Part shown: piece by piece, positions 1 through 64,000 of the stretch
Layout of the letters: the number at the start of each line of letters is the position of its first letter
Position numbering within the stretch: position 1 is the stretch's first letter
DNA from: an uncultured virus (IMG/VR IMGVR_UViG_3300030109_004112)
Taxonomy: Duplodnaviria > Heunggongvirae > Uroviricota > Caudoviricetes
Direction: 5' to 3' (one strand)
DNA: 64,000 nt
Virus record (IMG/VR): IMGVR_UViG_3300030109_004112
The notes under the pieces: model-generated
Databases searched by the model: none
What the model was told of the DNA's origin: nothing
The model's input: the letters and a program-made list of their open reading frames with translations, nothing else
Program-made: the position numbers and the translations under genes

Positions 1-2
1 CG

Positions 3-500
3 GCAACGTTTACTTGGGGTAGTTTCACGGTTGCTGTTGTTGCGGCCACTAAGGCTCTCCTCGTATTCTTAGCATTAACAGGAGTTGGTCTTGCGTTAAT
101 TGCTATTGCTGCGGCGGCTATATACGCCGCTAAGAAACTTGGGCTTTTCAATAATGAAATGGAAGAGACTAACGACTATATGGCAGATATGGATTACAAT
201 GCTAGTCAATTTTCCTTTGGTGACGAATACGCACAACAGATGGGGCTGGCTACTGATGCTAACGCTGCCTTCAACAACTCGCGGGAAGAATTATTCTTTG
301 GTTTCAAGGCGGGTAACATACAGGGAGCACTAATAAAGCAGATAGAACAACAGGGTGTCGAAAATTTCATTGTTAACACCGAGGTAATACAGACAAACAA
401 CTTCAACGGATTAACAACTGATGCGGTCGCTACCCAAATACTGAATGCTATTGATAAGGAGGCATCCTCTAGAGGAATCAATGTAACATTGGCGGGGTGA
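3..500 (+). CDS. Tail tape-measure protein, C-terminal part (5'-truncated by window)
   Basis: Frame open from nt 3 (ATFTWGSFTVAVVAATKALLVFLALTGVGLALIAIAAAAIYAAKK...) into ORF 159..500; Ala-rich hydrophobic helix and position before a large tail gene fit a tape-measure C-terminus. Confidence 0.6.
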   Translation, partial: ATFTWGSFTVAVVAATKALLVFLALTGVGLALIAIAAAAIYAAKKLGLFNNEMEETNDYMADMDYNASQFSFGDEYAQQMGLATDANAAFNNSREELFFGFKAGNIQGALIKQIEQQGVENFIVNTEVIQTNNFNGLTTDAVATQILNAIDKEASSRGINVTLAG

Positions 501-504
501 TTCT

Positions 505-3500
505 ATGGTAAGAAGTATAACAACCCGATACAATCTTTGGATGGCCGGCTACTACGATGATTTCAATAATGCTCGTGGAATAGCCAACGATAATAACGAA
601 CCCACATTGGATGGGACATATGACCACACAAAGACTCATTACGGAAACCCACTAAACGGGGAGGCCATAAATAACCCGAAATTTAGATGGTCATATGTAG
701 AGAGAGCAAAGGGCACTAATTACGATAGTGATTTGATAGGGTCTTCTGACGAAACAAAACTACTACACAACAAGGGTGGTTTTGAATGGCTTAGTTTCGA
801 CTCAATTAGGTTGGGTAGTGAATACTGGGAAGGTAGGTCCCAACTACAGTACCCCGACTCTCATATTTCTAACAAGTACAAATATGCAGCAAGCGGAACC
901 GACGGTTATTTATTAATTACTAACGGTAACGATACTCTAGGAAAGTATGTGATACCAACTGGTTTAACAGACTCTAGTTTTGGAAGAGGTACGGTAACTA
1001 ACTACACCGTTACTAATTACGAGGCTAGTGCTCACGACGCGGGAGGGCATGGTGATGTCTCCTCCGGGGGGGCAGCGGGAGATTTCGTTCAGAGGGCTCA
1101 CTTAGCCGGGGTTTGGTTGGGAGAAACTACTACCTTTGCCCACAAAGATGGCGGAACAGTGGAAAGCCCAAGAAATATTTTTACACCAGTACGTTCCCCC
1201 GGCGGAAAACCGTTTCTCTGCGTCCAGTCTTACCACAAGGTACCAACCTCAAGGGCCAGCGTTCCGGCGGTTATTTATGACGGTACGCTTAATTCAAGAA
1301 TGGATGGGGATATTTTTACAGTTAGGTATGCGGTTAGGTCGTTCAACGGAGAAACCGCAAATGAGGGCAAGCAGCCTCCGATAGTCACACTCAAGTTGGG
1401 GTATGCTTCCGGTCCCGGCTCCACACTACAGAACGGAAATACAGGAACCCCCGAAATATCTTGGTCTATGAATTTCAGTACGGGTAATGGCTTGAAGGAC
1501 AGTAACTACGATTATTACGATGCTCTGTATGAGAATGGTACTACGAAAAGCACATACACTGTTTATGACGCATGGATAGACGTTGATTTCGTTATGGATT
1601 ACACAAACGGGAAATACAAGGTTTATCACGACGGTACTGAGATAACAGCCACCAACGATGCGGCAGGGGCATACAGTAGCGGCTATGCTATGAATAGCGG
1701 TGCCGGCGTGACCCCCTCTAATATGTATGGTTGGGAAATGGAGGCATACCCCAACACTGGTGACAACTCTGTCAGCATAACTCTAATGCTTGATAGGGTT
1801 GCTCTTTACAGACCATTAAGCGACCATCCGGATGGTACTATCTTAGCACCCATAAAGAGAATGAAAATAGATTCACGAGTAGATGGTTTCTCTTCTTGTA
1901 GGGTTGAAATTTATGATGACCCTTCCGGTACTGGCTCTTCGGTGGGTACCTCTACTTCTGATTATTCACACAACCTTACCACTCTTTTCTCCGGCTCTTC
2001 AATAGATGATTGGTTGATGTTGGTTTTTGTTGGCGACCCAACCACTTCTGTCGGCAAACTTGATAGACCAATTTGGAAAGGTGTGATAGAAAAAATGGAA
2101 GTATCACAAGAAGAAAGAGACAGAGTAATAGAGTTGAGGTGTACGGATATGCTATCCCTATTAGATAGGAGTATTCCACTTTGGGAGATAGGACAGGCTG
2201 GATTGAATGATAACGAGACTTCTACTGATTTTTGGCTGCAAGATGCTCAAGGGTTTAACTCCGTGATGTATTTAGGGGCCAAGCCACTTTCTACTCTAGG
2301 TAATACTGTTGGGTTTGATGTTGATGATTCTTATTCTGAAATGGATAACCAAAGAACGCAGTTGGGTTCGGGACACCCCATACAGATTTACAACAATGAG
2401 AACGAGACATACGGACCTAATAGCATAGAGGAGCAGTACGAAGGCACAGGCATAGTAAAGGGCGGCATAGGACAGGTCAAAATAAGTACAACAGCATATA
2501 CCTCAGTGGAGGTGAATACCACAACAGGGTTTTCTGCCTCAGACAACGTTACCATATCACGTACCACCAGTCACAACGCCACGTCATCAATAAGTCCTTT
2601 TTCTGTGACTACTGATGCTATTTCCGGCAACCAAGTTTTGAATTTTGCTCAATCGGATTTGGCTTTCACTGCTAGTGCCGCTAGAATATTATATGCAGGT
2701 AAGTACAAGTTTGTTAGGTTTGGGGTTAACTACTTCAAAAATAGCGGTTTTAACGATATTATCAAGGACGCCATACTAGCAAACTACCCTTCCAGTTCTG
2801 ACCCACAGGATTCTGCCTATACGACATTTGCGTTTAGCGCGGACCCCGGACTTTCGCCGGGAGACGTTTTTCAATACGTACCCTATAACGGCACTGTCGC
2901 AGAATTGGTAGCACCCAACGGTTATGCGGGTAAGCACCAAGTAAAGAGTATAGAGAAGATACATAATTACTACACGACTCCCTCACAGGCATACATATGG
3001 GTAGTAGATACTTATACCCCATGTAACGCCTCCGAAACAACTGGGACCTACACTAGCAAGACTGGTCTATTGAGTGGTAATGATAGGGGCAAGATGTGTA
3101 GTGACTTCGGTATAGTGAGCCTAATACCAACTTCGTTAGACAAGGACATAACCCATAGAGCCGTCCATGCTAGGTGGATGCGTGACCTGCCCCTTTCTCT
3201 ATGGTTCCAGTACCATTACGGTATCACAGAGACGCCTAACGCATATTTGAATGGTAATATTGCTGCTACTATTCTAGCGGGGGCTACAGAAATAAGAGTG
3301 GGTTCCTCAGGAACACCTATAGCGACGGATACTTGGAACGCAATACCCTCTTCGGGGATAGCGGAAATACAGGACACCGGGAAGATAGGAAACCCTTCTG
3401 ATAAATTCATTTACAGAGGGAAATATCAAAGTGGTGCAGATAAATATTTGATAGGTTGTCAGTATATCAGTAGGCAACACGCTACTACATACTCAGAAGC

Positions 3501-6500
3501 AATCGGTACTCCCTTAGCGACTAAAATTAAGATACCAAGAATAAGTAACGACTACAAGCATCTATACATTCTTTGGTCCGATATGAGAAACAATGGTTAT
3601 GCTGACGCTGACGGTATGGGAAGGACGACAGATTTCGGTTTGATGTTCCCCGTTGCTGATAACTATGAAGTATCTCTATACTACGCAGACCAAGACGTTG
3701 ATTACGACGGTCAACTAGATAAATTTGCTGAATTGAAGATAGGGGAGGATGTGGATGTATGGAGTCTAGATGCTACATCGGACCCGGCTTCTAATATTGC
3801 GTGGTCTAAACCCGGCGACTTTTCTAACCCAGTCACCGTTTCTTCCTTGGCAGACTCAAGCGGAAAATTACGAATTAATACCAGTACTACCACCAATGTC
3901 GTAGCCGGGGACTACATACACCTATTCGGAACTGCTAGTCATAATGGGGGCCATCTAGTGGATTCCGTTAGTGCGGGTGCCTTTATCATTACAACCACGA
4001 CCTACTCCTCTAGTTCGGTTTCTGCTACAGGAGGAGCATTCTATTGTAGGACTACTGGCACTGACCAAGACTTGTCCCAATATCAAGACTGGGAGAATAA
4101 GGGGGGAGCGTTTGTTATCATAGACTCAAGTAAGTTCTTCAATCTCAATACTTTGGCTAATGGAGGCAAGGTTGGTTTGTATGCAGGTGCTCGTACAGAT
4201 TTATCAGATTATGTGGCTACTATCAGTGGCTACCCATCTCTTCTAGACAACTATTATGCAGAAGCGATGTCTTCTTACAAAACCACAGCAGGGCCATATG
4301 CACAACACCCTAATCAAAGATGGGTATTGAATGATATTGTCGTTACCAATGAGGACATAAAGAGAGGGCAGTTTTATCTACAGCCAGAATCTACTACAGA
4401 TTTCGCTGATAGCGGAGAGGGTAGGATTATTGGTGTGAGTGGGGATGGAGGAAGAGCCCAAGTATCCCTTGAGAATTTCTACACGTATCAAGGCAAACTG
4501 GGTACTGCGGTGACTGGAACGCTGTCCGGTATGGTCTTGAATGATTCTGATGATGACTGGACCTTAACCCATACGGGACAAACCTTCATTACAAAGAATG
4601 TAAAGGCCGGGATGTTCATCAAGAATACTACCACTCCCATAACTACTGCTATGAGGGGACAGGTCAATAACTTTTTCAGAATTAAAGAGGTGGTTAGCGA
4701 AACACAACTCAAGGTAGAACAGGTGTATTTCATGGCATATAACTCCGCCGAAGAAGAAGATAATGAAGATGAGGGAGGAAACCCCCTTTACTATGACCAA
4801 GAATCGGCTGACTATAACTTAGAGGGCCTTAACGTGAAGGCTATTGCCGCCAGTGTCTCCGCTGACGTTGCGAGGTGGAGTAACGGGGAGAACTACAGCA
4901 TACCAATACAACTATACGGAGTCTTTTCTACTTCTGCTTCGGTGGCGGGCATAGAGAAAGAATCGACCCCAATACAAATAAGAGACTCTATGTTTGAAAC
5001 TTACGAAAATAGCAGCGAGCATGATAAGTGCGTACAGGGTTCATTCCTACAAAGTGGCTACGATAGTGTGGGGATAACTACAACTATAGCCCCACCATAT
5101 ATGTTAAGGCTGATGATGAAATTAAGTGGTTATGCCAAGAGTGTTAACAGTGGTACATATTACGATAGTGATAAATTCAGAAGTTTGTGGTCCGCAGCAC
5201 TATTGGATAATTGGATGCCACCCACTAGACTCAACACAGTTTTCGACATAAACAACGTACCCTATACCGGACAAATGACTACCTACAACAGTACCACAAA
5301 TAATGATAAATACGGGTCTATGGTTGATAGTAGGGGGAAGACAATATGGAAAACGATGAAGGAAATACAGAAGAAGTCGGGAATAGGAGATGAGAACGGC
5401 TTGACTACTTCTTTTTCTTACTTGGTAGGTAGAGACGGGCGGCTTGAATATAGACCAAAATACAATTCTGGTCATGCTTTGAATAGGTCTAACCTCATGA
5501 TAAGTGATTTGAGTACGGATGTTTCCGGTAGGGTTTCTCACGTCAGAGTGTATTACAGAAATGGTCTTGCCTTTGTTGATTTCCCCACTGCTGCAATAGC
5601 AGATACTACTAGGTGGAAGATAGTAGAGAAGCCCGAAATCAATTCCGATATTGAGGCTATTGCCGTGGCCAAACAGACATACAACACCATAAAGAATGCT
5701 AGATTGAGTATTAGTGCCAGTCCAATAAGAGCCACGGATTCAACAGATAAGATGTTAACACATGGGAGATACGGTTATATCTCTGACCCACAAAGGGCAA
5801 TACAAGGTAGAGATGATTATACCTCCGGGGCTGCATATGGAAGGGCTTGGACTAGACTAGGAACTGGTGGTGTACCATTCCCCGGTATGGTGAATGCAAT
5901 AAACGGACACATGGATTCCCAAAACAGTATTTATGACCGTTATGGGGAATCAAAGCAACCAGTAACAAGTAGTACCGCCACATGGAATAATTTCTATTAT
6001 TGGTATGGGTCTAATAGCGTTTCTCACGCGGTACAAATAGTCCACGTACCCAAGAAATGCCCCTTAGATAGTGATGGTACGTCTGAGGATTTGAGAGTAG
6101 CGGTTTGGTTGAAAACGGGACAGAGCGGTACTGATATTGATAACGCAGAGTTCACCATAGGTCTTCTAGATTATTCATTCTCCACATCTTCTTCTGCCAA
6201 GGGAGGAGCGGCACCAACCCTAGTGGCTACACTATCCGGTTCATCCACCGTTGACGTGAAGAATAGTGGTTACTATGAGATATTAGTCCCCTCTACATAT
6301 TCATCATCCCTAAACTCGGCCGGAGCAAAGTTTGTGGTTTCCTTCAATGCTGAGTATTGTAGAGCACTACTAAGGAGAAGGTGTGGTGCTAAGGACTCGG
6401 CGGACCTGCTTAAGAACGCGCACGACGTAACTGGAATAACCACCTTTCCATCCTATAACACCAAGAGTATTTTTCCATTGGGTGTCAGGAAATATACTGA

Positions 6501-7632
6501 AATGTCATCATTTGCTGATGATAGGTCAGAGTGGTATGCTCCGCGCCTACAGGTCGTTTACGATTTGAACTACATACCGGCCACCTATGTTTCATATACT
6601 GATGCCGGACTGAATCTAAATGCGGAATCCATGGTAATACAAAATGTATCGTGGGTCGTTAATGATATGCTAGAAGACGTTACATTGGGTTTGGAAAGAG
6701 ACATGTCTCTGTCTTCCGGAGGGGTTATACCATATCTATTTAGCGACAAGGGGGGCCTACAGGGCTCTGCTACGGGCTCTAAATTAGACCATAACTGGAA
6801 TCCGGTGGGAGGGGAACAGGGCGGCTCTAGTCCCGTAGGTGACTACAAACCATCCGGTACTGCTATTGGTGGTACACCTGAAAACGACACGGATATGCCG
6901 GAGGGAGGCGGAAATCCGTTCAAGTCGTTTGCTATGTCGGGAAGAACTGGCGGCGGCGGTGCTTCTACCTCCCCCGGCTTTTCCTCTAATCAGTTATCAA
7001 AGGCGTTATGGGGCACGGTGAAGGGTCGAATGTCTGTTGATGGGGACCAATACAGCAACCAAGGAGAGTTTTCCATATTAGGACAGAAAAAACCCGGCAC
7101 GACCCCTTCTTCTATGAAACCAATAGAAGGACTAGACGTGTCTGTTTACCCGTCACGAGGGGCAGCCTCGGTTACTGCTGACGGGTTTGCGCTTTCGGCT
7201 TCGACAGGAACGGTGGAGGAGACATCAAGTAACATATCCGAAGTCATGTGCGACTTGACTATCCCGGCAGACGTAATCAACAACGAGTTCGTTATCCACT
7301 CCACTATTTCCCTAGCACCCAAAGCGAAGCACAGCAAGACTGCTGTTCTCTACGTCAATGCTAAGTGCCTTGAAACAGGGAAAAACGTATCGAACACCAT
7401 ACAAATACCAACAAACACCGAAAGGACAAACATAGAGATATTACCTACCACCTTACTTAGTGGTGTTTCTACACCCGGAAATCATTTACAGGTCAAGATA
7501 AGTAGGAATCCGGCAAAGGGTAACGACGATGCCTCCAACTATACCTTAGTCTTGCACGACTTGAGGGTTGGGATAAAGAGAGCGGCATTCCTTTCGGAAG
7601 CAGTCAGCAACCAATTCAAGATTCAAACGTAA
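505..7632 (+). CDS. Very large virion tail/baseplate protein (2375 aa)
   Basis: G/S/T/D-rich beta composition; tail-hub-like segments (WKGVIEKMEVSQ...IELRCTDMLSLL; SYLVGRDGRLEYRP); follows the tape measure gene. Confidence 0.65.
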   Translation: MVRSITTRYNLWMAGYYDDFNNARGIANDNNEPTLDGTYDHTKTHYGNPLNGEAINNPKFRWSYVERAKGTNYDSDLIGSSDETKLLHNKGGFEWLSFDSIRLGSEYWEGRSQLQYPDSHISNKYKYAASGTDGYLLITNGNDTLGKYVIPTGLTDSSFGRGTVTNYTVTNYEASAHDAGGHGDVSSGGAAGDFVQRAHLAGVWLGETTTFAHKDGGTVESPRNIFTPVRSPGGKPFLCVQSYHKVPTSRASVPAVIYDGTLNSRMDGDIFTVRYAVRSFNGETANEGKQPPIVTLKLGYASGPGSTLQNGNTGTPEISWSMNFSTGNGLKDSNYDYYDALYENGTTKSTYTVYDAWIDVDFVMDYTNGKYKVYHDGTEITATNDAAGAYSSGYAMNSGAGVTPSNMYGWEMEAYPNTGDNSVSITLMLDRVALYRPLSDHPDGTILAPIKRMKIDSRVDGFSSCRVEIYDDPSGTGSSVGTSTSDYSHNLTTLFSGSSIDDWLMLVFVGDPTTSVGKLDRPIWKGVIEKMEVSQEERDRVIELRCTDMLSLLDRSIPLWEIGQAGLNDNETSTDFWLQDAQGFNSVMYLGAKPLSTLGNTVGFDVDDSYSEMDNQRTQLGSGHPIQIYNNENETYGPNSIEEQYEGTGIVKGGIGQVKISTTAYTSVEVNTTTGFSASDNVTISRTTSHNATSSISPFSVTTDAISGNQVLNFAQSDLAFTASAARILYAGKYKFVRFGVNYFKNSGFNDIIKDAILANYPSSSDPQDSAYTTFAFSADPGLSPGDVFQYVPYNGTVAELVAPNGYAGKHQVKSIEKIHNYYTTPSQAYIWVVDTYTPCNASETTGTYTSKTGLLSGNDRGKMCSDFGIVSLIPTSLDKDITHRAVHARWMRDLPLSLWFQYHYGITETPNAYLNGNIAATILAGATEIRVGSSGTPIATDTWNAIPSSGIAEIQDTGKIGNPSDKFIYRGKYQSGADKYLIGCQYISRQHATTYSEAIGTPLATKIKIPRISNDYKHLYILWSDMRNNGYADADGMGRTTDFGLMFPVADNYEVSLYYADQDVDYDGQLDKFAELKIGEDVDVWSLDATSDPASNIAWSKPGDFSNPVTVSSLADSSGKLRINTSTTTNVVAGDYIHLFGTASHNGGHLVDSVSAGAFIITTTTYSSSSVSATGGAFYCRTTGTDQDLSQYQDWENKGGAFVIIDSSKFFNLNTLANGGKVGLYAGARTDLSDYVATISGYPSLLDNYYAEAMSSYKTTAGPYAQHPNQRWVLNDIVVTNEDIKRGQFYLQPESTTDFADSGEGRIIGVSGDGGRAQVSLENFYTYQGKLGTAVTGTLSGMVLNDSDDDWTLTHTGQTFITKNVKAGMFIKNTTTPITTAMRGQVNNFFRIKEVVSETQLKVEQVYFMAYNSAEEEDNEDEGGNPLYYDQESADYNLEGLNVKAIAASVSADVARWSNGENYSIPIQLYGVFSTSASVAGIEKESTPIQIRDSMFETYENSSEHDKCVQGSFLQSGYDSVGITTTIAPPYMLRLMMKLSGYAKSVNSGTYYDSDKFRSLWSAALLDNWMPPTRLNTVFDINNVPYTGQMTTYNSTTNNDKYGSMVDSRGKTIWKTMKEIQKKSGIGDENGLTTSFSYLVGRDGRLEYRPKYNSGHALNRSNLMISDLSTDVSGRVSHVRVYYRNGLAFVDFPTAAIADTTRWKIVEKPEINSDIEAIAVAKQTYNTIKNARLSISASPIRATDSTDKMLTHGRYGYISDPQRAIQGRDDYTSGAAYGRAWTRLGTGGVPFPGMVNAINGHMDSQNSIYDRYGESKQPVTSSTATWNNFYYWYGSNSVSHAVQIVHVPKKCPLDSDGTSEDLRVAVWLKTGQSGTDIDNAEFTIGLLDYSFSTSSSAKGGAAPTLVATLSGSSTVDVKNSGYYEILVPSTYSSSLNSAGAKFVVSFNAEYCRALLRRRCGAKDSADLLKNAHDVTGITTFPSYNTKSIFPLGVRKYTEMSSFADDRSEWYAPRLQVVYDLNYIPATYVSYTDAGLNLNAESMVIQNVSWVVNDMLEDVTLGLERDMSLSSGGVIPYLFSDKGGLQGSATGSKLDHNWNPVGGEQGGSSPVGDYKPSGTAIGGTPENDTDMPEGGGNPFKSFAMSGRTGGGGASTSPGFSSNQLSKALWGTVKGRMSVDGDQYSNQGEFSILGQKKPGTTPSSMKPIEGLDVSVYPSRGAASVTADGFALSASTGTVEETSSNISEVMCDLTIPADVINNEFVIHSTISLAPKAKHSKTAVLYVNAKCLETGKNVSNTIQIPTNTERTNIEILPTTLLSGVSTPGNHLQVKISRNPAKGNDDASNYTLVLHDLRVGIKRAAFLSEAVSNQFKIQT

Positions 7633-8348
7633 TCTTCTCGTAGAGCCAAAACAGCCTTAGCCTTATCCCTAGTCATTCCTGATATTTCCATCAGTTGTTT
7701 TTGGGTGGTCTTTTTCTTCAAAAGGTTGGGAAGGCTACCAAACTCTTTCAAAATATCCTCCGCTATTTCAATCGTTATTCCTCGGACAGTGGCCAAAGTC
7801 GCCACTCTATTATCAACCTTCTTCACTCGCCTAAATTTGTGTTGTTTGTAGGCCGACGAATTAATTTGCTTTTGGGTATGCGAATTAACCAAGAAGTCTA
7901 TGAACTCTTCCTTGGTAGCAAATTCCATATACCTTATTTCTGGAAAGCGATTGTAGAATGTAGATTTGAAATGCTTGATGGTTTTCTTCATCCTAGAGAT
8001 TTCTATTGCCATGGCTCGTTTATCCAACTTCCTACCATGCACATACGGTTTAAGTTGTGTTCCATACACTACCAACATAGGACAATCGAAATTATCATGA
8101 AGGTCGTTGAGTTGGTCCACCACTGTCCTTGTCCTACCAATACCCAAGATGCTCCTATATAGGTCGTTTATCTCTTTGGCCTCTATGCCCCAGTCACCTA
8201 TCACATAATCCGCAGACTTCAACCTTCTTACCTGCGCTCTTCCACTGGCTTTGTCTTGGTCGTAATCACCTAAGCGCATTAGCAACCGGTTAACTACCTT
8301 CTCGTTTTCCCTGTCGTCAATAAGAAGCACACTGCGCTCTTGTACCAA
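7623..8348 (-). CDS. XPF/ERCC4-family structure-specific nuclease with C-terminal HhH2
   Basis: Motifs LLIDDRE, ADYVIG, IEAKEINDL (ERKxxxD-like), QL; C-terminal VRGIT...FGSL...LMEISGM helix-hairpin-helix. Confidence 0.85.
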   Translation of the reverse strand: MVQERSVLLIDDRENEKVVNRLLMRLGDYDQDKASGRAQVRRLKSADYVIGDWGIEAKEINDLYRSILGIGRTRTVVDQLNDLHDNFDCPMLVVYGTQLKPYVHGRKLDKRAMAIEISRMKKTIKHFKSTFYNRFPEIRYMEFATKEEFIDFLVNSHTQKQINSSAYKQHKFRRVKKVDNRVATLATVRGITIEIAEDILKEFGSLPNLLKKKTTQKQLMEISGMTRDKAKAVLALREDYV

Positions 8349-8367
8349 TTATTAATAAGGGGTTTGG

Positions 8368-9375
8368 CTACTCTCTCAGGGTACCGTCGTTACGCCAGCA
8401 TGGTCCGGTACACATATCCCTCTCTTGGAACCAACTACAAGAGGGGGAGTTTTCATGCAACAGTATGGTCTTTAGGTGTTTCCTTGTTAGGGCCTCATTG
8501 AAGTCCCTCCACTTCAACTCCCTTATGAAATCAACAACCCCATTCTCCACATCAATTTGTTGAGCCAAGTCGAGTGTTGATGGGTTGGCAAACCACCTAA
8601 GATTCTCTCCTAGGTGCTGCGCTAAGGCCACCCTGACGTGGTGCTTTGGGTTGTCGCTGTATATGTGTGTCTCAAGACAGGGTGGAATGGGTATGTTTGT
8701 GGTGTTAGTACCAATATCCCCGGTAAAGGGAATTATGGTTTTCTTGGGAGCGGGGTTTTCAGAAATCCATTTGGGTATATTCAAAGACCCACTAGGCTCC
8801 CTACCTACAAAGGGGTCGTGTATCTTCAAGGTGGGGTCGGGCTTCTTGGGAATGATATAATTCAAAGGGTCGCTTAGAAACCCATCCTTACAGATATTAA
8901 CAGCCCACCTACCCCTCTTGGGATTGTATGTGTCCGGTATGCGCGTTAGTTTTTGTGGGTTTCCTACCCCATCTAGCGTCTTAAGTCCCTTAGCCATAGT
9001 ACGTTGGTATCTATCGATGTGTTTGGAGATGGCTGTACCCCTCATGGCTTCCTTGAAGAATTGATGAACATGGAAACCCCTTCCGGTTGCTACCAACCTA
9101 ACGTCCCCCTCTAATTTGGAGAGGAGGGTAGCCACGTCCTTCTTTACTTGGATAATATCGTAATCTTCGGTGAGGTCAAAGTCCCACCATGCTCGGTCCA
9201 TAACGACAGATTCAACGTCAGTCTTCCAAGGGCGGTTCCTATCCCTTCTTTCAAAGGAGAAAAGTGATGTATAACATGAGGTTCTACCATTCATCTTGGT
9301 GATGTAGGAATCGTAAGACTGTCTAGTAGCACACAGGCTACGCCTAAGTCCTATCTCTCGCGGAAATGAAAGCAT
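8368..9375 (-). CDS. Archaeo-eukaryotic primase, PriS fused to PriL-like Fe-S domain
   Basis: AEP motifs WWDFD, TGRGFHVH, LTRIPDTYN; C-terminal IPPCL, HHVRVALA, PSCSWFQERDMCTGPC. Confidence 0.85.
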   Translation of the reverse strand: MLSFPREIGLRRSLCATRQSYDSYITKMNGRTSCYTSLFSFERRDRNRPWKTDVESVVMDRAWWDFDLTEDYDIIQVKKDVATLLSKLEGDVRLVATGRGFHVHQFFKEAMRGTAISKHIDRYQRTMAKGLKTLDGVGNPQKLTRIPDTYNPKRGRWAVNICKDGFLSDPLNYIIPKKPDPTLKIHDPFVGREPSGSLNIPKWISENPAPKKTIIPFTGDIGTNTTNIPIPPCLETHIYSDNPKHHVRVALAQHLGENLRWFANPSTLDLAQQIDVENGVVDFIRELKWRDFNEALTRKHLKTILLHENSPSCSWFQERDMCTGPCWRNDGTLRE

Positions 9376-9383
9376 GGTATCAC

Positions 9384-9548
9384 CTAGACTTCTTGTTGAT
9401 GACCACAGTTACAATTGGCCACAGTAATCTCTTGCATTACACCATTAACCTGTCCGGTAACTCTAACCATTACCTCTTCCCATTCCCAATCGTCTTCCAT
9501 GCCACACGAGGCACACACCAATAATTCTTCTCCTGCACTAATCTTCAT
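9384..9548 (-). CDS. Small Zn-ribbon protein (54 aa, not in ORF track)
   Basis: Manual translation MKISAGEELLVCASCG...ANCNCGHQQEV; GGTGAG RBS; fills the gap between two genes. Confidence 0.65.
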   Translation of the reverse strand: MKISAGEELLVCASCGMEDDWEWEEVMVRVTGQVNGVMQEITVANCNCGHQQEV

Positions 9549-9549
9549 A

Positions 9550-10404
9550 TTACTCACCTAAAATTGATTCCTCAAGTCCCGACAATTCTCCCTCACAAGA
9601 CAAGTGATAATTACACCACTGAGGGCAGAAATAATCACTCCACTTCATGGGATACTGTTGGGATTTAAGGGAGTCTATTGCGATTGATAATGATTTCGTG
9701 AAAGCATTAATAGAGCGAGAGGAAATTGGCTCCATAATGGCTATTCCATACTCATCTCCAACCCACACGCTCTTACCTCTCTTATTGGCTTCTTCCAGTA
9801 ATTTATCACTAGAGTATTTATCGGGAACTTCGTAGTCGGGGGTGATATACAAGAAGTGAGTAACTTCATCATAATTCAACTGCTCTAGTAGTCTTGCGTA
9901 ATAGACTAATTCCTTTCTAGTCCTAGACAATTTACCGACATTCATATTACCTGTCTTCAATTCAGCGATTATGAGTCCACCGTCAGGGTGTCTAAGAACG
10001 GCGTCTATAATACCTACCCAAACTATCTTGTGTCCCTCATATTCCTCGTACACTAGATGCTTTACTTCCGCTTCCTCTATTTTGAGTCCTCCGAAATCCT
10101 TCGCTATCATGTTTAGCAAGTCGCTCATAGCCACCACACCGGGGTCATTCTCAAGACCCATTTCCGTCGCTGTAGCATACATAGCATCAGGACCCTGCAA
10201 CATACCGACTTCCATTATCTCATGAACGTCAGTACCTCTAATCATTTCATCCGTCTTAGGGGGTCTAGGGACACCCGATACCTTGTCCCAATAAAACTGT
10301 CGGGGACACTTCATATAAGTCATCAGACTTGACTTGCTCACTCTGAGTATCTCAGATTCGGGATGATAGCCGGATTTCTCATCCTGTTCCTTATTCGCTC
10401 TCAT
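9550..10404 (-). CDS. Cas4-like PD-(D/E)xK exonuclease (solo)
   Basis: SKSSLMTYMKCPRQFY, RGTDVH, GIIDAV, ELKTG, ELVYY, C-terminal CPQWCNYHLSC (1+3 Cys Fe-S pattern). Confidence 0.85.
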   Translation of the reverse strand: MRANKEQDEKSGYHPESEILRVSKSSLMTYMKCPRQFYWDKVSGVPRPPKTDEMIRGTDVHEIMEVGMLQGPDAMYATATEMGLENDPGVVAMSDLLNMIAKDFGGLKIEEAEVKHLVYEEYEGHKIVWVGIIDAVLRHPDGGLIIAELKTGNMNVGKLSRTRKELVYYARLLEQLNYDEVTHFLYITPDYEVPDKYSSDKLLEEANKRGKSVWVGDEYGIAIMEPISSRSINAFTKSLSIAIDSLKSQQYPMKWSDYFCPQWCNYHLSCEGELSGLEESILGE

Positions 10405-10648
10405 CAGCACCACCCTCTTTTGAGGGGGTGAACGAGCGTGGCATGGCCTTCATTACCTTGTCGAAGCCAGCCACTATGTCTTCCTTAGAAGCAACGTGTG
10501 ACGCTATGAGATTTCCTCTCACAAGCCCATGTTCCTCTCCTTCCGAAGCCCTGCTGAAATTAGCATACCACCAAACACTTTCCGGTCCATGCTGCCCTAT
10601 GGCCGCTGCTAGAACCCCGATATCCTCAGTTAACACTAATACACGCAT
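10391..10648 (-). CDS. Hypothetical protein
   Basis: In operon, overlaps the next gene start. Confidence 0.55.
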   Translation of the reverse strand: MRVLVLTEDIGVLAAAIGQHGPESVWWYANFSRASEGEEHGLVRGNLIASHVASKEDIVAGFDKVMKAMPRSFTPSKEGGADESE

Positions 10649-10690
10649 ATTTTCTCATTCCCCCTGTGTCTTATCAATATATTCATCGGG

Positions 10691-12913
10691 TTATAACCAT
10701 ACCGTAGTACCCAATCCATTCATAGCGTTGAACAGTGGTTGCATATCCCACTTAGCCAAAACGTAGTAGGGCTCTAATTTCTTCACTATGAATCGCTTGA
10801 CCAGTATCGAGAATCCTATTTCCTCTATGCCATCTATTTCAGAGGGCTCATCAAATGCTATGTATTTCCCCTTCGTATTGATTGTTACCTTGAAGAAGGA
10901 CCCCTTTCGATAGCCCTTGCCTAGAAATTCGTTAGCCCAAGCAGCCCCCGCACTGGGTCCCGACAACTGTTTGTAATTACCCAAGTCCTTTTTCAATTCC
11001 CCCTTCATACACAAATCATCAACTGCGATGTTTCCCTGCATAACGTCATCTATGAGGTCACGGACGGCACTGGTAACTTCCTCTTCTCGCAATCCACTAA
11101 GCATCCCAGTGATTACATCACTCATAACAGTTTTCATCACCTTCGGCATTCTCGATTGTTTCATTTCTATGCCTTTGTAATATGGTTTGGGTTCGTGAGT
11201 CTTCCCATCCGTCCATTCCACAAGTCCGGCATATCTATTCTTTGCTAGGATTATCATACGCGAACACCACTTCTCAAACTCTACTTCTATGGGAGTCATT
11301 TCGGCGTTGATAGAGGCCGTCTTTGTCGTTCCGGCCTGTGGGGTAGGGATGATGCAAAACACGCTGTCTGTGTGGCCGTAAATGACCCGCATTCCCCTCT
11401 TCTCAGCCTCTTCCTTTAGTCTTCCCAAAGTAGCCCTGCTTGTGTAGGTAATTGCCGATGCAACCTCGGGGTGATAGAGCCCATACTTGGCATCTCCGGC
11501 CACCCCATACATAGAGGCTACTAGGGATTTACAAGCAAACTGCATTGTGTCCCATTTATCATAGTTTTCGGGCTCTGTTTTCATCAAAGACTTGTAGTGG
11601 TTGCGGAGATTGGTCATATAATCCATTTGTCTAACCAACAGTCCCGGCTCACCCAAGTTGAATCTAGTACCATTACCACAATCAACCCCGGTTTCATCCA
11701 AGGTGTCCCAAGAAATATTACTCTGTCTAGCATTACTATGGTACATGGCCTTAACATCTAGGATTCCTACGTTATCATAGATACCCGGAACTGGCTCCAT
11801 TACTTCCGCCCCCGAATATTTCACCTTATCGAATTGTGGTCTTGTTGGTATTCTCTTTTCAAATTGTTTATCTCTAAGAGCAAGAATGGTAAATGTTTTT
11901 GTAACGAATGGCGTGGAGCGAATATCGCATTGAACCAAGTGCTGAACGGATGTGTAATAATTGAGCGCATTTATCTTGTTATCCAACATGGGGAGTAGTC
12001 TAACGTCTTGTCTACAATAGTGAATGTATGTCGCTATATCGCTGTGGTATGTATCGTGTCCGTCCGGTAACTCTACCTTGTCCTTCTTCAATACCTCTAA
12101 AGCAACATCACTCAAACCGTAGGCCGGGAGTTTCCCATTCTTTATTTCCCACAGTTTGGAAAACGCTATCATCAAATCTATACAATTCCTTCCCACTATG
12201 GGTTGGTCCCAATCCCCATAATTGTAATTGACTCTAGCATAGGGGGATAAATCATATGGATTGAGGTGGTTCTTCCTCATCCTCTCCATTATTGTCTTAA
12301 TGTCCGCTCCCGTAACAAACCAACCTGTTATGATGTCGGGGTCCTGTCTCTTCATGTGCTTTACGAAATGTTGGAGCATTTCTCTTTCGGTATTGAACGC
12401 GAGGGCGGGAGTGCTATACTCGTAGTCCCCTATCTTGTCGTATTTTCCAGCCGCGTATTCCGGGTGTACGAACCAAACGTATTCGTTGTCTGTGAAATTA
12501 TCATACACCACCATGACCCTTAGTTGCTTGGTCAGAGGGGACCATTCACAATCCAAATACCATATCCTATGGTCGTAGTTCGGTATGGGTTCATGACCGT
12601 CGTTACATCTATCGGACAAAACCCTGTTGACGTAGGGTATATTTCCTTCCCATGTCTCCATTCTCTTATTGAGGTAAGAAATATCCTCCGGACTAGCCAC
12701 TGTTATCTTACTTAATGGTTCACCATAGACACCCTCGTAACCATCCTCCACCTTTACTGCTTCCGCTAGATGCTCACTATCGTCCTCGTGAACGAAGCAG
12801 TACGGCCAGTAGCCGCCTATAGTCATAGTCTGACGCTTACGCTCTTCATCACGGAAGCGCACAACAACGTCGCGCCCCCTACCCCTCGTTACTATCAACC
12901 TATCGCCTTCCAC
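10691..12913 (-). CDS. polB: Family B DNA polymerase with 3'-5' exonuclease
   Basis: ExoI YLDCEW, ExoII GWFVTGADI, ExoIII YCRQDV; Pol motifs DVKAMYHS, KSLVASMYG, YGHTDS, KNRYAG, KGIEMK. Confidence 0.93.
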   Translation of the reverse strand: MEGDRLIVTRGRGRDVVVRFRDEERKRQTMTIGGYWPYCFVHEDDSEHLAEAVKVEDGYEGVYGEPLSKITVASPEDISYLNKRMETWEGNIPYVNRVLSDRCNDGHEPIPNYDHRIWYLDCEWSPLTKQLRVMVVYDNFTDNEYVWFVHPEYAAGKYDKIGDYEYSTPALAFNTEREMLQHFVKHMKRQDPDIITGWFVTGADIKTIMERMRKNHLNPYDLSPYARVNYNYGDWDQPIVGRNCIDLMIAFSKLWEIKNGKLPAYGLSDVALEVLKKDKVELPDGHDTYHSDIATYIHYCRQDVRLLPMLDNKINALNYYTSVQHLVQCDIRSTPFVTKTFTILALRDKQFEKRIPTRPQFDKVKYSGAEVMEPVPGIYDNVGILDVKAMYHSNARQSNISWDTLDETGVDCGNGTRFNLGEPGLLVRQMDYMTNLRNHYKSLMKTEPENYDKWDTMQFACKSLVASMYGVAGDAKYGLYHPEVASAITYTSRATLGRLKEEAEKRGMRVIYGHTDSVFCIIPTPQAGTTKTASINAEMTPIEVEFEKWCSRMIILAKNRYAGLVEWTDGKTHEPKPYYKGIEMKQSRMPKVMKTVMSDVITGMLSGLREEEVTSAVRDLIDDVMQGNIAVDDLCMKGELKKDLGNYKQLSGPSAGAAWANEFLGKGYRKGSFFKVTINTKGKYIAFDEPSEIDGIEEIGFSILVKRFIVKKLEPYYVLAKWDMQPLFNAMNGLGTTVWL

Positions 12914-13241
12914 GCGGCCTAGGAGGTATTTGGTACTTCTTCAACCACTTGTAGACAGCCATAGGGGAAATATCGAACTGGTCCGCTATTTCTTGGAGGG
13001 TTCTGCACTGCACTATGTATTCGTGCTCTAGCCAGTCCTTGTTCCGGTAAAGGGGTTCCTCCTCCTTCTTTTGAATAGATATTTTCATGTGGTACTCATA
13101 ACCAGTTTCCTCTTCTACCCACGCTCTCTCAGTCTTGCCTATCTCCGGCAATAGTAATTCCATTAGCCAAAGACTCAGTCCCTCATGCGTAGCCTTACCT
13201 ATCTTCTCTCCTTCCCATTCTCCATAATTGTATTCAGTCAT
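12900..13241 (-). CDS. HTH DNA-binding protein
   Basis: C-terminal LYRNKDWLEHEY...RTLQEIADQFDISPMAVYKWLKK helix-turn-helix. Confidence 0.7.
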   Translation of the reverse strand: MTEYNYGEWEGEKIGKATHEGLSLWLMELLLPEIGKTERAWVEEETGYEYHMKISIQKKEEEPLYRNKDWLEHEYIVQCRTLQEIADQFDISPMAVYKWLKKYQIPPRPRGRR

Positions 13242-14131
13242 TTGCTCTCCTCCGTTAGTATCTCCGCTTGGAATATGAAATCCCCATTGTGGAGTAGTAG
13301 TAGTAAGGGCATACCCTGTCCTTCTTCCTTGAAGGGAAGGAATACCATTTTTATCTGTCCGTTAACGGACTTGAGAACATTGTCTAGTCCTCCTCCATAG
13401 GTACATGAGAATGATTCGACGGACGTAGAAAATATGCGTGTATTAGTCTTATCATAGGTCAGAGTAACGTCAGTGTCCCCCACCAAGTCTATCTCGGTCG
13501 TGGTACGTCCCTTGGTGTAGCCCCCAACAGAAGCAGTAAAGAAACCCTCATGGAGTGTTTGTATCGGCTGGTTCCAAGACAGAGTATATTTATTCATCTT
13601 CTGTCCGTTGATGCTATCACACCTAAGAGCCTCGTACAAATCATTAGCATCCACCGCAAACGTGGCAAGGGGTAGTCTCTTTGTGCCGTCCTTCAACTCG
13701 TATGAGCCATCAGGACCGAACTTAGCCACTCTAAGGATAGATTGTTTTTCCCAGTCTTCCAATAGTGTGGGAGTATGCAAAAACGCCCTGCAATTACCAT
13801 TACTGGTAATGGTGGTCTGCTTCTTTCCCGACTTTATCTTCAATCTACCTCCGGCCTTATCATAGGTCAGAGTAACTTGATTACCATGCTGTTTGAGAAT
13901 CCCTAAGAGGTCCGATATACTACTCACTGGGAATGCCCCCGTGCCTTCACATGGAGTTGAGAAAACGGAGAGGGAAGTAACCCCATCCTTAACCAAGGAA
14001 CACGTCGAAGCCCTACTACCGTCGGCTCTGATGATACACGCAACCACTTGGTCCTGTAAAGACCCCGCTACCACTTGCTTGCGTTGAGTCCTCTGTAGTA
14101 GGGTGACTAGATTATTACAATCAATCTTCAT
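13238..14131 (-). CDS. PCNA-like sliding clamp
   Basis: About 297 aa with clamp-like helix/strand pattern (MKIDCNNLVTLL...; VTLTYDK...LKIKSG; PLLLLLHNGDFIFQA); lies between PolB and RFC. Confidence 0.65.
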   Translation of the reverse strand: MKIDCNNLVTLLQRTQRKQVVAGSLQDQVVACIIRADGSRASTCSLVKDGVTSLSVFSTPCEGTGAFPVSSISDLLGILKQHGNQVTLTYDKAGGRLKIKSGKKQTTITSNGNCRAFLHTPTLLEDWEKQSILRVAKFGPDGSYELKDGTKRLPLATFAVDANDLYEALRCDSINGQKMNKYTLSWNQPIQTLHEGFFTASVGGYTKGRTTTEIDLVGDTDVTLTYDKTNTRIFSTSVESFSCTYGGGLDNVLKSVNGQIKMVFLPFKEEGQGMPLLLLLHNGDFIFQAEILTEESK

Positions 14132-15086
14132 TGATAGCATCATCTTCACCCCACTTCAAGAAGGGCAGACCGGTCCATTCTACATTACCATCCTTAACAC
14201 TGAGGATGGTGTGGGTAGTTCCAAGGAACTCCATGTTCTTACCCTTCATCTCCTCGATGGAAGCCTTGATTACCCATTCATTTTCTGCTAGACCCTTATC
14301 TACCTTGACACCAGCCGCTCGGTCCCCCTTCTTAGTGTATCTCGTTAGGAACAACTGTTGGGAAAAGTATCTCATAGTCCCCTTGTCCCACTCCGGCCTC
14401 TCACCGACTGTCATTAGTACCTTCTTACCAGTACCGTCATCGGCAAACTGCTTCTCTTCCTTTAGATGGAAGGTATAGAATACTCTCTCTACGGGAAGAC
14501 CGTGAACTCTGCTCATCGTGTCTCTGTAAATCTTGTTTCGTACTCGCCACTCCGCTTGGTTGAACTTCTCCCCATCCTCTACGTTTACTGGGTTCTTTGA
14601 ACGTGTCATCAACCAGTGAGTCATAGCATGTTCGCACCACTTGAGATAGGAAGACATACCATCCATAATGATTGCTCCATACTCACCGGGCTTCTCTGCC
14701 ATTTCCTGTGCTAGAATATTGATGTACCAATTGACCTTATCAATCAGCGCAACGTAGTTAACTGAGTTGTCCTCATTGAAGATACTGTCGTCCGTCTCGT
14801 CGTGGAGAGGGATAACTACGATGTTTGGGTTATCCCCGTAGATGTGTTCTACGGTAGCCTGTGCGCTGTTATCTACATCGAAGATTACGGTCTTCTTGTT
14901 AGGGTCGCACATAGAAAGCGCAGTACCAGTCTTAGCAGTGTTCTCCCTACCTACTAGGGACATTCTAACCGGGACTGATTGCGCCCTTACGGTGAGGAAC
15001 CTATTCCTGTAATACTCCTCGTTGTAGGCAAACTTGGGCCCCTCGGGGGGAGCGGTGGTGGTCGGGGTAACATTACCCCAACTCAC
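14121..15086 (-). CDS. P-loop ATPase, RecA/Sak4(AAA_24)-like recombination protein
   Basis: Walker A variant GRENTAKT, VIFDVD, Walker B AIIMDG, FYTFH; GTGA overlap start. Confidence 0.7.
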   Translation of the reverse strand: MSWGNVTPTTTAPPEGPKFAYNEEYYRNRFLTVRAQSVPVRMSLVGRENTAKTGTALSMCDPNKKTVIFDVDNSAQATVEHIYGDNPNIVVIPLHDETDDSIFNEDNSVNYVALIDKVNWYINILAQEMAEKPGEYGAIIMDGMSSYLKWCEHAMTHWLMTRSKNPVNVEDGEKFNQAEWRVRNKIYRDTMSRVHGLPVERVFYTFHLKEEKQFADDGTGKKVLMTVGERPEWDKGTMRYFSQQLFLTRYTKKGDRAAGVKVDKGLAENEWVIKASIEEMKGKNMEFLGTTHTILSVKDGNVEWTGLPFLKWGEDDAINED

Positions 15087-16288
15087 GCATCCCACCCCTC
15101 TTCGTTATCCATAGACATCCCACCTACGGACTCAACTTGGTCAAAGGCCCACCATCCGTTGACGGAAAGCCTCATGTCGCCCTCGTTTCCTCTCCAAGTC
15201 TGCCCAACAAGCATAACCTTGGTTCCTACTGCAAAGTCAACTAGGTTCTCTTGAGAAGCAGGGACATATACGTCCACAGTATCAGCCATGGAAGTCATAT
15301 CTAGGTCGGCGCAAATCATCACGCATCCCCCCTTGTCCCTAGGGTCTATGTGTATTACCTCTGTTGGTACGACCAACATTCTATCATACCAGCCAGCCTG
15401 TTCGCGGTACGTGTTGTAGTAATTCTCCAACCCTGCTAGGGAAGGTAGTGTGTCCTCCGGCAAGTATGTCGGCATCAGTCCTAGAGCCGACTGACCATCT
15501 CGGTAGATGATAGGTGGTTCAGGGAATAGAGTAGACTTGTCCTCGTCTGCAACAAACTCGGTCACCCCGTCCTTGACGTAGGCACTGTCTCCGTTCCTAG
15601 CCGGACGTAGGGAAACCCTACCCGGTATGAAAGTTGGGAACTGAATATCTGCTCCCTTTCCGTTGCCACTGACTCTGATAGGCTTCCACTCTCCACCGTC
15701 TCCCTCTTGCCGGCCAAAGAATAGACATACTCTCTCCTTCTCATCCTGTGGGCGAGCCCTACCGAACTTGAAATTAGCATCTCCGCTTGGGAAGGTTGGG
15801 TTGTTCTTGTCCCACACCACATAGAAGTGGGTGTTGGAGTCTAGTGCCATGGTGTGCTTTGGTAGGCTATCTACCTCAGACGTGCCTCCGAAGTCATCCC
15901 TTGATGAGCGGGTGTAAGTACCGTCGTGGTTGTTCTCAAAGATGACTACTGCGCCTTGCTCTACTAGGGCTGTCTTCATTCCCTCGTCTGCCCCAACCAA
16001 TTGGTTCTTCATCTTGTTGTAGAGAATCTTTCCCCACTCCTTTGGGCGCGGGACGCTTACAAACATTCCCTCAAACCATACCGCACCGCTACGGCGCATA
16101 CTCGCCTGTTCGTTATTTATCTGCCTTGCTGCTACACGCATAGAAAGAATGTCTATGTCCTCATCGGACTTGCCCGCGTTCTTCCACGCGGCCCCTTGGT
16201 CCTCTCGGACCGAAAGCGACTTTGCCTTAAGCCGCTCCAAATCTATCCCTATACTGTTAGCCATGTTGTTCAATATCTGCTCGTTCAT
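15083..16288 (-). CDS. RPA-like ssDNA-binding protein (OB folds)
   Basis: OB-like C-terminus (FAVGTKVMLVGQTWRG...LSVNGWW), acidic tail, position in replisome operon. Confidence 0.55.
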   Translation of the reverse strand: MNEQILNNMANSIGIDLERLKAKSLSVREDQGAAWKNAGKSDEDIDILSMRVAARQINNEQASMRRSGAVWFEGMFVSVPRPKEWGKILYNKMKNQLVGADEGMKTALVEQGAVVIFENNHDGTYTRSSRDDFGGTSEVDSLPKHTMALDSNTHFYVVWDKNNPTFPSGDANFKFGRARPQDEKERVCLFFGRQEGDGGEWKPIRVSGNGKGADIQFPTFIPGRVSLRPARNGDSAYVKDGVTEFVADEDKSTLFPEPPIIYRDGQSALGLMPTYLPEDTLPSLAGLENYYNTYREQAGWYDRMLVVPTEVIHIDPRDKGGCVMICADLDMTSMADTVDVYVPASQENLVDFAVGTKVMLVGQTWRGNEGDMRLSVNGWWAFDQVESVGGMSMDNEEGWDA

Positions 16289-17262
16289 ATTCTACCTCTC
16301 CGGTTATTTTCCCCTATCTTCACGGGGTTATAAGTATCGCGGTCAACACACATTCTCACGAAATTGTGCCCCACTATTTCCTCATGTACCCCCGCTATCA
16401 AGTCCCGCTCGCTTGTTGTTGCGGCGTTCACGACTCTCATTTTTGAGTCCGGACTTGCGCTACTACTAATAGCATAGGTGAATATATCTCTTATGGTGTT
16501 CCTAAGTGAGTCGGGCCTTTGTTGTACCATTTCGGCCGCACCCTCAAAGTCTCGTTCCTTGAAGCAAAGAGTTAGGTAGGCTTCGGAATGGAAATCCCTT
16601 CCCTCCAAACCATTCAACCAAGCATCAGCATCTTCATGACCTGACGCTAGTTTGATACTGTGGTATGCCTGTAAAGCGTTTATGCTCCTTCGTAAATCTC
16701 CACTGTGGTTCCTACATATCCTATGTAGGTTGGTTTCTGTTATCTCGACACCCTCTGCTCCGCATATGTGTCTCAGTCTAGTAAATGCATCCTCGTCACT
16801 TATTGTTTGGAATGTCAGAGTCTCGCACCTAGATAGAAGATAATCACTAATCTTACTCTTGTCGTTACAAGTCAAGATGAACGTCCCCTGTGAATTTTCA
16901 ATGACTCCCTTGAGGGCGGATTGTGCCGCAGGGGTCAACTGGTCAGCCTCATCAAGAAGGAACACCTGTTCCCTAACTCCGTTACGGGACATCGGTAGTA
17001 ACTGCTCCTCAACAAACTCTATCCCCCTAGTTTTCTTGCTACTAGCATTGAAGATGTGTATAGGCCAACCGGCCTCCTTAGCCAAAACTATCGCTGTGCT
17101 TGTCTTTCCAGTTCCCGGTTCCGTGCTGTAAAATAACCAGTGTGTTGATAATCTATTTTCCCTTCCCTGTTGAGAATGGGTGAACAGACGTGAATGCACG
17201 TCCGACTGTCCCACAATATCCTCTAGTCTCTCCGGCCTATATTTCTCCGCCCAATTCTTCAT
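16285..17262 (-). CDS. rfcS: Replication factor C small subunit (clamp loader)
   Basis: WAEKYRPERLEDIVGQ, PGTGKT, FNAS, LLDEAD, AQSAL, SRC, GDLRRSINALQ. Confidence 0.93.
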   Translation of the reverse strand: MKNWAEKYRPERLEDIVGQSDVHSRLFTHSQQGRENRLSTHWLFYSTEPGTGKTSTAIVLAKEAGWPIHIFNASSKKTRGIEFVEEQLLPMSRNGVREQVFLLDEADQLTPAAQSALKGVIENSQGTFILTCNDKSKISDYLLSRCETLTFQTISDEDAFTRLRHICGAEGVEITETNLHRICRNHSGDLRRSINALQAYHSIKLASGHEDADAWLNGLEGRDFHSEAYLTLCFKERDFEGAAEMVQQRPDSLRNTIRDIFTYAISSSASPDSKMRVVNAATTSERDLIAGVHEEIVGHNFVRMCVDRDTYNPVKIGENNRRGRI

Positions 17263-17274
17263 TATTTCTCCCCC

Positions 17275-17679
17275 TCATTCAAAATCACCTACCAATCCTT
17301 CCATCAGTAGATTTTCTAGTGCTGTGTAGATGTTACACATCTCAATGTGCGAACTTCTCAGTGTAACCATGTCCTTATCTCGCAGGTCCGCTTCAAGGGA
17401 CAGTGTAATACCCATCATAATACCCCTTATGAACTCCGGACTCCATTGTTTACAGTAGTTGGATTCTATGTCCTCCATTTCATTCATAGGTTCCATAGTT
17501 TCATCCAACGAAGAGTAAAGGGCTAAAGAACGACGCCCCAAAAGAACGACGGCCAAGTTCTCCGGTGAAAGAATGTCGTTCATCTTCCTTCCGGCGGGAT
17601 TACCAGTTATCTGTCCTATCATATCCATCATCATCCTAACCCATTCATCATTGTTCTCGTCCATGAGATAAATAGTCAA
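17275..17679 (-). CDS. Hypothetical protein
   Basis: ORF in operon. Confidence 0.55.
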   Translation of the reverse strand: MTIYLMDENNDEWVRMMMDMIGQITGNPAGRKMNDILSPENLAVVLLGRRSLALYSSLDETMEPMNEMEDIESNYCKQWSPEFIRGIMMGITLSLEADLRDKDMVTLRSSHIEMCNIYTALENLLMEGLVGDFE

Positions 17680-17905
17680 ACAGTGTTGTATAGACCTTCG
17701 TTATCTCAATCTCCTTTTCTTCAATTACATATGTTACGGAACCACCCCTAGTAAATCTAGGTGATATCTCTAAACACTTCCCACATTCCTTTAGGGTTCG
17801 TGCGTACTTATCCGTCATACACCAGTCGGGCCAAGATAACCAAGTGGTATCTCCACACAACCTACCGTCGCCACTGTCTATGTGTATTTTGCTAGGGGCC
17901 CTCAT
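17648..17905 (-). CDS. Small Cys/His (Zn-binding) protein
   Basis: H...LCG...CGKC; ATGA overlap with upstream gene. Confidence 0.5.
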   Translation of the reverse strand: MRAPSKIHIDSGDGRLCGDTTWLSWPDWCMTDKYARTLKECGKCLEISPRFTRGGSVTYVIEEKEIEITKVYTTLFDYLSHGREQ

Positions 17906-18141
17906 TCTACCTTCTCCTTGTAATCCTTATGACTTCTAGGTAAAAGATGTCTCCTTCTTTCTGCCAAGTTATCTATCAATTCTGCAACCTTTGTTGCGCC
18001 TTTGTTGAAGCGACTCAAAGATATGTCGTCGCGTTCGGGAACCATCTGTTCCTTCAACATATCTAATGGTATCTCTCTCAAGACATACTTGAGAATTTCG
18101 TATTCCACTATGGGTATCTTCTGTATCTTTGCCTTCGCCAT
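17902..18141 (-). CDS. Hypothetical protein, probably leaderless
   Basis: ATG lies 41 nt from the conserved promoter core at 18182. Confidence 0.6.
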   Translation of the reverse strand: MAKAKIQKIPIVEYEILKYVLREIPLDMLKEQMVPERDDISLSRFNKGATKVAELIDNLAERRRHLLPRSHKDYKEKVE

Positions 18142-18164
18142 AAATACAATTAGACCCGACGGTC

Positions 18165-18190
18165 TTTAATCTTTGCGCTTCGGTGAGTTT
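18165..18190 (-). promoter_or_regulatory. Conserved viral promoter element, copy 1
   Basis: Minus strand AAACTCACCGAAGCGCAAAGATTAAA. Confidence 0.7.
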
Positions 18191-18588
18191 ATCTTTCTGA
18201 TACAGGCTAGACAAATATCCTCTCCCTCTCTCAAAACTCTTACTCTTCCGCAGGGGGGACATTTACTAGCCTTCCTTTTCTCGCTTGGGGTCATAACAGT
18301 GGGACTTCGTGTGTGGGTTATGTCTTCCTTATCTCTTATGATGTTTCTATCCACGTCATATACTAAATGTTGTGTTTTTATTCCTATCGCGTTCTCGACA
18401 AATTGTGTACCTACTGCTATTATCTGTGAATTTTTACACAATATGGAAGATAGACTATGGGGTGACGGTATATTTCTTACTGATTTTTCCTTAGCCAAAA
18501 GAGCAGCCATAGCCTCTTTAGTCATAGCCCCATGCTCAAATAATAATGCTACTACTATACGCCTAATACGTCGGTTGTTCGCACTCAT
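18166..18588 (-). CDS. Winged-helix (DUF3860-like) protein with C-terminal Zn finger
   Basis: LFEHGAMTKEAM...PSPHSLSSILCKN; CPPC...CLAC. Confidence 0.6.
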   Translation of the reverse strand: MSANNRRIRRIVVALLFEHGAMTKEAMAALLAKEKSVRNIPSPHSLSSILCKNSQIIAVGTQFVENAIGIKTQHLVYDVDRNIIRDKEDITHTRSPTVMTPSEKRKASKCPPCGRVRVLREGEDICLACIRKINSPKRKD

Positions 18589-18623
18589 GTTGATATAACG
18601 AAGGGAAGGGTATTTGAGGCTTT

Positions 18624-18800
18624 CTAGTCATCCTGATTCATCCATATCATAGTATTGGTGAAACTACTTGCTTCGTTATTTGCACTTTGTGGGCCTTGCT
18701 GTACTACTATACCCCCATTGAAGATATTGTGTAGCCATATACTAATAAAGTTAAGACCCCAAAATGTCAAACAACAAAATACCCCGGTCCCTAAATCCAT
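18624..18800 (-). CDS. Small membrane protein (58 aa, not in ORF track)
   Basis: Manual translation MDLGTGVFCCLTFWGLNFISIWLHNIF...; overlaps the upstream stop. Confidence 0.5.
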   Translation of the reverse strand: MDLGTGVFCCLTFWGLNFISIWLHNIFNGGIVVQQGPQSANNEASSFTNTMIWMNQDD

Positions 18801-19399
18801 TCATTAACCCTCTCCTTTTTCTTCTTCATTTTACTGGGTAGAACCTCATTGGTGTCCCTCACCTCGTTAGCGACAGCCTTGTTGTTTTTAATTATTGTTT
18901 CCCAGTATTTATCTCTAGATGTGAATGGGTAAGGTATTTCTTCCTGTACCCTCTTCTTGGTAGGGTACTTAACGTGCCTAACGTCGGGAGTAATACCAAA
19001 TGCTATCAGAGCCTTGGTGTATTCATCATCTAGGATTAATGTCCCGGCAATCTCTCTCCAAAAATCCATTTGGTGTGGTATGTTGGCTCTAGCAAACGCT
19101 AAGGCTAGAGGGATGGGCGCATTCTCTATTTCGGAAAGCACCCTGTCTCTATCAGACCAAGAAAGCATAGCAGAACAGGCACGAACATAATTTTCCTTCT
19201 TCCTCTTCTCTAGGCTTTCGTCTATTATCACACTACCCTCGCTCTTTTTTGTTATCTTGGGGTACTTGTCGGTAACTATTACTAGTCGGTGTCTTATCTC
19301 CGGCAACCATTCTAGGACGTTCTTCTCAGTGAACTTGTCCGTGTGAAAAATATAGGTGGTGTTCTCGTTGATGGGAGGGGAACACATCACTCCAAACAT
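18791..19399 (-). CDS. Replication-operon protein, possibly a degenerate RFC large subunit
   Basis: No P-loop; segment IPLALAFARANIP resembles the RFC-L collar region; frame open upstream to 19474. Confidence 0.4.
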   Translation of the reverse strand: MFGVMCSPPINENTTYIFHTDKFTEKNVLEWLPEIRHRLVIVTDKYPKITKKSEGSVIIDESLEKRKKENYVRACSAMLSWSDRDRVLSEIENAPIPLALAFARANIPHQMDFWREIAGTLILDDEYTKALIAFGITPDVRHVKYPTKKRVQEEIPYPFTSRDKYWETIIKNNKAVANEVRDTNEVLPSKMKKKKERVNEWI

Positions 19400-19449
19400 T
19401 TCAACGTAGTGACCCGCTTTGAAAGGCTCACTGTGCTTTGAAAATATTA

Positions 19450-19743
19450 CTACTCCGATGAAGATTCCCCCACCTTAATATCACTCATAAAGGGGTCGTT
19501 GATTAATATGTAGTCTCTCACTCTTCTATACTGTGCTTTGGAAAGACCCCATGCTTCCATTACCGATTTAGCAGTAAGAGAATACCCCCAAAAAGACCAG
19601 TGAATCCCATCAGACATTATGTAGGATGTCAACCCATCCTCCTTCATGGCCTCTATTAGAAGACACATCTCCTTGGCGGGGATTGTGCGAGCAAACAGAC
19701 TACGCTTAGGGCCAACCCTCCACGTCTTTGTCTTCCCTCTCAT
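19450..19743 (-). CDS. Hypothetical protein
   Basis: ATGA-coupled ORF in operon. Confidence 0.55.
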   Translation of the reverse strand: MRGKTKTWRVGPKRSLFARTIPAKEMCLLIEAMKEDGLTSYIMSDGIHWSFWGYSLTAKSVMEAWGLSKAQYRRVRDYILINDPFMSDIKVGESSSE

Positions 19744-20411
19744 CCAATAACCTCGTAATCCGTATCAATAATATGCGTGGGTGTTTTGAGGGCGGCCATC
19801 CTCAACTCCACATCGTCTAATATTTCGGGGTGGTGTCTGAGAGATTCAACTAGGATTCTACTAAGACTATCCATCCTAGCCTCTGCTAGTAATAATTGTG
19901 AGTCTACACCAATCTCCTTCTTCAATTGACCCACCAACTTGAGAGAGGCGTTAGCCTGTCCTATCAACCTTGTAGCATCAGAAACAAACTCCGATGACAT
20001 ACCCTCAACAGATTTCATTTCATCCAACTCATCTAGATACCCCATTATCCTATTTACAATGCTCTCAGCCGTGTCTAAGGTATCTATTGATTGTTTCCTA
20101 GCCTCCTCTATATGCGTGGCCTCAGACGCGCTGTATTCGATATGGTCAGTCATGTGGGTCATGGATGTCCCCTCGTTCCAGCCATGTCTCTCATCAGCAT
20201 AATGAGTAGTAACATCATCAGACTTCAATTCTATTTCAAGAGCGCGTCTATCGGAATCAGCCATCGAACAGAAGGGACAGTCAGTTGCCAGTACCCACTG
20301 TAATACATCTATGACGAAGGCGTCAACCTCACGACCCATTCTCTGTTCTATTTCTCTTCTAGTTCTCATTACAATCATACTCCTCGGCGCACCACTGCGT
20401 TCCCGCTTCAC
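19740..20411 (-). CDS. Zn-binding helical protein (terminase small subunit-like?)
   Basis: CPFC...HMTDH, coiled-coil, C-terminal IIDTDYEV; true start probably downstream of 20411. Confidence 0.4.
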   Translation of the reverse strand: MKRERSGAPRSMIVMRTRREIEQRMGREVDAFVIDVLQWVLATDCPFCSMADSDRRALEIELKSDDVTTHYADERHGWNEGTSMTHMTDHIEYSASEATHIEEARKQSIDTLDTAESIVNRIMGYLDELDEMKSVEGMSSEFVSDATRLIGQANASLKLVGQLKKEIGVDSQLLLAEARMDSLSRILVESLRHHPEILDDVELRMAALKTPTHIIDTDYEVIG

Positions 20412-20685
20412 TTAAGTCCCAAATTGTAGTTTGGGCCTGTCTATCTATCCCCTTGGAAATCACTCTGTAATCCTTTCCTAGAAGTGCGCCCAACTTTCTA
20501 TTATTCATAGCGTATCTAGTATTCCTCAACAACTTACCATTAATCAACGTGCTTTGCGACCTAAGTTGTTCCGTGCTGCTTTCACCGTTGAAGTACATGT
20601 ATCTAAGCGCACCTAGAACCATGAAGGACTTCTTATGTTTGGTCGCCAAAAACCCGGTTCGCTTCTTGAATCCATCCATCTTCAT
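20359..20685 (-). CDS. Winged-helix (DUF3860-like) protein
   Basis: YFNGESSTEQL...NNRKLGALLGKD...TIWDL. Confidence 0.55.
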   Translation of the reverse strand: MKMDGFKKRTGFLATKHKKSFMVLGALRYMYFNGESSTEQLRSQSTLINGKLLRNTRYAMNNRKLGALLGKDYRVISKGIDRQAQTTIWDLSEAGTQWCAEEYDCNEN

Positions 20686-21038
20686 GCACCATACCTGTAA
20701 TCATCAAGAATATATTGTTCGTAGTTTTCGGAGAGTCCCCAAATAGTAGGCTCTCCCCTTTTCTTGTAAACAGGGGTTACTCCGCCGTGTCTTGAAAGTT
20801 TGGCGGCCAACTGATTAATCGAGGGACATGACTTGGTAGTCTTCACTAGAACATCCCTACCCTTGACTACCTTACCTCTATTAGCCATATATTCCACTGT
20901 CCTGTAAGTCATGTTATTGAGTATCTTCTGCGTACTAGATGGGCCGTTCTCCATGATATATATCAGGGCGGCCCTCATGACACGACTCCTCTTTCGCTGT
21001 CTTGCGTTTCTACCCTTCAATTTATTGAAATCACTCAT
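20682..21038 (-). CDS. Winged-helix (DUF3860-like) protein
   Basis: IMENGPSSTQKIL...PSINQLAAKLSR...TIWGL. Confidence 0.55.
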   Translation of the reverse strand: MSDFNKLKGRNARQRKRSRVMRAALIYIMENGPSSTQKILNNMTYRTVEYMANRGKVVKGRDVLVKTTKSCPSINQLAAKLSRHGGVTPVYKKRGEPTIWGLSENYEQYILDDYRYGA

Positions 21039-22336
21039 GCACTCACCTCTTCGGGGTAGCCGAACCTACAAACCACACCCTTCCTCCCTCTACCGGACTT
21101 CTGCGACTCGTGTTCCGCATACCATCTCTGTGGTATCAAATTATCTTCTATCCATGCCTTAGCCATTTGGTAATCTCCACCGGAAATCATTCTAGAGACT
21201 TCCTTGACAACCTGAGACTTGGGAAGGTCGCGTAGCCAAAAGGTAGTTCTTATCAATTCCAAGTCGGCGTCCATAACTCTCCTTCTCATGGCTAGGGAAT
21301 CATCCAAGATTTTTCGTAGTCTATCATCTACTGTGATTACTAGCGGCTCTCCTCCTCTCCATTCCTCTTTCATCATGTGATAACCAATACAAATCCTACG
21401 GAAAAGGTCTGCCTCATACGACCTAACATCGGGACGCTCTATCCACTCGGCCACGTCGTCAGTAAATATTACTCCTTGGGGTGGGTTAGCGACAGCATCC
21501 TCCATCCTAGTACGAACCCAATTCCTTATCTCTATCGTCTTGTTAGCGAGTTTGATTCGTTCCTCGTTCCCCATATTGGATTGTTTGTGTTGGGCCTCCT
21601 TATATTGTCTTTCCTTCTCCGGGGTCATCTCTATGTCTATGATAAAGAAGCGTCGGTCTAGCCCGGAGTCTAACTCAAACCTCGCTGGCTGTGTACCGGC
21701 CCATATGGTATAACGGGTAGTGTAGTTAACCCAACCCGCCTTCATAGCCTTCTGTACCCTTCCATTATCTAGAGAGGTAAGAAGTTGGTTCTTCATATCA
21801 AGGCTATGGTCTTTCTTAGCCGCATCACTCATGGAAGAAAACTCCTCAAAACCCAAGAAGCCCCCACACATCTCTCTAGCAATCGGCCTACCCATGATAT
21901 TACCTTCCTCATCAACGCTACCAAACATACCTGCTTCGGTAATAGAGTTGGCTCCCATCATAGTATTGAACCCCTGTCCTACATCAGCATTATCACTGTA
22001 TATCAAACCAGTTCTTTCGGCCAAGAACATTAGTATGAGGATGGACTTACCACTCCCCTTCTTACCCCTTAGCATTATGTGTATTCTAGTGTCGGGTAAC
22101 TGGGACATGGGTGTATAGAAGGGCATGTTGTTATGCCTCATGGGGCAATTGGGGATGGTGAAATCCTTTTCCGCATCCACATAAGGACTGAGGGGGTCGA
22201 AGTCACACCTACTACACTTGTTTAGTGTATTGAAGATGTGTGCGCCTATGGAACAGACGAAAACATCTAACTTGTCGTCAACATCAACATAGTGATTTTC
22301 CCTAGCGAAGCCCGATACTTCCTCAAATATATTCAT
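21035..22336 (-). CDS. mcm: MCM-like AAA+ helicase (short form)
   Basis: IMLRGKKGSGKS, SITEAGMFGSV, LGFEEFSSM, LLTSLDNG, GLDRRF arginine finger. Confidence 0.75.
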   Translation of the reverse strand: MNIFEEVSGFARENHYVDVDDKLDVFVCSIGAHIFNTLNKCSRCDFDPLSPYVDAEKDFTIPNCPMRHNNMPFYTPMSQLPDTRIHIMLRGKKGSGKSILILMFLAERTGLIYSDNADVGQGFNTMMGANSITEAGMFGSVDEEGNIMGRPIAREMCGGFLGFEEFSSMSDAAKKDHSLDMKNQLLTSLDNGRVQKAMKAGWVNYTTRYTIWAGTQPARFELDSGLDRRFFIIDIEMTPEKERQYKEAQHKQSNMGNEERIKLANKTIEIRNWVRTRMEDAVANPPQGVIFTDDVAEWIERPDVRSYEADLFRRICIGYHMMKEEWRGGEPLVITVDDRLRKILDDSLAMRRRVMDADLELIRTTFWLRDLPKSQVVKEVSRMISGGDYQMAKAWIEDNLIPQRWYAEHESQKSGRGRKGVVCRFGYPEEVSA

Positions 22337-23190
22337 CCAAACATCCCTCCTCCCCCATGCGAGGAGTTCTCAAATCCACTCATGAATATATCAATCGGGT
22401 TAGAATCATCGAGGTGCTGTGAGAAATCAAATATGGCAGACATGACCGTATCTAATCTTTCCTCGTCACAAGAGAGTCCTAACACATCGCCACAATATTC
22501 CTTCATGCTTTCTATGGAATCCTTATCGACTAGAGCGAATGAAGATGAGGAAATAACCACCCAAGCACCTATTTCATCCCTAGTAGAGAAGGACGTGAAT
22601 ATTTCGGGGAAGAGCCATGCAGGGGTAGAGAGTATTATGTCTTTGTTAATTATCCTACCTCCTGTGGTCATTGCGCTCTCCTTCTTGAAGACATAATCAA
22701 ATACTGCTATCTCTCCTTCGTTTATCGAATCAGTGGTGTTAGATGTACTGAAAAGACTCATGGTATCGGTAGCCAAGTAAGTCAGTTGGTCTACACCAAG
22801 GGGGTCTAGTGCCATGATAACATCTCTGATAACTGGGTATGAAAATATCCACACTGACTTGTTAGCAGTTTCTTCAAGGGACGGTTCTACATCTGCAAAA
22901 TGAGTGAGTCTCAATATGAAGAACCTGTCCCCCTCATCATTGTCTCTTTGATATAATCTCCATTCGGGGAAAAGCGGCTCCGGTATATGATTGAGGGCGG
23001 GAGCCGAGTGAAGCCTAGAATATATTTTGGCTATTGGTTCCTCTTGGCCGATAAGTCCCATCCCTGTAATGAAGGGGCAGAAGCCCACCTCCGTTTGGTT
23101 GAACACCACCAAGTGGGTTTGCTTCTCCTCCGGCTTTCCATTCATCCATACTATGTCTGTGTCTGTCAATTGTTGTATCTCCTTTACCAT
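22333..23190 (-). CDS. PAC2/PbaA-PbaB-like proteasome assembly chaperone homologue
   Basis: Pattern VG...IAKIYS...P.WRLY...ALDPLGVDQLTYLA...VLGLSCDEERL; C-terminal GGMFG resembles an HbYX tail. Confidence 0.55.
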   Translation of the reverse strand: MVKEIQQLTDTDIVWMNGKPEEKQTHLVVFNQTEVGFCPFITGMGLIGQEEPIAKIYSRLHSAPALNHIPEPLFPEWRLYQRDNDEGDRFFILRLTHFADVEPSLEETANKSVWIFSYPVIRDVIMALDPLGVDQLTYLATDTMSLFSTSNTTDSINEGEIAVFDYVFKKESAMTTGGRIINKDIILSTPAWLFPEIFTSFSTRDEIGAWVVISSSSFALVDKDSIESMKEYCGDVLGLSCDEERLDTVMSAIFDFSQHLDDSNPIDIFMSGFENSSHGGGGMFG

Positions 23191-23720
23191 TCTATCCCAC
23201 TCTCCTTTACGTGTCTTCTGATGAAATCCGGAAACTTACTTAGTGGTTTGTTAGTTGCCTTCAATCTAGGAACCAATACATCTAGGGGAATCGCTTCATA
23301 GAGTGCGTCCCTGCCCTGCGTTACTTTCCGAAAGTAGGTTCCCCCGTTGCCCCTACACCCGGCTAGAATACTACTTACCGAGTGCACGTTGGCGTCATCT
23401 CCTTTCTTGAGAGCCCTAGAAGAGAAATAGTATCTCTTCTCTCCCTTCCTATGTACTTCCTTCTTCACGGTTCCATCGGAGTACCTGTAATAATCTACTA
23501 TTGTACCAACCTCATATTTTCTAGACTTATTGGTAGTCCCGTATGAGGGGTGGGAAGTATCTTCGCCCTGTCCTCTTTGGTCCTTGGAAACGTAAGTCCC
23601 ATTCCTGACTTTCCTAACTCGTGTATTTAGGATATCGGTTAGTTCCCTTGCTGACTGGGGACCGTCGGCCATCAACCTATGCCAAAGCCAAGCCTTCAAT
23701 CTCTTCTTACCCTTCGCCAT
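23184..23720 (-). CDS. Winged-helix (DUF3860-like) protein with insertion
   Basis: LMADGPQSARELTDILN...NVHSVSSILAG...FRKV; GGTGAT RBS before MAKGKK. Confidence 0.55.
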   Translation of the reverse strand: MAKGKKRLKAWLWHRLMADGPQSARELTDILNTRVRKVRNGTYVSKDQRGQGEDTSHPSYGTTNKSRKYEVGTIVDYYRYSDGTVKKEVHRKGEKRYYFSSRALKKGDDANVHSVSSILAGCRGNGGTYFRKVTQGRDALYEAIPLDVLVPRLKATNKPLSKFPDFIRRHVKESGIEW

Positions 23721-23809
23721 ATCATCACCTGTCTTCATCTGTATTTAATTATTCTTTTGTTTCGTCCCCGCACAGAAGTAATAAATCGCTACACTGCTAG
23801 GTTATCCTC

Positions 23810-23899
23810 TAATTGTTTTATTTCCTCAAAGGTATGTAGAAGGAATAGTAAGGGGCTTACCTAAACACACTATTGAAGAAATAAAACAATTACAGAAAA
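23810..23899. repeat. AT-rich inverted-repeat element A (homologue of 46077-46162)
   Basis: Arms TAATTGTTTTATTTCCTCAA (23810-23829) and TTGAAGAAATAAAACAATTA (23873-23892), 1 mismatch in 20. Confidence 0.75.
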
Positions 23900-23912
23900 C
23901 GCTGCACTGCTC

Positions 23913-24719
23913 TCAACTTATTTTGTCTCTAGGCCCACAGAATGATAAAAACAATTCGTGTTCTATCCTGTTTTGCTCGTGGAGAGATAGTTTCGGGGAC
24001 ACTCCCCTAAACTGCGTGTTGGTGTGAGGCTTACGTATATACCAGTGCATAGCAAGCGCGGAAATGTAATTGGAAATAGTTTCGGATAACAAGTCCTTGC
24101 TTATCTTGCTAGGCTCCTTGTTTATGATAGTGTAGGGCAACGGCTGTACCGTCAAGCCATTGGGCAGTGAGTACCTTCCCCTGACCATGACCCTCTTGCC
24201 TAGAATTAGTATTTGTAGGCTATGATTCTCGTCGCTGTTTATCTGAATCGTAGGGTAGTTTGCTACCAAGTGAGAATCGTTCTCAGTGGTAACAGTTGTG
24301 TTTAGGAATGAGATACTAGCGTTGGGCCAGTGGGGAAAGATGAAGTCCTGTATCTCCTTTCTGAATGCCTTGTAAGTCTCGCTCCCCGCCGCCTTTCCTA
24401 CCGTCACAATTTCCCCATCAGTGTGGTAGATAGATTCCTCTACACCGAACAGGAAACTGACTGAGTTTTCAGTCGCTTCCTCTAGGTAGTCCTCAATCAA
24501 CTCCTTCATAGGAATCATAGAAGACATATGTATTAATTCTGATTTGGTGAGTCCGTAACCACCCTCATTACTACATAGGTTCAATATACTCTTTACGGTA
24601 TTCCACCTAACCGCATCCAATGTAAAGAAGCCGTCCACTTCTAAGAGGATTCTTAGGGGGTGTGGGTCTGCCCTTACAACCTTCACTGTTGATGCCTTGA
24701 AAGGGCCATAGTATCTCAT
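23913..24719 (-). CDS. Hypothetical protein
   Basis: ORF; start refined to MRYYGPFK by ATGA overlap. Confidence 0.6.
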   Translation of the reverse strand: MRYYGPFKASTVKVVRADPHPLRILLEVDGFFTLDAVRWNTVKSILNLCSNEGGYGLTKSELIHMSSMIPMKELIEDYLEEATENSVSFLFGVEESIYHTDGEIVTVGKAAGSETYKAFRKEIQDFIFPHWPNASISFLNTTVTTENDSHLVANYPTIQINSDENHSLQILILGKRVMVRGRYSLPNGLTVQPLPYTIINKEPSKISKDLLSETISNYISALAMHWYIRKPHTNTQFRGVSPKLSLHEQNRIEHELFLSFCGPRDKIS

Positions 24720-24895
24720 ATATCCCACACCACGTCTGCTTCTGCTCCACACTGATGACACACTAGCGTACCAAAAATATGGTGGTACGTAGATTGCTCA
24801 TGCGTACAATCGAAAAATTTCTTCATTCTCGCGGCGTATGCCTTGTCGTCTGCTATCTCTCTTGCCTTTCCCTGTATTCCTTCTTCGTCTTCCAT
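24716..24895 (-). CDS. Small Zn-finger protein (59 aa, not in ORF track)
   Basis: Manual translation MEDEEGIQ...DCTHEQ...LVCHQCGAEADVVWDI. Confidence 0.6.
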   Translation of the reverse strand: MEDEEGIQGKAREIADDKAYAARMKKFFDCTHEQSTYHHIFGTLVCHQCGAEADVVWDI

Positions 24896-24896
24896 T

Positions 24897-25205
24897 CTAA
24901 GTCCTCCTTTCTACCCAATCGGTATATTGTTTGATGTTTTCCATTTTGTAGAGTTTTCTCCCGTACTGGGGTCTTCCGTCGTTTGTTAGTGCGCCGTATT
25001 TCTTAGCGTCTTCCATGCCCTGTATCTTGATGAAGTTGATACCTCTAGCACCTCTCAGTAACATAGTCACTTGGTTGGTACTAGATGCTGTCCTCACAAG
25101 ACCTGTCTCATTCAATCGGAATGTGATTTGAGAAGCGGTTAGTACCTCCCCGTCGGAGAGGATAGAACCAATATGTCTTCTAGTCATTATGTGTCGCCTA
25201 CTCAT
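24897..25205 (-). CDS. Winged-helix (DUF3860-like) protein
   Basis: ILSDGEVLTASQITFRLN...SSTNQVTMLLRG; GAGGT RBS. Confidence 0.6.
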   Translation of the reverse strand: MSRRHIMTRRHIGSILSDGEVLTASQITFRLNETGLVRTASSTNQVTMLLRGARGINFIKIQGMEDAKKYGALTNDGRPQYGRKLYKMENIKQYTDWVERRT

Positions 25206-25223
25206 ATTATTACCTCGTTAGTT

Positions 25224-25309
25224 TGGTGGGGGAGGAGGGAGGTGCTGTGGGGATGGTCAAGCACCCACCTCGTCAGCCGTCAACCGGTCCTTCTAACCCT
25301 CCCCTCCCC
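25224..25309 (-). ncRNA. Candidate structured CCA-ended RNA 2 (86 nt)
   Basis: 5' GGGGAGGGGAGG pairs with 3' CCTCC(CT)CCTCCCC, followed by CACCA; internal GTGGG/CCCAC stem. Confidence 0.5.
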
Positions 25310-25325
25310 TTGTGTCTGTTTTGTT

Positions 25326-25446
25326 TGGTGGAGGGGGGTGTGGTGAGATGGAGAGAAGTGAAAAATCCGCCAAGAAAAAGAAACAATCCTTCTCACCTGA
25401 GATGGTTAAACCACCCGTTCCATAGTTGACCCTACTTCCCCCCTCC
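25326..25446 (-). ncRNA. Candidate structured CCA-ended RNA 1 (121 nt)
   Basis: 5' GGAGGGGGG pairs perfectly with CCCCCCTCC followed by ACCA; internal GGTGAGA/TCTCACC stem; 5' end at the inferred start site of the adjacent promoter. Confidence 0.6.
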
Positions 25447-25467
25447 GTAAATGCCTCGATGCCTTAG

Positions 25468-25495
25468 TTATTAAACCTTTTGTTTCGGTGAGTTT
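25468..25495 (-). promoter_or_regulatory. Conserved viral promoter element, copy 2
   Basis: Minus strand AAACTCACCGAAACAAAAGGTTTAATAA. Confidence 0.75.
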
Positions 25496-25835
25496 ATTTA
25501 GACTTCACCCTTTGTCGTACTGCGGCAAACCGCTTCACTAAGTCCCTATATGACTTGGTGGAGGTTTGTGTTCTAGGAGCGGCTACTCCTAACCAATTGT
25601 ACCCGTCGCTGATTAACTGTTCTAGTGTCTGTATTTGTTCCTCACAGTTATCCGTCTTGCTAATGCGAGACGATTTGTAATTATCTACGTCGTTATCATT
25701 TTTAGTCCCCACGAAACCACACTGGGCACACACCACTAATGGTAACTCTAGGTTTTCGATTTCGTAGATAGTGCCGTCATCACACCAACAAGTTCCATAA
25801 GTCTTCATGTTTGGGGGTGGTCTGTATTTCTTCAT
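25494..25835 (-). CDS. Zn-ribbon protein
   Basis: CWC...CAQCG. Confidence 0.55.
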   Translation of the reverse strand: MKKYRPPPNMKTYGTCWCDDGTIYEIENLELPLVVCAQCGFVGTKNDNDVDNYKSSRISKTDNCEEQIQTLEQLISDGYNWLGVAAPRTQTSTKSYRDLVKRFAAVRQRVKSK

Positions 25836-25836
25836 C

Positions 25837-26334
25837 CTACTCTTCCCCCTGCTCCACTAAGTCCCATGCTTCATCTGTAAATGGAAAGTCGTGAGACACT
25901 ATACACACCGGGGGTATTGGTGAACTATTATCAGGGAAAGAAAGTTTCTTGTATTCTTTGCCAAGAACCGAGAATCTATCAGGGTAGTGGTGTTGAAAGT
26001 AAGATGAACGGATGGTGTACATCTGCTCTGCGTCTAACAGTAATGAATGGGTGATGCTTCCTTCATTCTCCAATTCCTTATCGAAGCGAATAAAATATCT
26101 TAGCGCAATTTTACTCAAATAAGGTTTATAGACAATTAGCACAAAGGGTTGCGGGCCATATACGGCAAAGGTGTTACTTAGAGTCGCTGACGAAGTATGC
26201 ACCGTAAATACAGGTGGTTCACCGGCAACAGAGTCTTTCTCGTATGTCCTGAATGTGGCGATGGCCGCGTTTAATAACGTAATCTTTTCCTCCGTTGTTT
26301 CGGGCCATATATCTTGGTAATGCTTCACACTCAT
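25837..26334 (-). CDS. Hypothetical protein
   Basis: ATGA-coupled, GAGGTGA RBS. Confidence 0.55.
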   Translation of the reverse strand: MSVKHYQDIWPETTEEKITLLNAAIATFRTYEKDSVAGEPPVFTVHTSSATLSNTFAVYGPQPFVLIVYKPYLSKIALRYFIRFDKELENEGSITHSLLLDAEQMYTIRSSYFQHHYPDRFSVLGKEYKKLSFPDNSSPIPPVCIVSHDFPFTDEAWDLVEQGEE

Positions 26335-26927
26335 ACTCCAATCACCTCCGGTATCTCCCACCAATCAGGTGGGTTTGTGTGTCGGTAATGCACACCACCC
26401 TTGCTGTCTGCTTTGCTGTGGTAGTAACGACGGTATGCTTGAACCGCATCATCACCGCTTGCGTGGCTAATGAAAGTAAAGTCATCGTTAGGCACTACAT
26501 CAAATGGCGCACCTATATGTTCGTTCAAGTGTGGTCTGAAATCATCGGGCATAGCGAGAGCAAACGGCGTTAGGTCGCCTTCGGGAATCATCTCACTCAT
26601 ACACAACATCTGATAGATTGGATTGTGACAGGCATGGACTTTGCCGAATCTCTTGTTGTATTCGGTGAGTAATGCCTGTGCGTGACGAGCCAACCAATTA
26701 AAGTTGGCACGATTATCTCCCGCCCAAATCGTGCATGGGTGATTTTTGTAACCCCCCAAGTATGGCCGTCCGGCCTTCGTCAACGGCATCTGCTCATCAG
26801 TAGCACCATGTCTACGCAGGGCTGATGCCATCATCTGTGCTGACTCAGTAACCATCTTAGGCACTCTCACGCAGTCCATCGCCTGTGCTGACTTCACTGG
26901 GTTCTCGTCTAGTACGAATATGTTCAT
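26331..26927 (-). CDS. Pyrimidine-dimer DNA glycosylase-like (Pyr_excise family)
   Basis: MNIFVLD...KMVTESAQMM...HPCTIW...EYNKRFGKVH...AMPD...AYRRYY. Confidence 0.8.
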   Translation of the reverse strand: MNIFVLDENPVKSAQAMDCVRVPKMVTESAQMMASALRRHGATDEQMPLTKAGRPYLGGYKNHPCTIWAGDNRANFNWLARHAQALLTEYNKRFGKVHACHNPIYQMLCMSEMIPEGDLTPFALAMPDDFRPHLNEHIGAPFDVVPNDDFTFISHASGDDAVQAYRRYYHSKADSKGGVHYRHTNPPDWWEIPEVIGV

Positions 26928-26929
26928 TC

Positions 26930-27241
26930 TTACTCACTCCTTAGAACCGTATGTTCAGCGATAACAGCATCCTTAGCCAAACCCGACCTCATCCAAGTCG
27001 TTATTGTTATTAGACTAGTTAAATCATACTTGAGATTTGTACTTGAAGTCGTGAAAATCGTTCCCGACTTCAAGTGTATGGATATCCGCCGCAGTTTATC
27101 CCCGTATTTGCCTAATCCTGTATCCACCTCGGTAACTGCGGCTATTTCTCGTATGTCTAGGAAGGTTCTTCCACTCTCGGTATTTATCTCATGGATGAAT
27201 CCTGAGACATCAGTATATGGTAACGGCCATTTCTCACTCAT
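26930..27241 (-). CDS. Hypothetical protein
   Basis: Tightly packed ORF. Confidence 0.55.
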   Translation of the reverse strand: MSEKWPLPYTDVSGFIHEINTESGRTFLDIREIAAVTEVDTGLGKYGDKLRRISIHLKSGTIFTTSSTNLKYDLTSLITITTWMRSGLAKDAVIAEHTVLRSE

Positions 27242-27451
27242 TCACTCGTCCTCCGGGTACATTATTTCATAGGCCCAGTTTTGTTGGGCTGTTGTGTCTA
27301 TCCCATACTTACTACCATAAACCCTAAAGAAGTCATATACTTGTTGTGCTCCTACGGTTAGGCACATGTCCTCGATTTCGAACTTATCGTAGTCCAAAGG
27401 GTAATTCGCTACGTAACAAGCGGCATGAATCATCTTTGTGTAATCACCCAT
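27242..27451 (-). CDS. Hypothetical protein
   Basis: Abutting ORF, GGAGG RBS. Confidence 0.55.
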   Translation of the reverse strand: MGDYTKMIHAACYVANYPLDYDKFEIEDMCLTVGAQQVYDFFRVYGSKYGIDTTAQQNWAYEIMYPEDE

Positions 27452-27733
27452 TCACTCGTCCTCCTTCAATGAATTAGCAAAGCCTTCCACCGACCAGTGC
27501 CTCCTCAAAGAGAAGTCAGCAAAGTAATCAAAGGAGTCGGTTTCCTTCCTCCACATACCCTCGGTTTCCTCGCCCGCTTCAATTGCATTCCCTCTCCACA
27601 AAAGCGCACCGGTATCGGTAGTCAACTGTTCCGTCAATATTATCAGACGCCCGTTGTGCTCATTCTTCATTATCATTCCAATTTCTATCATTACATTGTC
27701 GTTTATCATTTTTCCACTAATCCTGTATCTCAT
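27452..27733 (-). CDS. Hypothetical protein
   Basis: Abutting ORF. Confidence 0.5.
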   Translation of the reverse strand: MRYRISGKMINDNVMIEIGMIMKNEHNGRLIILTEQLTTDTGALLWRGNAIEAGEETEGMWRKETDSFDYFADFSLRRHWSVEGFANSLKEDE

Positions 27734-27878
27734 AGTCCATATCCATCAACACATCTACGTAATCCAATACGTTTTCTTGTAACCAATCGTATATTGAGCC
27801 ATGCTCTAAATCTCTCGCGTCTATCTTTACTTCTTCGTTTATGTCTATCATTACTTTAACCTTTATTGTTGTCATCAT
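27717..27878 (-). CDS. Small acidic protein (53 aa, not in ORF track)
   Basis: MMTTIKVKVMIDINEEVKID...; GGAGG RBS just downstream of promoter copy 3. Confidence 0.55.
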   Translation of the reverse strand: MMTTIKVKVMIDINEEVKIDARDLEHGSIYDWLQENVLDYVDVLMDMDYEIQD

Positions 27879-27916
27879 TATTCCTCCGGTTCTGTTATCT
27901 CCTCGTGCTCTACCTC

Positions 27917-27942
27917 TATAATCTTTTTGGTTTGGTGAGTTT
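27917..27942 (-). promoter_or_regulatory. Conserved viral promoter element, copy 3
   Basis: Minus strand AAACTCACCAAACCAAAAAGATTATA. Confidence 0.75.
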
Positions 27943-28144
27943 ACTCTTCCTCAGTCTCTATATCCGTACTCAGTGTTTCCCAATTGGTAACGTCTCCGCC
28001 CTTTCTACTTCCGCTAGGGTTTGTATGCCTCACGTCGAAGTGGTGTGCTGCCCATATGTCCCACGCTTCCATCTCATCCTCTGCCTCTATTTCGTAAGTT
28101 ATCTCAACTTGGTGCGTCACTGTATAGGTTTTAGTCTCGCTCAT
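27941..28144 (-). CDS. Small acidic hypothetical protein
   Basis: YTVTHQVEITYEIEAEDEMEA; GGAGG RBS. Confidence 0.6.
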   Translation of the reverse strand: MSETKTYTVTHQVEITYEIEAEDEMEAWDIWAAHHFDVRHTNPSGSRKGGDVTNWETLSTDIETEEE

Positions 28145-28147
28145 GCT

Positions 28148-28357
28148 TCATGCCTCCCTGCCGTAGTACATTTCAAGCAAAATTGAATCATGTGGAATAG
28201 GCTGCCATGAATGTTCAGCAAGAGGTTCGTGAGATGCGTTCAAACCACGGCGTAATGCCCAAGGGAGGCAAGGTTGTCGGCTATTGGTCGCTCCGCAGTT
28301 TTCGCAAAAGGCGTATAACAACTTTCCATCCTTCATGCTCTCGCCCCCTTGGGCCAT
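28148..28357 (-). CDS. Hypothetical protein (CxxC)
   Basis: CENCG; likely start MKDGK. Confidence 0.45.
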   Translation of the reverse strand: MAQGGESMKDGKLLYAFCENCGATNSRQPCLPWALRRGLNASHEPLAEHSWQPIPHDSILLEMYYGREA

Positions 28358-28659
28358 TCTATGTTCTTAGCATAAACGGAACTCCATCTGTTACGGGAAC
28401 CTTCTTTATTCTCTATCCACACTATACCACTTTCCATCTCCTTATTGAGATGGTGATAACCTTCAATGAGACTGAAAAAGTAGCGCGGCGGCATTCTAAC
28501 CACCTTAAGACCGTCATGCGCCGTCCCAGTTACCTTGTGCAGCCTCTTTGGTTTCGGGAATAGTCCATCTGATGTTGTATCTACTGAGGGGGACTTTACG
28601 TATCTTACTCTGTCTTTGAATTTTCCCTTGTGCAGCCTACTCATCCTCTTCATCTCCAT
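28333..28659 (-). CDS. Basic hypothetical protein
   Basis: Overlapping ORF in array. Confidence 0.5.
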   Translation of the reverse strand: MEMKRMSRLHKGKFKDRVRYVKSPSVDTTSDGLFPKPKRLHKVTGTAHDGLKVVRMPPRYFFSLIEGYHHLNKEMESGIVWIENKEGSRNRWSSVYAKNIEWPKGARA

Positions 28660-28843
28660 TTTTCTTTTTGTCGTCTTGGGCTTGGCTCATCTCTACCCAA
28701 TATCTATCTGTTGTTTGTGCTATATCTGAGTACATATGCCAAGCAGCCTCTTCCTCACAATCACCACACCACTCAAGTATTCCCCAAACGGTTTCTTCGT
28801 ACTGTGATGGCTCTCCACAAAACTCACACTCTCCTTCTGTCAT
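28637..28843 (-). CDS. Small Zn-finger protein
   Basis: CEFCG...WCGDC. Confidence 0.55.
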   Translation of the reverse strand: MTEGECEFCGEPSQYEETVWGILEWCGDCEEEAAWHMYSDIAQTTDRYWVEMSQAQDDKKKNGDEEDE

Positions 28844-28845
28844 CT

Positions 28846-29295
28846 TTATTCCCCCTTCCCTAAGAGGTCCGACATACTACCCCCATGTAAGTTTGTTATA
28901 TTGCATTGGTACTGCCCATCATCAGTTACCCACCTATCACTGATACATACTTCAAAGTCTAGGTATAGCCACTCCTTACCACTACTCTCTTGCCTCTCAA
29001 TCATCTGCTTCAAGTCGTTAATTAGTTCTATGCCATAACCACGAACATGGGGTCTTCCCTCAGAGTCTACGTATGTATTCCTACCAAGGCAATCTATGTC
29101 AGGGTAGGTGAACTTCCCTGAGATACTCCGTAGTAAGCCGTAGGCTGCTTCCATGTCCCTACTTTCTATGTTCTCTCTACATCTATTCAGTTCTGTCTGT
29201 AACTCATTCACCCTGTTGTTCAACCAATTAAGGTTCTCCACGTTCTCCTTATCTTCTTTCATCGTTCTTGCATCTGCCATTTCTTCATCAGTCAT
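28846..29295 (-). CDS. Hypothetical protein, N-terminal coiled coil
   Basis: AGGAGG RBS downstream of promoter copy 4. Confidence 0.6.
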   Translation of the reverse strand: MTDEEMADARTMKEDKENVENLNWLNNRVNELQTELNRCRENIESRDMEAAYGLLRSISGKFTYPDIDCLGRNTYVDSEGRPHVRGYGIELINDLKQMIERQESSGKEWLYLDFEVCISDRWVTDDGQYQCNITNLHGGSMSDLLGKGE

Positions 29296-29333
29296 TTCTC
29301 TGCCTCCTGTAAAATCTCCTCGCCGTCCAAGTC

Positions 29334-29359
29334 TTTAATCCTTTTGGTTTGGTGAGTTT
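29334..29359 (-). promoter_or_regulatory. Conserved viral promoter element, copy 4
   Basis: Minus strand AAACTCACCAAACCAAAAGGATTAAA, inside the 3' end of the upstream CDS. Confidence 0.75.
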
Positions 29360-29721
29360 CTTATGTTGATTTTGATTCTCTTTGCTCCTGTACCATCCCA
29401 AACTGGCTCAAGACCATACTTAGATAGTATCTCCACAATGAAGTCACCGTCGCCAGCCCATGACAAGAAACACTCTTTTTCACTTCGTAGATTGTGGTCA
29501 TCTTGACTATGGAAGAATACTACCTTCTCGTGCTTTCCTTTGGGAACAGCATCCCAACCGCAAGTTTGACAACACCAAAAGTTCATCCTAGAAAAATATC
29601 CGTGGCTCCTCAAGTCTTTGAAAGCCGCCCTTATTCTTGGGTAGCCTCCATATCCGGTTGCACTACGATATTCCCGAAACATAAACACCCCATCCTCATT
29701 GAAATACTCTTCATTAACCAT
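29335..29721 (-). CDS. DUF6891-like protein
   Basis: AFKDLRSHGYFSRMNFWCCQTCG...VVFFHSQD...LSW...WDG. Confidence 0.6.
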   Translation of the reverse strand: MVNEEYFNEDGVFMFREYRSATGYGGYPRIRAAFKDLRSHGYFSRMNFWCCQTCGWDAVPKGKHEKVVFFHSQDDHNLRSEKECFLSWAGDGDFIVEILSKYGLEPVWDGTGAKRIKINIRNSPNQKD

Positions 29722-30002
29722 CAGAATTCCCCTCCTAGAACTGGCGAATCCCCTTCTGCTAGAGGGGCATCCACCGATTCCTCCTCGTTCTTCTCAATCC
29801 AATCAATCTCATCATCGGGAACGTCATCTTCATAATAGATTGCATCTACCGGACACTCGGAAACGCAAGCATTACAGTCTATACAATCGTCAGGGTCTAT
29901 CACCAAGTAAGTATCTAATTCTCTGAATGCGTCCACAGGACAAACTGCTACGCAATCTTGGTACTTATGACCAACACAAGCCGAAGTTACTACATAGGTC
30001 AT
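29721..30002 (-). CDS. fdxA: 7Fe ferredoxin ([3Fe-4S]+[4Fe-4S]), FdxA type
   Basis: [22 protein letters not shown]...[28 protein letters not shown]. Confidence 0.9.
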
Positions 30003-30238
30003 CCACTAATCACCTCATCTATCTCAAGAAGAACCTCGTTACCTTCTTCTGCGCTCTCAACCTCTTTGTAGGAAAGGTCACCAATGCGCCTGAGTTTCTC
30101 TCTTAATTGCCTGACTTCTGTGAGTGCCCACAAACAATGTCTTCGCTCAATCCTTCCTTCATTCATAGCATTCCTAAACTCGGTAAGATGGTATGGGTGA
30201 ATATCTCTAGTTTCGTAATATTTGTCTGTGTCAATCAT
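29999..30238 (-). CDS. Hypothetical protein (MIDTDKY start)
   Basis: ATGA-coupled at both ends. Confidence 0.6.
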
Positions 30239-30384
30239 TCTTCTTCACCTCTCTCAATCATTTTTGCATCGCAAGTGGGACAGTGCCATGCGTGGGAATC
30301 AATGTTCCATGTCTCATCACACTTAGGACAATACCCATCCTCATACCAATCCATGTGTCCTTCGTATTTGTCTGTGTCAATCAT
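30235..30384 (-). CDS. Zn-ribbon protein (49 aa, MIDTDKY start, not in ORF track)
   Basis: MIDTDKYEGHMDWYEDGYCPKC...[21 protein letters not shown] overlaps at both ends. Confidence 0.65.
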   Translation of the reverse strand: MIDTDKYEGHMDWYEDGYCPKCDETWNIDSHAWHCPTCDAKMIERGEEE

Positions 30385-30581
30385 TCTTCTCCCCCCTTCG
30401 GGAACATCATGGCTGCGTATATGCTAAAGGTGTCCCATGCTATACCCAAATCCGCATCATGGCAGCGGTATGCTTCATGTAGCACCTCTCTTGCTTGCTC
30501 TCTCGTTAGACGAGGAACATACAATAACACATCATCAACACACCATACAATGTGGATATGGTCGCCGTCTTCGCTAATCAT
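30381..30581 (-). CDS. Hypothetical protein (MISEDGDH start)
   Basis: IVWCVDDV...LTREQAREVL...HDADLGIAWDT. Confidence 0.6.
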   Translation of the reverse strand: MISEDGDHIHIVWCVDDVLLYVPRLTREQAREVLHEAYRCHDADLGIAWDTFSIYAAMMFPKGGEE

Positions 30582-30805
30582 TCTTCCATCGCCTCCACAA
30601 TTTCTTTTACAATATTAGCAATCAGGCTTGGAGATACAAACGGAGTCATACCTTCTGCGTCTCTATACGCATTGAGATATGAACCGCGAGCGGTGTTGGA
30701 AGCCTCTTCAAAATCCATTCCCAAATACTCCATCATTATTTCGTCTATCACTTCATTCATTACTCTTCCCCCTCGTATCTGAATCTGTATTCTTCGCCAT
30801 CCCAA
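30578..30805 (-). CDS. Hypothetical protein
   Basis: ORF; probable start MNEVIDE. Confidence 0.5.
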   Translation of the reverse strand: MGWRRIQIQIRGGRVMNEVIDEIMMEYLGMDFEEASNTARGSYLNAYRDAEGMTPFVSPSLIANIVKEIVEAMEE

Positions 30806-31095
30806 TAGTATTCACCCTCACCGTTTTCATTCCAATGTTCAAGAAGTTCCTCGGCTTTCTGCAAGTGGTAACGCAACCGCTTGAATTCTGCTAGGAGAAG
30901 TGGTGCGTCATAGATAAGTTTCATATCAGGATGCGTATTCTTAGAACCGTAGTATTTATCGGGAACTTCTTCATGTCTTGCAACGACAGTCCAAGGTGCT
31001 TTGCGTGTACTACCCCAAGGCGCAGGTGTGTGTCCTAAGTATCCGTCTGTGTCAATTTCTAGTCCATACCAATGGTCGCCGTCTTCGCTAATCAT
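30760..31095 (-). CDS. Hypothetical protein (MISEDGDH start, HTPAPW motif)
   Basis: GHTPAPW...DMKLIYDAPLLLAE; ATGA overlap. Confidence 0.6.
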   Translation of the reverse strand: MISEDGDHWYGLEIDTDGYLGHTPAPWGSTRKAPWTVVARHEEVPDKYYGSKNTHPDMKLIYDAPLLLAEFKRLRYHLQKAEELLEHWNENGEGEYYWDGEEYRFRYEGEE

Positions 31096-31664
31096 TCCTC
31101 TTCCTCCATCCATCTCTTTGCATGGTAATCCCAAGCCGGTAGATTGTGCGTTTCCATCAATTCCACCAGTTCACTCATAGCAGTGCGGTTGTTCTTGGTA
31201 AACATATTGCGACGGCGAGGAGGACAACTGCCATCATAGGTTCCCTTTTTGTTAATCCATGCCGCACTATCTACCATAATACCGGTAAATTCCTCTATGA
31301 AATCAAGCAATACAGAACCTCTCATTAGAGCATCTTGTAATGCTTGGGCCAAGACTTGTTCTCTATCGAACTGTATTGAATTTTCGCTCTTGTCTTCGGA
31401 GTGTTTGCCCCAAGCGAAGCCGCCGTTCCCCTTCGTTCCAAAGAAGGTCATTATCTCTGCTAGGTTTTCGTCCCTCCAACTGTATAGTTTCCAATCAGCA
31501 ATATTCTGATTCTTCATCCAATCATCCCCGTAGTGTATCTTAATAGTTCTACCAAAGCCGGGGTAGCCATCTTGATAGGTATAGGTGGATTTCTTATCCC
31601 TATTACCTATCATCTCTATGTCCTTGTATGCTCGCTTCTCTTCTGTTTCTTTTTCTGTTTTCAT
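31092..31664 (-). CDS. Hypothetical protein
   Basis: ORF; start refined to MKTEKE (GGAGTGA RBS). Confidence 0.55.
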   Translation of the reverse strand: MKTEKETEEKRAYKDIEMIGNRDKKSTYTYQDGYPGFGRTIKIHYGDDWMKNQNIADWKLYSWRDENLAEIMTFFGTKGNGGFAWGKHSEDKSENSIQFDREQVLAQALQDALMRGSVLLDFIEEFTGIMVDSAAWINKKGTYDGSCPPRRRNMFTKNNRTAMSELVELMETHNLPAWDYHAKRWMEEEE

Positions 31665-31774
31665 TTTATTCACTCCAATATATTTTTCCTTGGTTATACA
31701 GTATCTCAAAATTAGGTGGTCTTGTATCGTTCGTCATCTTCTTCCGCTCCTATATTCTCCTGTCGTCTTGAGTC

Positions 31775-31801
31775 TATAATCCTTTTGCTTTGGTGAGTTT
31801 T
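31775..31801 (-). promoter_or_regulatory. Conserved viral promoter element, copy 5
   Basis: Minus strand AAAACTCACCAAAGCAAAAGGATTATA. Confidence 0.75.
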
Positions 31802-31810
31802 AGGGGTATC

Positions 31811-32035
31811 TTAATAATTCGTGTATTTCTTGTCAGGTCTAGGGGGGTAGATTTCCCCTGCTATTCTTTCAAAGTCCTTTTCGTTTAGTTGAATACAATT
31901 ACCGTTAAGATACCATGATGTAATGTCGGACATAACGGTGTCGCCCTTCCAACGGAAGGCTACGGCGATGTCGTATTCACCCATATCATCTTTCTTCATT
32001 TGTGTTAGGACATCTAACAATTCATCAACCTTCAT
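31811..32035 (-). CDS. Hypothetical protein
   Basis: ATGA-coupled. Confidence 0.55.
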   Translation of the reverse strand: MKVDELLDVLTQMKKDDMGEYDIAVAFRWKGDTVMSDITSWYLNGNCIQLNEKDFERIAGEIYPPRPDKKYTNY

Positions 32036-32334
32036 TCTTCCACCTCTTTTTTTGCCTTCGCTAATCGTTCAGCCTCTTCCTTTACAACATACCACACGCT
32101 AGAGGAGTCTACAAGGGCCTGTACTACCGGCGGTAGCAAGACTAGAGTTTTTCGTAACTCCCTTTCCACAGAATAAGATATTCCGTAATCTTTCGGCAAG
32201 ACACCGCTCAGAGTATCCGCAAAATGCTCGTCAACCTCTTGTAAATCCTCTAATAAATGAGTGATAAGTTCGCTATACCTATCAAGGTGGTCTAGTAGTT
32301 CTTGACTGTAATCCATACTCACCACTCCTCCCAA
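32032..32334 (-). CDS. Hypothetical protein
   Basis: ORF; likely start MDYSQ. Confidence 0.55.
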   Translation of the reverse strand: MGGVVSMDYSQELLDHLDRYSELITHLLEDLQEVDEHFADTLSGVLPKDYGISYSVERELRKTLVLLPPVVQALVDSSSVWYVVKEEAERLAKAKKEVEE

Positions 32335-32543
32335 TCAAAAACGAGTCCCGCTATTGCTCTCGCTACTTGTGAAGGACTTATCCATGAGCCTCTCACATAG
32401 CACCCTCTCTCATTCGTCCAAGCAGTATGCAAGGACATACCACAGGCCGCGTAACACGCCCTGTCTACTTCTCTCATCTCGGGTCGTAAGAACCACTCGC
32501 GCCTAAAACCTTCATCAAATGCATTAGTATCTCTATACATCAC
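32319..32543 (-). CDS. Hypothetical protein
   Basis: GTGA-coupled ORF. Confidence 0.5.
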   Translation of the reverse strand: MMYRDTNAFDEGFRREWFLRPEMREVDRACYAACGMSLHTAWTNERGCYVRGSWISPSQVARAIAGLVFDWEEW

Positions 32544-32698
32544 TCTTCCTCCTCGTATATTTTCTGTAACATTCGGTAAGCGGTCGCACTCAGTACCTTA
32601 TCCACCTGAGTCTTTCTCCAAAAACCCAACTGCCCGTTGTACTTGTTCACTCCTCTAACTTTCTTTCCCTTGTTGTATCTACTTCTCTGTTTGCTCAT
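32540..32698 (-). CDS. Small basic protein (52 aa, not in ORF track)
   Basis: MSKQRSRYNKGKKVRG...YEEEE; ATG 41 nt from promoter copy 6 core. Confidence 0.55.
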   Translation of the reverse strand: MSKQRSRYNKGKKVRGVNKYNGQLGFWRKTQVDKVLSATAYRMLQKIYEEEE

Positions 32699-32721
32699 AG
32701 TTTTTCCTCCTATTTCAATCC

Positions 32722-32748
32722 TATAATCTTTTTGTTTCGGTGAGTTTT
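32722..32748 (-). promoter_or_regulatory. Conserved viral promoter element, copy 6
   Basis: Minus strand AAAACTCACCGAAACAAAAAGATTATA. Confidence 0.75.
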
Positions 32749-33022
32749 ATCTTCTTCCTTGGAGATAAGGTAAGGACTGATAGTAAAGTGTCGAGGCTAA
32801 TTCCGGCTCATCTATCAGCCTTTTGATGTCCTCTCTGCGCTTGATTAACTCCGACCGTTGCTCTTCAATAACATTCTCAAGCCTTTGCTTTTCTTCAAAG
32901 GTAGCATCTAGTTGTCGTTCCATAAATTCCATTCTTTCCTCATGGTTCATTACATCCCAAACTGCCAGTCTCAATTCAATCTCATATCCTAAGTCTTTCT
33001 CAAACTTCATCTTGTCACTCAT
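32747..33022 (-). CDS. Coiled-coil hypothetical protein
   Basis: GAGGTGA RBS. Confidence 0.6.
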   Translation of the reverse strand: MSDKMKFEKDLGYEIELRLAVWDVMNHEERMEFMERQLDATFEEKQRLENVIEEQRSELIKRREDIKRLIDEPELASTLYYQSLPYLQGRR

Positions 33023-33194
33023 TCTATCACCTCACCATAGAGTGTCTCCAAGTATTCGGGACCGGCGCAATCAGAACAAATTACAATCTGACCGAAGCCT
33101 TGTTGGTAATGCAAGTCGTGGCCCTTTCCTATATATGGACGATATAATAGATTGCAGTAGTCGCAAGGATAATGATACTCAAAGATGTCAAAAC

Positions 33195-33647
33195 TCATTG
33201 TTCTTCATCTCCTATGTAGTAAGGACTGCATTCATCTTCTTGTTCCGCCTTTAACCAACAGTGAGGGCATTCCATCTCCTCTCTCTCTTTTGTATTATTA
33301 TTCCACATGTATGCGACAAACTGCTCACTGTTACATGAGCATCTATTTAGTAATCTATGGCCGTCCCTCTCGACATCATAGAATTCCCAGTAGCCTCCGG
33401 TGTCTATGGTTTGTGACCACTTCCATACATTCTCCACTTCTTCCTGTATCATGGCGGGCCATGTCTGATACTGCTTCCCGGTGTAGTCGGTCTTCCACTC
33501 CAATCCAATCCTTTCCGTGTTTCGTCTCAGAATCTTGGTTTTGTTGGGATGGTATCGAAATCTTATGGACTCATAATACCAATCGTCATAATCCCTACCG
33601 GGGTTTTCTTCTTCAAACTGCTCTCTACTCAATATGTTTATCATCAT
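33195..33647 (-). CDS. Hypothetical protein with C-terminal Zn finger
   Basis: CSC...CPHC; AAGGTGA RBS. Confidence 0.55.
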   Translation of the reverse strand: MMINILSREQFEEENPGRDYDDWYYESIRFRYHPNKTKILRRNTERIGLEWKTDYTGKQYQTWPAMIQEEVENVWKWSQTIDTGGYWEFYDVERDGHRLLNRCSCNSEQFVAYMWNNNTKEREEMECPHCWLKAEQEDECSPYYIGDEEQ

Positions 33648-33672
33648 TTCACCTTCTTATTTTTCTATCTTG

Positions 33673-33702
33673 GAGGGAGGGCCGGCTGACCGACCCCCCC
33701 TC
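33673..33702 (-). terminator. GC-rich 13-bp hairpin downstream of ardC
   Basis: GAGGGGGGGTCGG-TCAG-CCGGCCCTCCCTC. Confidence 0.5.
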
Positions 33703-33711
33703 GTTCTAGTC

Positions 33712-34773
33712 TCACTCCTTGGCCTCCACCCCGAAGTATTCGGGGAGTAGGTACTCGCAAACCTTCTGAGCCTTGGAAGCCGCCGAGAAGATAAACTTCT
33801 GTCCGTCGTCCTTGGCATCCTTGATGGCTTTCAGCCATGACTTCATGTACGCCGCGTGGTTTTCCATATTCTCCTCTATGGAGGTATCTTCGATACCTAG
33901 GGCTATGCACATCATCGAGGCCGACATCTCCGCCACCAATTCCTCGTAAGCATAATCCTCACTACCGAACCGACCCGACATATCTCTATCTAGTCTTTCG
34001 GGATGTCCCGTCCAGTGAGCCATCTCATGAGAGATGGTAGCACATCGACCCGTCGGGGTCTTGAAGTGCTTCCTTTCCGGTACTTGGATATAATCTACTG
34101 CCATGTTATAGAAGGCGGAGCCTCCTCCCTCGCGGAAGTCTATCTTGTGTTCCTTCAAGAGAGAATCAATATGCTCCTCTGCTTCGGTCTTGGCCGTTTC
34201 GGTTTCCTTCTTGGTGGGCTTCTTCTTCTTGGGAATCGGCAGCCCTGTCTGAGACTTGTTGAACACCATGAAGAACCGCTGAATCCAAACGCTCCGCGTC
34301 TCCCTCTTCTTTTCTCCGGTCTTTTCGTCTTCGACTTCGTTTGTGTAGGATTTCATTTCGTAGAAGACAACCGGGAAAGATGCCTGTCCCTTCTTGACCC
34401 CATAGTAAGCCGTAGGCTTCTTCCATGTTCCGCCATCCTTCTTCGTGACTTCCTTGAACTCACCCTTCTTGACGGCATGCTTCGCTGACTCCTTCTTCCA
34501 AAAGTCGAAGGTTCCCCACTCATCACTCTTGAACCCCTCACTAGACTTGAATAACATCAAAGACCATACATTTATGCCCTTGTAAGGGGTCTTCTTTGAA
34601 CCGGTTGATGCCCTGATGGGTAGCCCATCAAGTAGTGCTCCGGCTCCGTCCCATGGCTTTTGCCAAGGACGGACGCCCCTCTTGAGTTGGTCGGTTATTA
34701 CACCGGCCACCTTCTTGTGAGCGTTCTTGGCTCTCTCTTTCGCTGTCATCTTTTTCACTTCCTTTGCTATCAT
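33712..34773 (-). CDS. ardC: ArdC-family antirestriction / ssDNA-binding protein with zincin domain
   Basis: RPWQKPW, YKGINV, WGTF, FMVFNKSQ, AFYN..DYIQVP, HEMAHWTGHPERLDR, YAYEELVAE. Confidence 0.9.
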   Translation of the reverse strand: MIAKEVKKMTAKERAKNAHKKVAGVITDQLKRGVRPWQKPWDGAGALLDGLPIRASTGSKKTPYKGINVWSLMLFKSSEGFKSDEWGTFDFWKKESAKHAVKKGEFKEVTKKDGGTWKKPTAYYGVKKGQASFPVVFYEMKSYTNEVEDEKTGEKKRETRSVWIQRFFMVFNKSQTGLPIPKKKKPTKKETETAKTEAEEHIDSLLKEHKIDFREGGGSAFYNMAVDYIQVPERKHFKTPTGRCATISHEMAHWTGHPERLDRDMSGRFGSEDYAYEELVAEMSASMMCIALGIEDTSIEENMENHAAYMKSWLKAIKDAKDDGQKFIFSAASKAQKVCEYLLPEYFGVEAKE

Positions 34774-34810
34774 ACTTCTTCCTCCTTGCTCTCATATTGT
34801 CCTGTACTTG

Positions 34811-34843
34811 CTAGTTAATATACCTTTCGCTTTGGTGAGTTTT
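34811..34843 (-). promoter_or_regulatory. Conserved viral promoter element, copy 7
   Basis: Minus strand AAAACTCACCAAAGCGAAAGGTATATTAACTAG. Confidence 0.8.
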
Positions 34844-34844
34844 A

Positions 34845-35045
34845 CTATTCCGATGTAATGCCGAACCGGATTTCACCAATTTTTCCATAGTAGTCCTCCA
34901 TCAATCTTTCCATCTGTTCGGGGGTTACGGTGAATCCCTCCGGTCCACTGTTCCGCACCGAGTTGATGATATAATTCATGAACTGTGTTAGCAGTCGGTT
35001 CTCCGCCTGTAATTTCCAAAGGTACTTCTCCTCTATATCCGTCAT
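34845..35045 (-). CDS. Hypothetical protein
   Basis: ATGA-coupled. Confidence 0.55.
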   Translation of the reverse strand: MTDIEEKYLWKLQAENRLLTQFMNYIINSVRNSGPEGFTVTPEQMERLMEDYYGKIGEIRFGITSE

Positions 35046-35344
35046 TGGCCCTCACACCCCCTTTGTCTATCTTCCTCTTCCATCTCTGCGGTAAGACCGC
35101 TAGTATCTTCCAATCTTTGTTCTATTGTGCTGAATAAATCATTGATTCTATCGTGTTCTTCGGGGAAAACAAATGGGCTTATCTCTATGAATTCGGACAT
35201 AGCCCCTGCAAATTTCTCATACTCATCTAACATTCTCTGTGCTTCCTTTTTCAATTCCTCAGGAGTAAGTCTTTCCGCATTTCTCCCAAATCCTTGCATC
35301 ATTTCTTCTTCATTTAGTTCACTCATATCTATCCCCCCATTCAC
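35042..35344 (-). CDS. Acidic helical hypothetical protein
   Basis: ORF; likely start MSELNEE. Confidence 0.55.
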   Translation of the reverse strand: MNGGIDMSELNEEEMMQGFGRNAERLTPEELKKEAQRMLDEYEKFAGAMSEFIEISPFVFPEEHDRINDLFSTIEQRLEDTSGLTAEMEEEDRQRGCEGQ

Positions 35345-35651
35345 TTATCAACTCGCCTAACTCACCTGACATATCATCCGGCTCCCCAATCGCTGCCATG
35401 CAAAAATCCATCAGTTCCGTGTGGTCGTAGGGGTCGCCATTCTCATTCATATAAATTTGCGCCGCTACGCAAGTCAGGTTGTATCTCATTTGTAGGTAGT
35501 TCTCTTTGGTTCGTTGCTGTGCCTCTGCCAGTAAAACATGTATTTCCCGCAAACTTTCAATTTCGCGGGTTTGGTCTTCCACTGTTTGGTAGAGTTCATG
35601 CAATGTCTCAAATAGTTTCTCTGCTTCATGCGTCATTCTTCTCGTCCTCAA
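35319..35651 (-). CDS. Coiled-coil hypothetical protein
   Basis: Downstream of promoter copy 8; likely start MTHEAEK. Confidence 0.55.
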   Translation of the reverse strand: MRTRRMTHEAEKLFETLHELYQTVEDQTREIESLREIHVLLAEAQQRTKENYLQMRYNLTCVAAQIYMNENGDPYDHTELMDFCMAAIGEPDDMSGELGELISEWGDRYE

Positions 35652-35665
35652 ATATACTAGGAATC

Positions 35666-35699
35666 GCTAGTTAATATACCTTTCGGTTTGGTGAGTTTT
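35666..35699 (-). promoter_or_regulatory. Conserved viral promoter element, copy 8
   Basis: Minus strand AAAACTCACCAAACCGAAAGGTATATTAACTAGC, nearly identical to copy 7. Confidence 0.8.
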
Positions 35700-35789
35700 A
35701 TCATTTATGTTACGTTTCTCTATTAGTTTTCTTGGTGGATGAATTTTCATTTTCTGCAACCGGTTTTTATGTTACTCCCATAAACGACC

Positions 35790-35828
35790 AAAAAAAATTA
35801 GGATTGGGGAGCCGAAGCCCCCCAACCC
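35790..35828 (-). terminator. Hairpin plus oligo-T terminator
   Basis: GGGTTGGGGGGC-TTCG-GCTCCCCAATCC then TAA and T8, right after ORF 35839..36123. Confidence 0.75.
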
Positions 35829-35838
35829 ATTTACGTAA

Positions 35839-36123
35839 TCAAGCGGTCAAATATTCGCCCGACTTTACCTTGGCCCTAACATCCTTTATGCTGTCCTCGT
35901 TCAAGAACTGCAATAGGTAGCGGTTAGTTGTCGCGCTGTAAAAATCCCAGTAGGGTTCATACAGGGTGACGGTTCCGTACTTCAAATCTCCAAGGCCCCC
36001 CGCCTTCGTTGCTACTTTGCTGCTGTAAGATTGGAAGGTTACGCCGTCATTAGTCTGTATTATGAACTGATTGGCCGCATATCCCCCGCTCGCGGTTCTC
36101 ATGTTTTCCACCTTCATTCTCAC
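35839..36123 (-). CDS. Phage hypothetical protein
   Basis: MKVENM...ANQFII...FQSYSSKVA...WDFYSATTNRYLLQFL. Confidence 0.65.
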   Translation of the reverse strand: MRMKVENMRTASGGYAANQFIIQTNDGVTFQSYSSKVATKAGGLGDLKYGTVTLYEPYWDFYSATTNRYLLQFLNEDSIKDVRAKVKSGEYLTA

Positions 36124-36344
36124 GCCTCCCTAGATATCACACCATCGGAAACGAGGGCATCGTAGTTCTCCATCCACGAAACCAATACATTATTAGCCTC
36201 GCCTTCGGACATGCCGTAACCGTTCATCAGGAACGGGGCCGCACCGAACATATTAGTTATGCCCGATTGCCTCAGTGCTTCAAGGTACTCGTAGTACCCT
36301 GACCATTCTTCGTTGTATGCTTTTTCATTCTTCGTTTTCTCCAT
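36120..36344 (-). CDS. Phage hypothetical protein (LRxSGxTNMF motif)
   Basis: YLEALRQSGITNMFGAAPFL; GGAGG RBS. Confidence 0.65.
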   Translation of the reverse strand: MEKTKNEKAYNEEWSGYYEYLEALRQSGITNMFGAAPFLMNGYGMSEGEANNVLVSWMENYDALVSDGVISREA

Positions 36345-36534
36345 TTCTATTCCTCCTTGTCTTGATGTAGTTGAGAGCATCAATGGTAGATTGTAGTCCA
36401 TTGTATGCTGAACCCTTTTCAATCTCGTGATTCATGAGAAGGTCTAGGGCCCTGTTTGCCCTGTCAAGGTACTCCTTGAGCATCTTGTTCTCTTCCAGTA
36501 GGTCTGCTAGGATGTCGTCATAATCGACTATCAT
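36325..36534 (-). CDS. Coiled-coil hypothetical protein
   Basis: Start MIVDYDD by ATGA overlap. Confidence 0.55.
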   Translation of the reverse strand: MIVDYDDILADLLEENKMLKEYLDRANRALDLLMNHEIEKGSAYNGLQSTIDALNYIKTRRNRNGENEE

Positions 36535-36662
36535 CGGTTGTCCCTCCATCGGGATGCTCCCTTTGAGAAGCCCACAAAAGTCCAGTTAGGACTTGAGGGG
36601 TAGCCCCAGTCGTTCAGGTCAGCCTTTGGTATCTTGCTAATGGTTCGGGTCTTTTCCGCCAT
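36531..36662 (-). CDS. Small protein (43 aa, not in ORF track)
   Basis: MAEKTRTISKIPKADLNDWGYP...; ATG 41 nt from promoter copy 9 core. Confidence 0.5.
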   Translation of the reverse strand: MAEKTRTISKIPKADLNDWGYPSSPNWTFVGFSKGASRWRDNR

Positions 36663-36682
36663 GAAACTCCTTTTTTTCTCAA

Positions 36683-36712
36683 CTACTTAATGCTTTTGCT
36701 TCGGTGAGTTTT
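36683..36712 (-). promoter_or_regulatory. Conserved viral promoter element, copy 9
   Basis: Minus strand AAAACTCACCGAAGCAAAAGCATTAAGTAG. Confidence 0.75.
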
Positions 36713-36717
36713 ACTTA

Positions 36718-37049
36718 TTATGTTACGCTTTTCTCAGAAGTTTATTTTATGTTACGCTTTTCTTTTTCTACGCGCACAAAGTCTCAAATATATGTTACGC
36801 ATAATCTTCTCTCTTTTATGTTACGTAGTTACAGGAGCCCAAAATTATGTTACGCAATTACTGGGGATAAAAAAAGAGAGCGTAACATATATCTCACTCC
36901 TCCTCCTCGCGTGGGCAGGTGACGCATCGGTACGTAACATATCTCTCGCGGGTCTGCCTGTTGAGCATCACGTATCTACTGTCTGCCCGCACGTAACATA
37001 TACAACATCGTGCGCCGAGGGGAGCAGTGGAAATCTCAAGCGTAACATA
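36718..37049. repeat. TATGTTACG box cluster (5 forward then 4 reverse)
   Basis: Forward at about 36718, 36747, 36791, 36816, 36845; reverse CGTAACATA at 36881, 36933, 36992, 37041. Confidence 0.9.
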
Positions 37050-37063
37050 TTTCTCTGAGTCTC

Positions 37064-37324
37064 TCACTCCTCCCCCTCCTTGTGTTTTTCGATTGCATCC
37101 CTCTCATAGTCTGTCAGTCTTCGGCGTGACCTACCTGACTCGTCCTCCCCCTTGAGCCGTCGATGTGCTACCATCTCTTCCGGGTACAGCATCCCTGCTA
37201 ACTCTGCCCTCGCGTGTACGCTCTGCGGCTTCATGATGAAGTCGTGGGCGAACTCTTCGGGGTCACGGCCGAGGAGGCGGCGGAAGCGTCGGACGCCTCT
37301 CTTTCGGTCTTCTGCCCTGCTCAC
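37064..37324 (-). CDS. Basic hypothetical protein
   Basis: GTGA-coupled, GAGGTGG RBS. Confidence 0.55.
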   Translation of the reverse strand: MSRAEDRKRGVRRFRRLLGRDPEEFAHDFIMKPQSVHARAELAGMLYPEEMVAHRRLKGEDESGRSRRRLTDYERDAIEKHKEGEE

Positions 37325-37590
37325 GCTTCCACCTCCTCTATACGTCCTTCCACCCACCAATCATACCAATCCTTGTAATCCAAAGACGCCTCACCTATGC
37401 AAAATATCGGCAGGTAATCGGTCGGACACCTGCGGTATCCTTGCGCCCTATCCCACTTTCTGACGGCTAGCAGGGATTCGTGAAATTTTTCTGCGGTGGG
37501 CCAGTAGTCGGTAATTTCTAAGACCATTTGCCGCGCTCTTTCGATTTGCCACCGTGATGATTTTTTCATCAGCCTTCGCGTTTTTCTCAT
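37321..37590 (-). CDS. Hypothetical protein
   Basis: ATGA-coupled. Confidence 0.55.
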   Translation of the reverse strand: MRKTRRLMKKSSRWQIERARQMVLEITDYWPTAEKFHESLLAVRKWDRAQGYRRCPTDYLPIFCIGEASLDYKDWYDWWVEGRIEEVEA

Positions 37591-38036
37591 GACTCACACC
37601 CCCCGCACACGGCTTGTGAATAGTCCTTGGGATTGACTCGGCTCATGACGTGCAACGGGCCGCGACCCTTGCACCTCACACACGCCGCGTATCTGCCGTG
37701 TATGATGCCCGGAGGTAGGATTGAGACTAGTGCCCAATCCCACCCGGTCTTTTTCTTTCGGCGGGCCGCTCGCTTTCTTGCCGCTGCTGCCCTTGCTATT
37801 TTTGCCCGTCTTTGGGCGGCTGCCGCCGCGAGCGTCATTTGCTCCGCGTCGCTGGTGGCGTGGTTTGTGTTCCCCTTCCGGTCAGAGTACGACCGCGACA
37901 GCACACACGTCTTGTAATGCTGACGTGATGGGCAGCCGCACGGCCGCCTCTTGATGTTGCCCCGGCCGGAGCCGCCGCTGTTCCCCTTGGCGCGGCTGTC
38001 GCCCTTGGCCCCCTTGGTGATGACTCGCTTGGTCAT
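37587..38036 (-). CDS. Highly basic Cys-rich putative nucleic-acid-binding protein
   Basis: CGC..H..C, AAAARKRAARRKKK helix, CVRC...CGGC. Confidence 0.55.
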   Translation of the reverse strand: MTKRVITKGAKGDSRAKGNSGGSGRGNIKRRPCGCPSRQHYKTCVLSRSYSDRKGNTNHATSDAEQMTLAAAAAQRRAKIARAAAARKRAARRKKKTGWDWALVSILPPGIIHGRYAACVRCKGRGPLHVMSRVNPKDYSQAVCGGCES

Positions 38037-38239
38037 GCGAGACACCCCCTCTTACAGTTAGGGCACTTTTCGGGATAGTCATCATCAAGAATCCACAGAG
38101 GGGAGCCGTACTCGTCCAGTGTCTTCCCGTCCCAAGTCTTCCCGGTCCTATGGGGGAAAATGAAACAGGCGTCTTCTAGGTGAAAGTGATAGTCGCACCA
38201 CTCCAACCCTCCACGGCATCTAATGATGGGGCTGCTCAC
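38033..38239 (-). CDS. Small Zn-finger protein
   Basis: C...C...CPNC; coupled overlaps. Confidence 0.5.
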   Translation of the reverse strand: MSSPIIRCRGGLEWCDYHFHLEDACFIFPHRTGKTWDGKTLDEYGSPLWILDDDYPEKCPNCKRGCLA

Positions 38240-38529
38240 GATTCATCACCCCCGACCATCAGAGCCGCTATCGTGGCGGCCCACTCTTCACCTTCCTTTG
38301 AAGGCATCTCGGCATTCAGTCTCTCACGGCGGGCGGCTAGTGTATCACTAACACGCGCCCGTACATGTGAGGCCCTCACACCCAACCGGGAAAAGTCCCG
38401 GCGTGGGTTGAGGGGTATGGCATCTAACTCACCTGCTGCGCAAACCGAGCAAAGTACGAATCCCTCGGGGGGGATAACATACGATGCGGGCCGGCTGCAT
38501 GAGCAGGTGGGCGGTGTGTCTCGGCGCAT
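38236..38529 (-). CDS. Zn-finger protein; first gene of leftward transcription unit
   Basis: CSC...LCSVC; follows promoter copy 10. Confidence 0.55.
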   Translation of the reverse strand: MRRDTPPTCSCSRPASYVIPPEGFVLCSVCAAGELDAIPLNPRRDFSRLGVRASHVRARVSDTLAARRERLNAEMPSKEGEEWAATIAALMVGGDES

Positions 38530-38565
38530 TTTTCTGTCCTCACATATAGCAGGGAGCCGGCGGTC

Positions 38566-38592
38566 TATAAACTTTGGGGTCTGGTGAGTTTT
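38566..38592 (-). promoter_or_regulatory. Conserved viral promoter element, copy 10
   Basis: Minus strand AAAACTCACCAGACCCCAAAGTTTATA. Confidence 0.7.
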
Positions 38593-38597
38593 ACGTA

Positions 38598-39600
38598 TTA
38601 TGTTACGTTTGGGGTTTTTGGGGTTATTATGTTACGTTTAGATAGTTTTTATGTTACGCATATAAGATATTATGTTACGCACACATCGGAACATCAGCAC
38701 TCTTTTATGTTACGCGACCTTTTTTTGCGGTTCTGTCTTTTCTGTTACGCCGACGGTCCGAGTCTTATGTTACGCTCACTGCTAGCCTACGAAATATATG
38801 TTACGTTTTCACTGAGAAAAATATCACAACTGGTAACTTTATGTTACGCATACGGACCCTAGGAGCGATGGGGTAACATAAACTCTGCGTCTGAATCTCA
38901 AAAATATGTTACTCCCTCCCCCCACCCCCCGCTTCTTTTTCTCGATAGGGGGTTTTCGTAACATAATCTTGTTGCCTGTGCGTAACATAACGAACCGGTT
39001 CGGGTAACATAATTTTGCCGGAGCAGCGAGCGTTATGTTACGTTTTGGGGGGGTGGTTTTTTTCGACCGGGGCAAACTCGCCAGTTTGCGTAACATAATG
39101 CTTGTCGTAACATAACGCTACACCGTATTAGTTTTTTATGTTACGCCTCTCTTTTTTCTGAAATTGGGCTTTTTGTAACATAACGTAGTACGGCTTATAA
39201 GGTTTGCCCGTAACATAACGTTCAAAAAAAGTAACATAAAATTGGCTTTCAGTAAAGCGTTATGTTACGTTTTCGGCCTCGCTCGCTCACACCCCCCCTC
39301 TCAGGCCCAAAAAAAATGAGTACTTAAAGGGCGTAACATAACGCTTCACTGAACCCCAAAATTATGTTACGTTGGGTTAATTAATAACTGAGCGTTATGT
39401 TACTCCCCCAAACGACCTAAAGACTATATACCCCCTAGCAGATGATTAACCCCGGACGCGCTTGAAAATTATGTTACTCCCTAGCCGGTGGTTCAGGCGG
39501 GCTCACGTAACATAACGCTTCACCATATCCCAAAATTATGTTACTCCAACACCCTTACCACGGAGACGCAAAGTGGGTTCGCGTTGAAAATTATGTTACT
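38598..39600. repeat. Main TTATGTTAC(G/T) box array, about 29 copies in both orientations
   Basis: About 18 forward and 11 reverse copies counted by eye in a 1-kb non-coding gap between divergent transcription units. Confidence 0.92.
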
Positions 39601-39610
39601 CCATGATATC

Positions 39611-39628
39611 GGCAAAGGTATAAGTACT
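39611..39628 (+). promoter_or_regulatory. BRE/TATA promoter for rightward genes
   Basis: GGCAAAGGTATAAGTACT about 25 nt before ATG 39649. Confidence 0.55.
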
Positions 39629-39648
39629 AGTGAAAAACAGGGAGATTC

Positions 39649-39930
39649 ATGGGAGGAAAGCAAACCATAACATTGAGCAATGTTGAAATGAGTATCGTAT
39701 ACCACGCGCTACTCACGAGACTAAGCGAGATGATGAGAGAAGACGACAAGAACGAACGCCGAGAGAGGGAGGTGGCAGAGTTGACGGCCATAGTTGACAG
39801 TATGCAACAGCAGATGGAAAGCAACTGGTCGGAGATAGAGGCCGACGCCGCCTTTGAGAGAGAGACGGAGGGAGTAAGACTCCTATCGTCAATCCCCGCC
39901 TTCGGAGACAAGACGGAGGACATGGCATGA
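39649..39930 (+). CDS. Helical hypothetical protein
   Basis: ORF after TATA; ATGA-coupled to next gene. Confidence 0.6.
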   Translation: MGGKQTITLSNVEMSIVYHALLTRLSEMMREDDKNERREREVAELTAIVDSMQQQMESNWSEIEADAAFERETEGVRLLSSIPAFGDKTEDMA

Positions 39931-40214
39931 GTACCAAGGAAACTAGGGACATGGTATACCTTCAGATGGTACTATCGTTCATAGAAACGAGTACCCCCGC
40001 GAAGTACGCGGAACTGCAAAACACAGTAGAGCAAATGCAGACCATCGACCCAAGACACGCTGAGATGTATGCGACGATTGGGAAGACCTTGGAGACACTG
40101 CGCGACAAACTGTGGACGGGCGTGGACGTGAATGGAGAGGTGAGTTGGATGGTAAAGTCACTATCCAAGAGCCAAAAGAGGACGTTGTACGGGGAGGACG
40201 GCGAAAAGGAGTAG
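39927..40214 (+). CDS. Hypothetical protein
   Basis: GGAGG RBS; followed by hairpin. Confidence 0.6.
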   Translation: MSTKETRDMVYLQMVLSFIETSTPAKYAELQNTVEQMQTIDPRHAEMYATIGKTLETLRDKLWTGVDVNGEVSWMVKSLSKSQKRTLYGEDGEKE

Positions 40215-40225
40215 GTCAGACTAAC

Positions 40226-40253
40226 GGGGGTCGGCTGGTGGTGGCCGGCCCCC
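40226..40253 (+). terminator. GC-rich hairpin after 39927..40214
   Basis: GGGGGTCGGCT-GGTGGT-GGCCGGCCCCC. Confidence 0.5.
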
Positions 40254-40317
40254 CAACAATATGTTACGCAACAAAAGAAAGAAAATATGATAAGGAGTGA
40301 TAAAGACGAAAGGATGA

Positions 40318-40518
40318 GTGAAACGTATGACAGCGAACACTGAAGAAGAAATGACGAACGGAGATATAGTGGCTTGTTTAGCATGCCACTGTTTGATTGC
40401 CTTGGAGGAGGGTTACTGGCAGAGAACCACGATAGCCAAGTACCCTATGCCCAACTCGGTTGGGACCTTAGTAGCGTTCTGTGATGAATGCAATATGGTC
40501 GTTGAGGTGGGCTACTAG
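40318..40518 (+). CDS. Small Zn-finger protein
   Basis: CLAC...FCDEC; start uncertain. Confidence 0.45.
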   Translation: MKRMTANTEEEMTNGDIVACLACHCLIALEEGYWQRTTIAKYPMPNSVGTLVAFCDECNMVVEVGY

Positions 40519-40527
40519 ATACTAAAA

Positions 40528-40691
40528 TATGTTACGCACCACTTGGATAAATCCGGACTAAAAATCCGTTTTCTAATCAAACATATGTTACGCGGTTTTT
40601 TACTAGACGATATGTTACGTCTCTTTTTTGTAGGCATTATGTTACGCCTCTTTTTCTGTGAGTGATATGTTACGCTTGGCGTTATGTTACG
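40528..40691 (+). repeat. TATGTTACG direct-repeat cluster (6 copies, plus one at 40260)
   Basis: Copies at 40528, 40584, 40611, 40638, 40666, 40683. Confidence 0.9.
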
Positions 40692-41084
40692 TCCCAGTGA
40701 CCACTAATGAACCGAAGGTTGTATAGTGAAATGACCAACCTAATTGTGAACACTGGTAGGTTAGAACCTGCTTCTGTGATACTGCGAAATTGGCCGAATT
40801 TCCGCTATCGTGACCCGCGAATTATCGTTGATTTGCTTATAAGGGCCGGACTTGAAAAATGGGTCCGGAAATGCGAAATCACCGGGAGAAACTACCCAAT
40901 GGCCCCAAACACGGCGACAGGTGCGCCAAATCGCCCAATGCAGCCAAATAACCCATATTATGCACATATCGCGTATGTCGTGAATATGGGGTCAGATGGG
41001 CAGGGGGCATATAGTCTTTCGCTGTTCATGCTCACCCCCGCATCAAATCCGGCGTTTATAGGGGGGTCACGCGTAAGAGGAGGC

Positions 41085-42362
41085 ATGGCAGGTACACCAC
41101 CAACCACCATAGGAGACACGCCGGGAACGACCCCGGCCCTATCCGTCTTGGACGTGATGAACGTCCCGAGGGAGGTCATCTTGACTTCCCTCGCGTTCAT
41201 CGGCTCCTTGATTGATAGGATGATTGCAGAGACAGCCAGCAAAGCCGGACTGATGAAGGCCCTCAGGAGCATGGGCGTCAAGGGCAGTACGCTCAAGACC
41301 CTCAGGGACCGCATCGTTGAGCGAGCAGGTCAGACCTACGAGGTACGAACATGGCCGACAGTACTCACCATGAAGCAAGCCGAGAAGTTTGCTGCGGCGG
41401 GTGTGTTCTCGGAGATTGTCGGACAGGGACAGAGGTTCGTTGAGAACAAGGGTCAACACGATGTCCGACTAGACCGGGCCGAGAAGGTAGCCAAGGAACT
41501 CAACCAGCCGCTGCTTGATGGCTGGTCCGATTGGATGGCAACCCGCACATGGGTTGATGCTCCCTACGTGCTGATTAACTCCCTCGGAGTGAATGCGACC
41601 GTGTTCAACGAGTGGGCAGAGGGTCAGTATGGAGAGAACCAGTATTCACCCAAGATGACCGGGGCCATGCTGGAAGGAGAGCGAGGGTTCACCCTCACCG
41701 ACCGGGAGGGCTCAAAGAGCGACTTCCAGCAGGGAGCGCGGGACGGCTGCGCCAAGAACCTCAACACCAAGACCGGCGAGATGAAGATTAGGCCTGTATG
41801 CACCGACATGGCAGGGAGGCCAGCGTTCAACGCTGCTCACGACCTAAGCGGTCAGTGCCGAGTCTGTGGGGGCAAGGTGGCGAGTGTCTACCGGCACGAT
41901 ATCGCAACCCGCAACAATCAGACCTTGAAGATGCCATGCCTCCTCAAGCATAACCAGCCCGGACCCAATGGGGGAGATGGCAAGTTATCCACGACCCGCA
42001 GGGCATCAAGCGGGAACTGGGGCCACTCGGTTCAGGTCGGCTACAACTGCCCGACAGGAGCAAGGACGGCAGCGGGCAAGAAGGTTCGCAAGGTCCGCAG
42101 GGCGAGCGGTGGATACGAGCGGTTCATCTTCACCGTGAGAGACCATGACGAGGAGGGGGAGCCATACGAGTTCCACCTTCTAGGACGGGCCTTCGTGGAG
42201 GGCTGGCACAGAGGCAACGAGAAGGACATTCTCGGCACCGACGCCGAGTACCTCTTGTGGATTGCCAACCGCACCCACTGGGACGACTCAACCCCGGCAT
42301 GGAAGACCCCAAGGGGGACTCGCATCAACTCAGAGGTTGACGCGGTCCTCGGGGCTCTCTGA
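41085..42362 (+). CDS. GC-rich hypothetical protein (425 aa)
   Basis: Start refined to ATG 41085 (TTTATA at 41055, GAGGAGG RBS); CRVC motif; followed by hairpin. Confidence 0.7.
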   Translation: MAGTPPTTIGDTPGTTPALSVLDVMNVPREVILTSLAFIGSLIDRMIAETASKAGLMKALRSMGVKGSTLKTLRDRIVERAGQTYEVRTWPTVLTMKQAEKFAAAGVFSEIVGQGQRFVENKGQHDVRLDRAEKVAKELNQPLLDGWSDWMATRTWVDAPYVLINSLGVNATVFNEWAEGQYGENQYSPKMTGAMLEGERGFTLTDREGSKSDFQQGARDGCAKNLNTKTGEMKIRPVCTDMAGRPAFNAAHDLSGQCRVCGGKVASVYRHDIATRNNQTLKMPCLLKHNQPGPNGGDGKLSTTRRASSGNWGHSVQVGYNCPTGARTAAGKKVRKVRRASGGYERFIFTVRDHDEEGEPYEFHLLGRAFVEGWHRGNEKDILGTDAEYLLWIANRTHWDDSTPAWKTPRGTRINSEVDAVLGAL

Positions 42363-42374
42363 GTATGAGCATCA

Positions 42375-42406
42375 GGGGCGGCAGTGGGTTGACCTGCTGC
42401 CGTCCC
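42375..42406 (+). terminator. 14-bp GC-rich hairpin
   Basis: GGGGCGGCAGTGGG-TTGA-CCTGCTGCCGTCCC. Confidence 0.55.
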
Positions 42407-42672
42407 AACTAGCACCAGCAGCCGTCACGACCTCCTAGGGCGGGCTAGATTTCGGCCCCTGTAATGGGGGGGTGTCTGTCAAACCTAGGATGCCGTTTCC
42501 CGGCCTTGGAAGGTGCCATACAGACGATGTTTACCCATGGTGCTACCCATGGACCGTTTTTCTTTTTCTTGACCGTGTGCTATGGCCCCGGCGGCCTCCA
42601 AAACGCTCACTGCGAGCCTGTGGGGTTGGCTACCACAACGCACGATTTTTTGAAATTTTTTGGAAATTTTTT

Positions 42673-43038
42673 TCAATCACTCGTAATCTTGCCTATATTG
42701 GCGGCGGGAGGTTTATTCCCCCGTATCTTCCCGTCTGCCACCCTATAGTACTTCAAACGGCTTTTTTTGAAGGTTTCAATGTTGTAAGGCTTGATGTAAC
42801 TGCGTATGAGGCTTCCTACGGTGTGTCCGTTCATAGGAGTCCAGTGCTTTGACAGTTTCTTATTAAGATTCCATGCAATCTCATGCGAAGTCCTCCATTC
42901 CGAGAAAAAACCACTATCCAACAACTCCACTATCTCTCTTTTGATTATATCCTTTCTCTTTAGTGGTCCAGTCTTCCCACTCTTACAGCCGTGCCCCGTT
43001 TGAAGCGTTCCGGTTCTATTGTAGTATCCCTTACTCAT
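42673..43038 (-). CDS. Winged-helix DNA-binding protein downstream of terL
   Basis: IVELLDSG...WRTSHEIAWNLN...MNGHTVGSLIR; AGGTGA RBS. Confidence 0.6.
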   Translation of the reverse strand: MSKGYYNRTGTLQTGHGCKSGKTGPLKRKDIIKREIVELLDSGFFSEWRTSHEIAWNLNKKLSKHWTPMNGHTVGSLIRSYIKPYNIETFKKSRLKYYRVADGKIRGNKPPAANIGKITSD

Positions 43039-43042
43039 TAAA

Positions 43043-44539
43043 TCACCTGTCGATTACTCCGCTCACTCCGCCTCTACTACGATTGATACGGCCTTTGTTA
43101 ACTCCGCCTAACCACTCGCCGCCCTTCGCCGTACCCAATACCACGGGCATTCCGTTATCCTTAACCGAAAATTGGTCTATTGCGTGAGCGAGTGCCATAA
43201 CTGTATCGTTATGTCTTCCCAAATCAACAATCAAACCATTACGCCAAGCGTGACTTTCCAATTCCTCTAGAACAATATTGATTTGAGTTCTTGTTTCGTG
43301 ATTACCATAAGGGAATATCACCAATTCTCTTTCAAGCCAAACCCTAAGCCTATTTAGAAGTCCTTGCTTCAAAGTCCTATTACCAACCTTACTTTCTCTA
43401 TAATCTACCATAGCACCCTTCTGAGTAAGAAGACTCTCGTATAATTGTTGAAATCCTACGGATTCGACGGCAAATGCCGGTGTCCCGTATCTCTTATTCC
43501 AGTCTATCATCATATTGGCCTGTTTGTCAGGAGGAAAGTCGTTTCTCCTCCACATATTCACAAAATGAATAAACCCTTCGTCATCTTGCCTTAAGCAAAT
43601 CATTACGCTATAATCCTGACCTAATCCATGAGCAGGGTCAAAACCGACAGAATATCTGTGGTTGTACTGTTTATCCGGTTCTAATAAAGAATCTATATCC
43701 AAATTAGCCCTTGTGATATTACGGGGATAAACTGCGGCGTCATCGTCTATAACCTTACAGAGATACTCCTGTATGAAGGAGAGGTCCCCCATGGCTTGTC
43801 TTTGCTCAAGTAAGAATGCTAAACTCCTAAACTCCGGCCATAGTGCTTTGGGCTCTACATTTTCCGGGTCTGCCCTCCAATCATCCCAATTTGGAATACT
43901 AGACCATACCCCGCTTTTCCATGTATCATTATCTAACATCTCTGTATGATATAGGTCATTCATACTCATAGGTGTCCCAACGACATAAATTGCGGTTCCG
44001 GGGCTCAACATCGGTGTAACCTTCTTCCTAAACCATTGTTGTGTGTTTTTAGGGTCTAAATCCCCACTATCGTCCAATACGTCATCAAAAGCGATACAGG
44101 CAGGGTGCTCACCACGAATAGCAGCCCCAACCGAAGTTGCACGAATCCATGCACCATTAGTGAATCTTAATTCTAGTTTATTTCCCCTACGGGGGTCCAA
44201 ATACCTAGAAAGTTGCGGGTGTCTCTTCATATCTTCTCTTATCTCTTCAAGACGCCTTGCAGCCAAATCTTTGCTAGCAGAAAAGAGCCAACAAGTAAAG
44301 GGCTTGTTCCTCCACTTATCAAATAGGGCATGATGCAATAATTTGACTCTTAGAGTAGTAGATTTACTGTGGTCACGAGGAGCAATCACACAAACCCTAT
44401 GAACCTGTGTATCACCGCGTTTACCATACATATCCATCCATTCACCAATATGGTCGCCCCAAGTATAGCCAAGCCAACGATAGAAATATTTATCGTCGTA
44501 TTTTGCCCTTTCCATGGAAAAGGAAAGAAAATCACTCAT
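43043..44539 (-). CDS. terL: Terminase large subunit
   Basis: APRDHSKST (Walker A), IRGEHP, IAFDDVLDD (Walker B), VGTP, nuclease GFDPAHG..DYSV, HNDTVMALA. Confidence 0.92.
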   Translation of the reverse strand: MSDFLSFSMERAKYDDKYFYRWLGYTWGDHIGEWMDMYGKRGDTQVHRVCVIAPRDHSKSTTLRVKLLHHALFDKWRNKPFTCWLFSASKDLAARRLEEIREDMKRHPQLSRYLDPRRGNKLELRFTNGAWIRATSVGAAIRGEHPACIAFDDVLDDSGDLDPKNTQQWFRKKVTPMLSPGTAIYVVGTPMSMNDLYHTEMLDNDTWKSGVWSSIPNWDDWRADPENVEPKALWPEFRSLAFLLEQRQAMGDLSFIQEYLCKVIDDDAAVYPRNITRANLDIDSLLEPDKQYNHRYSVGFDPAHGLGQDYSVMICLRQDDEGFIHFVNMWRRNDFPPDKQANMMIDWNKRYGTPAFAVESVGFQQLYESLLTQKGAMVDYRESKVGNRTLKQGLLNRLRVWLERELVIFPYGNHETRTQINIVLEELESHAWRNGLIVDLGRHNDTVMALAHAIDQFSVKDNGMPVVLGTAKGGEWLGGVNKGRINRSRGGVSGVIDR

Positions 44540-45980
44540 CAGCCATCACCGGAGAATAAAGACTCCCGACAATACCTTGTTCCCTATCTATTAAATGAGC
44601 AAACATTCCGGGTCGGCTAATGAAGCCCTTTCTGAAATGGTATCTATCATGACCCGCTAAACTAGGAAGTTGTATTACGAAACAATTCCCCTTCTCAATC
44701 ATATGAGTGTGATGCTTATGTCCGTGGAACCAAATGTGGTTTTCTGTCTCTCCCCATTCCTTTCTCTTCTCATTACCCATAATAAGGGGTAGGTTTTGAC
44801 CACTAACGAAATCGCCATGGGTAAAGCCCATAAGATTGTCTCCCCACTTGATATATTGCCTGAGAGACGGGTCCTTTGTTACTGTTACTCTAGAATCGTT
44901 TTCGTATGTTGCGCTTAGGAACATCATTAGACCCAAACTAGCGAATCTATCATGATTACCCATCATAAACACAATCTCTACTGGGGCCACACTTTTTAAC
45001 ATTTCAATATGCTCAACAGCCAATTCACAGCCTTCCATAAGTATTTGTGCTGGTGTTCCGGCCATATCCTGTCCGGTACCTCTAGTTGTAGTGCCCAAGT
45101 CATTATCAACATGGAACCAGTCACTTCCAGTAGCAAGAATTATTTTTTCTGGGGCTCCGGGTAGTCGTTGTAATAAGGTAAAGGTCTTATCTAATAGTCG
45201 CTCACGAGCAATTTCAAAGTTGTATGATTCTCCGACCTCTAAAGACCAGCCATACTTCCCATAATGCAAATCTGTAGGGGAAATGACTAGGGCATAGTCA
45301 CTTTCGGCTTTCCCCATGGGGACCGCATGTACTTCATCTATGATTATGGTTTTCTCCTTTAGTATCTCTCTAAAATCAGAAAGAATAGTTTCTTCTAGGG
45401 TACGATACTTGTTCGCATCCCTTTCTATGCTCTTCCTGTGTTTCTCCTCTACCTTACCGAGAATATCCTTTTTCTTTAGTGTAAGTAAGTCCTTAACCAA
45501 GGAATCTGTGTCACCATCTATTATCTCTTCATCAGTAAATGGATTCATGTTATGAGTCCAGCCATATGCCCTGATATAGCCCTTTATCCAAAGAGTGGGC
45601 ATTTCAAACTTAGTGACCATTTCCTCTACAGAAAGGTTTTCTAGCATAGAACAATAAGCCTTACGCATTTCTCGATGCTTTTCGCCATTTAGAATTATTA
45701 AATCGTTTACTCCGTCAATGTAGGTGATGTATTTATCATTTTCCTTATCATAGTATGTATGTGTACGTTGAGGGATTTCGTCGGGCATTGTTTGTGTTAG
45801 TAGCCTGTACGAATTACCCTTTTTCACCCATCTCGATACGGCAACCCTCCAAGCGTCAGCACTTCGGCGTGGCTCTATTTCGTGGAGATACCTGCCGAAA
45901 TCGCTATTACTACTATAGCCCCTATCCTTGTACTTCTCAATTAAGTCTTGGTTGTCTATGAAGTGTTCCCCCATGAACAT
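44532..45980 (-). CDS. Calcineurin-like metallophosphoesterase with N-terminal extension
   Basis: TDLHYGK, GSDWFH, GNHD, THGD, HGHKHH. Confidence 0.85.
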   Translation of the reverse strand: MFMGEHFIDNQDLIEKYKDRGYSSNSDFGRYLHEIEPRRSADAWRVAVSRWVKKGNSYRLLTQTMPDEIPQRTHTYYDKENDKYITYIDGVNDLIILNGEKHREMRKAYCSMLENLSVEEMVTKFEMPTLWIKGYIRAYGWTHNMNPFTDEEIIDGDTDSLVKDLLTLKKKDILGKVEEKHRKSIERDANKYRTLEETILSDFREILKEKTIIIDEVHAVPMGKAESDYALVISPTDLHYGKYGWSLEVGESYNFEIARERLLDKTFTLLQRLPGAPEKIILATGSDWFHVDNDLGTTTRGTGQDMAGTPAQILMEGCELAVEHIEMLKSVAPVEIVFMMGNHDRFASLGLMMFLSATYENDSRVTVTKDPSLRQYIKWGDNLMGFTHGDFVSGQNLPLIMGNEKRKEWGETENHIWFHGHKHHTHMIEKGNCFVIQLPSLAGHDRYHFRKGFISRPGMFAHLIDREQGIVGSLYSPVMADE

Positions 45981-46076
45981 AACGGATATGAGATAACACT
46001 TAAATGTTCATTTGTTCTGTTAATTCAGAAGGTGCTAGAAATTATTATTGTCTCTTGGTATAGCGTTTTTCTTCAT

Positions 46077-46162
46077 TAATTTATTATTTCATTAGTATGT
46101 TGAAGAAAAGATAGGGGGACCCTACCAAACCACTATTGAAACAATAAAACAAATTCCGAAAA
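46077..46162. repeat. AT-rich element B (homologue of 23810-23899)
   Basis: Core CACTATTGAAACAATAAAACAA versus CACTATTGAAGAAATAAAACAA in A; shared GTATGT.GAAG, G-run and TACC blocks. Confidence 0.7.
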
Positions 46163-46258
46163 TAACCCCAGTAACACGATTAATTCTTTCTAAAACACCC
46201 AAAAACAAAAAAAACAATAAGAGATACATTGAAAAACCAGTAAATCTACCCTTGGGGT

Positions 46259-47671
46259 ATGGCGGAGCGTAAGTGGTATCAATTTTGGGGAAAACAGCCA
46301 GTTTTGGCGAAATCAGCAAGGGTACCTACGAATAAGACCTTCACGGTGGCAGCGGGAATACCCGATATTGTAAGAGATACCGAGAGGCTTCGTTCAGACA
46401 ACAAATTCGATAATGAGTTCGACCTTTACGATAGTATGCTGCTTCTTGACCCGGAATTGAACGGTGCAGTAAGGGCCGTGAGCCTAACGGCCAATAACTA
46501 CACCATTAACTACTCAAGAGGAAAAAACGCAGCCATAAGAGAGGCACTCAAAGAATTAGTAGAAGAAAGGCTACCCTTTGACGATTTCCTAATTAATGCC
46601 ATGCGTGGATTAATGGTATATGGTAACGACATCAATAAGATAGTCGGAAAGGAAAATATTGGGGTGACAAAACTACAATCACTGCCAGTTAAGCAAGTAA
46701 CAATAGTGGATAGTAGGGGAGGACCCGGTTCCTACTTCAATGCGGACGAAGACACCCCAATCGTCAACCCAACCGAATATTTACTGAGAGAAGGTACTTC
46801 CAACGAACAATCCTTTCCCGCCAATGAAGTTCTTCATGTGCGTATAGACTACAGAAGCAATTGGTTCGTGGATAACAAAGGTCGTACCTCCTATGGTATA
46901 TGGGGGGCTTCTAGATTCACCGCCCTAAAGCAACCTATACGCATGAAGTATAACAGCCTAAACAATCGACTTTCCCTTGAAGATTCGATGACTAAGCAGT
47001 ATATCACCATAGACAAGTCTGCTATCGAGCACATCCAAGACCCTGCGGAGCAATCCGAGAGACTAACATATATCATTGATGAAATAGTTTCCTTGTTTGA
47101 GGGTCTACGTGGCGACCAAATACCTGTTTTGCCTCATTATGTGAAATTACAGCATATTGACTTGGAGAACAGTCTTCCAAACAGCGGTGATTTCCTAGAT
47201 GCAATAAACGCTGATATTGCGGCTGTTTTGCAGGTTCCCCGTGTTGCATCCGGTCAAGAGCGCGGGTCAACCTTCGCGGCAACCTACAATGCTAACTTGT
47301 GGGCAGTTGGGGCAATTAGCCGAATGCACCGCATCCTAACAGAGTCGTGCCAAAGGATTTTCTCTCTGCATTTAGACCTGCTAGGAATACCACACCGCAC
47401 ACAAGACCTTCCCACCATAACCTTTGAAACTATGGATACCGAAACCCCACTAGATGTTATGAAGAGGGCCACACTTGGTTACAGCAACGGTATCGTAACC
47501 TTGAATCAAGCACTAGACATCCTCAACCTACCTATGATTGGAAAGGAAGGGGAAGAGCGACTAAGCGTGAGTAGTCCCGAAAGCATAGGACCCACACAGG
47601 ACGAGAACTCCCAACCCGGTAATAAAAACGACGAAGAAACACAAGAAAACCGCGAAAGGGAAGTTGAGTAA
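46259..47671 (+). CDS. Portal protein
   Basis: 470 aa, first gene of head operon; LMVYGN, QSLP, EVLHVR, IAAVLQVP, GIVTLNQA pattern. Confidence 0.85.
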   Translation: MAERKWYQFWGKQPVLAKSARVPTNKTFTVAAGIPDIVRDTERLRSDNKFDNEFDLYDSMLLLDPELNGAVRAVSLTANNYTINYSRGKNAAIREALKELVEERLPFDDFLINAMRGLMVYGNDINKIVGKENIGVTKLQSLPVKQVTIVDSRGGPGSYFNADEDTPIVNPTEYLLREGTSNEQSFPANEVLHVRIDYRSNWFVDNKGRTSYGIWGASRFTALKQPIRMKYNSLNNRLSLEDSMTKQYITIDKSAIEHIQDPAEQSERLTYIIDEIVSLFEGLRGDQIPVLPHYVKLQHIDLENSLPNSGDFLDAINADIAAVLQVPRVASGQERGSTFAATYNANLWAVGAISRMHRILTESCQRIFSLHLDLLGIPHRTQDLPTITFETMDTETPLDVMKRATLGYSNGIVTLNQALDILNLPMIGKEGEERLSVSSPESIGPTQDENSQPGNKNDEETQENREREVE

Positions 47672-48192
47672 TGACTCCTTTCTTAATCGTAGCAGTAGTA
47701 TTTATTGTACTTTGTTCGTTTTTGTCTAGAACATTTATCAATCAAATTACTCTAAGACGAGGTATGGCTAGACCGGGGGCAGGGAATCCGAACGAAAAAC
47801 TAATGCTTATTTTTGGTTTTGGAGTAGTAATGTCGTGGGTAGTAATTGCGTCTGCGGCTTCGTATTACAGTATTGTTGAAGTGAGGGAAATAAGCGATTC
47901 GCAACTGACTGTTATCGGTCTTTTGGGTGGTCCGGCACTTCTCATAATAACAAGTGTGCTAGATTTATTCAAGGGTAAGGAGACAGCAAAGATAAACGTC
48001 CTACCGGACAGGCTTTCTGCCGATGTCGCTTCTGCTGATGCTCAGAGAACCCACACACGTACATTAGAAGAAATTCAATTGAAGCACGACTTGGATATGC
48101 GAGCATTGAAACAGGCTCACGAATTGAGAATGGATGCGTTTAACACCACTAAGGATAAGAAAGAGGCTGATATGCCAAAGAAATCTAAGTGA
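47671..48192 (+). CDS. Membrane protein (2-3 TM, holin-like?)
   Basis: Hydrophobic segments then charged coiled coil. Confidence 0.5.
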   Translation: MTPFLIVAVVFIVLCSFLSRTFINQITLRRGMARPGAGNPNEKLMLIFGFGVVMSWVVIASAASYYSIVEVREISDSQLTVIGLLGGPALLIITSVLDLFKGKETAKINVLPDRLSADVASADAQRTHTRTLEEIQLKHDLDMRALKQAHELRMDAFNTTKDKKEADMPKKSK

Positions 48193-48536
48193 TGGGTATG
48201 TGGGAATACCAAGCAGAATTACTTAGAGTAATTGACGGCGACACTGTTGATGTCAGAGTAGATTTAGGATTCAAAGTCCATTACAATGTTCGCGTAAGAA
48301 TGCACGGAATTAATGCGCCGGAATCCCGAACACGGGATAAGGCGGAGAAGGTCAGGGGCCTTGCCGCGAAGGAAAGACTGGAACAACTGATAACGGGGAA
48401 GAACATAATATTGAAATCTCACGGTGTCGGTAAGTTTGGTAGGTGTCTAGGGACCATTATGGTCGGAGGCGTTAGCGTCAACGCCACTTTGGTTAAGGAA
48501 GGACACGCAGTTGAGTACTTTGGCGGAAAGAGGTGA
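48189..48536 (+). CDS. Thermonuclease (SNase family)
   Basis: RVIDGDTVD, VRMHGINAPES, KFGRCLG, LVKEGHA. Confidence 0.88.
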   Translation: MMGMWEYQAELLRVIDGDTVDVRVDLGFKVHYNVRVRMHGINAPESRTRDKAEKVRGLAAKERLEQLITGKNIILKSHGVGKFGRCLGTIMVGGVSVNATLVKEGHAVEYFGGKR

Positions 48537-49381
48537 AAATGTTGTCAGCAGAAGAGGTTGATTCAATTATTGAGGTTATCAATCAACGAGCAACCGAAGT
48601 AAGACAACTAATTATCACCATAGGCTCTATCCTTGCACTTCTCATGCCGGCCGTTGAAATGGTGGGTATTCTCGACATCACTCCCTATGGGGAAGGTGAT
48701 GACGAATGGATAGGAGACGCTGATTGGGAATGGGGCGACGATTTTGAGTGTGGTGACGGAACCATGATACAAGCATCCTTAGTTAATGATGGATATAGAA
48801 ACTGTCGTGATGGTTCAGACGAACCCGAAGAAGAAGTTGAAGAAGTTAATGGAAATAATACTGTGATATTGCCCGAACAGGGATGTACCGACCCCAACGC
48901 ATTGAATTACGATGAAGAAGCAGAAGAAGATGATGGTTCCTGCGACTATGGTGGAGATGAACCAAATAGGGGTTGTACCGATGATAACGCGACTAACTAT
49001 GATTCTTGGGCCGAAGAAGACGATGGCTCATGCGAATATGAAGATGATGTCTCTATACCGGAAGATTGTAGGCCCGATATGTGGGATGCGTTTTATGATT
49101 ATGACAATGGTAATATGACTATTAGTTGGGATGCAGACCTTACTTGTGATAACGCACCACACAACCTAACCCTAATTTGGACCTTTTACCATAATACCAC
49201 CAACGAAACAGGAAATTGGTCGGGCATACAGGAAGAATACACCTACGAAACATATTATCAAGATTGGGATTATGTGAACCTAACAATAGCGGTTCCCGAA
49301 GGTTATTATGATATTTTTGGCACTTTTGGATTTAATGATAATTATTATCGTGCCGTCGATTGGTATGCGGTGGAAGTCTAA
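48533..49381 (+). CDS. Membrane-anchored acidic protein with LDLa-like and GCTD repeats
   Basis: N-terminal TM; ECGDG...NDGYRNCRDGSDE; two GCTDxNAxNYDxxAEEDDGSC repeats. Confidence 0.7.
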   Translation: MKMLSAEEVDSIIEVINQRATEVRQLIITIGSILALLMPAVEMVGILDITPYGEGDDEWIGDADWEWGDDFECGDGTMIQASLVNDGYRNCRDGSDEPEEEVEEVNGNNTVILPEQGCTDPNALNYDEEAEEDDGSCDYGGDEPNRGCTDDNATNYDSWAEEDDGSCEYEDDVSIPEDCRPDMWDAFYDYDNGNMTISWDADLTCDNAPHNLTLIWTFYHNTTNETGNWSGIQEEYTYETYYQDWDYVNLTIAVPEGYYDIFGTFGFNDNYYRAVDWYAVEV

Positions 49382-51336
49382 TGCCTTCCCCGCGTAGTAA
49401 TGAAAGTCGGGACGACTTCGTTCAGCGTTGCATGGGCGATTCAGAATCCGTTGGTGATTTTCCCGATAGCAAACAAAGATATGCGGTATGCAACAGTTTA
49501 TTTGATAAATCAACCAAGGCAAGCATTGGTATAATGGCTTCCGAGTGTAATATGGGTTATAGTGCAGAATCCTGCAAAGCCGATACTGGTGGTTCGTGTT
49601 CTTGTGTTGCCGCAGAGCCTATGCCCAAAGGTGGCGAAACACACGAAGAATACATGAGTCGATGTATGGCTATGGGTTATTCTGAGGAAGAATGTATGAA
49701 AGCACACGAAGGCCATGAGTTTGAAGTCGAAGGATATCACGACGACGAAAAAAAGAAATACGCCAGTGAAAAGGGTGATTGTGGTTGTGGATGCAAAGGC
49801 GGAACAGTATCTTACGAGAATTGGGAAGAAGAGGGAGTTACTGCCGCTGAATACCAAGGCCGAAAAGTTACACTTAACAAACCATTCAGAACTCCCGGCG
49901 AAAACAAGAAATTCGGAGTATATACTAAGAACGGTAGCGGTACTGTAGTTATTGTTAGATTTGGCGACCCCAACATGGAAATTAAGAGAGACGACCCCGA
50001 AAGGAGAAAGTCGTTCCGCTCACGACATAACTGTGATAGTCCCGGTCCAAAGTGGAAGGCCCGCTATTGGTCTTGCAGACAGTGGAGAAGCGGACCAAAG
50101 GTAGAAGCCGGAACTACGCCGTGTGGTTGTGTCGAAGAAGTGCCACAAAAGGCGAACGAAAACACTTGTGCCTCAGACGAGGAACTAATCGACGGCGTTT
50201 GTCAAAAGGTCGCTGTTACCATAGATTTGGAGATTGGTGATGTAGAGGCAATAGTAGAAGCCTCAACTGGTAATCAAATTGTGAAGATTTCCGGAATAGC
50301 CTTCCACGAGGGCATCAATAAGAACAACTGGGAGTTAACCCGCGAAGCCGCAGTAGAGGTCGCAGAACAAATGGTTGGGGCAGACATAACCCTAAATCAC
50401 CCGGAAGCATCAGAATATGGTAGCGGTTTTTCTAGAAACATGGATGGTGGAGTTAACGAGGCTGTTGTTGGCTATATCGCTTCCACCTTTGTAGAAGACC
50501 TGCCTGATGGAAAGTGGAATGTAAGATATATTGCTCATGTAGTAAGGTCAGAGTTATTCGCTTCCCTAGAGTCCGGTCTATGGTCTAGGGAGGATTACGG
50601 CGTTAGTATAGGTGGCTCCGGAGTACCCATTGAGGCTACAGAGGAAAGGGTGCTTTTCGGTCCCGGTTTCTCCTTTGACCACCTAGCAATAGTCCACAAA
50701 CCGGCATACCCAAGGGCCAACATAGAAGAAGTCGAAAGAATTAACGCTTCTGACAATTCCACACCGGAGAGATTAGGTTCCGCAAGAACCTTCATATATC
50801 AGCCCAATGGTGGGGAGAATATAACACAGCAGGTGTATGCTATGACTGACGAAACAACAGTAGATTATGAGGCCGACATGGCCACAATGAAGGAAGAGAT
50901 GGAGGCTATGCAAGCAAGTCTCGTTCTTGCCAACAGCCGCGTTAATGAGTACGTGGCAGAGGAAGAGGCAAGAGTAGAGGCATCACGCATAGCACTTGTC
51001 GAGGAAGCAACCGGTCTTGGTATGTCGGGTCATGAGGAACTATCCTCAGACACCCTAACAGACCTAATCGCTTCTTGGAATGCCGCGCACCCCGACCCGG
51101 AGCCCGTTGAGATGAAGCCCGTTGAGGAAGCAGTTGCTTCTGAGACAGAGGTAATCGCTTCTGAGGAGCCACGAACGGTTGTCGCAAACTACCTAAACGG
51201 AGAAATGGTAGAGTCCGATGAGGACATTTATTCTCGTGCATGGAACGCATGGGCAAAGGCTTGGAACCAAACCCTTGCTCACGACGAAAAGACAATGCGA
51301 GCCCCACGATACGAAGACATAAAGGAGATGATTTGA
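49381..51336 (+). CDS. Prohead protease/scaffold with Cys-rich N-terminal extension
   Basis: ISGIAFHEGINKN, TLNHP, GVSIGG, FDHLAIVHKPAYPRANI; acidic coiled-coil C-terminus; start at TAATG overlap. Confidence 0.8.
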   Translation: MPSPRSNESRDDFVQRCMGDSESVGDFPDSKQRYAVCNSLFDKSTKASIGIMASECNMGYSAESCKADTGGSCSCVAAEPMPKGGETHEEYMSRCMAMGYSEEECMKAHEGHEFEVEGYHDDEKKKYASEKGDCGCGCKGGTVSYENWEEEGVTAAEYQGRKVTLNKPFRTPGENKKFGVYTKNGSGTVVIVRFGDPNMEIKRDDPERRKSFRSRHNCDSPGPKWKARYWSCRQWRSGPKVEAGTTPCGCVEEVPQKANENTCASDEELIDGVCQKVAVTIDLEIGDVEAIVEASTGNQIVKISGIAFHEGINKNNWELTREAAVEVAEQMVGADITLNHPEASEYGSGFSRNMDGGVNEAVVGYIASTFVEDLPDGKWNVRYIAHVVRSELFASLESGLWSREDYGVSIGGSGVPIEATEERVLFGPGFSFDHLAIVHKPAYPRANIEEVERINASDNSTPERLGSARTFIYQPNGGENITQQVYAMTDETTVDYEADMATMKEEMEAMQASLVLANSRVNEYVAEEEARVEASRIALVEEATGLGMSGHEELSSDTLTDLIASWNAAHPDPEPVEMKPVEEAVASETEVIASEEPRTVVANYLNGEMVESDEDIYSRAWNAWAKAWNQTLAHDEKTMRAPRYEDIKEMI

Positions 51337-51337
51337 T

Positions 51338-51793
51338 ATGGCATATGGAGAAGGAGCAGACCCAAGGAACGCGGACCTAAAGGCGGCAACAGTCGTCTAC
51401 GGACCCGGAAAGATAATGACAATGGATGGTACTAACAACAGACTAGACCTCTCAGCCGCAACTGAGATTGGACTAGGAATCAGCGTTGGAGACTCTTCCC
51501 GCGACTCAGCCAAGGTGCTAGAGACAACGGGAGCAACAGTCTCCTACTACCCACTAGGAGGCGTACTAATGGTACAAGCCCTAAACGGTGAGACTTACAC
51601 CACTGGATGCACAGTGTATGTAGGAGCAAACGGACTCGCAACGGTAACAGCGGGCTCAAACAAGAAGTTGGGCCTCTACGTCGGTGAGGGAATTGCTGCA
51701 ACAGCCGCTCTAGGAGCGAATGGTGCTGGCGACACAACCAACACTGAGGGTGAGATGGTCCCAGTTATGACCGCAGGAGCCGCAATTGCGTGA
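51338..51793 (+). CDS. Capsid decoration/cement protein
   Basis: 151 aa Gly/Ala/Thr-rich, between protease and major capsid genes. Confidence 0.6.
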   Translation: MAYGEGADPRNADLKAATVVYGPGKIMTMDGTNNRLDLSAATEIGLGISVGDSSRDSAKVLETTGATVSYYPLGGVLMVQALNGETYTTGCTVYVGANGLATVTAGSNKKLGLYVGEGIAATAALGANGAGDTTNTEGEMVPVMTAGAAIA

Positions 51794-51804
51794 GGTGATT
51801 AAGA

Positions 51805-52713
51805 ATGGCAAAGACACTAGAAGAAATACTAAACGTATCAGCAGCAGCAGGGCCGTTCTCCACAGGAGACGCGGTGCTTGAGCAGACACTAAGAGACTTT
51901 ATCCAACTACAGTCCACTACGATTGCAGTTGGAACCAAGGTTGTCGGTTCCCGAACCGTTCCTTGGCTAGACTTCAAGTGGTACACAGGGGTTAACGGAA
52001 CTTTCTCGTACCCACTAGACGACAACGCAGTAGTTGACCCAACCAAGGTCGGTACTGCTAACTACGGCGTCAAGTTGGAGAAGGGACAGGGACGTGTTAC
52101 CTTCCTAGACAGCGTTAGACTACGCGGTGAGTCATGGGAGAATATCGACAGGCAGCAACTTGGAATCATCCGAGCAAGGGCCGACAAGATTGATAACCAC
52201 ATCCTAACAACCCTAATCGCTGGCGCAGGTCAGACACAGGCCGCAACCGCAACATTCGGTGCAGCAGCCGCAGATGAGGAGAAGGACCTGCTAGACGCTA
52301 TGGACCTAATCTTCGCTAACGCAAGGGTTTCCGGAGACGAGCCAATGGCTCTTATCCTCCCCGCAGACAAGAGAAGCACTATGCTAAACACACAGTTGTT
52401 TGGTAACGTGGTTGAGTCACTACAGGCCCACCTTGGTAGAGTCGCTAACCTGACTATCTACTACTCAAGGGACTACGGAACAAGCGGCGCACTAGGAAAC
52501 GATGCGCTACTACTAATACCCGGTGCAGAGACAGCCGAGTTCTTCCAGTACAACGGACCCGGATTCCAAGAGACTGAGTTGACTAGGATTCCCGGCGTCG
52601 GTTTCGATTGGCTACTGACTTCCTTCATGGGTTCAGTCGTCCACGAGATGCAGGATGGAGCCGCAGCAGGTACGAACAACAGAATTGTTAAGATTACCGG
52701 CGTGAGGGCTTAG
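51805..52713 (+). CDS. Major capsid protein (HK97 fold)
   Basis: 302 aa, position in head operon, GAGGTGAT RBS, IRARADKIDNHIL spine-helix pattern. Confidence 0.8.
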   Translation: MAKTLEEILNVSAAAGPFSTGDAVLEQTLRDFIQLQSTTIAVGTKVVGSRTVPWLDFKWYTGVNGTFSYPLDDNAVVDPTKVGTANYGVKLEKGQGRVTFLDSVRLRGESWENIDRQQLGIIRARADKIDNHILTTLIAGAGQTQAATATFGAAAADEEKDLLDAMDLIFANARVSGDEPMALILPADKRSTMLNTQLFGNVVESLQAHLGRVANLTIYYSRDYGTSGALGNDALLLIPGAETAEFFQYNGPGFQETELTRIPGVGFDWLLTSFMGSVVHEMQDGAAAGTNNRIVKITGVRA

Positions 52714-52750
52714 GCGTCTTAACGACGATTGGAGTTAAGGAGGACTAAGA

Positions 52751-53170
52751 ATGCCACAGAACAGAAAGTTTCAGAACTTCCTTGATGGCGTTATGCCAAA
52801 GGTCAGTGATGGCGGCGGTTCGTCCGGTGCTATCCCAAGAATGTACCGCCTTACCACAGCGGCAGATGCCACTAACAGTGTAAGTGTAGTTGTTGATACT
52901 AACTTTGAGGTAACAGACGTTTGGTGCATGTTGCTAAAGGACGGTGGAGCAAACGGAAACGCTTTCCAAGTGCTTAACAGTTCAACTGCAATAACCGACA
53001 GCATTGTTGTCGGTACTGCGGGAGACAAGGATGTTGTGCGCTGCGGAGAGATAGACGACGCAGGTTACAAAATTGCAGCCGGGGGAACGCTTAAGGCGAC
53101 GGCTACTGATGCCGGGTCAACAGATATACCCGGTCTTCATATATTCGTCCTCGGCTACACATATTCGTGA
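52751..53170 (+). CDS. Virion structural protein
   Basis: Beta-rich, AGGAGG RBS, follows capsid gene. Confidence 0.55.
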   Translation: MPQNRKFQNFLDGVMPKVSDGGGSSGAIPRMYRLTTAADATNSVSVVVDTNFEVTDVWCMLLKDGGANGNAFQVLNSSTAITDSIVVGTAGDKDVVRCGEIDDAGYKIAAGGTLKATATDAGSTDIPGLHIFVLGYTYS

Positions 53171-53183
53171 GCCGGGTGAATGA

Positions 53184-53555
53184 ATGAGCAGTAAAAAACC
53201 TACAAAGGCTTCACTCGTATCGGCCTTGAAAAAGGCCAACATACCCATACCAGCGTCAGCCAGTATTGCTGAAATGAGCAATCGGTTGAAGTATTGGCAG
53301 GGTGGCGAAGGATGGCTTGTTAGACTTCTAAGGGCCTCCTCTAGATTTGATAACCACCCAGTAAACCTACTGAGTAACAAGAGGGAACTTTACTGGCTTC
53401 CTAATAGTGATATGGCTAACAAGATTATTGCTTCAAGAATTGTTCTCGTCGTAGATAGGACAAACGAACCTTCAAATGACGCAATAATTATTGATGTTCC
53501 ATCGGACTACGATAGTAGGTGGGGTAATGGCAGTAACGACAGCGCAAATTCGTGA
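53184..53555 (+). CDS. Hypothetical protein (HeH/LEM-like N-terminus)
   Basis: PTKASLVSALKKANIPIPASASIAEM. Confidence 0.5.
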   Translation: MSSKKPTKASLVSALKKANIPIPASASIAEMSNRLKYWQGGEGWLVRLLRASSRFDNHPVNLLSNKRELYWLPNSDMANKIIASRIVLVVDRTNEPSNDAIIIDVPSDYDSRWGNGSNDSANS

Positions 53556-53961
53556 TTTACTCAATAGACCTAGAGGTCTTAATGAGGGCACGATAACTGA
53601 ATATATCACAATTCGTACAGCCGAAGTTGAAAAAATCGCTCGTAAGAGTGGTTATGTTGGTGTCACTACCGATACCGCCCCAACCACTACTCTCAAAGAA
53701 AGCGCAATTAAGATGTTAGTTTGTGTTGATTGTCTACGAGTAGTCATAGATACGCTTCCTACATGGGTACCTGAAAAGGACCAAGGTACTCAAGATATTA
53801 GATTCAATAAGCAGTTGTCTTCATTTGAGAAGAGTGCTGATAAGGTTTTGAAAGAGATAGCGGAGGCGAGCGGTACAGCGTTTTACAACAAAGCAACCGC
53901 TACAAAGTTGAGTGGTGCTACAAGCGCGGAGTTGGCCGGTACGCTGAACTCAGCGGATTAG
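53527..53961 (+). CDS. Head-tail connector-like protein
   Basis: MAVTTAQIRDLL...ITEYI...AEV helical adaptor pattern. Confidence 0.55.
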   Translation: MAVTTAQIRDLLNRPRGLNEGTITEYITIRTAEVEKIARKSGYVGVTTDTAPTTTLKESAIKMLVCVDCLRVVIDTLPTWVPEKDQGTQDIRFNKQLSSFEKSADKVLKEIAEASGTAFYNKATATKLSGATSAELAGTLNSAD

Positions 53962-53972
53962 GTAGTGACTGA

Positions 53973-55301
53973 ATGACGACAGAGAGAACATGGCTTGGCG
54001 GTACATCAGTTGATGCTACTAATGCACTTAATTGGTCCCCCTCTACCCCTATCTCTCAAACTGATTCCAAACTAATTTTTACTGGTACTACAACCCATAG
54101 TTGTGATATGAGTAGTGTGGGGGCTCAATCTTGGGAAGGTATAAAAATAAACGATAATTACTCGGGTACAATTACCTTCCCAACACAGGACATTACCCTA
54201 ACTGCTTCCGGTCTTGAAGTAAAAAAGGCAGAGAAAATAACTACTGCTAGCACTTCCGTTATTTCGTTCACCGGGGCAGCACCATTTAGTGAAGTTACTT
54301 CTACGGGCTCTTCCGGTGATATTGGGTATTACATCAAATACGATAATACCACAGATACATCATTAGATACATCCGAAGTGGGTATGTTTACAACAAGTGC
54401 TAAAAGAGCGGGCTTTACCTTCAAGATAACGCCACAACCTAGCGCAAAAATAGGATTTATGGATGGAGTATACCCAAAAATCGTTTTAGTAAATCCTAGT
54501 AGCGGTACCGCTACGTTCAGTCCCACGTTTTTCTACAACACATATACATCTACTACAACAGTTAGAAGTAATAGTATAGGAAACATTGGGGTTAACTGTT
54601 TGGATTTAACTGTACCATCAGCAATAACAGTTACACCAAACACTAGAAACTTCAATGACGACAAAAAATCGTTTATTTTCGATGGTCAATTAACTGTTGG
54701 GTCAACACCCTTTGATTGGGGTTATTCTTCTGTAGAGTTTGTACCTTGGCAAGCAAATACTCCTTTCCCCTGTACCGGAAGCACCTCCTTTGGTGCTTCT
54801 AGTACGTTTGTGGCTAAATACAACAAACTGGTAATAGGAGAGGCCGATACTGCATCTTATCTATTCTCTATACAAGACGCACAGAGAATAACGTGCGGTG
54901 AATTAATTATCAATGGAAGATTATACAGTAGTGGAATAGTAGGGGGCGATGATACTTCGGAAATACACTGTCTGAAAAGACCGCAAATAAATGGTGATTG
55001 GAATTTTACCCAAATATCAGATGGGGTATATAGGGCTAAGGGTACTTCTGAAAAATTAGGAGTTCCTTATGGTGGGACAGGACTTACTGCTGTTTCAGAC
55101 AACTCTTTACTATATGGTAACGTACAGGGAGAACTTTCTACCTTAGCAATAGGTAGTTCGGGACAAGTCTTACAAGTCGGTAGTGGGGGTAGTCCTGAAT
55201 GGGGTAGCGGTAGTGCTGGCGGTTCCGGTACAGGGTTGATAGACATAGGTTCATTAGCAAATGACCAAGATGTAACAATAGAAATGGGGACTTTAGTATA
55301 G
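53973..55301 (+). CDS. Fibre/spike-like structural protein
   Basis: T/S/G-rich; LGVPYGGTG and LAIGSSGQVLQV...PEW fibre motifs. Confidence 0.6.
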   Translation: MTTERTWLGGTSVDATNALNWSPSTPISQTDSKLIFTGTTTHSCDMSSVGAQSWEGIKINDNYSGTITFPTQDITLTASGLEVKKAEKITTASTSVISFTGAAPFSEVTSTGSSGDIGYYIKYDNTTDTSLDTSEVGMFTTSAKRAGFTFKITPQPSAKIGFMDGVYPKIVLVNPSSGTATFSPTFFYNTYTSTTTVRSNSIGNIGVNCLDLTVPSAITVTPNTRNFNDDKKSFIFDGQLTVGSTPFDWGYSSVEFVPWQANTPFPCTGSTSFGASSTFVAKYNKLVIGEADTASYLFSIQDAQRITCGELIINGRLYSSGIVGGDDTSEIHCLKRPQINGDWNFTQISDGVYRAKGTSEKLGVPYGGTGLTAVSDNSLLYGNVQGELSTLAIGSSGQVLQVGSGGSPEWGSGSAGGSGTGLIDIGSLANDQDVTIEMGTLV

Positions 55302-55310
55302 GTGATATAA

Positions 55311-58300
55311 ATGCCACTCTCAAATAACAAGAACTTAATTACTGGTAGTACCAGTGATAGAGCAGGTGTTACCCCCCATAAGGAACAAATGTTCCTAGAT
55401 ACGGGAGCCGGTTCGGCCGCCAACGGTATTTTCGTAGGTGATGGTGCTACTGCCGGAGGACATGCACTAGATGTTAGGCCGACAACCACCAAAACAGCAG
55501 ATTATACCTTCGTAAGAGGCGACGAAGCCCTTATGTTGATAATGAACTCAAGTAGTGCGGAAGCAGTTACAATTCCCCCCTTTTCTAGTGTTCCTTTCCC
55601 TGCTGGAAAGACTGAATTACAGGTAATGAATATCAATACTGGAACGGTGACATTGACCGCCGGTTCAGGAGTTACTTTGAATGGTACAACACTTACTTTA
55701 GGACAGTATGATAAGACATACATTAGACATACTTCTACTCAAGATACATGGATTGCTTATCAAAATAACGCTACCGGACCCACTGGTCCCGCCGGTCCCA
55801 CGGGACCTGCGGGTCCTACTGGACCGGGTGGCCCTACTGGTCCTACTGGACCGACCGGTCCTAGTGGCCCTACTGGTGCTGGTGGCCCTCCGGGTCCTAC
55901 CGGAAGTACGGGGTCTAGCGGTCCCCCCGGACCTGACGGCCCCACAGGCTCAACTGGCCTCACTGGTCCTGTTGGACCCACAGGCCCCACTGGTGCTGCC
56001 GGACCGCCGGGACCCACTGGTGCAGGGGGACCTACTGGGCCTACTGGACCTACTGGTCCCGATGGCAAAAGACAGGGACCAAACCAATCATTTAGTACAA
56101 CAACAACCGATTCTGACCCCGGAGCAGATACATTTAGATTTGACCACGGAACATTTGCCTCTATAACCAAGATATTCATAGACGATAGTGCGGACGGGGA
56201 TATACAAGCATGGATGAGAACTTGGGATGATTCCTCAAGCACTAGAAAAGGAACCCTTGTTTATTCATCTTTAGATTCTGCAACTGCTGATACTATCATA
56301 TTTACGGTAACTGCTGTTACAGAAGCGACTGGATATTTCAAGATAGATGTTATTCCTATAGCCGGTGCAGTACCAAGCAACGCAAGTAAATGGGTTTTTG
56401 GTTTCTCTACTACTGGAAATATAGGAGTAGCGGGCCCAAGTGGACCCACTGGGCCTGATGGCCCTACAGGACCTACAGGAGCCGGCGGACCGACAGGTCC
56501 TACAGGAGCCGGTGGTCCACCGGGACCAACAGGACCTACAGGACCCGCTTCTTCTGTAGCAGGTCCCACCGGACCGACAGGCCCCGCAGGACCGCCGGGA
56601 CCACAAGGAGATACGGGCGCAACTGGCGCAGCGGGACCCACGGGAGGCACAGGCCCCACTGGACCCACCGGTCCTGCCGGTAGTACAGGCCCTAGTGGAC
56701 CTACGGGTCCTACAGGACCCACTGGACCAACTGGCCCGGACGGTAATTTCGGCGGTGCTTCTTTCAAATATGACTTTGATACTGCCACCACTGACGCAGA
56801 CCCCGGTGCAGGTAAAATTAGATTAAATAACTCAACACAAAATGCTGCCACAGCCATTTACATTGATGATAGCGATTTAGATGGTAGTGATATACAATCC
56901 TTTATGAGAACCATTGATGACTCAAGTTCTACAATAAAGGGTCATGTAAAAATTAGTAATTTAACAGATGCCAGCCAATTCATAATTTGGACTATCTCTG
57001 CGCTTGCAGAAGATTCAGGTTGGTTTGATATAACTGTAAGTCCTATTGATTCTTCTGCTACTAGTCCGTTTTCTTCGGGAGAAGACGTTATTGTTACTTT
57101 TGCGCGTACTGGTGATAAGGGAGACACTGGTGCTAGTGGACCCACAGGACCCTCCGGACCTACAGGACCAACAGGAGCCCAAGGACCTGCCGGACCTACT
57201 GGTTCTGCTGGACCCGAAGGACCTACTGGCCCTACTGGTGGCTCAGGACCACCCGGACCAACGGGTTCTACTGGACCACCGGGACCCGATGGTGCAGATT
57301 CTACTGTAGCCGGACCACCCGGCCCAACCGGCTCGGCCGGCCCAACAGGACCCACAGGCCCCGGCGGAGATACCGGTGCTGCTGGACCCCCCGGTCCGAC
57401 GGGTCCCGCCGGTCCTGCCGGAAGCACTGGTCCAACAGGCCCAAGTGGCCCTACGGGTAGTACAGGTGCGGCTGCTGGCTTTGGAACGCCAACAGCAAGC
57501 ACGGGACCTATAGGAATAACCGCGAGTGGACCGGACACGGCTAAGATATTCGCTTTCTCAATACCTTCCGGAGCAACTGGACCCACCGGCCCTACAGGCC
57601 CTACCGGTCCCACTGGTGCTGGTGGTCCTCCCGGCCCTGCCGGTAGTGCTGGTGGTACAGGACCGGCGGGACCAACTGGTCCTAGTGGACCTCCCGGTTC
57701 TGACGGAAGTGACGGCGGTACTGGTCCAACAGGTCCGGCAGGGGGTACTGGTCCTACTGGTCCTACCGGACCCACAGGTCCCGGTGGTTCAGCCGGCCCT
57801 ACCGGCCCAACAGGACCCACGGGAGCATTTAGTGGTGCTTCTTTCAAATATGATTTCTCAACTAATACAAGCGACAGCGACCCCGGCAGTGGAAAGGTAA
57901 AGGTCAACAATGCTACACAGAACGCTGCTACTGCAATATACATCGATGACTCAGATTTGGATGGTACGGATATTCAATCGTTCCTCCGTACTATTGATGA
58001 TTCTACTTCAACAATAAAGGGTCATGTAAAAATTAGTAATCTAACTGATTCGGGTCAGTTTGTCTTATGGACCATCTCATCACTAAGCGAAGATACTGGT
58101 TATTTCGATATAACCGTCAGTGCGGTTGATTCTTCTGCTAGTGCCCCATTTTCTGATGGAGAAGATGTGATAGTCACATTCGCAAGAACTGGTGATAAGG
58201 GAGACACAGGACCTACTGGCCCTAGCGGACCTACTGGTCCATCCGGACCAACCGGACCTAGTGGTTCCGCTGGCCCTCCGGGTCCGACTGGTCCAACAGG

Positions 58301-59690
58301 ACCTACTGGCCCGGATGGGGATGATGGGTCTGCTGGCCCAACTGGTCCTACTGGTCCAACTGGGCCTAGTGGTCCTACCGGCCCAACCGGTACGGCAGCA
58401 GGTTTCGGTACACCAACAGCCACAACTGGGCCGATTGGAGTAACAGGAAGTGGACCCGATACCGCTAAAGTCTTCGCCTTTACAATACCGTCAGGTGCTA
58501 CTGGTCCCACTGGACCAACAGGCCCCACTGGTCCAACAGGTCCCACTGGACCGGACGGTCCCGATGGACCAACAGGCCCCGGAGGTTCTACCGGACCTAC
58601 TGGACCTGCGGGTGCTGCTGCTGGCTTTGGGACACCTACTGCCAGTACAGGACCTATTGGGGTAACAGCAAGCGGACCTGCTACTGCAAAGGTATTCGCC
58701 TTCACCATTCCGTCCGGTGCTACTGGTCCTACAGGCCCTACAGGTGCGGGTGGACCACCCGGACCGGATGGACCCGACGGCCCAAGTGGACCTACTGGTT
58801 CTAGCGGTCCTCCCGGCCCTACTGGGTCAACAGGAGGGACAGGTCCTACTGGTCCAGCAGGGCCAACCGGTCCAGCAGGTCCAACAGGTTCTTTCTCCGG
58901 TACATTAACCCAAGAACTCGATGTAGGTGGCTACGACATAGTTTCTTCATCGGCTGGACCAATAGACATTAACCCTGATGGAGCAGGTAAAGTCAGAATA
59001 AACACAACAAGCACGGATGGTGTGAAGTTGGACGTTAGAGGAAATCTAAATGAAACTGTTAGCAATCTAAGAGTTCAAACCTCAATCACTAATGCTCCTC
59101 AAACCTGCTTACAGTTAATTGCGGGTTGTACTTCCAGTTCAGCCGCCGCAGGTCTTGGTGCTAAAATACAATTCAAAACAGGAGATGATGGTTATGCGGG
59201 TTATAGCGCAGGTTCAATTTACGCTTCCCGTATTGATAACTCTAATCACAGTTTAGTAATTGACCCACAAGGAACAGGAAATGTATCGCTAGGAAACTTT
59301 GAGTTTGATGCTGACCAAACCGTAGGTTCGGGACAGGATAACTATGTCTTAACTTATGACCATTCTAACACGCACATTTCATTAGAAGAAGCCGCAAGTA
59401 GCGGTACTACGATAGTGGATGTTTCTACTACTACTACTCTAACTGCCGGACAAGACGGTGCTGTTGTTTATTGGACGGGTGGTACGTTGAATTTACCCTC
59501 CAACTGTGCCGAAGGTATATCATTCACTATATTGAATAATGCCGCCGCTAACGCTACACCCGCCCTTAACGGAGGGTCTATAATAAGTGGTTGGAGAACC
59601 AGTTATGCTATCGCCCCTAGTGGTGCTAGGGTTTTCATATGCGTCAACAATACTGGCAGTGCTAGTGAGTGGGTACATCTAGGCGGTTGA
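55311..59690 (+). CDS. Collagen-like fibre protein (1459 aa)
   Basis: Long Gly-Pro-Thr/Gly-X-Y tracts interrupted by repeated globular domains. Confidence 0.9.
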
Positions 59691-59694
59691 TAGA

Positions 59695-60546
59695 ATGAAT
59701 ATGGGTATGTCCGGAGCAGTAATAGTGGCCGGACAAGAAGTTTTGCTTGACCCTAGTGATTGGGATAACTGTCCTGCGGGAAGTGCCGTTTCTGTTCTTG
59801 ATAACCCCCAACGTGTCGGTGGCGCACCTGATATATTGCTTGGGACTACTGAAACACCACTCTATCCCGATGTTTCATCCACTCCCAAATATTTCCAGTG
59901 GGATTATGATATGGATGATACAGATAATGGAGCAGTACAAGCACTTAGGCTTGAGATATGGAAAAATGGACTTCCTTCCGGTGCGGGGGGTTCGGGGACA
60001 CAACTGACACATTCTGATGGATTCTATGGTTGGGATGGATATTACATGAATGGAAACACGGTAGGGTCTTCCAGTGAAAACATGAAATACGGTATAGGAA
60101 GAGGACCGATTCATTCTCAATGGGTCTATATGAGTATTAGTGCATCAGATTTTAGTTCATGGGTTAACAGTTCATCAGCAGTAGCCCCAATGTATCTATT
60201 TTCCTTTGGTAGATATTCGGCTTCAACCGTAACTAATTTAGAATGGGAGTGGGAAAGGGTTGTAATTACAACTAGTTTTGGAACCAGTGGTTGCGTTTTT
60301 CAGTTGGGGTCGTCATTTGCTTCTGTTGACGACAATGACGGAACACAAGTCAATTCAACAGACCCCCTAATAGGTATAGGAAATGCTGATGCTTTCTATA
60401 TTGCCTTTGGTGGAGGAAGAGGGTCAACAGTTACTCCATCATCCGGAGAATATTGCGAAGGAAAAATTAGATTGAAAAGAACATGGACCAATACAGGAGC
60501 AGTTATCTATTCAGACTATGTAAATTTTAGGATTGATTTCACATGA
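59695..60546 (+). CDS. Hypothetical structural protein
   Basis: Beta-rich ORF after fibre gene. Confidence 0.55.
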   Translation: MNMGMSGAVIVAGQEVLLDPSDWDNCPAGSAVSVLDNPQRVGGAPDILLGTTETPLYPDVSSTPKYFQWDYDMDDTDNGAVQALRLEIWKNGLPSGAGGSGTQLTHSDGFYGWDGYYMNGNTVGSSSENMKYGIGRGPIHSQWVYMSISASDFSSWVNSSSAVAPMYLFSFGRYSASTVTNLEWEWERVVITTSFGTSGCVFQLGSSFASVDDNDGTQVNSTDPLIGIGNADAFYIAFGGGRGSTVTPSSGEYCEGKIRLKRTWTNTGAVIYSDYVNFRIDFT

Positions 60547-61091
60547 GTAGAGTAGAAGTAGATATTCCCGCCGGGAAGTCGGGAATATATGAAGTTGCTA
60601 ACTACAGTAATGAAACCACAAATAAAAACTGGCAAGTGTACCTAGAACTAAAGAGCGAATCACATTCTTCTTACAAGGTACTACTAAAGGATGGATGTCC
60701 GATGCCAATAATGCAAGATTCAGAAGGAGAATATAACGAACACCAGTGGTTATGGGATAATGCTACAGGTGACGTACTAATAGCAGGTTTAGGTATAGGT
60801 CTTGTTAATGAAATGCTAATTAATAATGATAATGTAACTTCTGTTACAATAGTGGAAATATCACAAGATGTAATCGACTTGGTTTGGGACCACTGTAAGA
60901 AAGACGGTAGGTTCAATTTAGTTAAGGCTGATATAGAAACTTGGGAAATACCGGATGGTTCGTCGTGGGATGTTGCGTGGTTTGACTCATGGATTAGCGA
61001 CAACCCCCTAAATACAACGGAATACAAAGACTTAATCAATACCAAATTTGATTCATATTGTAATAAGATGGGTTTTTGGGGTTCTCTCTAA
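60543..61091 (+). CDS. Class I SAM-dependent methyltransferase (spermidine-synthase-like fold)
   Basis: DVLIAGLGIG, VTIVEISQDVI, ADI, DVAWFDSW. Confidence 0.8.
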   Translation: MSRVEVDIPAGKSGIYEVANYSNETTNKNWQVYLELKSESHSSYKVLLKDGCPMPIMQDSEGEYNEHQWLWDNATGDVLIAGLGIGLVNEMLINNDNVTSVTIVEISQDVIDLVWDHCKKDGRFNLVKADIETWEIPDGSSWDVAWFDSWISDNPLNTTEYKDLINTKFDSYCNKMGFWGSL

Positions 61092-61185
61092 TGGAATATG
61101 ACGGGGACCCAATTTGGGTAAAGGTTCTCCGAATAATAGGTGTTATAACCAATTAGACTAAATACGAGGATAAGAAGGTACGTAC

Positions 61186-61770
61186 ATGCTTGAATACCCA
61201 CAATGGATAATGTATGAGTCATTCTTAACCGAAGAGGAATGCGATGAACTATTAGACATAGGATTGTCATACCCCCCACATATGGGCTCTACATTTAGAA
61301 CCGGAGAAGAAGAATCGCATGATGAAGAAAACCACGGACATAGAAAGACCCAAATTAGGTGGGTTCCGTTTGATGAAACGATAACAAAAAATATATTCTC
61401 TAAATTAAGTGAACTAGCGGTCGAAACAAACGAACAATATTTCAATGTTGATTTCGATTTTATGCCCCCATTACAATTCACAGAATATCTAGAACCGGGA
61501 CACCACTACGACTTTCATCATGATATTGATTGGAATAGACAAGACGGCAGAAATCGAAAATTGAGTATGGTGATACAGTTAACAGACCCTAGTGAGTATG
61601 AGGGTGGAGATTTACTTTTCAGACACCATGTAAATCCCGATGAAGCAGCCCTAAAGAAAAGAGGCACCATAATATTCTTCCTTCCTTATAGAGAACACGC
61701 GGTAACACCTATTACCGACGGTATTAGGAGAAGTTTCGTGGGTTGGTTTGAAGGACCCAATTGGCGATAA
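61186..61770 (+). CDS. 2OG-Fe(II) oxygenase, prolyl-4-hydroxylase/PKHD-like
   Basis: FLTEEEC, QFTEY, FHHDID (HxD), RKLS, YEGGDL, HAVTPITDGIRRSFVGW. Confidence 0.88.
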   Translation: MLEYPQWIMYESFLTEEECDELLDIGLSYPPHMGSTFRTGEEESHDEENHGHRKTQIRWVPFDETITKNIFSKLSELAVETNEQYFNVDFDFMPPLQFTEYLEPGHHYDFHHDIDWNRQDGRNRKLSMVIQLTDPSEYEGGDLLFRHHVNPDEAALKKRGTIIFFLPYREHAVTPITDGIRRSFVGWFEGPNWR

Positions 61771-61800
61771 TTCATCTATCACCAAAGATAGTTACGTACT

Positions 61801-62154
61801 ATGAGAGATAGCACCATAGCATATTTTATTGCGTTTATTTTCTTGGCTACGTTAGTAACCCCTAGTCATTACACCACCCCACAAGGCGTAGTAAATCCAT
61901 TGGATTGTTCCACAATATATGGAACGGTAGTAGGTAAGACACAGGACGAAACCGGAAACATTCTCTATGTAGATTTGGATTACAAAAATGAAATAAGGGG
62001 CTATCGGGTATATGTGAGCCCGGAGTCCTACCAAGAATTCAATCTCAATGAAACATATCACGAAAAAATATGTAATACATGGGATTATGATGTTGGGGTA
62101 GAAAACCTCATAAACAATCTTACTGCTTGGGGTATCGTGGAGTTGCTATCGTGA
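61801..62154 (+). CDS. Membrane-anchored hypothetical protein
   Basis: N-terminal hydrophobic segment. Confidence 0.55.
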   Translation: MRDSTIAYFIAFIFLATLVTPSHYTTPQGVVNPLDCSTIYGTVVGKTQDETGNILYVDLDYKNEIRGYRVYVSPESYQEFNLNETYHEKICNTWDYDVGVENLINNLTAWGIVELLS

Positions 62155-62348
62155 GTGATTCTTGGGAGCCAAAACGGGTTTTGAGGGCGGGTAAAATTGT
62201 ATATATGCCTCCCGAAAAATCATTTACCAATGTGAACATTGAAGAGACACCCCATGGCTACAAGATTTACCGGAAGGGGTCGGACAAGGCATTTACTGTA
62301 ATACCGACCTCTGCTATGAAACAAATTGTTTATGAAAGAGAGGGATGA
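62151..62348 (+). CDS. Small hypothetical protein
   Basis: GTGA/ATGA coupled at both ends. Confidence 0.5.
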   Translation: MSDSWEPKRVLRAGKIVYMPPEKSFTNVNIEETPHGYKIYRKGSDKAFTVIPTSAMKQIVYEREG

Positions 62349-62725
62349 AAATGTTGGAGAATAATACAACAATAGAAGAGTGTGTGGTAGATTGTATAGA
62401 GGCGGCTTCATCGTCCCTCCTTGATGATATAGAGGTAATATTGATTTCTATAGGTGTGTTGCTTGGTATTGCCGTTTGGGCAAAGCAGAAGTATGCGTCT
62501 ATGATGGCCGATGGTAGCATCAGCCTAGAAGAATTGGTTGACTCAGTAGGAGAGGCCAAGGAAAAGGCCGCAGAAGCAGAAGAGGCAATTGAGGACATAG
62601 AGAAGGCTCTTTCTTCTCACAATGTCTCTGAATTGAAGGCTATGCTAAAGGAAGCAGGTCTTTCCGTTAGCGGGAAGAAGGCAGACCTTGTTGCTAGGCT
62701 TGAAGCACACAGAAACAGCGAATAA
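62345..62725 (+). CDS. TM protein with C-terminal SAP domain
   Basis: VILISIGVLLGIAVW TM; HNVSELKAMLKEAGLSVSGKKADLVARL SAP motif. Confidence 0.75.
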   Translation: MKMLENNTTIEECVVDCIEAASSSLLDDIEVILISIGVLLGIAVWAKQKYASMMADGSISLEELVDSVGEAKEKAAEAEEAIEDIEKALSSHNVSELKAMLKEAGLSVSGKKADLVARLEAHRNSE

Positions 62726-62749
62726 CGGGGTCCATAAGGACGTGCCTAG

Positions 62750-63001
62750 ATGAGCAAAGAAGAAGTTTTTGATATAAGACTTACTAACGTCGAAACCCGC
62801 CTAGATAAGCACGAAGAAATGCTTTCCACTATGCTAGAACAGCACGGAGAGATGAAAACTGGTATAACAGAAGTGGCTACTGAACTCAGAGTCACTAATG
62901 AAATACTAAATACAATGATGAGACACCAACAGAGAATAGTTATGTCTCTAATAGCAATAATCAGCGGGGTTTTACTTGGGGCTAACTACATCCTTGGGTG
63001 A
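62750..63001 (+). CDS. Coiled-coil protein with C-terminal TM
   Basis: RLTNVETRLDKHE...; IVMSLIAIISGVLLG. Confidence 0.6.
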   Translation: MSKEEVFDIRLTNVETRLDKHEEMLSTMLEQHGEMKTGITEVATELRVTNEILNTMMRHQQRIVMSLIAIISGVLLGANYILG

Positions 63002-63153
63002 GACGTTGGATAACGAAATGAAAAAACAAATAAAATACTCATCAGACCGACTATACGGTTTGGAGATAAGGTGTGGTAACATTGAAAACACACTTAAGAC
63101 AATAGAAAGACGACAGAAGCGTATGCTTTTTGTGATTAAGGTGGTGATTTTTC

Positions 63154-63690
63154 TTGACTTACTATTGTTCGGCATCCGATGTTGGCATGAGATTGGGCTT
63201 GAATAGTGCTCAAAGAACTGCGGCTAGTAGCAAGATAACTTCGGTTATCAGAAGGGCTAGCATAGACATAGACCAAACATATAGAGACTATGGAAGAAGC
63301 GCACCCTCCAAAAGCATAGCCTCATCAACGCTCAACGGCGGCATTTCTGCCGGTGCTACCACAGTGACCCTAGCAAGCGCGTCGTCCTTTGGTACGGCCG
63401 GAAATGGTGATATAGACGGTGATTCATTCGCATGGACGGGTAAGTCATCAAATGACCTTACCGGATGTACTGGAATCAGCGCAGACCACCTCACTGGTAC
63501 TGCTGTTAATGAGGGAGAAGAGGCACACGTTCTCCGTGAGATATGTGCTGATTTAGCAGCGTCTCTATATTTTGAAGATGAGGCCCTTTTCCAAACTACG
63601 GGTACACCCGGCGGTATTCGGGGTACTGCTATGAATGAAAGAGGTACTGAGAACCTAAGACGACTAGCACACCTCGGTTCAGTTGATTGA
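63154..63690 (+). CDS. Head-tail adaptor-like protein with inserted beta domain
   Basis: YYCSASDV...IRRASIDID...LREICADLAA; TTG start with AGGTGGTGA RBS. Confidence 0.65.
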   Translation: MTYYCSASDVGMRLGLNSAQRTAASSKITSVIRRASIDIDQTYRDYGRSAPSKSIASSTLNGGISAGATTVTLASASSFGTAGNGDIDGDSFAWTGKSSNDLTGCTGISADHLTGTAVNEGEEAHVLREICADLAASLYFEDEALFQTTGTPGGIRGTAMNERGTENLRRLAHLGSVD

Positions 63691-63699
63691 GGGGTATAG

Positions 63700-64000
63700 A
63701 TGAAATTATTTCCAGACTCACATATGATGAATTTTGAAATGGAGGCGGCGGGAGTATCTCGTTCCTCCAATATATTCAAAGACATAATCAAGGAAAATTT
63801 AGACCACTTCATGAAATATGAAATGAGTCATATTCTGTATGACTATTACACTGAACTAGGTGAGAAAGAGGAAGTAAGAATACACAACGACCTGATGAGG
63901 AAAAGCAAGGGTTCAGGCGATATTTACCAAAGAGTAGCGGAAAACATGATTAGTTTGGTTATGCATACTGGCTCACAAAAGTATCTTGAATCAGTAATTC
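63700..64000 (+). CDS. Hypothetical protein, 3'-truncated by window
   Basis: Open frame from ATG 63700 (MKLFPDSHMMNFEME...) to window end. Confidence 0.5.
   Translation, partial: MKLFPDSHMMNFEMEAAGVSRSSNIFKDIIKENLDHFMKYEMSHILYDYYTELGEKEEVRIHNDLMRKSKGSGDIYQRVAENMISLVMHTGSQKYLESVI

Follow-up and report, generated by a model that had tools for sequence, protein, structure and literature searches.

The locus and its virus

The window, that is, the whole 64,000-nucleotide stretch of IMG/VR record IMGVR_UViG_3300030109_004112, comes from a metagenomic tailed virus that encodes a terminase, a portal protein and a collagen-repeat fibre together with the replication genes listed in Table 1. Contigs of the same virus are present in IMG/VR (two) and in ENA (one). 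It is a member of a large clade of marine viruses, with TerL at 66–78% identity in 157 IMG/VR stretches and complete genomes of 65–72 kb. No relatives of its TerL were found in 185,579 prokaryote species genomes, whether the query was the single protein or an alignment. Among named viruses, the best full-length matches of its family-B polymerase (PolB) are those of haloarchaeal tailed viruses, at only 22–24% identity; the PolB search was otherwise without informative names, one match being labelled a Legionellales metagenome-assembled genome.

The subject of this analysis is a gap between minus-strand genes (25206–25493). It contains no minus-strand ORF of at least 40 aa, in keeping with the earlier note, which saw no credible one, and is overlapped on the plus strand by one ORF of 57 aa and another of 68 aa. 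Two modules, RNA1 and RNA2, lie here in tandem, and their arms, inner helix, linker, tails and positions are all as that note described them. Both have a common plan, in which a G-rich 5′ arm is paired with a C-rich 3′ arm and followed by an unpaired ACC. RNA1 begins with GGAGGGGGG and closes with CCCCCCTCC followed by ACCA; its interior is made up of hairpins and a U-rich tract, and the GGTGAGA/TCTCACC helix is present in the minimum free energy (MFE) fold. The arms of RNA2 read GGGGAGG.../...CCTCCCC, then CACCA. Each copy is followed by ACCAAAC(A/T)AAC: the ACCA tail of RNA1 with the linker reads ACCAAACAAAAC, which is similar to ACCAAACTAAC on the 3′ side of RNA2. The two modules look like a diverged tandem duplication of one module.

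The gene downstream of RNA2 encodes a 102-aa protein with no Pfam and no PHROGS match. Its AlphaFold2 model (mean pLDDT 83.3, pTM 0.72) retrieved PadR, ArsR/SmtB, MarR, RTP and TFIIE-type chains with Foldseek, at probabilities of up to 0.99 and E values of just 0.03–0.16, and the protein is accordingly a predicted winged-helix regulator. A further G/C hairpin is located elsewhere in the window, at 33672–33732.

Table 1 Features of the window and of the related modules
Feature	Position	Strand	Remark
Short ERCC4+HhH nuclease	7623-8348		Replication gene
Family-B DNA polymerase	10691-12913		Replication gene
RFC/gp44-like clamp loader	16285-17262		Replication gene
Conserved upstream promoter motif AACTCACCGAA	25484..25494	-	One of nine functional-looking copies
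TATA-like box TTTAATAA	25468..25475	-	A-rich, BRE-like stretch before box; 21 nt to G25446
Predicted transcription start	25446	-	C-to-G initiator step; RNA1 base 1; offset shared by 9/9 promoters
RNA1 module, 121 nt with tail	25326..25446	-	Closing helix 25438-25446 with 25330-25338; tail ACCA 25326-25329
Linker, 16 nt	25310..25325	-	A/C-rich; from sequence
RNA2 module, 86 nt with tail	25224..25309	-	Closing helix 25301-25309 with 25229-25237; tail CACCA 25224-25228
Shine-Dalgarno (SD) GAGGT of downstream gene	25212..25216	-	Read from sequence
Downstream gene, 102 aa, predicted winged-helix fold	24897..25205	-	First gene of the putative leader-carrying transcript
L238 module	L238:1872-1932		RNA1 homologue
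L162 and L164 RNA1-like arms			GGAGGGGAG/CTCCCCTCC
L159 RNA1-like arms			GTTGGGGGGAT/ATCCCCCCAAC
L285 RNA1-like arms			GGGGGAGAGAAC/GTTCTCTCCCCC
Tail ACCA			RNA1, L281, L282, L162 E1
Tail C-ACCA			RNA2
Tail ACCU			L162/L164 E2, L285, L162/L164 E3, G002
Tail AACA			L238
Tail GCCCACC			L159
Candidate loop:tail pairs			UUGG:CCAA RNA1; AGGU:ACCU L162; UGGGC:GCCCA L159; UUGGU:ACCAA L281
Candidate loop:tail pair			AAAGUUGGU:ACCAACUUU in L282, reaching 9 bp

Promoter and predicted transcription start

Allowing up to one mismatch, the upstream motif AACTCACCGAA has 11 matches in the window, all on the minus strand, against an expectation of 1.16 and a maximum of 4 in 100 shuffles. An A-rich stretch and a TATA-like box follow 9 of these 11 matches and are missing from those at 9176 and 26671. 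All nine complete promoters have a pyrimidine–purine step at offset 48 from the start of the motif; at the other offsets between 30 and 61 such a step is found in at most five of the nine, and its background frequency is 0.237. This offset coincides with the A of the ATG in three leaderless genes (18141, 32698 and 36662) and, in five other genes, with the first base of a leader of at most 23 nt that starts just 5′ of the SD. The eight promoters outside the gap are therefore all followed by leaders of 0–23 nt, beginning at the ATG or shortly 5′ of the SD.

In the gap, offset 48 is G25446. The observation that the gap has its own copy of the conserved promoter, and that the 5′ G of RNA1 stands at the same promoter offset as the three ATGs, was thus correct and extends to the full set of nine promoters. 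Because the fixed initiator step falls on G25446, we infer that the transcript most likely starts at this nucleotide, i.e., with the G arm of RNA1. The leader of 241 nt that would result is found at this one promoter of the nine.

The combination of a BRE-like A-rich stretch, a TATA-like box and an initiator step at a fixed distance gives the promoter an archaeal-type appearance, the term referring here to its architecture and not to an identified host. Ninefold repetition with a fixed initiator step makes it a usable promoter model for the virus. A scan of IMG/VR with the promoter pattern returned 46 stretches, multiple copies being confined to the virus's own record. In the gap, the promoter copy and the stop codon of the gene before it are immediately adjacent.

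Contigs identical to the window were obtained from runs X4, X5 and X7, with 25260–25466 outside their coverage, and a divergent strain of the virus is present in run X3. RNA runs are absent from the list of sequencing runs that contain the stretch. In that strain GGAGGGGGG(G) directly follows TTAC, and the upstream spacer differs. In the covered half of its RNA2 two changes are listed, C in place of U70 and G in place of A67, both of which keep the pairing with G44 and U47 of the RNA2 fold (a G.U pair becomes G-C, and an A-U pair becomes G.U). In place of the first hairpin of RNA2, the X3 strain has another, longer sequence, which follows a GGGTTA common to both.

Homologous modules in related viruses

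The syntenic counterpart of the locus was found through a metagenome scan with the upstream 113-aa protein (70% identity). This locus, L238, has a single 61-nt module flanked by homologues of the same two genes, its downstream 102-aa homologue being 85% identical. The order of elements is the promoter, TTAC followed by GGAGG, the module GGAGGGGGAG...CTCCCCCTCC, AACAAAC... and the ATG of the 102-aa homologue; the TTAC-to-GGAGG junction is kept, and the box TTTAATAA and its 21-nt spacing are identical. RNA1 and the L238 module have in common the 5′ arm, CAAC, GTTTCTTTT and the 3′ arm, and the ninth pair of the closing helix is G-C in RNA1 versus A-U in L238.

RNA1-like hairpins, which have TCTTTT(N)CAGGTTG or variants in common, are present in L162, L164, L159 and L285. 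In L162 there are three modules in a row (E1, E2 and E3), the first of which has a 13-nt direct repeat on its flanks; L164, near-identical in other respects, lacks this module. RNA2-like modules occur in L281, L355 and L282 as GGGGAGGGGG...CCCCCTCCCC, then ACCAAC, an SD and an ATG; 52 of the 121 columns are invariant when these are aligned with RNA2. An IMG/VR scan with the pattern GGGGAGGGGN{50,80}CCCCACCAA gave 55 stretches, of which four are relevant, namely, L319 and L324 (equivalent to L281 and L282), L355, which is new, and L351, which is the virus itself; the remainder are unrelated sequences.

Simpler searches found little beyond the virus. Positions 24000–27000 of the window had no blastn match in phage records, and the RNA region gave short promoter-like bits only (E at least 0.02) against 16 related virus records. 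The virus itself was the only match in blastn-short and nhmmer searches of 80 syntenic loci, in nhmmer searches with RNA1 and RNA2 of all collected loci and 80 further loci, and in IMG/VR scans with the two flanking proteins. For three homologues of the 102-aa protein (G007, G002 and G005), no clear module was seen in the syntenic region upstream. With default filters, model R1 recovered three members in 1.42 Mb, and the RNA1 of the window was never among them; RNA2 scored 8.6 bits with this model, against 9.8 for its reverse strand.

Conservation of the closing helix

Folding energy is a poor guide at this locus. RNA1 folds better than its shuffles (z -2.26) and RNA2 does not (z -0.97). For the whole leader z is -0.47, and in its MFE structure arm 1 is paired with arm 4, and arm 2 with arm 3. 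The combination of a 9-bp stem, 1–2 nt and CCA is not rare by itself, with 17 matches in the window compared with 0–13 across 20 shuffles. Because folding energy does not establish the elements, their reality rests on the homologues.

Maximal closing helices comprise 8–13 bp, and 10 of the 13 rows compared start with G. In alignment A10, a model-derived set of ten rows fitted to the model, three rows of which are reverse strands of the same elements and in which L162 and L164 are near-identical, the closing helix has nine pairs, of which five vary at both positions, and pairing is kept in 98.9% of cells. None of 500 shuffles reached this covariation, and sliding the partner by 1–3 columns lowers pairing to 69–80%. 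Every interruption of a G arm is mirrored in the C arm. When the 3′ arms of ten elements were shuffled, full pairing was obtained in 2152, 4436, 455, 28, 5, 7, 30, 1977, 670 and 284 of 20,000 trials. The MAFFT alignments A1, A2 and A6 place the G and C arms out of register, so their RNAalifold counts were left unused.

Two observations relate the structure to the named strand: it contains five G.U pairs, and it outscores the reverse strand in seven of the seven top-scoring modules, a comparison that leaves out the two weakest matches, L162 E1 and RNA2 (for RNA2 the reverse strand scores higher).

It might be supposed that the arms are chance low-complexity G/C tracts, or that the gap encodes a small plus-strand protein (the 68-aa ORF, 25223–25429). 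A stem with CCA is common enough by itself, RNA2 barely departs from its shuffles, and the ORF does exist. This view is nevertheless hardly credible, in our opinion. The arms of the homologues covary; the ORF opposes a long block of minus-strand genes and is not conserved, because the corresponding region of L238 is only 61 nt long. The L238 module and the covarying arms largely refute it. Collection of homologues from related viruses, which the earlier note had proposed, thus yielded modules with a covarying terminal helix, and its description of a promoter-driven, non-coding, structured region with two related modules is supported. Comparative sequence evidence indicates that RNA1 and RNA2 are a real, conserved and previously undescribed structured RNA module. 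In the literature searched, we found no description of such elements in these viruses.

The unpaired tail and the question of tRNA likeness

The modules are followed by a recurrent single-stranded tail (Table 1). Of the 13 rows, 11 have an unpaired A-C-C on the 3′ side of the helix; with near-identical pairs counted once, the figure is 9 of 11. The fourth tail letter is A in five modules and U in four distinct ones. L238, the sole homologue found at the syntenic site, has AACA in place of the ACCA of RNA1. In the sequences compared, then, the CCA end is not conserved and ACC alone recurs.

The earlier note interpreted RNA1 and RNA2 as tRNA mimics, possibly acting as decoys for anticodon nucleases, while remarking that neither has a canonical T-loop or anticodon arm. 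The remark is accurate: the cloverleaf, D arm, T arm with its T-loop, and anticodon arm are all absent from the modules. ARAGORN predicted no genes in the window or in 66 related loci (11 + 55), and neither ARAGORN nor Rfam found a tmRNA in the window. Rfam 15 gave no matches at gathering scores in the window or in seven related loci; below threshold, the best models for 25000–25700 were miRNA families with junk E values of 0.27–9, and no tRNA appeared at E of up to 10. A tRNA acceptor has a 7-bp stem, a discriminator base and a conserved CCA, whereas the helices here have 8–13 bp; moreover, the hairpin that stacks on the closing helix comes after the 5′ arm, and in tRNA it comes after the 3′ arm. 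The decoy reading fails because no anticodon arm exists. Conservation and covariation were found and an ordinary tRNA was not, and by the note's own criteria the proposal is not refuted; tRNA mimicry itself is unsupported.

The idea also has a weaker form. RNAs processed by tRNA enzymes include viral tRNA-like structures, mascRNA and the phage P1/P7 C4 RNA precursor, the last being an RNase P substrate, and RNase P RNA contacts two C residues of RCCA. A mostly G-start helix followed by single-stranded ACC(A) is a likeness to such RNAs, and both window copies end in CCACCA. The helix with its unpaired ACC could therefore be an acceptor-stem mimic serving as transcript punctuation, cut by host RNase P and perhaps acted on by tRNase Z or a CCA-adding enzyme; the modules would be excised from the transcript as small RNAs or would define an mRNA 5′ end. 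The closing helices of 8–13 bp, their prevalent initial G and the recurrence of ACC fit this proposal, as does the similar 5′ flank (ACAUAA or ACACAA before the first G) common to modules away from transcription starts. If it were true, recognition by RNase P would account for the retention of ACC, and tRNA-processing machinery would mature viral mRNAs and release stable small RNAs in a probably archaeal virus clade. We nonetheless consider it unlikely. No T arm or any other tRNA element accompanies the helix, which is longer than 7 bp, and the position of the stacked hairpin is unlike that in tRNA. CCA is not conserved (AACA in L238 and ACCU in four distinct modules), five modules seem to begin at the transcription start, where a 5′ cut would be needless, and tails continue directly into an SD and an ATG.

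Part of the conservation of ACC may have another origin. In several members a loop immediately 3′ of the U-rich tract (NGGN) and the opening bases of the tail (NCCN) are complementary, which makes a candidate pseudoknot. Only 10 of 720 permutations do as well as the pairing of each loop with its own tail. Against shuffled tails the pairing is significant in L282 (0/500) and L281 (6/500) and weakly so in L159 (30/500), and there is no gain in duplex for RNA1, RNA2, L238, L164 or L285. The loops of L281 and L282 are complementary not only to the tail but also to part of the SD. The pseudoknot may explain the conservation of ACC in part only.

In a term search of PMC5434244, tRNA is named just for two ordinary viral tRNAs, and the terms promoter, non-coding, TATA and hairpin occur 0 times.

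Position relative to genes

RNA1 of the window and the L238 module are placed at the predicted start of the promoter, and an A/T-rich 8-mer lies 21 nt upstream of the first G in the L281, L282 and G002 modules, so that five modules could begin at a transcription start. Six modules (RNA2 of the window, L238, L281, L282, G002 and L162 E3) end 17–24 nt before a start codon. A clear SD lies between module and ATG in four of these (RNA2, L281, L282 and G002) and is weak or absent in L238 and L162 E3. For RNA2 the distance from the end of the closing helix to the start codon is 23 nt, or 22 nt with the first C of the tail paired. The G002 module is upstream of a clamp-loader gene, and BLASTP found no similarity between the 102-aa protein and the protein downstream of the L282 module.

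Other members are placed differently. The L159 module has a stop codon before it and the next promoter after it, some 90 nt separate the L285 module, which has no adjoining SD, from the next gene, and E1 and E2 of L162 are internal, also with no adjoining SD. The modules of L159, L162, L164 and L285 are just 3′ of the stop codon of a conserved gene of the 329-aa type.

Such placement, along with the stop codon that adjoins the promoter in the window, would suit an attenuator, terminator or insulator in which U-rich tracts within the hairpin stop the archaeal RNA polymerase, ending upstream operons and throttling read-through into the regulator gene. The tracts in question are TTTCTTTTTCTT and ATTTTT in RNA1 and TCTTTT in L238, L162 and L159, and TCTTTT is conserved in the RNA1-like members. 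This explanation strikes us as distinctly unlikely: a stop inside the loop would render the covarying 3′ arm useless, and the loops of L281, L282 and L285 have at most T3. Furthermore, no bacterial-type intrinsic terminator was found on the minus strand between 24700 and 26000, and the sequence 3′ of both modules is A/C-rich with no T run.

The scattered occurrence of the modules raises the question of mobility. They are patchily present in a hypervariable region, bounded by the 285-aa gene and the Pyr_excise-like gene, and occur as tandem copies, two in the window and three in L162, where E1 has its direct repeats and its empty counterpart in L164; the window also has the other G/C hairpin mentioned above. 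On this account they would be palindromic or mobile elements of the MITE or REP type acting at the DNA level, with the complementary arms (8–13 nt) as terminal inverted repeats that duplication or insertion had spread, and with no role as RNA. REP elements and MITEs do resemble the modules in their inverted terminal arms, intergenic location, tandem copies and presence or absence between close genomes. They differ in being dispersed in many copies. Flanking direct repeats are confined here to L162 E1, and searches with nhmmer and the model revealed local copies only, with none dispersed in the window or in five complete relatives. In several genomes the register of the module with promoter and SD is fixed, the loop sequence motifs are conserved and strand-specific, and G.U pairs and strand-asymmetric model scores point to RNA. 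We regard a purely DNA-level element as improbable.

A proposed structured 5′ leader

The context of the six modules located 17–24 nt before a start codon favours a cis-acting leader. RNA1 and RNA2 lie between the predicted transcription start and the start codon and have a covarying, conserved structure, as expected of a 5′ leader. The best explanation at present, which we put forward tentatively, is that together they may form a structured leader that acts in cis and gives the mRNA a paired 5′ end. In this model, the two diverged tandem copies would constitute the 241-nt leader of an operon opened by the 102-aa winged-helix gene. The archaeal-type promoter would start transcription at G25446, and the first nucleotides of the primary transcript would be the G-rich arm of a helix of 9 bp, rich in G:C. 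With its 5′ end fully base-paired, the mRNA would be expected to resist decay from that end. Translation of the downstream gene may be set by competition for pairing among three elements: the true SD, the G arm (GGAGG), which resembles an SD, and the C arm (CCUCC, with ACC), which resembles an anti-SD. The tail of some members could pair with the conserved loop (NGGN with NCCN) as a pseudoknot. The ACCA tails would then be part of the leader spacer or of the pseudoknot, not free 3′ ends.

Several findings count against the leader reading. Four members (L159, L285, and E1 and E2 of L162) are not in leaders, and the pseudoknot accounts for the recurrence of ACC in part only. RNA2 folds no better than its shuffles, and the MFE structure of the whole leader pairs arms across the two modules. 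In addition, the T5 tracts inside RNA1 could stop archaeal transcription early.

Among known systems, the proposed leader is closest to 5′-terminal stabiliser stem-loops and structured leaders such as those of E. coli ompA, B. subtilis aprE and ermC, and the phage T4 gene 32 pseudoknot. As in the ompA 5′ UTR and the aprE, ermC and gene 32 leaders, a helix is located at or near the first transcribed base, and the element, proposed to act in cis and possibly including a pseudoknot, stands directly upstream of the SD and start codon. It differs from them in its archaeal-like promoter context, in its larger multi-hairpin modules, which may be in tandem, in its SD-like and anti-SD-like arms with the recurrent unpaired ACC, and in that some members are downstream of genes. 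To our knowledge, hardly any structured leaders acting in cis have been described for archaeal-type transcription systems or their viruses, in which most leaders are short or absent.

The significance of the module lies in its combination of features: it has no Rfam family, it has a conserved single-stranded ACC, and it precedes a predicted winged-helix regulator. It offers a testable handle on the control of an early regulator in abundant uncultivated marine viruses, the candidate routes of control being mRNA stability, translation, attenuation and processing by tRNA enzymes.

Some further RNA classes were considered and dropped: C/D or H/ACA guide RNAs, whose boxes were not seen by eye; a G-quadruplex, there being fewer than four clean G tracts; and a riboswitch aptamer, given an interior that is too variable. 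Translational riboswitch platforms and RNA thermometers, in which SD, anti-SD and anti-anti-SD strands compete, bear a resemblance of another kind, in that strands of the GGAGG and CCUCC types close the module beside the true SD. Two differences separate the modules from such platforms: the interior varies too much in length (61–117 nt) and sequence for a ligand pocket, and no pairing with the SD comes near the stability of the closing helix.

RNA motifs in the window and its relatives

The relatives contain a second RNA motif, larger than the RNA1/RNA2 modules and with a conserved core; the motif is absent from the window. This core consists, in order, of GGCG(A/T)GGCTA, a hairpin, TAG(C/T)CCAAAACC, a variable stretch and GGATAAGCC. 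The hairpin covaries (CUAC:GUAG, CUAAC:GUUAG, CUAG:CUAG), as does the outer GGC:GCC helix (UGGC:GCCA versus GGGC:GCCC). Most sites either follow a conserved 329-aa-type gene or lie immediately upstream of a start codon; Rfam contains no match for the motif.

The 13-bp hairpin of the window, which lies immediately 3' of the stop codon of an ArdC-like gene and shortly before the next SD and ATG, has the G-run/C-run style of the module family to which RNA1 and RNA2 belong but lacks the ACC tail.

Features and their coordinates (L and G numbers denote related virus loci)
Feature	Location	Strand	Remarks
241-aa protein	window 7623-8348	minus	ERCC4 nuclease and helix-hairpin-helix domains
2375-aa ORF	window 505-7632	plus	
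13-bp G/C hairpin	window 33672-33732	minus	GAGGGGGGGTCGG...CCGGCCCTCCCTC
Candidate G-arm/C-arm pair	L210:3932-4015		GGGAGAGGGGG...CCCCTCTCCC
Candidate G-arm/C-arm pair	L257:4137-4203		GGAGGAGGGG...CCCCCCTCCTCC
Second motif	G002 49088-49296	minus	identical site, L188:11193-11401
Second motif	L162:2338-2486		
Second motif	L164:168-354		
Second motif	L181:7228-7350		
Second motif	L197:11469-11740		
Second motif	L270:484-570		
Second motif	L285:2040-2170		
Second motif	L288:1340-1470		
Second motif	L302:2215-2355		

Module E1 (tail ACCA), one of three modules in a row in L162, is flanked on both sides by the 13-nt direct repeat AGATTCACATAAG. It is missing from L164, which is otherwise near-identical to L162 (L162:2118-2233 versus L164:1-64). 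The difference stems either from insertion of E1 or from tandem duplication with subsequent loss.

Repeat array

At window positions 38830-40700, approximately 1.9 kb mostly devoid of long ORFs, an 11-13-nt word, GTAACATAACG, and its complement, TTATGTTAC, recur in densely packed arrays, each in both orientations; the arrays comprise 14 direct-repeat families and 76 inverted pairs. The region looks like a replication origin or a cluster of regulator-binding sites. These arrays account for the longest matches in the window-wide search for a 9-bp stem followed by 1-2 nt and CCA.

Transcript leaders and proteins

At three minus-strand genes of the window (18141, 32698 and 36662), the ATG coincides exactly with the predicted transcription start; therefore, their mRNAs are probably leaderless. 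GGAGG or AGGAG is present upstream of the predicted start in two of these three candidates. Five other window promoters give leaders of 15-23 nt, which start shortly before the SD.

For the 2375-aa plus-strand ORF, a Pfam search with an E-value cutoff of 0.01 returned nothing. The two domains of the 241-aa protein make up a short XPF-like architecture, which is typical of archaea and eukaryotes, not of bacteria, and hints at the domain of life to which the host belongs.

Follow-up and report, generated by a model that had tools for sequence, protein, structure and literature searches.

What purpose do the short DNA boxes serve that recur between the genes around the transcription switch of an uncultured tailed ocean virus of archaea, a magrovirus (IMG/VR IMGVR_UViG_3300030109_004112)? 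In the window, by which we mean the whole analyzed stretch of 64,000 nucleotides, the original prediction had placed about 47 boxes in four intergenic clusters at 35705-40691, and had read them as an iteron-type origin, a partition site, an injection or packaging region, or a sponge for a host regulator. The host of this virus is uncultured. Counting on both strands gave 50 exact TATGTTAC matches, compared to a mean of 2.17 in 100 dinucleotide-preserving shuffles (largest count 5; 0/100 reached 50), and the enrichment is therefore real. Of these copies, 46 lie within 35706-40690, in four clusters much as described:

35706..35775, + strand: cluster 1, 2 boxes, at 35706 and 35768, flanked by the leftward genes 35319-35651 and 35839-36123
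36719..37049, both strands: cluster 2, 9 boxes, of which the first five (36719-36853) are forward and the other four (36882-37049) reverse, in a 400-nt gap between the leftward genes 36531-36662 and 37064-37360
38599..39599, both strands: cluster 3, the central divergent array, 28 boxes, 15 of them forward and 13 reverse, within a non-coding stretch of about 1.1 kb
38873..39544, both strands: six composite inverted-pair units GTAACATAA-N20-TTATGTTAC inside cluster 3
40260..40690, + strand: cluster 4, 7 boxes, all forward, one upstream of a 66-aa gene (40318-40518) and six (40528-40690) upstream of a 551-aa ORF

The arrangement of cluster 2 was as predicted, and the largest cluster indeed separates divergent transcription units, a leftward gene starting at 38529 and a rightward gene starting at 39649; its exact count is 28 instead of "about 29". 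In the six composite units the paired boxes start at 38873/38905, 39004/39034, 39107/39137, 39231/39261, 39333/39363, and 39507/39537, at start-to-start distances of 32, 30, 30, 30, 30, and 30 nt, with spacer sequences unlike each other. Neither a TATA-like word nor a gene follows these units. Box spacing in the window is otherwise irregular (17-74 nt). Of the 46 clustered boxes, 36 are followed by G, 7 by T, 2 by C, and 1 by A, and 34 are preceded by T and 12 by A; the box therefore approximates W-TATGTTAC-G-Y. With one mismatch allowed, 48 sites were found at 35600-40750 (9.3 per kb) versus 32 in the remaining window (0.54 per kb). That boxes avoid genes held true regionally: when 35319-42362 was divided according to our own ORF choices, 46/46 boxes fell into its 1,998 non-coding bases and none into its 5,046 coding bases. 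The four outlying copies in the window (313, 7229, 17730, and 25058), a number at chance level, each lie inside a listed ORF, so the prediction did not hold for the window as a whole. The arrays are not an assembly artefact, as parts of every cluster also occur, with 0-2 differences apiece, on contigs from two other studies (X3, X4); single contigs from runs X1 and X2, which may be the source samples, span 38247-41000 without substitution.

The motif search in magrovirus-like contigs that had been proposed was positive when loci were anchored at one gene:

43043..44539, - strand: large terminase, with arrays downstream of it in all relatives

Of the related loci extending 5 kb or more past the terminase on its downstream side, 22/22 had an 8-mer repeated at least 8 times there, compared to 1/28 of those extending as far on its upstream side, and the arrays were always within 1-9 kb downstream. 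The words differ between lineages around a common theme; TTATGTTAC, TTATGTAAC, TTATTGTAAC, TTTTGTAAC, and ATTTGTAGC, as well as TTATGTAG, ATTTGTTAC, CTTCGTAGG, and ATTTGGATT, are examples among others, and viruses whose terminases are 66-76% identical use different words. In complete genomes the boxes are concentrated, with 42/43 in 3.8 kb (G004), 83/90 in 8.2 kb (G006), and 23/25 in 1.1 kb (G003). Most lineages carry boxes across 4-9 kb, at the promoter of each small gene, while G003 has the central array alone and no promoter-by-promoter arrays. The same strand dominates in 25/25 array loci examined, orientation being fixed on the genome and not by gene direction. Inverted pairs have a characteristic spacing: 30 nt in the window (5/6; the sixth 32), 10 in L049 (7/7), 12 in L066 (9/10) and L087 (4/5), and 6 in G006, which gives a perfect 16-bp palindrome; in other orientation combinations spacing is variable. 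Between L054 and L057, 0/256 aligned box positions were substituted and 32/34 boxes were intact in place, compared to 93/850 spacer and 168/826 coding positions substituted elsewhere. Judged from this alignment, the boxes are under purifying selection. The magrovirus literature that we searched held no description of such arrays.

The boxes are linked to a second repeat and to the genes behind it:

31792..38593, - strand: promoter-like repeat in six copies, TAAAACTCACC, about 10 nt, and a TATA-like word
33712..34773, - strand: ArdC-like anti-restriction gene, behind one of the six copies

On the + strand GGTGAGTTTTA occurs at 31792, 32739, 34834, 35690, 36703, and 38583, and the TATA-like words of the window repeat are TATATTAA, ATTATAGA, TTTATAGA, and ATTAAGTA; they presumably mark promoters. 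Every copy precedes a leftward operon, that of ArdC among them. The ArdC-like gene marks the leftward arm as an accessory or anti-defence block; in relatives this arm carries DUF932, DUF2958, and DUF3846 genes. Where the repeat lies inside the box region (35690, 36703, 38583), a box stands exactly 4 nt upstream in 3/3 cases, and the rightward genes 39649 and 40318 each have a TATA-like word with a box 17-19 nt ahead of it. For 10/13 pairs in L066 and L087, an ATG follows 41-42 nt past the proximal box (the script's ORF criterion gave 7 of these, and reading of the printed sequence 3 more), and TTCATATAG stands at +12 to +15; L049 has the same TTCATA word as L066 and L087 downstream of its pairs. 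Three consecutive genes of G006 show the palindrome, about 28 nt, ggTTCATATAgg, and ATG at +56/57. Because boxes keep a fixed distance ahead of TATA-like words and start codons in five or more lineages, promoters are the best-supported link of the boxes.

We therefore lean, cautiously, towards reading the boxes as site arrays for a lineage-specific, most likely virus-encoded DNA-binding protein that would control the accessory and anti-restriction gene block. Around the central array, with its six 40-bp pair units, the smaller arrays would run right up to the core promoters of both leftward and rightward operons. Single boxes may take a monomer and inverted pairs a dimer, the arrays being filled cooperatively, and one bound protein would switch all accessory-block promoters together. 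The direction we prefer is repression, in which the protein would spread from high-affinity boxes onto BRE/TATA and so silence early accessory genes, a step modelled on proposals outlined for the archaeal-virus regulators SvtR and AvtR (PMC5569661); alternatively, a site just upstream of BRE could serve activation. From sequence we infer that a protein binds the boxes, which proteins may be the binder and whence it came, and in which direction it would regulate.

Three gene products were considered as binders:

40707..42362, + strand: "Family S" gene, the 551-aa ORF directly behind cluster 4
37587..38045, - strand: "Cluster 8" gene, a 152-aa basic protein
12900..13241, - strand: gene of a 113-aa HTH protein, overlapping the PolB start by 14 nt

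The "Family S" protein, whose conserved start is probably at 41085 (MAGTPP...), is fast-evolving and virus-restricted, has a conserved Cys cluster, and is a candidate binder or initiator. A further candidate is the "Cluster 8" protein, which has a Zn ribbon at its C terminus in addition to Cys/His knuckles and a long basic helix; its gene is the first beyond the divergent array in several relatives, though not universally. The recognition helix of the putative binder with the HTH differs among lineages, and PMAVYKWLKK is the helix in both the window and G027, which also share the half-word TGTTAC although their PolB proteins are only about 60% identical. Covariation between this protein and the words is suggestive only and fell short of significance in a controlled comparison (partial r = 0.22, p = 0.15, n = 11). 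A decisive test was passed by none of the three, and 150 proteins from the array regions of 14 lineages included no recognisable HTH or RHH regulator.

In iteron plasmid origins (P1, F, pSC101), direct repeats are presumably bound by monomers and inverted promoter repeats by dimers; iterons are 17-22 bp long, regularly phased, few (4-20), and adjoin a recognisable rep gene. The boxes share with them the combination of numerous direct repeats with inverted pairs at promoters, and the extra repeat clusters outside the core. It is conceivable, though in our view unlikely, that an initiator or specificity factor encoded by the virus assembles on the central divergent array as on iterons, and that copy control and autoregulation fall to the smaller arrays and the sites next to promoters, as in those plasmids; such an origin and transcriptional control can coexist. 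The conserved core, a single array in about 1 kb of non-coding DNA where gene orientation diverges and the sole array of G003, would suit an origin, as would the AT-rich left edge of cluster 3 (38596-38680), where 80 nt reach 72.5% AT and rank at the 99.8th percentile window-wide. The distances between words rise with those between PolB proteins (r = 0.34, p = 0.025), and the best anecdotal covariation involves the HTH protein whose gene overlaps PolB, the covariation that is not significant in the controlled comparison. Boxes of 10-11 bp at irregular spacing match iterons in neither size nor helical phasing, nor in low number or rep-gene adjacency; a spread over 4-9 kb at small-gene promoters is needless for an origin, and a scan of the 88 window ORFs yielded no recognisable initiator, be it Rep, Orc1/Cdc6, or another type. 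A cumulative GC-skew inflection had been suggested as a check; the skew of the window tracks gene strand, and an origin is thus not locatable by it. On the side of an origin, magroviruses encode their own replisome, and the available part of their description (PMC5434244) does not describe an origin.

The remaining explanations appear less probable still. A small chance is left to the boxes being short homologies for gain, loss, and swap of gene cassettes, with regulation secondary, as for the PeSL elements discussed below. The region is hypervariable, with homologues in relatives missing for most genes and cassette content varying between same-word relatives; an indel in L054 (15232-15782, a 138-aa gene missing in L057) has both ends at most 8 nt from co-oriented boxes, and the window gene 35839-36123 shares 77% identity with one in L049, compared to 67% for the terminases. 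Yet only 1 of about three indels in the box region of L054 and L057 ends at boxes, the others lying 88-330 nt away, and ten-base words are short for homologous recombination. Since words differ between lineages, exchange across lineages is not box-mediated, and the absence of box substitutions, fixed pair spacing, and fixed TATA distance argue for sequence-specific recognition and not mere homology. It is very improbable that the boxes form a partition or episome-maintenance site, a centromere-like array with an adaptor protein comparable to omega (ParB) of pSM19035. Short mixed-orientation repeats at several promoters do recall the omega heptad parS/operator sites, but the pSM19035 site, as described, needs at least 4 contiguous heptads (PMC9499535) and the window repeats are not contiguous. 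No NTPase of ParA, ParM, or TubZ type was found among the 88 window ORFs, no integrated or host-linked terminase relative in 185,579 species genomes, and no sign of a persistent episomal state.

Equally slight is the likelihood of a decoy that titrates a host DNA-binding protein (regulator, chromatin protein, or defence sensor) off the host genome or viral DNA. Up to 90 high-quality sites per genome, multiplied on replication, would be an effective sink, and a viral binder could not be identified; words that differ between viruses as closely related as 66-76% terminase identity fit a sponge poorly, however, and would require equally many host factor specificities, and precise promoter geometry also counts against it. 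The search of host genomes that had been proposed was done for the composite unit, and is not informative on single host sites; it gave single matches at chance level in cellular genomes, with no Poseidoniales among the 80 matches listed. We give the least credence to a packaging, ejection, or genome-end signal by the terminase gene (pac-like or a terminal-repeat array). The constant distance range from the terminase, the globally constant orientation, and two near-identical contigs (G001 and L058) that both stop at the big array would fit such a signal. Contig ends, however, are without array-side bias (65 upstream and 67 downstream in 79 loci), single contigs span the array of the window, the ends of the complete genome G006 are a 119-bp overlap across which the arrays, in the same place on this circularly closed genome, run on, and a spread between genes across 5-9 kb, with promoter geometry, is not pac-like.

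Several described systems, as the available parts of the source papers present them, resemble the boxes in part. The class I and II intergenic repeats of HF2 and other haloferacalesviruses (Russ, Pfeiffer, and Dyall-Smith, 2021, PMC8707807) are likewise intergenic and promoter-tied in tailed archaeal viruses, keep their place from one relative to the next, and have been proposed to bind regulators that the virus encodes. The six-copy TAAAACTCACC-N10-TATA repeat of the window is of this kind. HF2 repeats are whole promoters of 58 and 29 bp, one per site and 7 + 2 per genome, nearly identical across the genus (PMC8707807), whereas the boxes measure 10-11 bp, lack a TATA of their own, number 2-28 per gap and 25-90 per genome, and change word by lineage. 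Stoperators of Cluster A mycobacteriophages (Mavrich and Hatfull, 2019, PMC6550527) are also tens of short asymmetric sites per genome; they bind one virus-encoded repressor, and their consensus words, related yet distinct by lineage, track the binder and define specificity groups. They are described as single sites genome-wide, oriented with transcription (PMC6550527), while the boxes form arrays in 2-11% of the genome with one absolute orientation across divergent arms, and neither repressor nor integrase nor lysogeny is evident here. The omega heptads of pSM19035 (Volante et al., 2022, PMC9499535) comprise about 7-10 short mixed-orientation repeats per array and occur at several promoters, where one small protein binds them cooperatively as a dimer, but they are contiguous and act as a centromere with a ParA ATPase; here spacers vary. 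The virus-encoded RHH dimers F55 (SSV1), SvtR (SIRV1), and AvtR bind repeated or inverted early-promoter motifs, and spreading from high-affinity distal sites onto BRE/TATA has been proposed for them (PMC5569661); they act on 1-4 target promoters with 1-2 sites each, unlike the dozens of sites found here, where an RHH protein was not recognisable.

PeSL cassettes of T4-type phages were reportedly treated by Arbiol et al. in 2010. These promoter-terminator cassettes (Comeau, Arbiol, and Krisch, 2014, PMC4122927) resemble the boxes as repeated regulatory elements beside small variable genes in a hyperplastic region, with one transcription unit per gene. They are described as one composite promoter and stem-loop per junction, acting via homologous recombination, whereas junctions here hold arrays of short words.

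Several observations count against operator arrays of a lineage-private regulator: no HTH or RHH regulator was recognised in the array regions, neither TATA-like words nor genes follow the six pair units, the central 1 kb with its 28 boxes far exceeds the need of two divergent promoters, and box orientation is genome-constant, which promoter-proximal regulators do not usually show and which would fit a process with a single genome-wide direction. As G003 has the central array only, the conserved core could serve another function, for example replication. None of the four readings first offered is the best supported, while the idea common to them, a protein-binding site, is well supported by selection, pair spacing, and avoidance of coding DNA. 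Each related virus has a private word, through which, most likely, a virus-specific protein would switch its accessory genes and perhaps the copying of its DNA.

The ten-letter box TATGTTAC occurs 50 times in the 64 kb window, counting both strands, while shuffled sequences held 2.2 copies on average and five at most, and none of 100 shuffles attained 50. Four clusters were recovered, with the box orientations as originally described: 46 copies lie at 35706-40690, split into 2, 9, 28, and 7 from cluster 1 to cluster 4, which are also the counts per gap between genes. The original prediction had further placed no box inside a gene or elsewhere in the window. In the region 35319-42362 this held, as all 46 boxes fall in the 1,998 non-coding bases and none in the 5,046 coding bases; outside the clusters it did not, since four extra copies (at 313, 7229, 17730, and 25058) each lie within an ORF, a number in line with chance. 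The consensus is approximately W-TATGTTAC-G-Y, with T or A as the 5' neighbour in all 46 boxes and G as the 3' neighbour in 36 of them. The core measures 10-11 bp, its flanks are not conserved and it contains no TATA. An assembly artefact was excluded: single contigs from two runs, which may represent the source samples, span 38247-41000 with 0 substitutions, and all four clusters were found piecewise in contigs of two other studies with 0-2 differences. At 38037-38235, 197 bases are skipped by one contig of run X2, by which most of a 68-aa gene (38033-38239) is gone; at 38197-38276 the assemblies of runs X1 and X2 both fragment into short variant contigs, a sign that the viral population varies there. 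Rfam gave no match at E ≤ 0.1 in 35000-41500, and a search for tRNA genes returned none.

The window comes from a tailed virus whose replication module is of archaeal type, comprising a family B polymerase, an RFC-like clamp loader, and an ERCC4 nuclease; the window also encodes a large terminase, a Mre11-like exonuclease, and a portal protein. The relatives of the virus come from marine metagenomes, and it is probably magrovirus-like. The genes bordering the box region and the candidate binders of the boxes are as follows.

Genes of the window that border the box region or encode candidate binders
12900-13241: HTH protein of 113 aa, gene overlapping the polymerase start; candidate binder
33712-34773: ArdC-like anti-restriction gene; one border of the box region
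37587-38045: Zn-knuckle/Zn-ribbon protein of protein family cluster 8; candidate binder
40707-42362: fast-evolving protein of family S, right behind box cluster 4; candidate binder
43043-44539: large terminase; the other border of the box region

Small genes occupy the box region, the majority without a homologue in the relatives: for 13 of the 16 genes in 35319-42362, homologues were found in at most two relatives' loci, leaving out the near-identical contig L058. A DUF932 gene lies just past the arrays in all eight relatives scanned, and DUF2958 and DUF3846 genes are found there too. Genes of these families typically occur in the anti-restriction or first-entering regions of mobile elements. 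One 94-aa accessory gene (35839-36123) is 77% identical to a gene on the opposite arm of the relative locus L049 (10681-10941), which has a different box word and whose terminase is just 67% identical; this looks like cassette exchange between lineages. Several genes elsewhere in the window were also recorded. These include a 2,375-aa ORF (505-7632) with neither a Pfam nor a PHROG match at E ≤ 0.01, a pyrimidine-dimer DNA glycosylase-like protein (26331-26927), and, in the leftward arm (29335-30002), a 93-aa 4Fe-4S ferredoxin-like protein (E = 3e-11) adjoining a DUF6891 protein (E = 4e-16). A staphylococcal-nuclease homologue (48189-48536) is followed by an LDL-receptor class A domain protein (48533-49381), and the structural block holds a 1,459-aa protein (55311-59690) in which 12 collagen triple-helix repeat stretches were matched (E = 6e-58).

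Arrays at this position are a property of the whole group. In 80 loci around terminase relatives (66-100% identity), 8-mers were tallied without assumptions about their sequence. An 8-mer with at least eight copies was present downstream of the terminase in all 22 loci having at least 5 kb there, while upstream this was so in only one of the 28 loci that extend 5 kb or more in that direction. The position is conserved while the word changes by lineage. The word of the window is TTATGTTAC; those of the relatives are variations on a common theme, namely TTATGTAAC, TTATTGTAAC, TTTTGTAAC, AATTGTAACC, TTATGTAG, TTTGTAGC, TTTTGTAGT, ATTTGGATT, TATTTGTTGGTAAG, and TTTTGGCCGTG, to which further genomes added ATTTGTTAC, CTTCGTAGG, and TCGCAAGCGT; about 15 distinct words occur across the relatives. 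Complete relative genomes hold 25-90 boxes, nearly all in a single region: 42 of 43 within 3.8 kb in G004, 83 of 90 within 8.2 kb in G006, and 23 of 25 within 1.1 kb in G003. When viral contigs were scanned with the composite unit, the 40-bp inverted pair of cluster 3, an array was seen only in the near-identical contig, and the other 23 had two or three boxes. In cellular genomes the same scan gave at least 120 single matches in unrelated bacteria, about 90 being expected by chance by our own estimate, with a maximum of seven boxes at any locus; no terminase relatives were found in cellular genomes. G030, a complete 60 kb relative (the record behind locus L301; region L309) with 57% terminase and 48% polymerase identity, lacks a box array downstream of the terminase, the top 8-mer reaching seven copies in 12 kb; the outer limit of the system may lie at this virus. 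Loci L027, L016, L019, L064, L067, L069, and related ones have a top repeated word (8-18 copies) that resembles a TATA box (GGGTATATAA, AGTATATAC); these words may be boxes of the same system or mere repeated promoters.

The boxes are under strong constraint. Between L054 and L057, two relatives sharing one word, none of 256 aligned box positions was substituted, compared with 93 of 850 positions in spacers and 168 of 826 in coding sequence. Of the 34 boxes, 32 are intact and in place, and the remaining two were deleted whole. Distance is fixed in one arrangement only, in which a forward box comes after a reverse one. In the window, the start-to-start spacings of these inverted pairs are 30, 30, 30, 30, 30, and 32 nt, with unrelated spacer sequences. 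The spacing is 10 in L049 (7/7), 12 in L066 (9/10) and L087 (4/5), 30-31 in L061 (2/2), and 6 in G006, where the pair forms a perfect 16-bp palindrome. Boxes of the same orientation are spaced irregularly in the window, at 17-74 nt. Box conservation together with fixed pair spacing has the marks of sites that would be recognised sequence-specifically by a protein able to bind as a dimer.

In the relatives, the inverted pairs are tied to predicted promoters. Each small gene there forms a separate unit, which opens with a CT-rich tract; a run of direct boxes and an inverted pair come next, ahead of a TATA-like word and the start codon. For 10 of the 13 pairs in L066 and L087, the distance from the proximal box to an ATG is 41-42 nt (seven by the ORF criterion of our script and three taken from the printed sequence), and TTCATATAG is found at +12 to +15 from that box. 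Long CT-rich tracts (ctctctctct) occur in these two loci after each small gene and ahead of the next array, and they may be terminators. At three consecutive genes of G006 the palindrome is followed by ggTTCATATAgg at about +28 and ATG at +56/57; at other predicted promoters of this genome, a single box lies 5-13 nt upstream of TTATAAGG. These distances put the TATA-like word about 26 nt ahead of the ATG, which in archaeal promoters is the spacing of leaderless messages. Given this spacing, the BRE position would come just after the boxes. The window itself carries a second, promoter-like repeat, TAAAACTCACC-N10-TATA-like word, in six copies on the minus strand (31792-38593), each preceding a leftward operon, that of ArdC among them. 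At the three copies inside the box region, a box lies exactly 4 nt upstream in each case, and at the rightward genes starting at 39649 and 40318, a box lies 17-19 nt ahead of the TATA-like word.

The central array, cluster 3 (38599-39599), goes beyond this pattern. Its 28 boxes in about 1.1 kb include six inverted-pair units, and these are followed neither by genes nor by TATA-like words; the array far exceeds the needs of two promoters. In one complete relative it is the only array, at the same divergent position. Moreover, the same strand is dominant for the boxes in all 25 array loci, so that box orientation is constant relative to the genome and not to gene direction. In view of its size, its solitary occurrence in a relative, and the constant box orientation, the central array may be a replication origin. 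The GC-skew inflection proposed as a check did not decide the matter, because the skew tracks the gene strand and no origin can be located from it. At the array edge, an 80-nt stretch at 38596 is 72.5% AT (99.8th percentile) and is made up of AT-rich boxes lying close together. Among the 88 window ORFs, Pfam gave no match to Rep or Orc1/Cdc6, and in the 64-kb window, which is part of the genome, the only Orc1/Cdc6-type AAA+ match is the RFC-like clamp loader (16285-17262). Archaeal origins of the ORB/mini-ORB type, in contrast, have origin recognition boxes flanking an unwinding element beside an orc1/cdc6 gene. Plasmid iteron origins consist of direct repeats of about 17-22 bp in regular, helically phased spacing, whereas the boxes are 10-11 bp long and irregularly spaced at 17-74 nt. 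Such origins also adjoin an AT-rich unwinding element and the gene of the initiator (Rep) that binds the repeats; in the window, the AT-rich stretch at 38596 is made of boxes, and the neighbouring family S gene matches no known family or fold. Iterons also occur as inverted copies at a promoter, much as the inverted boxes lie just upstream of TATA-like words in the relatives; however, this concerns one promoter in plasmids and many in the box system.

Other described repeat systems were likewise matched in part. The HF2-type intergenic repeats (PMC8707807) are whole promoters of 29-58 bp (BRE, TATA, and start site); each intergenic site has a single copy, a genome has only a few, and the sequence is strongly conserved across relatives. 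The boxes differ in being 10-11 bp without TATA, in numbering 2-28 per gap, and in having a lineage-specific word; the six-copy TAAAACTCACC-N10-TATA repeat of the window, on the other hand, fits the whole-promoter feature. Stoperators of Cluster A mycobacteriophages (PMC6550527) are asymmetric sites that number in the tens and whose consensus is specific to the lineage, comparable to the 46 asymmetric sites of the window and the roughly 15 words among relatives. They are, however, mostly single, genome-wide, and oriented with transcription, while 46 of the 50 boxes fall within 5 kb of the 64 kb window, and forward boxes precede genes of either direction, rightward at cluster 4 and leftward at clusters 1 and 2. 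The regulators of RHH type in archaeal viruses are also among the nearest described systems (PMC5569661).

A partition site of the ParR, omega, or TubR centromere kind is opposed by the lack of any Pfam match to a ParA, ParM, or TubZ NTPase among the 88 window ORFs and 150 array-region proteins of relatives, and by the layout of the boxes: omega-type repeats are contiguous and gapless (PMC9499535), whereas boxes of 10-11 bp start at least 17 nt apart. The PeSL cassettes (PMC4122927) flank small variable genes of a hyperplastic region, and the boxes do likewise, each such gene in the relatives having its own array and TATA-like word. PeSL-like shuffling at the boxes would agree with the variable cassette content and with one L054/L057 indel whose two ends lie at boxes (≤8 nt), but the other indels are 88-330 nt off boxes, so that only one of about three in the box region fits. 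As to packaging signals or genome termini, contig ends are unbiased (65 against 67, counted on contigs, in which molecule ends are invisible), and the ends of the complete G006 form a 119-bp overlap, with arrays running across the closed junction. A sponge for a host factor fits poorly, as the words change between close relatives. The box system is partly like HF2 repeats, stoperators, omega arrays, RHH regulators, PeSL, and iterons, but departs from every one of them in defining features.

No HTH or RHH protein was detected by Pfam among 150 array-region proteins from 14 lineages. The cluster 8 family, often encoded by the first gene beyond the divergent array, was found by tblastn in 21 of 79 loci besides the window. 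It was rejected as an obligate binder, being missing from the whole records G003 (100% complete and array-bearing) and G002 and from L022 between the arrays and DUF932. It had no match in a PDB sequence search, only stray Zn-ribbon matches in Pfam, chance-level Atlas scores, and nothing in Foldseek at E ≤ 0.001. A search of 1.84 billion representatives at E ≤ 0.001 gave just 23 relatives for family S, and the HMM of the family detected members in 11 loci of six word classes only, with no detection in L049, L066, L087, L035, L013, and L010. It is without known family or fold: Pfam placed a SAP domain in one of 24 members, a PDB sequence search gave nothing below E = 0.45, Atlas gave nothing, Foldseek nothing at E ≤ 0.001, and the best VIA Z of 6.7 lies inside the noise range of that tool. 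A SAP protein (62345-62725) was rejected as a lineage-specific reader because it is too conserved (54-78% identity in 5/5 genomes).

For the HTH protein, the window and G027 have the helix PMAVYKWLKK and the TGTTAC half-word in common at about 60% polymerase identity, and G006 agrees with G028 in word as well as in helix type. Covariation of protein and word, which cognate repressors of the stoperator type show with their sites, gave r = 0.35 (p = 0.007, 13 genomes), which fell to r = 0.22 (p = 0.15, 11 non-redundant genomes) as a partial correlation on PolB distance; the recognition helix alone gave r = 0.15-0.18, not significant, and polymerase distance correlates with the word about as well as the HTH protein does. 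The single cases appear striking but the formal test is weak, and the protein is a candidate binder whose covariation with the word is not robust.

Magroviruses rank with the most abundant viruses in surface ocean water, and cultivation is possible neither for them nor for their hosts; because of this, nothing is known, to our knowledge, about their gene regulation or where their replication starts. Such repeats are not mentioned in the searched text of PMC5434244 and PMC10160649, and those named in the searched text of PMC11706807 are terminal or assembly-related only and those in PMC8651126 attachment-site only. No other non-coding feature of the genome is as conspicuous as the arrays, which cover about 2 kb in the window and as much as 8 kb in a relative; they are universal in this group and strongly selected, with one word per lineage. 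The word, which can be read from any contig, predicts a cognate binder that is testable in vitro without culture, and it may allow the viruses to be grouped by regulatory or replication specificity. In addition, the arrays mark the positions of predicted promoters of accessory anti-defence genes, and the central array, if proven to be an origin, would be the first defined for this virus group. It is conceivable, though we consider it rather unlikely, that the words form an address code, in which one fast-evolving viral reader per lineage and its 25-90 words mark the origin at the central array and all accessory and anti-defence promoters. If this were true, the pair of word and reader would define specificity groups among viruses co-infecting one uncultured host, an archaeal-virus counterpart to plasmid incompatibility groups or phage heteroimmunity, and competition between related viruses would drive the turnover of words.

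Follow-up and report, generated by a model that had tools for sequence, protein, structure and literature searches.

The stoperators of Cluster A mycobacteriophages are short asymmetric sites, tens of them in each genome, that are recognized by a monomer-binding phage regulator. Sites and regulator diverge together, which gives each lineage a private specificity, and the sites are scattered genome-wide and oriented with transcription. Clusters of short sites are also found at origins, where opposed groups of sites surround the place of DNA opening in lambda, P4, staphylococcal islands and archaeal origin boxes. The genes for the small and large terminase subunits are usually adjacent, and the pac and cos sites described so far extend over a few hundred bp. 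Genome maintenance systems that are built on site arrays include TubR on tubC, EBNA1 on the family of repeats and E2 in the papillomavirus control region. The recombination site dif has two ~11-bp arms and a central region of 6-8 bp.

We compare with these systems a repeat array in a 64,000-nucleotide stretch of DNA (hereafter the window) from the IMG/VR record IMGVR_UViG_3300030109_004112. The virus is a marine tailed virus of ~70 kb that encodes an archaeal-type clamp loader, and its host is probably archaeal. Its large terminase subunit (TerL) and PolB have less than 25% identity to those of any named virus. Knowledge of marine archaeal tailed viruses comes solely from metagenomes, and their regulation is almost unknown. 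Such arrays are not mentioned in main-text passages on repeats and origins of two magrovirus papers (PMC5434244, PMC11706807) or in main-text passages of a paper on archaeal tailed viruses (PMC8651126), and a wider literature search on such arrays returned nothing relevant. As described below, the word array is shared across an entire family of tailed viruses that are uncultured, marine and probably archaeal.

The repeated word and its surroundings

There are 50 copies of the word TATGTTAC in the window compared with 2.17 expected, and 46 of them are located between 35706 and 40690 (35.7-40.7 kb). The main array (38599..39599) is gene-free, carries 28 copies of TATGTTAC/GTAACATA (17 in plus and 11 in minus orientation), and separates a leftward from a rightward gene block. 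Small ORFs predicted in this array were rejected as artefacts because every one begins at an ATG that is internal to the motif. In a second array (36719..37049), five plus copies are followed by four minus copies to form two opposed groups, which are flanked by the end of the minus-strand gene 37064-37360 and by a leftward promoter block. Two plus-strand sites (35706..35775) are flanked on one side by a terminator-like hairpin (35828-35801, minus) and on the other by the beginning of the next leftward gene. Six direct plus-strand copies (40528..40690) are located directly upstream of ORF 40707-42362, and a single additional copy (40260-40267) lies outside this group. Small ORFs of the virus include 37587-38045, 38033-38239, 38236-38529, 39649-39930, 39927-40214 and 40318-40518.

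Three leftward units in the window are headed by a common 44-nt block that bears a site. The representative preceding the first leftward gene (38567..38610, minus) comprises a site, GTAAAACTCACC, AAAG and a TATA-like box, and other copies occur at 35674-35717 and 36687-36730, with an identity of 73-80% within this family. These features suggest that the block is a putative promoter. A second type of putative promoter is formed by a site and a TATA-like box (GGTATAAG) at 39591..39648 (plus), which precede the rightward ORF 39649-39930. The TATA-like boxes, located near 38570, 36690, 35677, 39618 and 39428, were identified by eye. Distances in the window from site centre to gene start are 74 nt for the starts at both 35636 and 38529, 54 nt for 39649 and 20 nt for 40707. 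Site orientation ignores the direction of the nearby gene, with 31 of 46 sites facing the same way both left and right of the divergence.

Five sequence variants within the array were found in other samples, and all of them are located outside the 9-mers. A search for sigma-70-type bacterial promoters found none (6.5 expected), a tRNA search found none, an Rfam search of 35-41 kb gave no match, the region was found in no RNA sequencing run, and no match was found between GenBank phages and the array DNA.

Inverted pairs with a fixed spacer

A pattern search of the window for GTAACATAA-N(10-40)-TTATGTTAC yielded six matches, compared with none in each of 100 shuffles. The spacer is N20 in five of these, and the sixth match (39090-39144) is a nested overlap. 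The original prediction had described five units with 20-nt spacers. These are real, but its starts were 1 nt too low, and the units begin at 39004, 39107, 39231, 39333 and 39507. It had also described the units as polar, with CGCT at one spacer end and an A/T tetramer at the other, and indeed all five spacers conform to CGCT-N12-WWWW when the CGCT end is placed first. Re-reading the spacers recovered the same series of orientations (-, +, -, +, +). The CGCT end is on the right in U1 (39004..39041, minus), which has the form GTAACATAA-N20-TTATGTTAC, and in U3 (39231..39268, minus), and it is on the left in U2 (39107..39144, plus). U3 is 86% complementary over 42 nt to U4 (39333..39370, plus), which has the same arm pattern as U1, and U5 (39507..39544, plus) is 90% identical to U4 over 39 nt. 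The middle of the U2 spacer has two A>T variants in sequencing run X3 (39127 and 39130). A sixth unit (38873..38912) has the 22-nt spacer first ascribed to it, but it starts at 38873 and has an imperfect right arm (ATATGTTAC), so that it matches eight of nine arm bases.

Among the 27 neighbour pairs of the main array, six are of the '><' type and five of these six have a start-to-start distance of 30, which is absent from all main-array pairs other than these five. At least five equal '><' distances arose in 84 of 100,000 orientation shuffles. U3, U4 and U5 have 6-9 of the 12 middle spacer bases in common, whereas U1 has only 1-2 in common with any other unit and U2 has 1-7. Judging from these spacers, the units are partly paralogous, so that the constant length is seen in approximately three spacer sequences that are independent of one another.

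When folded as single-stranded DNA, the units form 9-11-bp stems with open 20-nt loops (-4 to -8 kcal/mol). We rejected the possibility that the units are a structured hairpin element because such stems follow from the inverted arms alone. A weak helical-phasing signal of 10.75 bp in the main array is reached by 0.8% of jittered nulls and is partly driven by the five equal gaps. Phasing at the level of the window was found in none of the relatives tested, where the lowest null fraction was 0.076.

When IMG/VR was scanned with the unit pattern and with direct pairs as queries, the scan retrieved only the virus's own two contigs along with chance or unrelated matches. Among the matches listed for the metagenome scan, an unrelated 41-nt palindrome from gut metagenomes was dominant.

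Lineage-specific words and the gene beside terminase

Relatives, of which there are 157 by TerL, were found by using the terminase large subunit gene (43043..44539, minus) as an anchor. In the 36 loci of relatives in which 3 kb or more of sequence follows TerL, the most frequent 8-mer reaches 8 copies in 30 loci, 10 copies in 22 and 15 copies in 19. In the control sequence upstream of TerL (47 loci), the same thresholds are reached in 1, 0 and 0 loci, respectively. The repeated 8-mers are present in 8-79 copies, and they differ between lineages (GTTACAAAA, GTTACATAA, GCTACAAAT, ACTACATAA, GTTACAAT, TTACCAACAAAT, AAATCCAAAT and others). Each complete relative has one word region, which holds 23 of 25 copies within 1.1 kb in G004 and 43 of 44 copies within 3.8 kb in G006, and in each the dense gene-free locus of ~1 kb is single. 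The sites of G006 form opposed groups of 11 and then 7 around a 35-nt centre, a layout like that at 36719-37049 in the window, and G004 has site triplets with a 17-bp period in both orientations.

The gap within inverted pairs is fixed in each lineage, a comparison that rests on relatives with different words. This gap is 22 in five of six pairs in the window, 0 in all 11 pairs of G003, 2 in all seven pairs of L202, and 4 in nine of ten pairs of L219 and four of five pairs of L240. Longer gaps resembling that of the window occur in G004 (22 and 23), L223 (23, 23 and 43) and L221 (21). The random spacing in relatives that the original prediction had named as counter-evidence was not found, with gaps of 0, 2 or 4 in some lineages and 21-24 in the window and three others.

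Sites also recur at preferred distances from start codons. In G003, site centres lie 48 nt ahead of the ATG in 5 of 12 ORFs and 60 nt ahead in 3. In L219 the distance is 46 nt in 3 of 8 ORFs, and in L240 it is 46 nt in 3 of 13 ORFs and 38 nt in 2. Thus, the commonest distance in these three relatives is 46-48 nt, ahead of small genes, and no single preferred distance was found in L201 and L202. In G003, successive small genes are preceded by a module composed of a site, N27, a 16-bp palindrome, N29, a second site, N16, a TATA-like box, N20 and the ATG. L219 has a similar module, and such gene-linked modules are spread over 5-8 kb.

A winged-helix protein is encoded by the only gene family on the array side that is conserved by BLAST, with members in 74 of 79 loci. 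In the window, this gene (42673..43038, minus; 121 amino acids) begins 4 nt downstream of the terminase gene, and the distance is no greater than ~30 nt in the loci examined. We consider it the best candidate for the motif binder. The protein identified as a candidate binder in the original prediction, ORF 41085 within the 551-amino-acid ORF 40707-42362, is private to the window virus. Members of the winged-helix family have 80-170 amino acids, and the shortest homologues (80 amino acids) consist of the winged helix alone with no oligomerization part. Identity among relatives is 28-42% for the winged-helix protein versus 66-76% for TerL.

An AlphaFold2 model of the window protein has a core with pLDDT >90, three helices and a beta-hairpin wing, as well as disordered ends. 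Foldseek matches are winged helices of the ArsR, PadR and MecI types (best E 0.024), and weak matches include TubR chains at ranks 24 and 47 (E ~0.1-0.2). All ESM Atlas matches to this protein score below 0.9, and an HMM search against PDB sequences gave nothing below an E value of 0.37. In a weak covariation test that takes TerL distance into account, motif distance and winged-helix distance have a partial r of 0.25 across 14 lineages with hand-aligned words, a value that is reached by 144 of 5000 permutations. There are also near-identical recognition helices with different words, such as TTACCAACAAAT in L165 versus other words in the L213-L232 group.

Possible functions and comparison with known systems

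Our tentative preference is that the words are operator or activator sites for a virus-encoded winged-helix protein that controls early promoters, and that the 38-bp units are a split-palindrome form of these sites, a reading that is partly inferred and that we hold at slightly below even confidence. The units would be one arrangement of a private word of 9-10 bp, (T)TATGTTAC(G), which is repeated 46 times in a 5-kb control region. A sequence-specific DNA-binding protein encoded by the virus would dock on these words, the best candidate being the fast-evolving winged helix after terminase, wherein one word binds one winged-helix domain. The form predicted to be bound by the 42673-43038 protein is TTATGTTACG. 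Through words located directly upstream of their TATA-like boxes, the protein would switch the promoters of small, probably early, genes on or off, and the dense 1-kb array at the point of leftward and rightward divergence might gather many copies of it. Each unit, made up of one CGCT-flanked word and one A/T-flanked word, would be a split palindrome in which the two words face each other via their A/T-rich ends, as in the 16-20-bp palindromes of the relatives, but are placed approximately two helical turns further apart. We infer that the winged helix is the binder, that its effect is on transcription, by activation or repression, and that the gene-free array has the role given above.

The earlier proposal, namely that the units resemble protein-binding sites of constrained geometry, is supported. 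Fixed distances between site and promoter or start, as expected of operators, were found in G003, L219 and L240 and in the window, where the 74-nt distance occurs twice in the common block. Initiator or packaging roles are possible, and are less well supported than transcription control because of the site-ATG distances that recur in three relatives. However, a gene-free array of 1 kb with 28 sites far exceeds the needs of a promoter, and the largely uniform orientation is unusual for an activator, which would have to be turned toward the transcription machinery. In addition, the mere 4 nt between terminase and the winged-helix gene points to a packaging protein or to late expression.

The words could instead be the sites of a virus-specific origin-binding protein, with the opposed groups flanking the place of DNA opening, which we judge to be unlikely. 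The single dense, gene-free locus of ~1 kb in each complete relative and the concentration of sites in one region in G004, G006 and the window are as expected of an iteron cluster. The opposed groups of G006 and of the second array in the window, as well as the G004 triplets, also fit, the leftward block of replication genes begins at the array, and initiator-origin pairs typically have lineage-specific words. However, no initiator or helicase-loader family was recognized when 27, 38 and 22 window proteins were compared with Pfam, PHROGs and NCBIfam; Rep, Orc1/Cdc6, helicase-loader and primase-helicase families were all lacking among the scanned proteins, many of which have no family at all. 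A lone winged helix of 80 amino acids is small for an initiator, and no long A/T-rich unwinding stretch is evident by eye in the window. Cumulative GC-skew minima track gene-strand blocks rather than arrays, being located at 62 kb in G004 (array at 54.5-55.5), 57 kb in G006 (48.6-51.7) and 46 kb in the window. The minima of G004 and G006 are thus 5-7 kb away from the arrays, where the strand switch of an origin would be expected. Nor would an origin explain why modules extend over 5-8 kb, with one for each small gene and a constant spacing to the ATG. This extent, together with the gene-tied nature of the modules, also argues against pac or cos sites at which the winged helix serves as the small terminase subunit and the array as the packaging start, a distinctly unlikely reading despite the close placement of the small DNA-binding gene downstream of TerL. 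No other candidate for a small terminase was found, and fast winged-helix evolution with lineage-specific words fits packaging specificity, but the shortest homologues appear to lack an oligomerization part. Of two IMG/VR contigs that belong to this virus, one ends (38532) and the other begins (39397) at the array, as packaging would predict. However, the second begins within a motif copy, as would happen if assembly broke at repeats. The far ends of the two contigs overlap by 139 nt, which indicates a circular or permuted map of ~70 kb, and contigs assembled from runs X1 and X2 are colinear through the whole array.

This colinearity is relevant to recombination, wherein the units would be dif/Xer-like or invertase sites and opposed units would permit inversions, as had been suggested. 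The units do occur in both orientations, and the original prediction likened the half-site 9-mer to one arm of bacterial dif. However, dif is one constant site per replicon with a central region of 6-8 bp, whereas the window has 50 copies, spacers of 20 nt in five units and 22 nt in one, and a word that changes between viral lineages. No recombinase was found among the scanned window proteins, in agreement with the original prediction. Assembled contigs from four runs, which miss rare forms, molecule ends and depth, contain no inversion or deletion between units and no strand-changing joint in the array. We therefore regard recombination as largely refuted and give it almost no weight. A function in genome maintenance, in which the winged helix coats a centromere-like array and so tethers or segregates a persisting episome, would agree with tens of sites in one locus for one small winged-helix protein and with TubR being among the weak Foldseek matches. 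It is nevertheless very improbable, given that this fold match is generic, that the scanned window proteins include no partition ATPase or GTPase family, and that nothing points to a carrier state or to integration.

The preferred operator reading could be part of a private addressing system in an abundant family of marine archaeal viruses, although we consider this extension unlikely. Every lineage would use a 9-bp word of its own (25-80 copies in one region) and a matching winged helix that is co-transcribed with terminase, and the pair would perform several tasks, namely the switching of early promoters and the marking of the genome for replication or packaging. If true, there would be no cross-talk among co-infecting relatives, which would amount to an immunity-group code for archaeal viruses, and the jump in gap between lineages, from 0-4 to 21-24 bp, would indicate that two bound proteins contact each other in a different way. 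The lineage-word control region, its candidate reader and the spacing predictions provide a handle that is testable with synthetic parts and without host culture. As a sequence mark, the arrays could also be used to sort lineages and to predict cross-regulation in co-infection, and they explain why assemblies of viruses in this family break at the array locus.

Compared with dif and the archaeal Xer site, the locus differs in copy number, spacer length, the lineage-variable word and the lack of a recognized recombinase. The sites of small terminases, such as the cosB R sites of lambda bound by gpNu1 and the P1 pac hexamers, are similar in being short repeats in both orientations and in their association with a small winged-helix gene beside the large terminase gene, which adjoins TerL here as well. 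Unlike those sites, the words are greater in extent and number, are arranged in gene-tied modules, and are accompanied by 80-amino-acid homologues that appear to have no oligomerization domain. Iteron origins (P4 ori/crr, the ori of staphylococcal pathogenicity islands and plasmid Rep-iteron systems) likewise have clusters of short repeats in both orientations with an element-specific sequence and one main locus per genome, whereas here there is no recognized initiator gene, the copies are far more numerous (25-82) and recur at set distances before many small genes, and GC skew is unsupportive.

The papillomavirus long control region with E2 and the EBV oriP family of repeats are alike in having many sites in a non-coding region of ~1 kb for one viral DNA-binding protein. 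Palindromic sites whose internal spacer is fixed are a further shared feature. Most of the sites described here, however, are single asymmetric words, the spacer class varies between lineages (0-4 versus 21-24), and the virus realm and protein fold are different.

For the stoperators of Cluster A mycobacteriophages, which are sites of L5-type repressors, the comparison draws on parts of two papers (PMC6550527, PMC9283540). The sites of the window are clustered and predominantly of one orientation rather than dispersed and oriented with transcription. They are packed in one region of 1-8 kb with fixed-spacing inverted pairs and dense gene-free arrays, they ignore gene direction, the host is probably archaeal, and the candidate protein is a plain winged helix. 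The likeness to stoperators lies in the tens of short asymmetric sites, presumably for one virus-encoded regulator, and in their lineage-private specificities.

Repeat units and word clusters in the window

The pattern GTAACATAA-N(10-40)-TTATGTTAC occurs six times in the window but not once in 100 shuffles. In five of the six, the spacer is exactly 20 nucleotides long, as originally predicted, and the starts lie one base higher than first given (39004, 39107, 39231, 39333 and 39507); the remaining match, with its start at 39090, is nested and overlapping. Written from its CGCT end, each of the five spacers has the form CGCT-N12-WWWW (W is A or T), and therefore the units are polar, in the predicted orientations -, +, -, + and +. 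Positions 38400-40200, inspected directly, also contain the additional unit with a 22-nucleotide spacer, at 38873, with an imperfect right arm.

The core word TATGTTAC has 50 copies in the window (2.17 expected; shuffle maximum 5), and 46 of these fall in five clusters: 35706-35768 (2 copies), 36719-37042 (9 copies, five '+' then four '-'), the main array at 38599-39592 (28 copies), 40260 (1 copy) and 40528-40683 (6 copies). One of the four copies outside this control region, at 17730-17737, is located upstream of the first ORF (17275-17679) of the gene block running from clamp loader to polymerase. This placement may be due to chance, given that 2.2 copies are expected in the window.

The main array lacks a credible ORF and matches no Rfam family. 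Among its 27 neighbour pairs, six have their A/T-rich ends facing, and a neighbour distance of 30 is found five times, always in such facing pairs. Five equal facing distances are reached in only 84 of 100,000 orientation shuffles of the array. To some extent the units are duplicates: the fourth and fifth are 90% identical, and the third and fourth are 86% complementary over 42 nucleotides. In the middle 12 spacer bases, the first unit matches the others at only 1-2 positions and the second at 1-7. Because these spacer middles differ from the rest, the exact spacer length is seen to have persisted in about three spacer sequences that are unrelated.

Contigs from two sequencing runs (X1 and X2) span the array without rearrangement, and two runs from other studies (X3 and X4) carry near-identical pieces of the region. 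There are five array differences among runs (38889, 38974, 39127, 39130 and a C inserted after 39168), all of which fall outside the 9-mers, an outcome with a chance of about one in four by our own arithmetic. Immediately to the left of the array, positions 38002-38276 are a micro-diversity hot spot with numerous short alternative contigs in X1 and X2, and X2 also includes a form lacking 197 nucleotides (38037 to 38235). Two GC-rich blocks between word arrays (about 58% GC versus 45% for the window) have the appearance of DNA recently inserted into this region. One, at 40707-42362, is a 551-amino-acid ORF absent from all relatives; in the other, at 37064-38529, small cysteine-rich ORFan genes follow one another, including one for a very basic 152-amino-acid protein.

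Arrays in related viruses

A terminase scan of IMG/VR yielded 157 relatives, of which 80 were kept at 66-78% identity; the window's own twin contig is one of the 80 and is excluded from the counts. The commonest non-trivial 8-mer was counted in loci with at least 3 kb on the given side of the terminase gene. On the downstream side (36 loci) it reaches at least 8 copies in 30 loci, at least 10 in 22 and at least 15 in 19, versus one, none and none, respectively, of the 47 loci on the upstream side. The words of different lineages are not identical, yet they are alike: GTTACAAAA (79 and 65 copies in two loci), GCTACAAAT (an 8-mer of which has 82 copies in 8 kb of relative G003), ACTACATAAC (67), CGTTACAAT (50), GTTACATAA (43), TTACCAACAAAT (29-33), AAATCCAAAT (24) and others beyond these. 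In CheckV-complete records the word is restricted to a single region, with 23 of 25 copies within a gene-free 1.1 kb in G004 and 43 of 44 within 3.8 kb in G006. On the terminase-sense strand, the commoner word orientation is G-T/C-W-A-C-A-W-A in the window and nine loci (L163, L201, L202, L206, L207, L214, L219, L223 and L240), which may simply be due to descent and tandem duplication.

Similar sequences also occur elsewhere. L145, an apparently unrelated 7.7-kb viral contig in IMG/VR, carries 10 copies of GTAACATAAC(T/G)TAACA in 300 bp at its start (1-400); this array contains the 8-mer of the window too, probably by chance. A 41-nucleotide perfect palindrome with the same half-sites (L249-L326), with many gut-metagenome contigs among the matches listed, is unrelated to the window virus.

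The gap between the 8-mers of neighbouring sites with facing A/T-rich ends is constant inside each lineage. It is 22 in five of six pairs in the window (24 in the sixth), 0 in 11 of 11 in G003, forming a perfect 16-bp palindrome, 4 in 9 of 10 in L219 and 4 of 5 in L240, 2 in 7 of 7 in L202, 22 and 23 in G004, 23, 23 and 43 in L223, and 21 in L221. Since the gaps per lineage fall at 0-4 or 21-24, there are two gap classes, about two helical turns apart. Random spacer lengths among relatives, named in the original prediction as evidence against it, were not found; the lengths are fixed per lineage.

Sites also recur before gene starts. In G003, one module is repeated before successive small genes (site, N27, palindrome, N29, site, N16, TATA-like box, N20, ATG), and a hairpin with a T-run lies between each of these genes and the preceding one. 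Each small gene of L219 is preceded by a palindrome and then tandem 12-bp repeats. Measured mechanically from the site centre, the distance to the ATG is 48 nucleotides for 5 of 12 ORFs and 60 for 3 of 12 in G003, 46 for 3 of 8 in L219, and 46 for 3 of 13 and 38 for 2 of 13 in L240; L202 and L201 have no single favoured distance. In the window, a common 44-nucleotide block (site, GTAAAACTCACC, AAAG, TATA-like box) opens three leftward units, and the distance is 74 nucleotides at 35636 and 38529, 54 at 39649 and 20 at 40707. A terminator-like hairpin (35828-35801) precedes two sites at 35706-35775.

The virus and a candidate reader protein

The window encodes a family-B DNA polymerase (10691-12913, minus), a clamp loader (16285-17262, minus), a PD-(D/E)XK nuclease, a large terminase (43043-44539, minus), an Mre11/SbcD-like exonuclease (44532-45980, minus), a portal (46259-47671) and a collagen-repeat tail fibre. 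The margin of the small-ORF region is occupied by the gene for an ArdC-like anti-restriction protein that includes a zincin peptidase domain (33712-34773), a position that fits an early, counter-defence gene block. The majority of the remaining proteins have no family match, and the 2375-amino-acid product of ORF 505-7632 lacks a Pfam or PHROG match.

The clamp loader is nearest to archaeal RFC small subunits (1iqp, E 6.7e-35; versus about 1e-10 for T4 gp44 and about 1e-8 for the bacterial gamma subunit), and the named viruses that best match the polymerase are haloarchaeal tailed viruses, with 22-24% identity. There are no sigma-70-type promoters in 35400-40800 (6.5 expected from shuffles), which fits a non-bacterial host, and TATA-like boxes, read by eye, lie about 25-38 nucleotides upstream of first-gene starts. 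From these features we infer an archaeal virus. Runs with the region are labelled marine, seawater, sediment and sponge metagenomes, many of which share only a small part of its sequence words. The same virus is represented by two IMG/VR contigs, one ending at window position 38532 and the other beginning inside a word copy at 39397. Their far ends, which meet about 2.3 kb ahead of the window, overlap by 139 nucleotides at 98.6% identity (2 differences), so that the map comes out as circular or permuted, at about 70 kb.

BLAST detects conservation of just three gene families in the neighbourhood of the arrays, and on the array side the loci have no further family in common. The three are the exonuclease (45-58% identity in 74 loci), the terminase (66-76% in 78-79 loci) and a small protein encoded directly after the terminase gene. 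The small protein was detected in 72 loci by the window query, with identities of 28-42%, and in 74 by clustering; L219 was added by eye. When 32 of its homologues are aligned, a conserved core of about 80 amino acids emerges. Its AlphaFold2 model, with a mean pLDDT of 80 that rises above 90 for residues 30-100, contains three helices plus a beta-hairpin, and thus the protein is predicted to be a winged helix. Foldseek returns ArsR/SmtB, PadR, MecI/BlaI and Cdt1-type winged helices (best E 0.024); the sequence libraries searched give no match. Across 14 lineages with words aligned by hand, word distance and winged-helix distance have a partial r of 0.25 with terminase distance held constant, a value reached in 144 of 5000 label permutations, and the reverse partial (word versus terminase, winged helix held constant) is -0.19. 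This covariation, to which there are counter-examples, weakly backs the protein as a candidate reader.

Possible functions and known systems

As a general statement, the sites are very probably lineage-specific protein-docking sites. Their role is less certain. The reading that ranks best, at somewhat less than an even chance, is that a virus-encoded reader controls early promoters, since this accounts for the modules before individual genes and for the repeated distances between sites and start codons. The gene-free 1-kb array, the orientation common to 31 of 46 sites whichever side of the divergence point they lie on, and the location of the regulator gene 4 nucleotides behind the terminase gene all fit it less well. 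A single dense locus with opposed groups of sites might instead be a replication origin, but no initiator was found among the window proteins scanned and GC skew tracks gene direction; we consider this unlikely. We consider a packaging site more doubtful still: the winged-helix gene position and fast evolution are in its favour, whereas the sites are too widely spread and no oligomerization part is apparent in the model or in the shortest homologues.

A maintenance array seems improbable, and a recombination site hardly deserves consideration. Neither a dif/Xer role nor the inversions envisaged between oppositely oriented units stands up against the copy number, the spacing, the lineage-specific words and the colinear contigs. 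Whatever likelihood is left belongs to something else or to a combination of readings, and transcription control remains our preferred one.

No description of such arrays was found in the passages that term searches brought up from PMC5434244, PMC11706807 and PMC8651126, or in wider literature listings. As multi-site systems, they resemble stoperators, iteron origins and viral long control regions. The combination here is of a private word, one packed region and two pair-spacing classes in an archaeal-type virus family represented exclusively in metagenomes.
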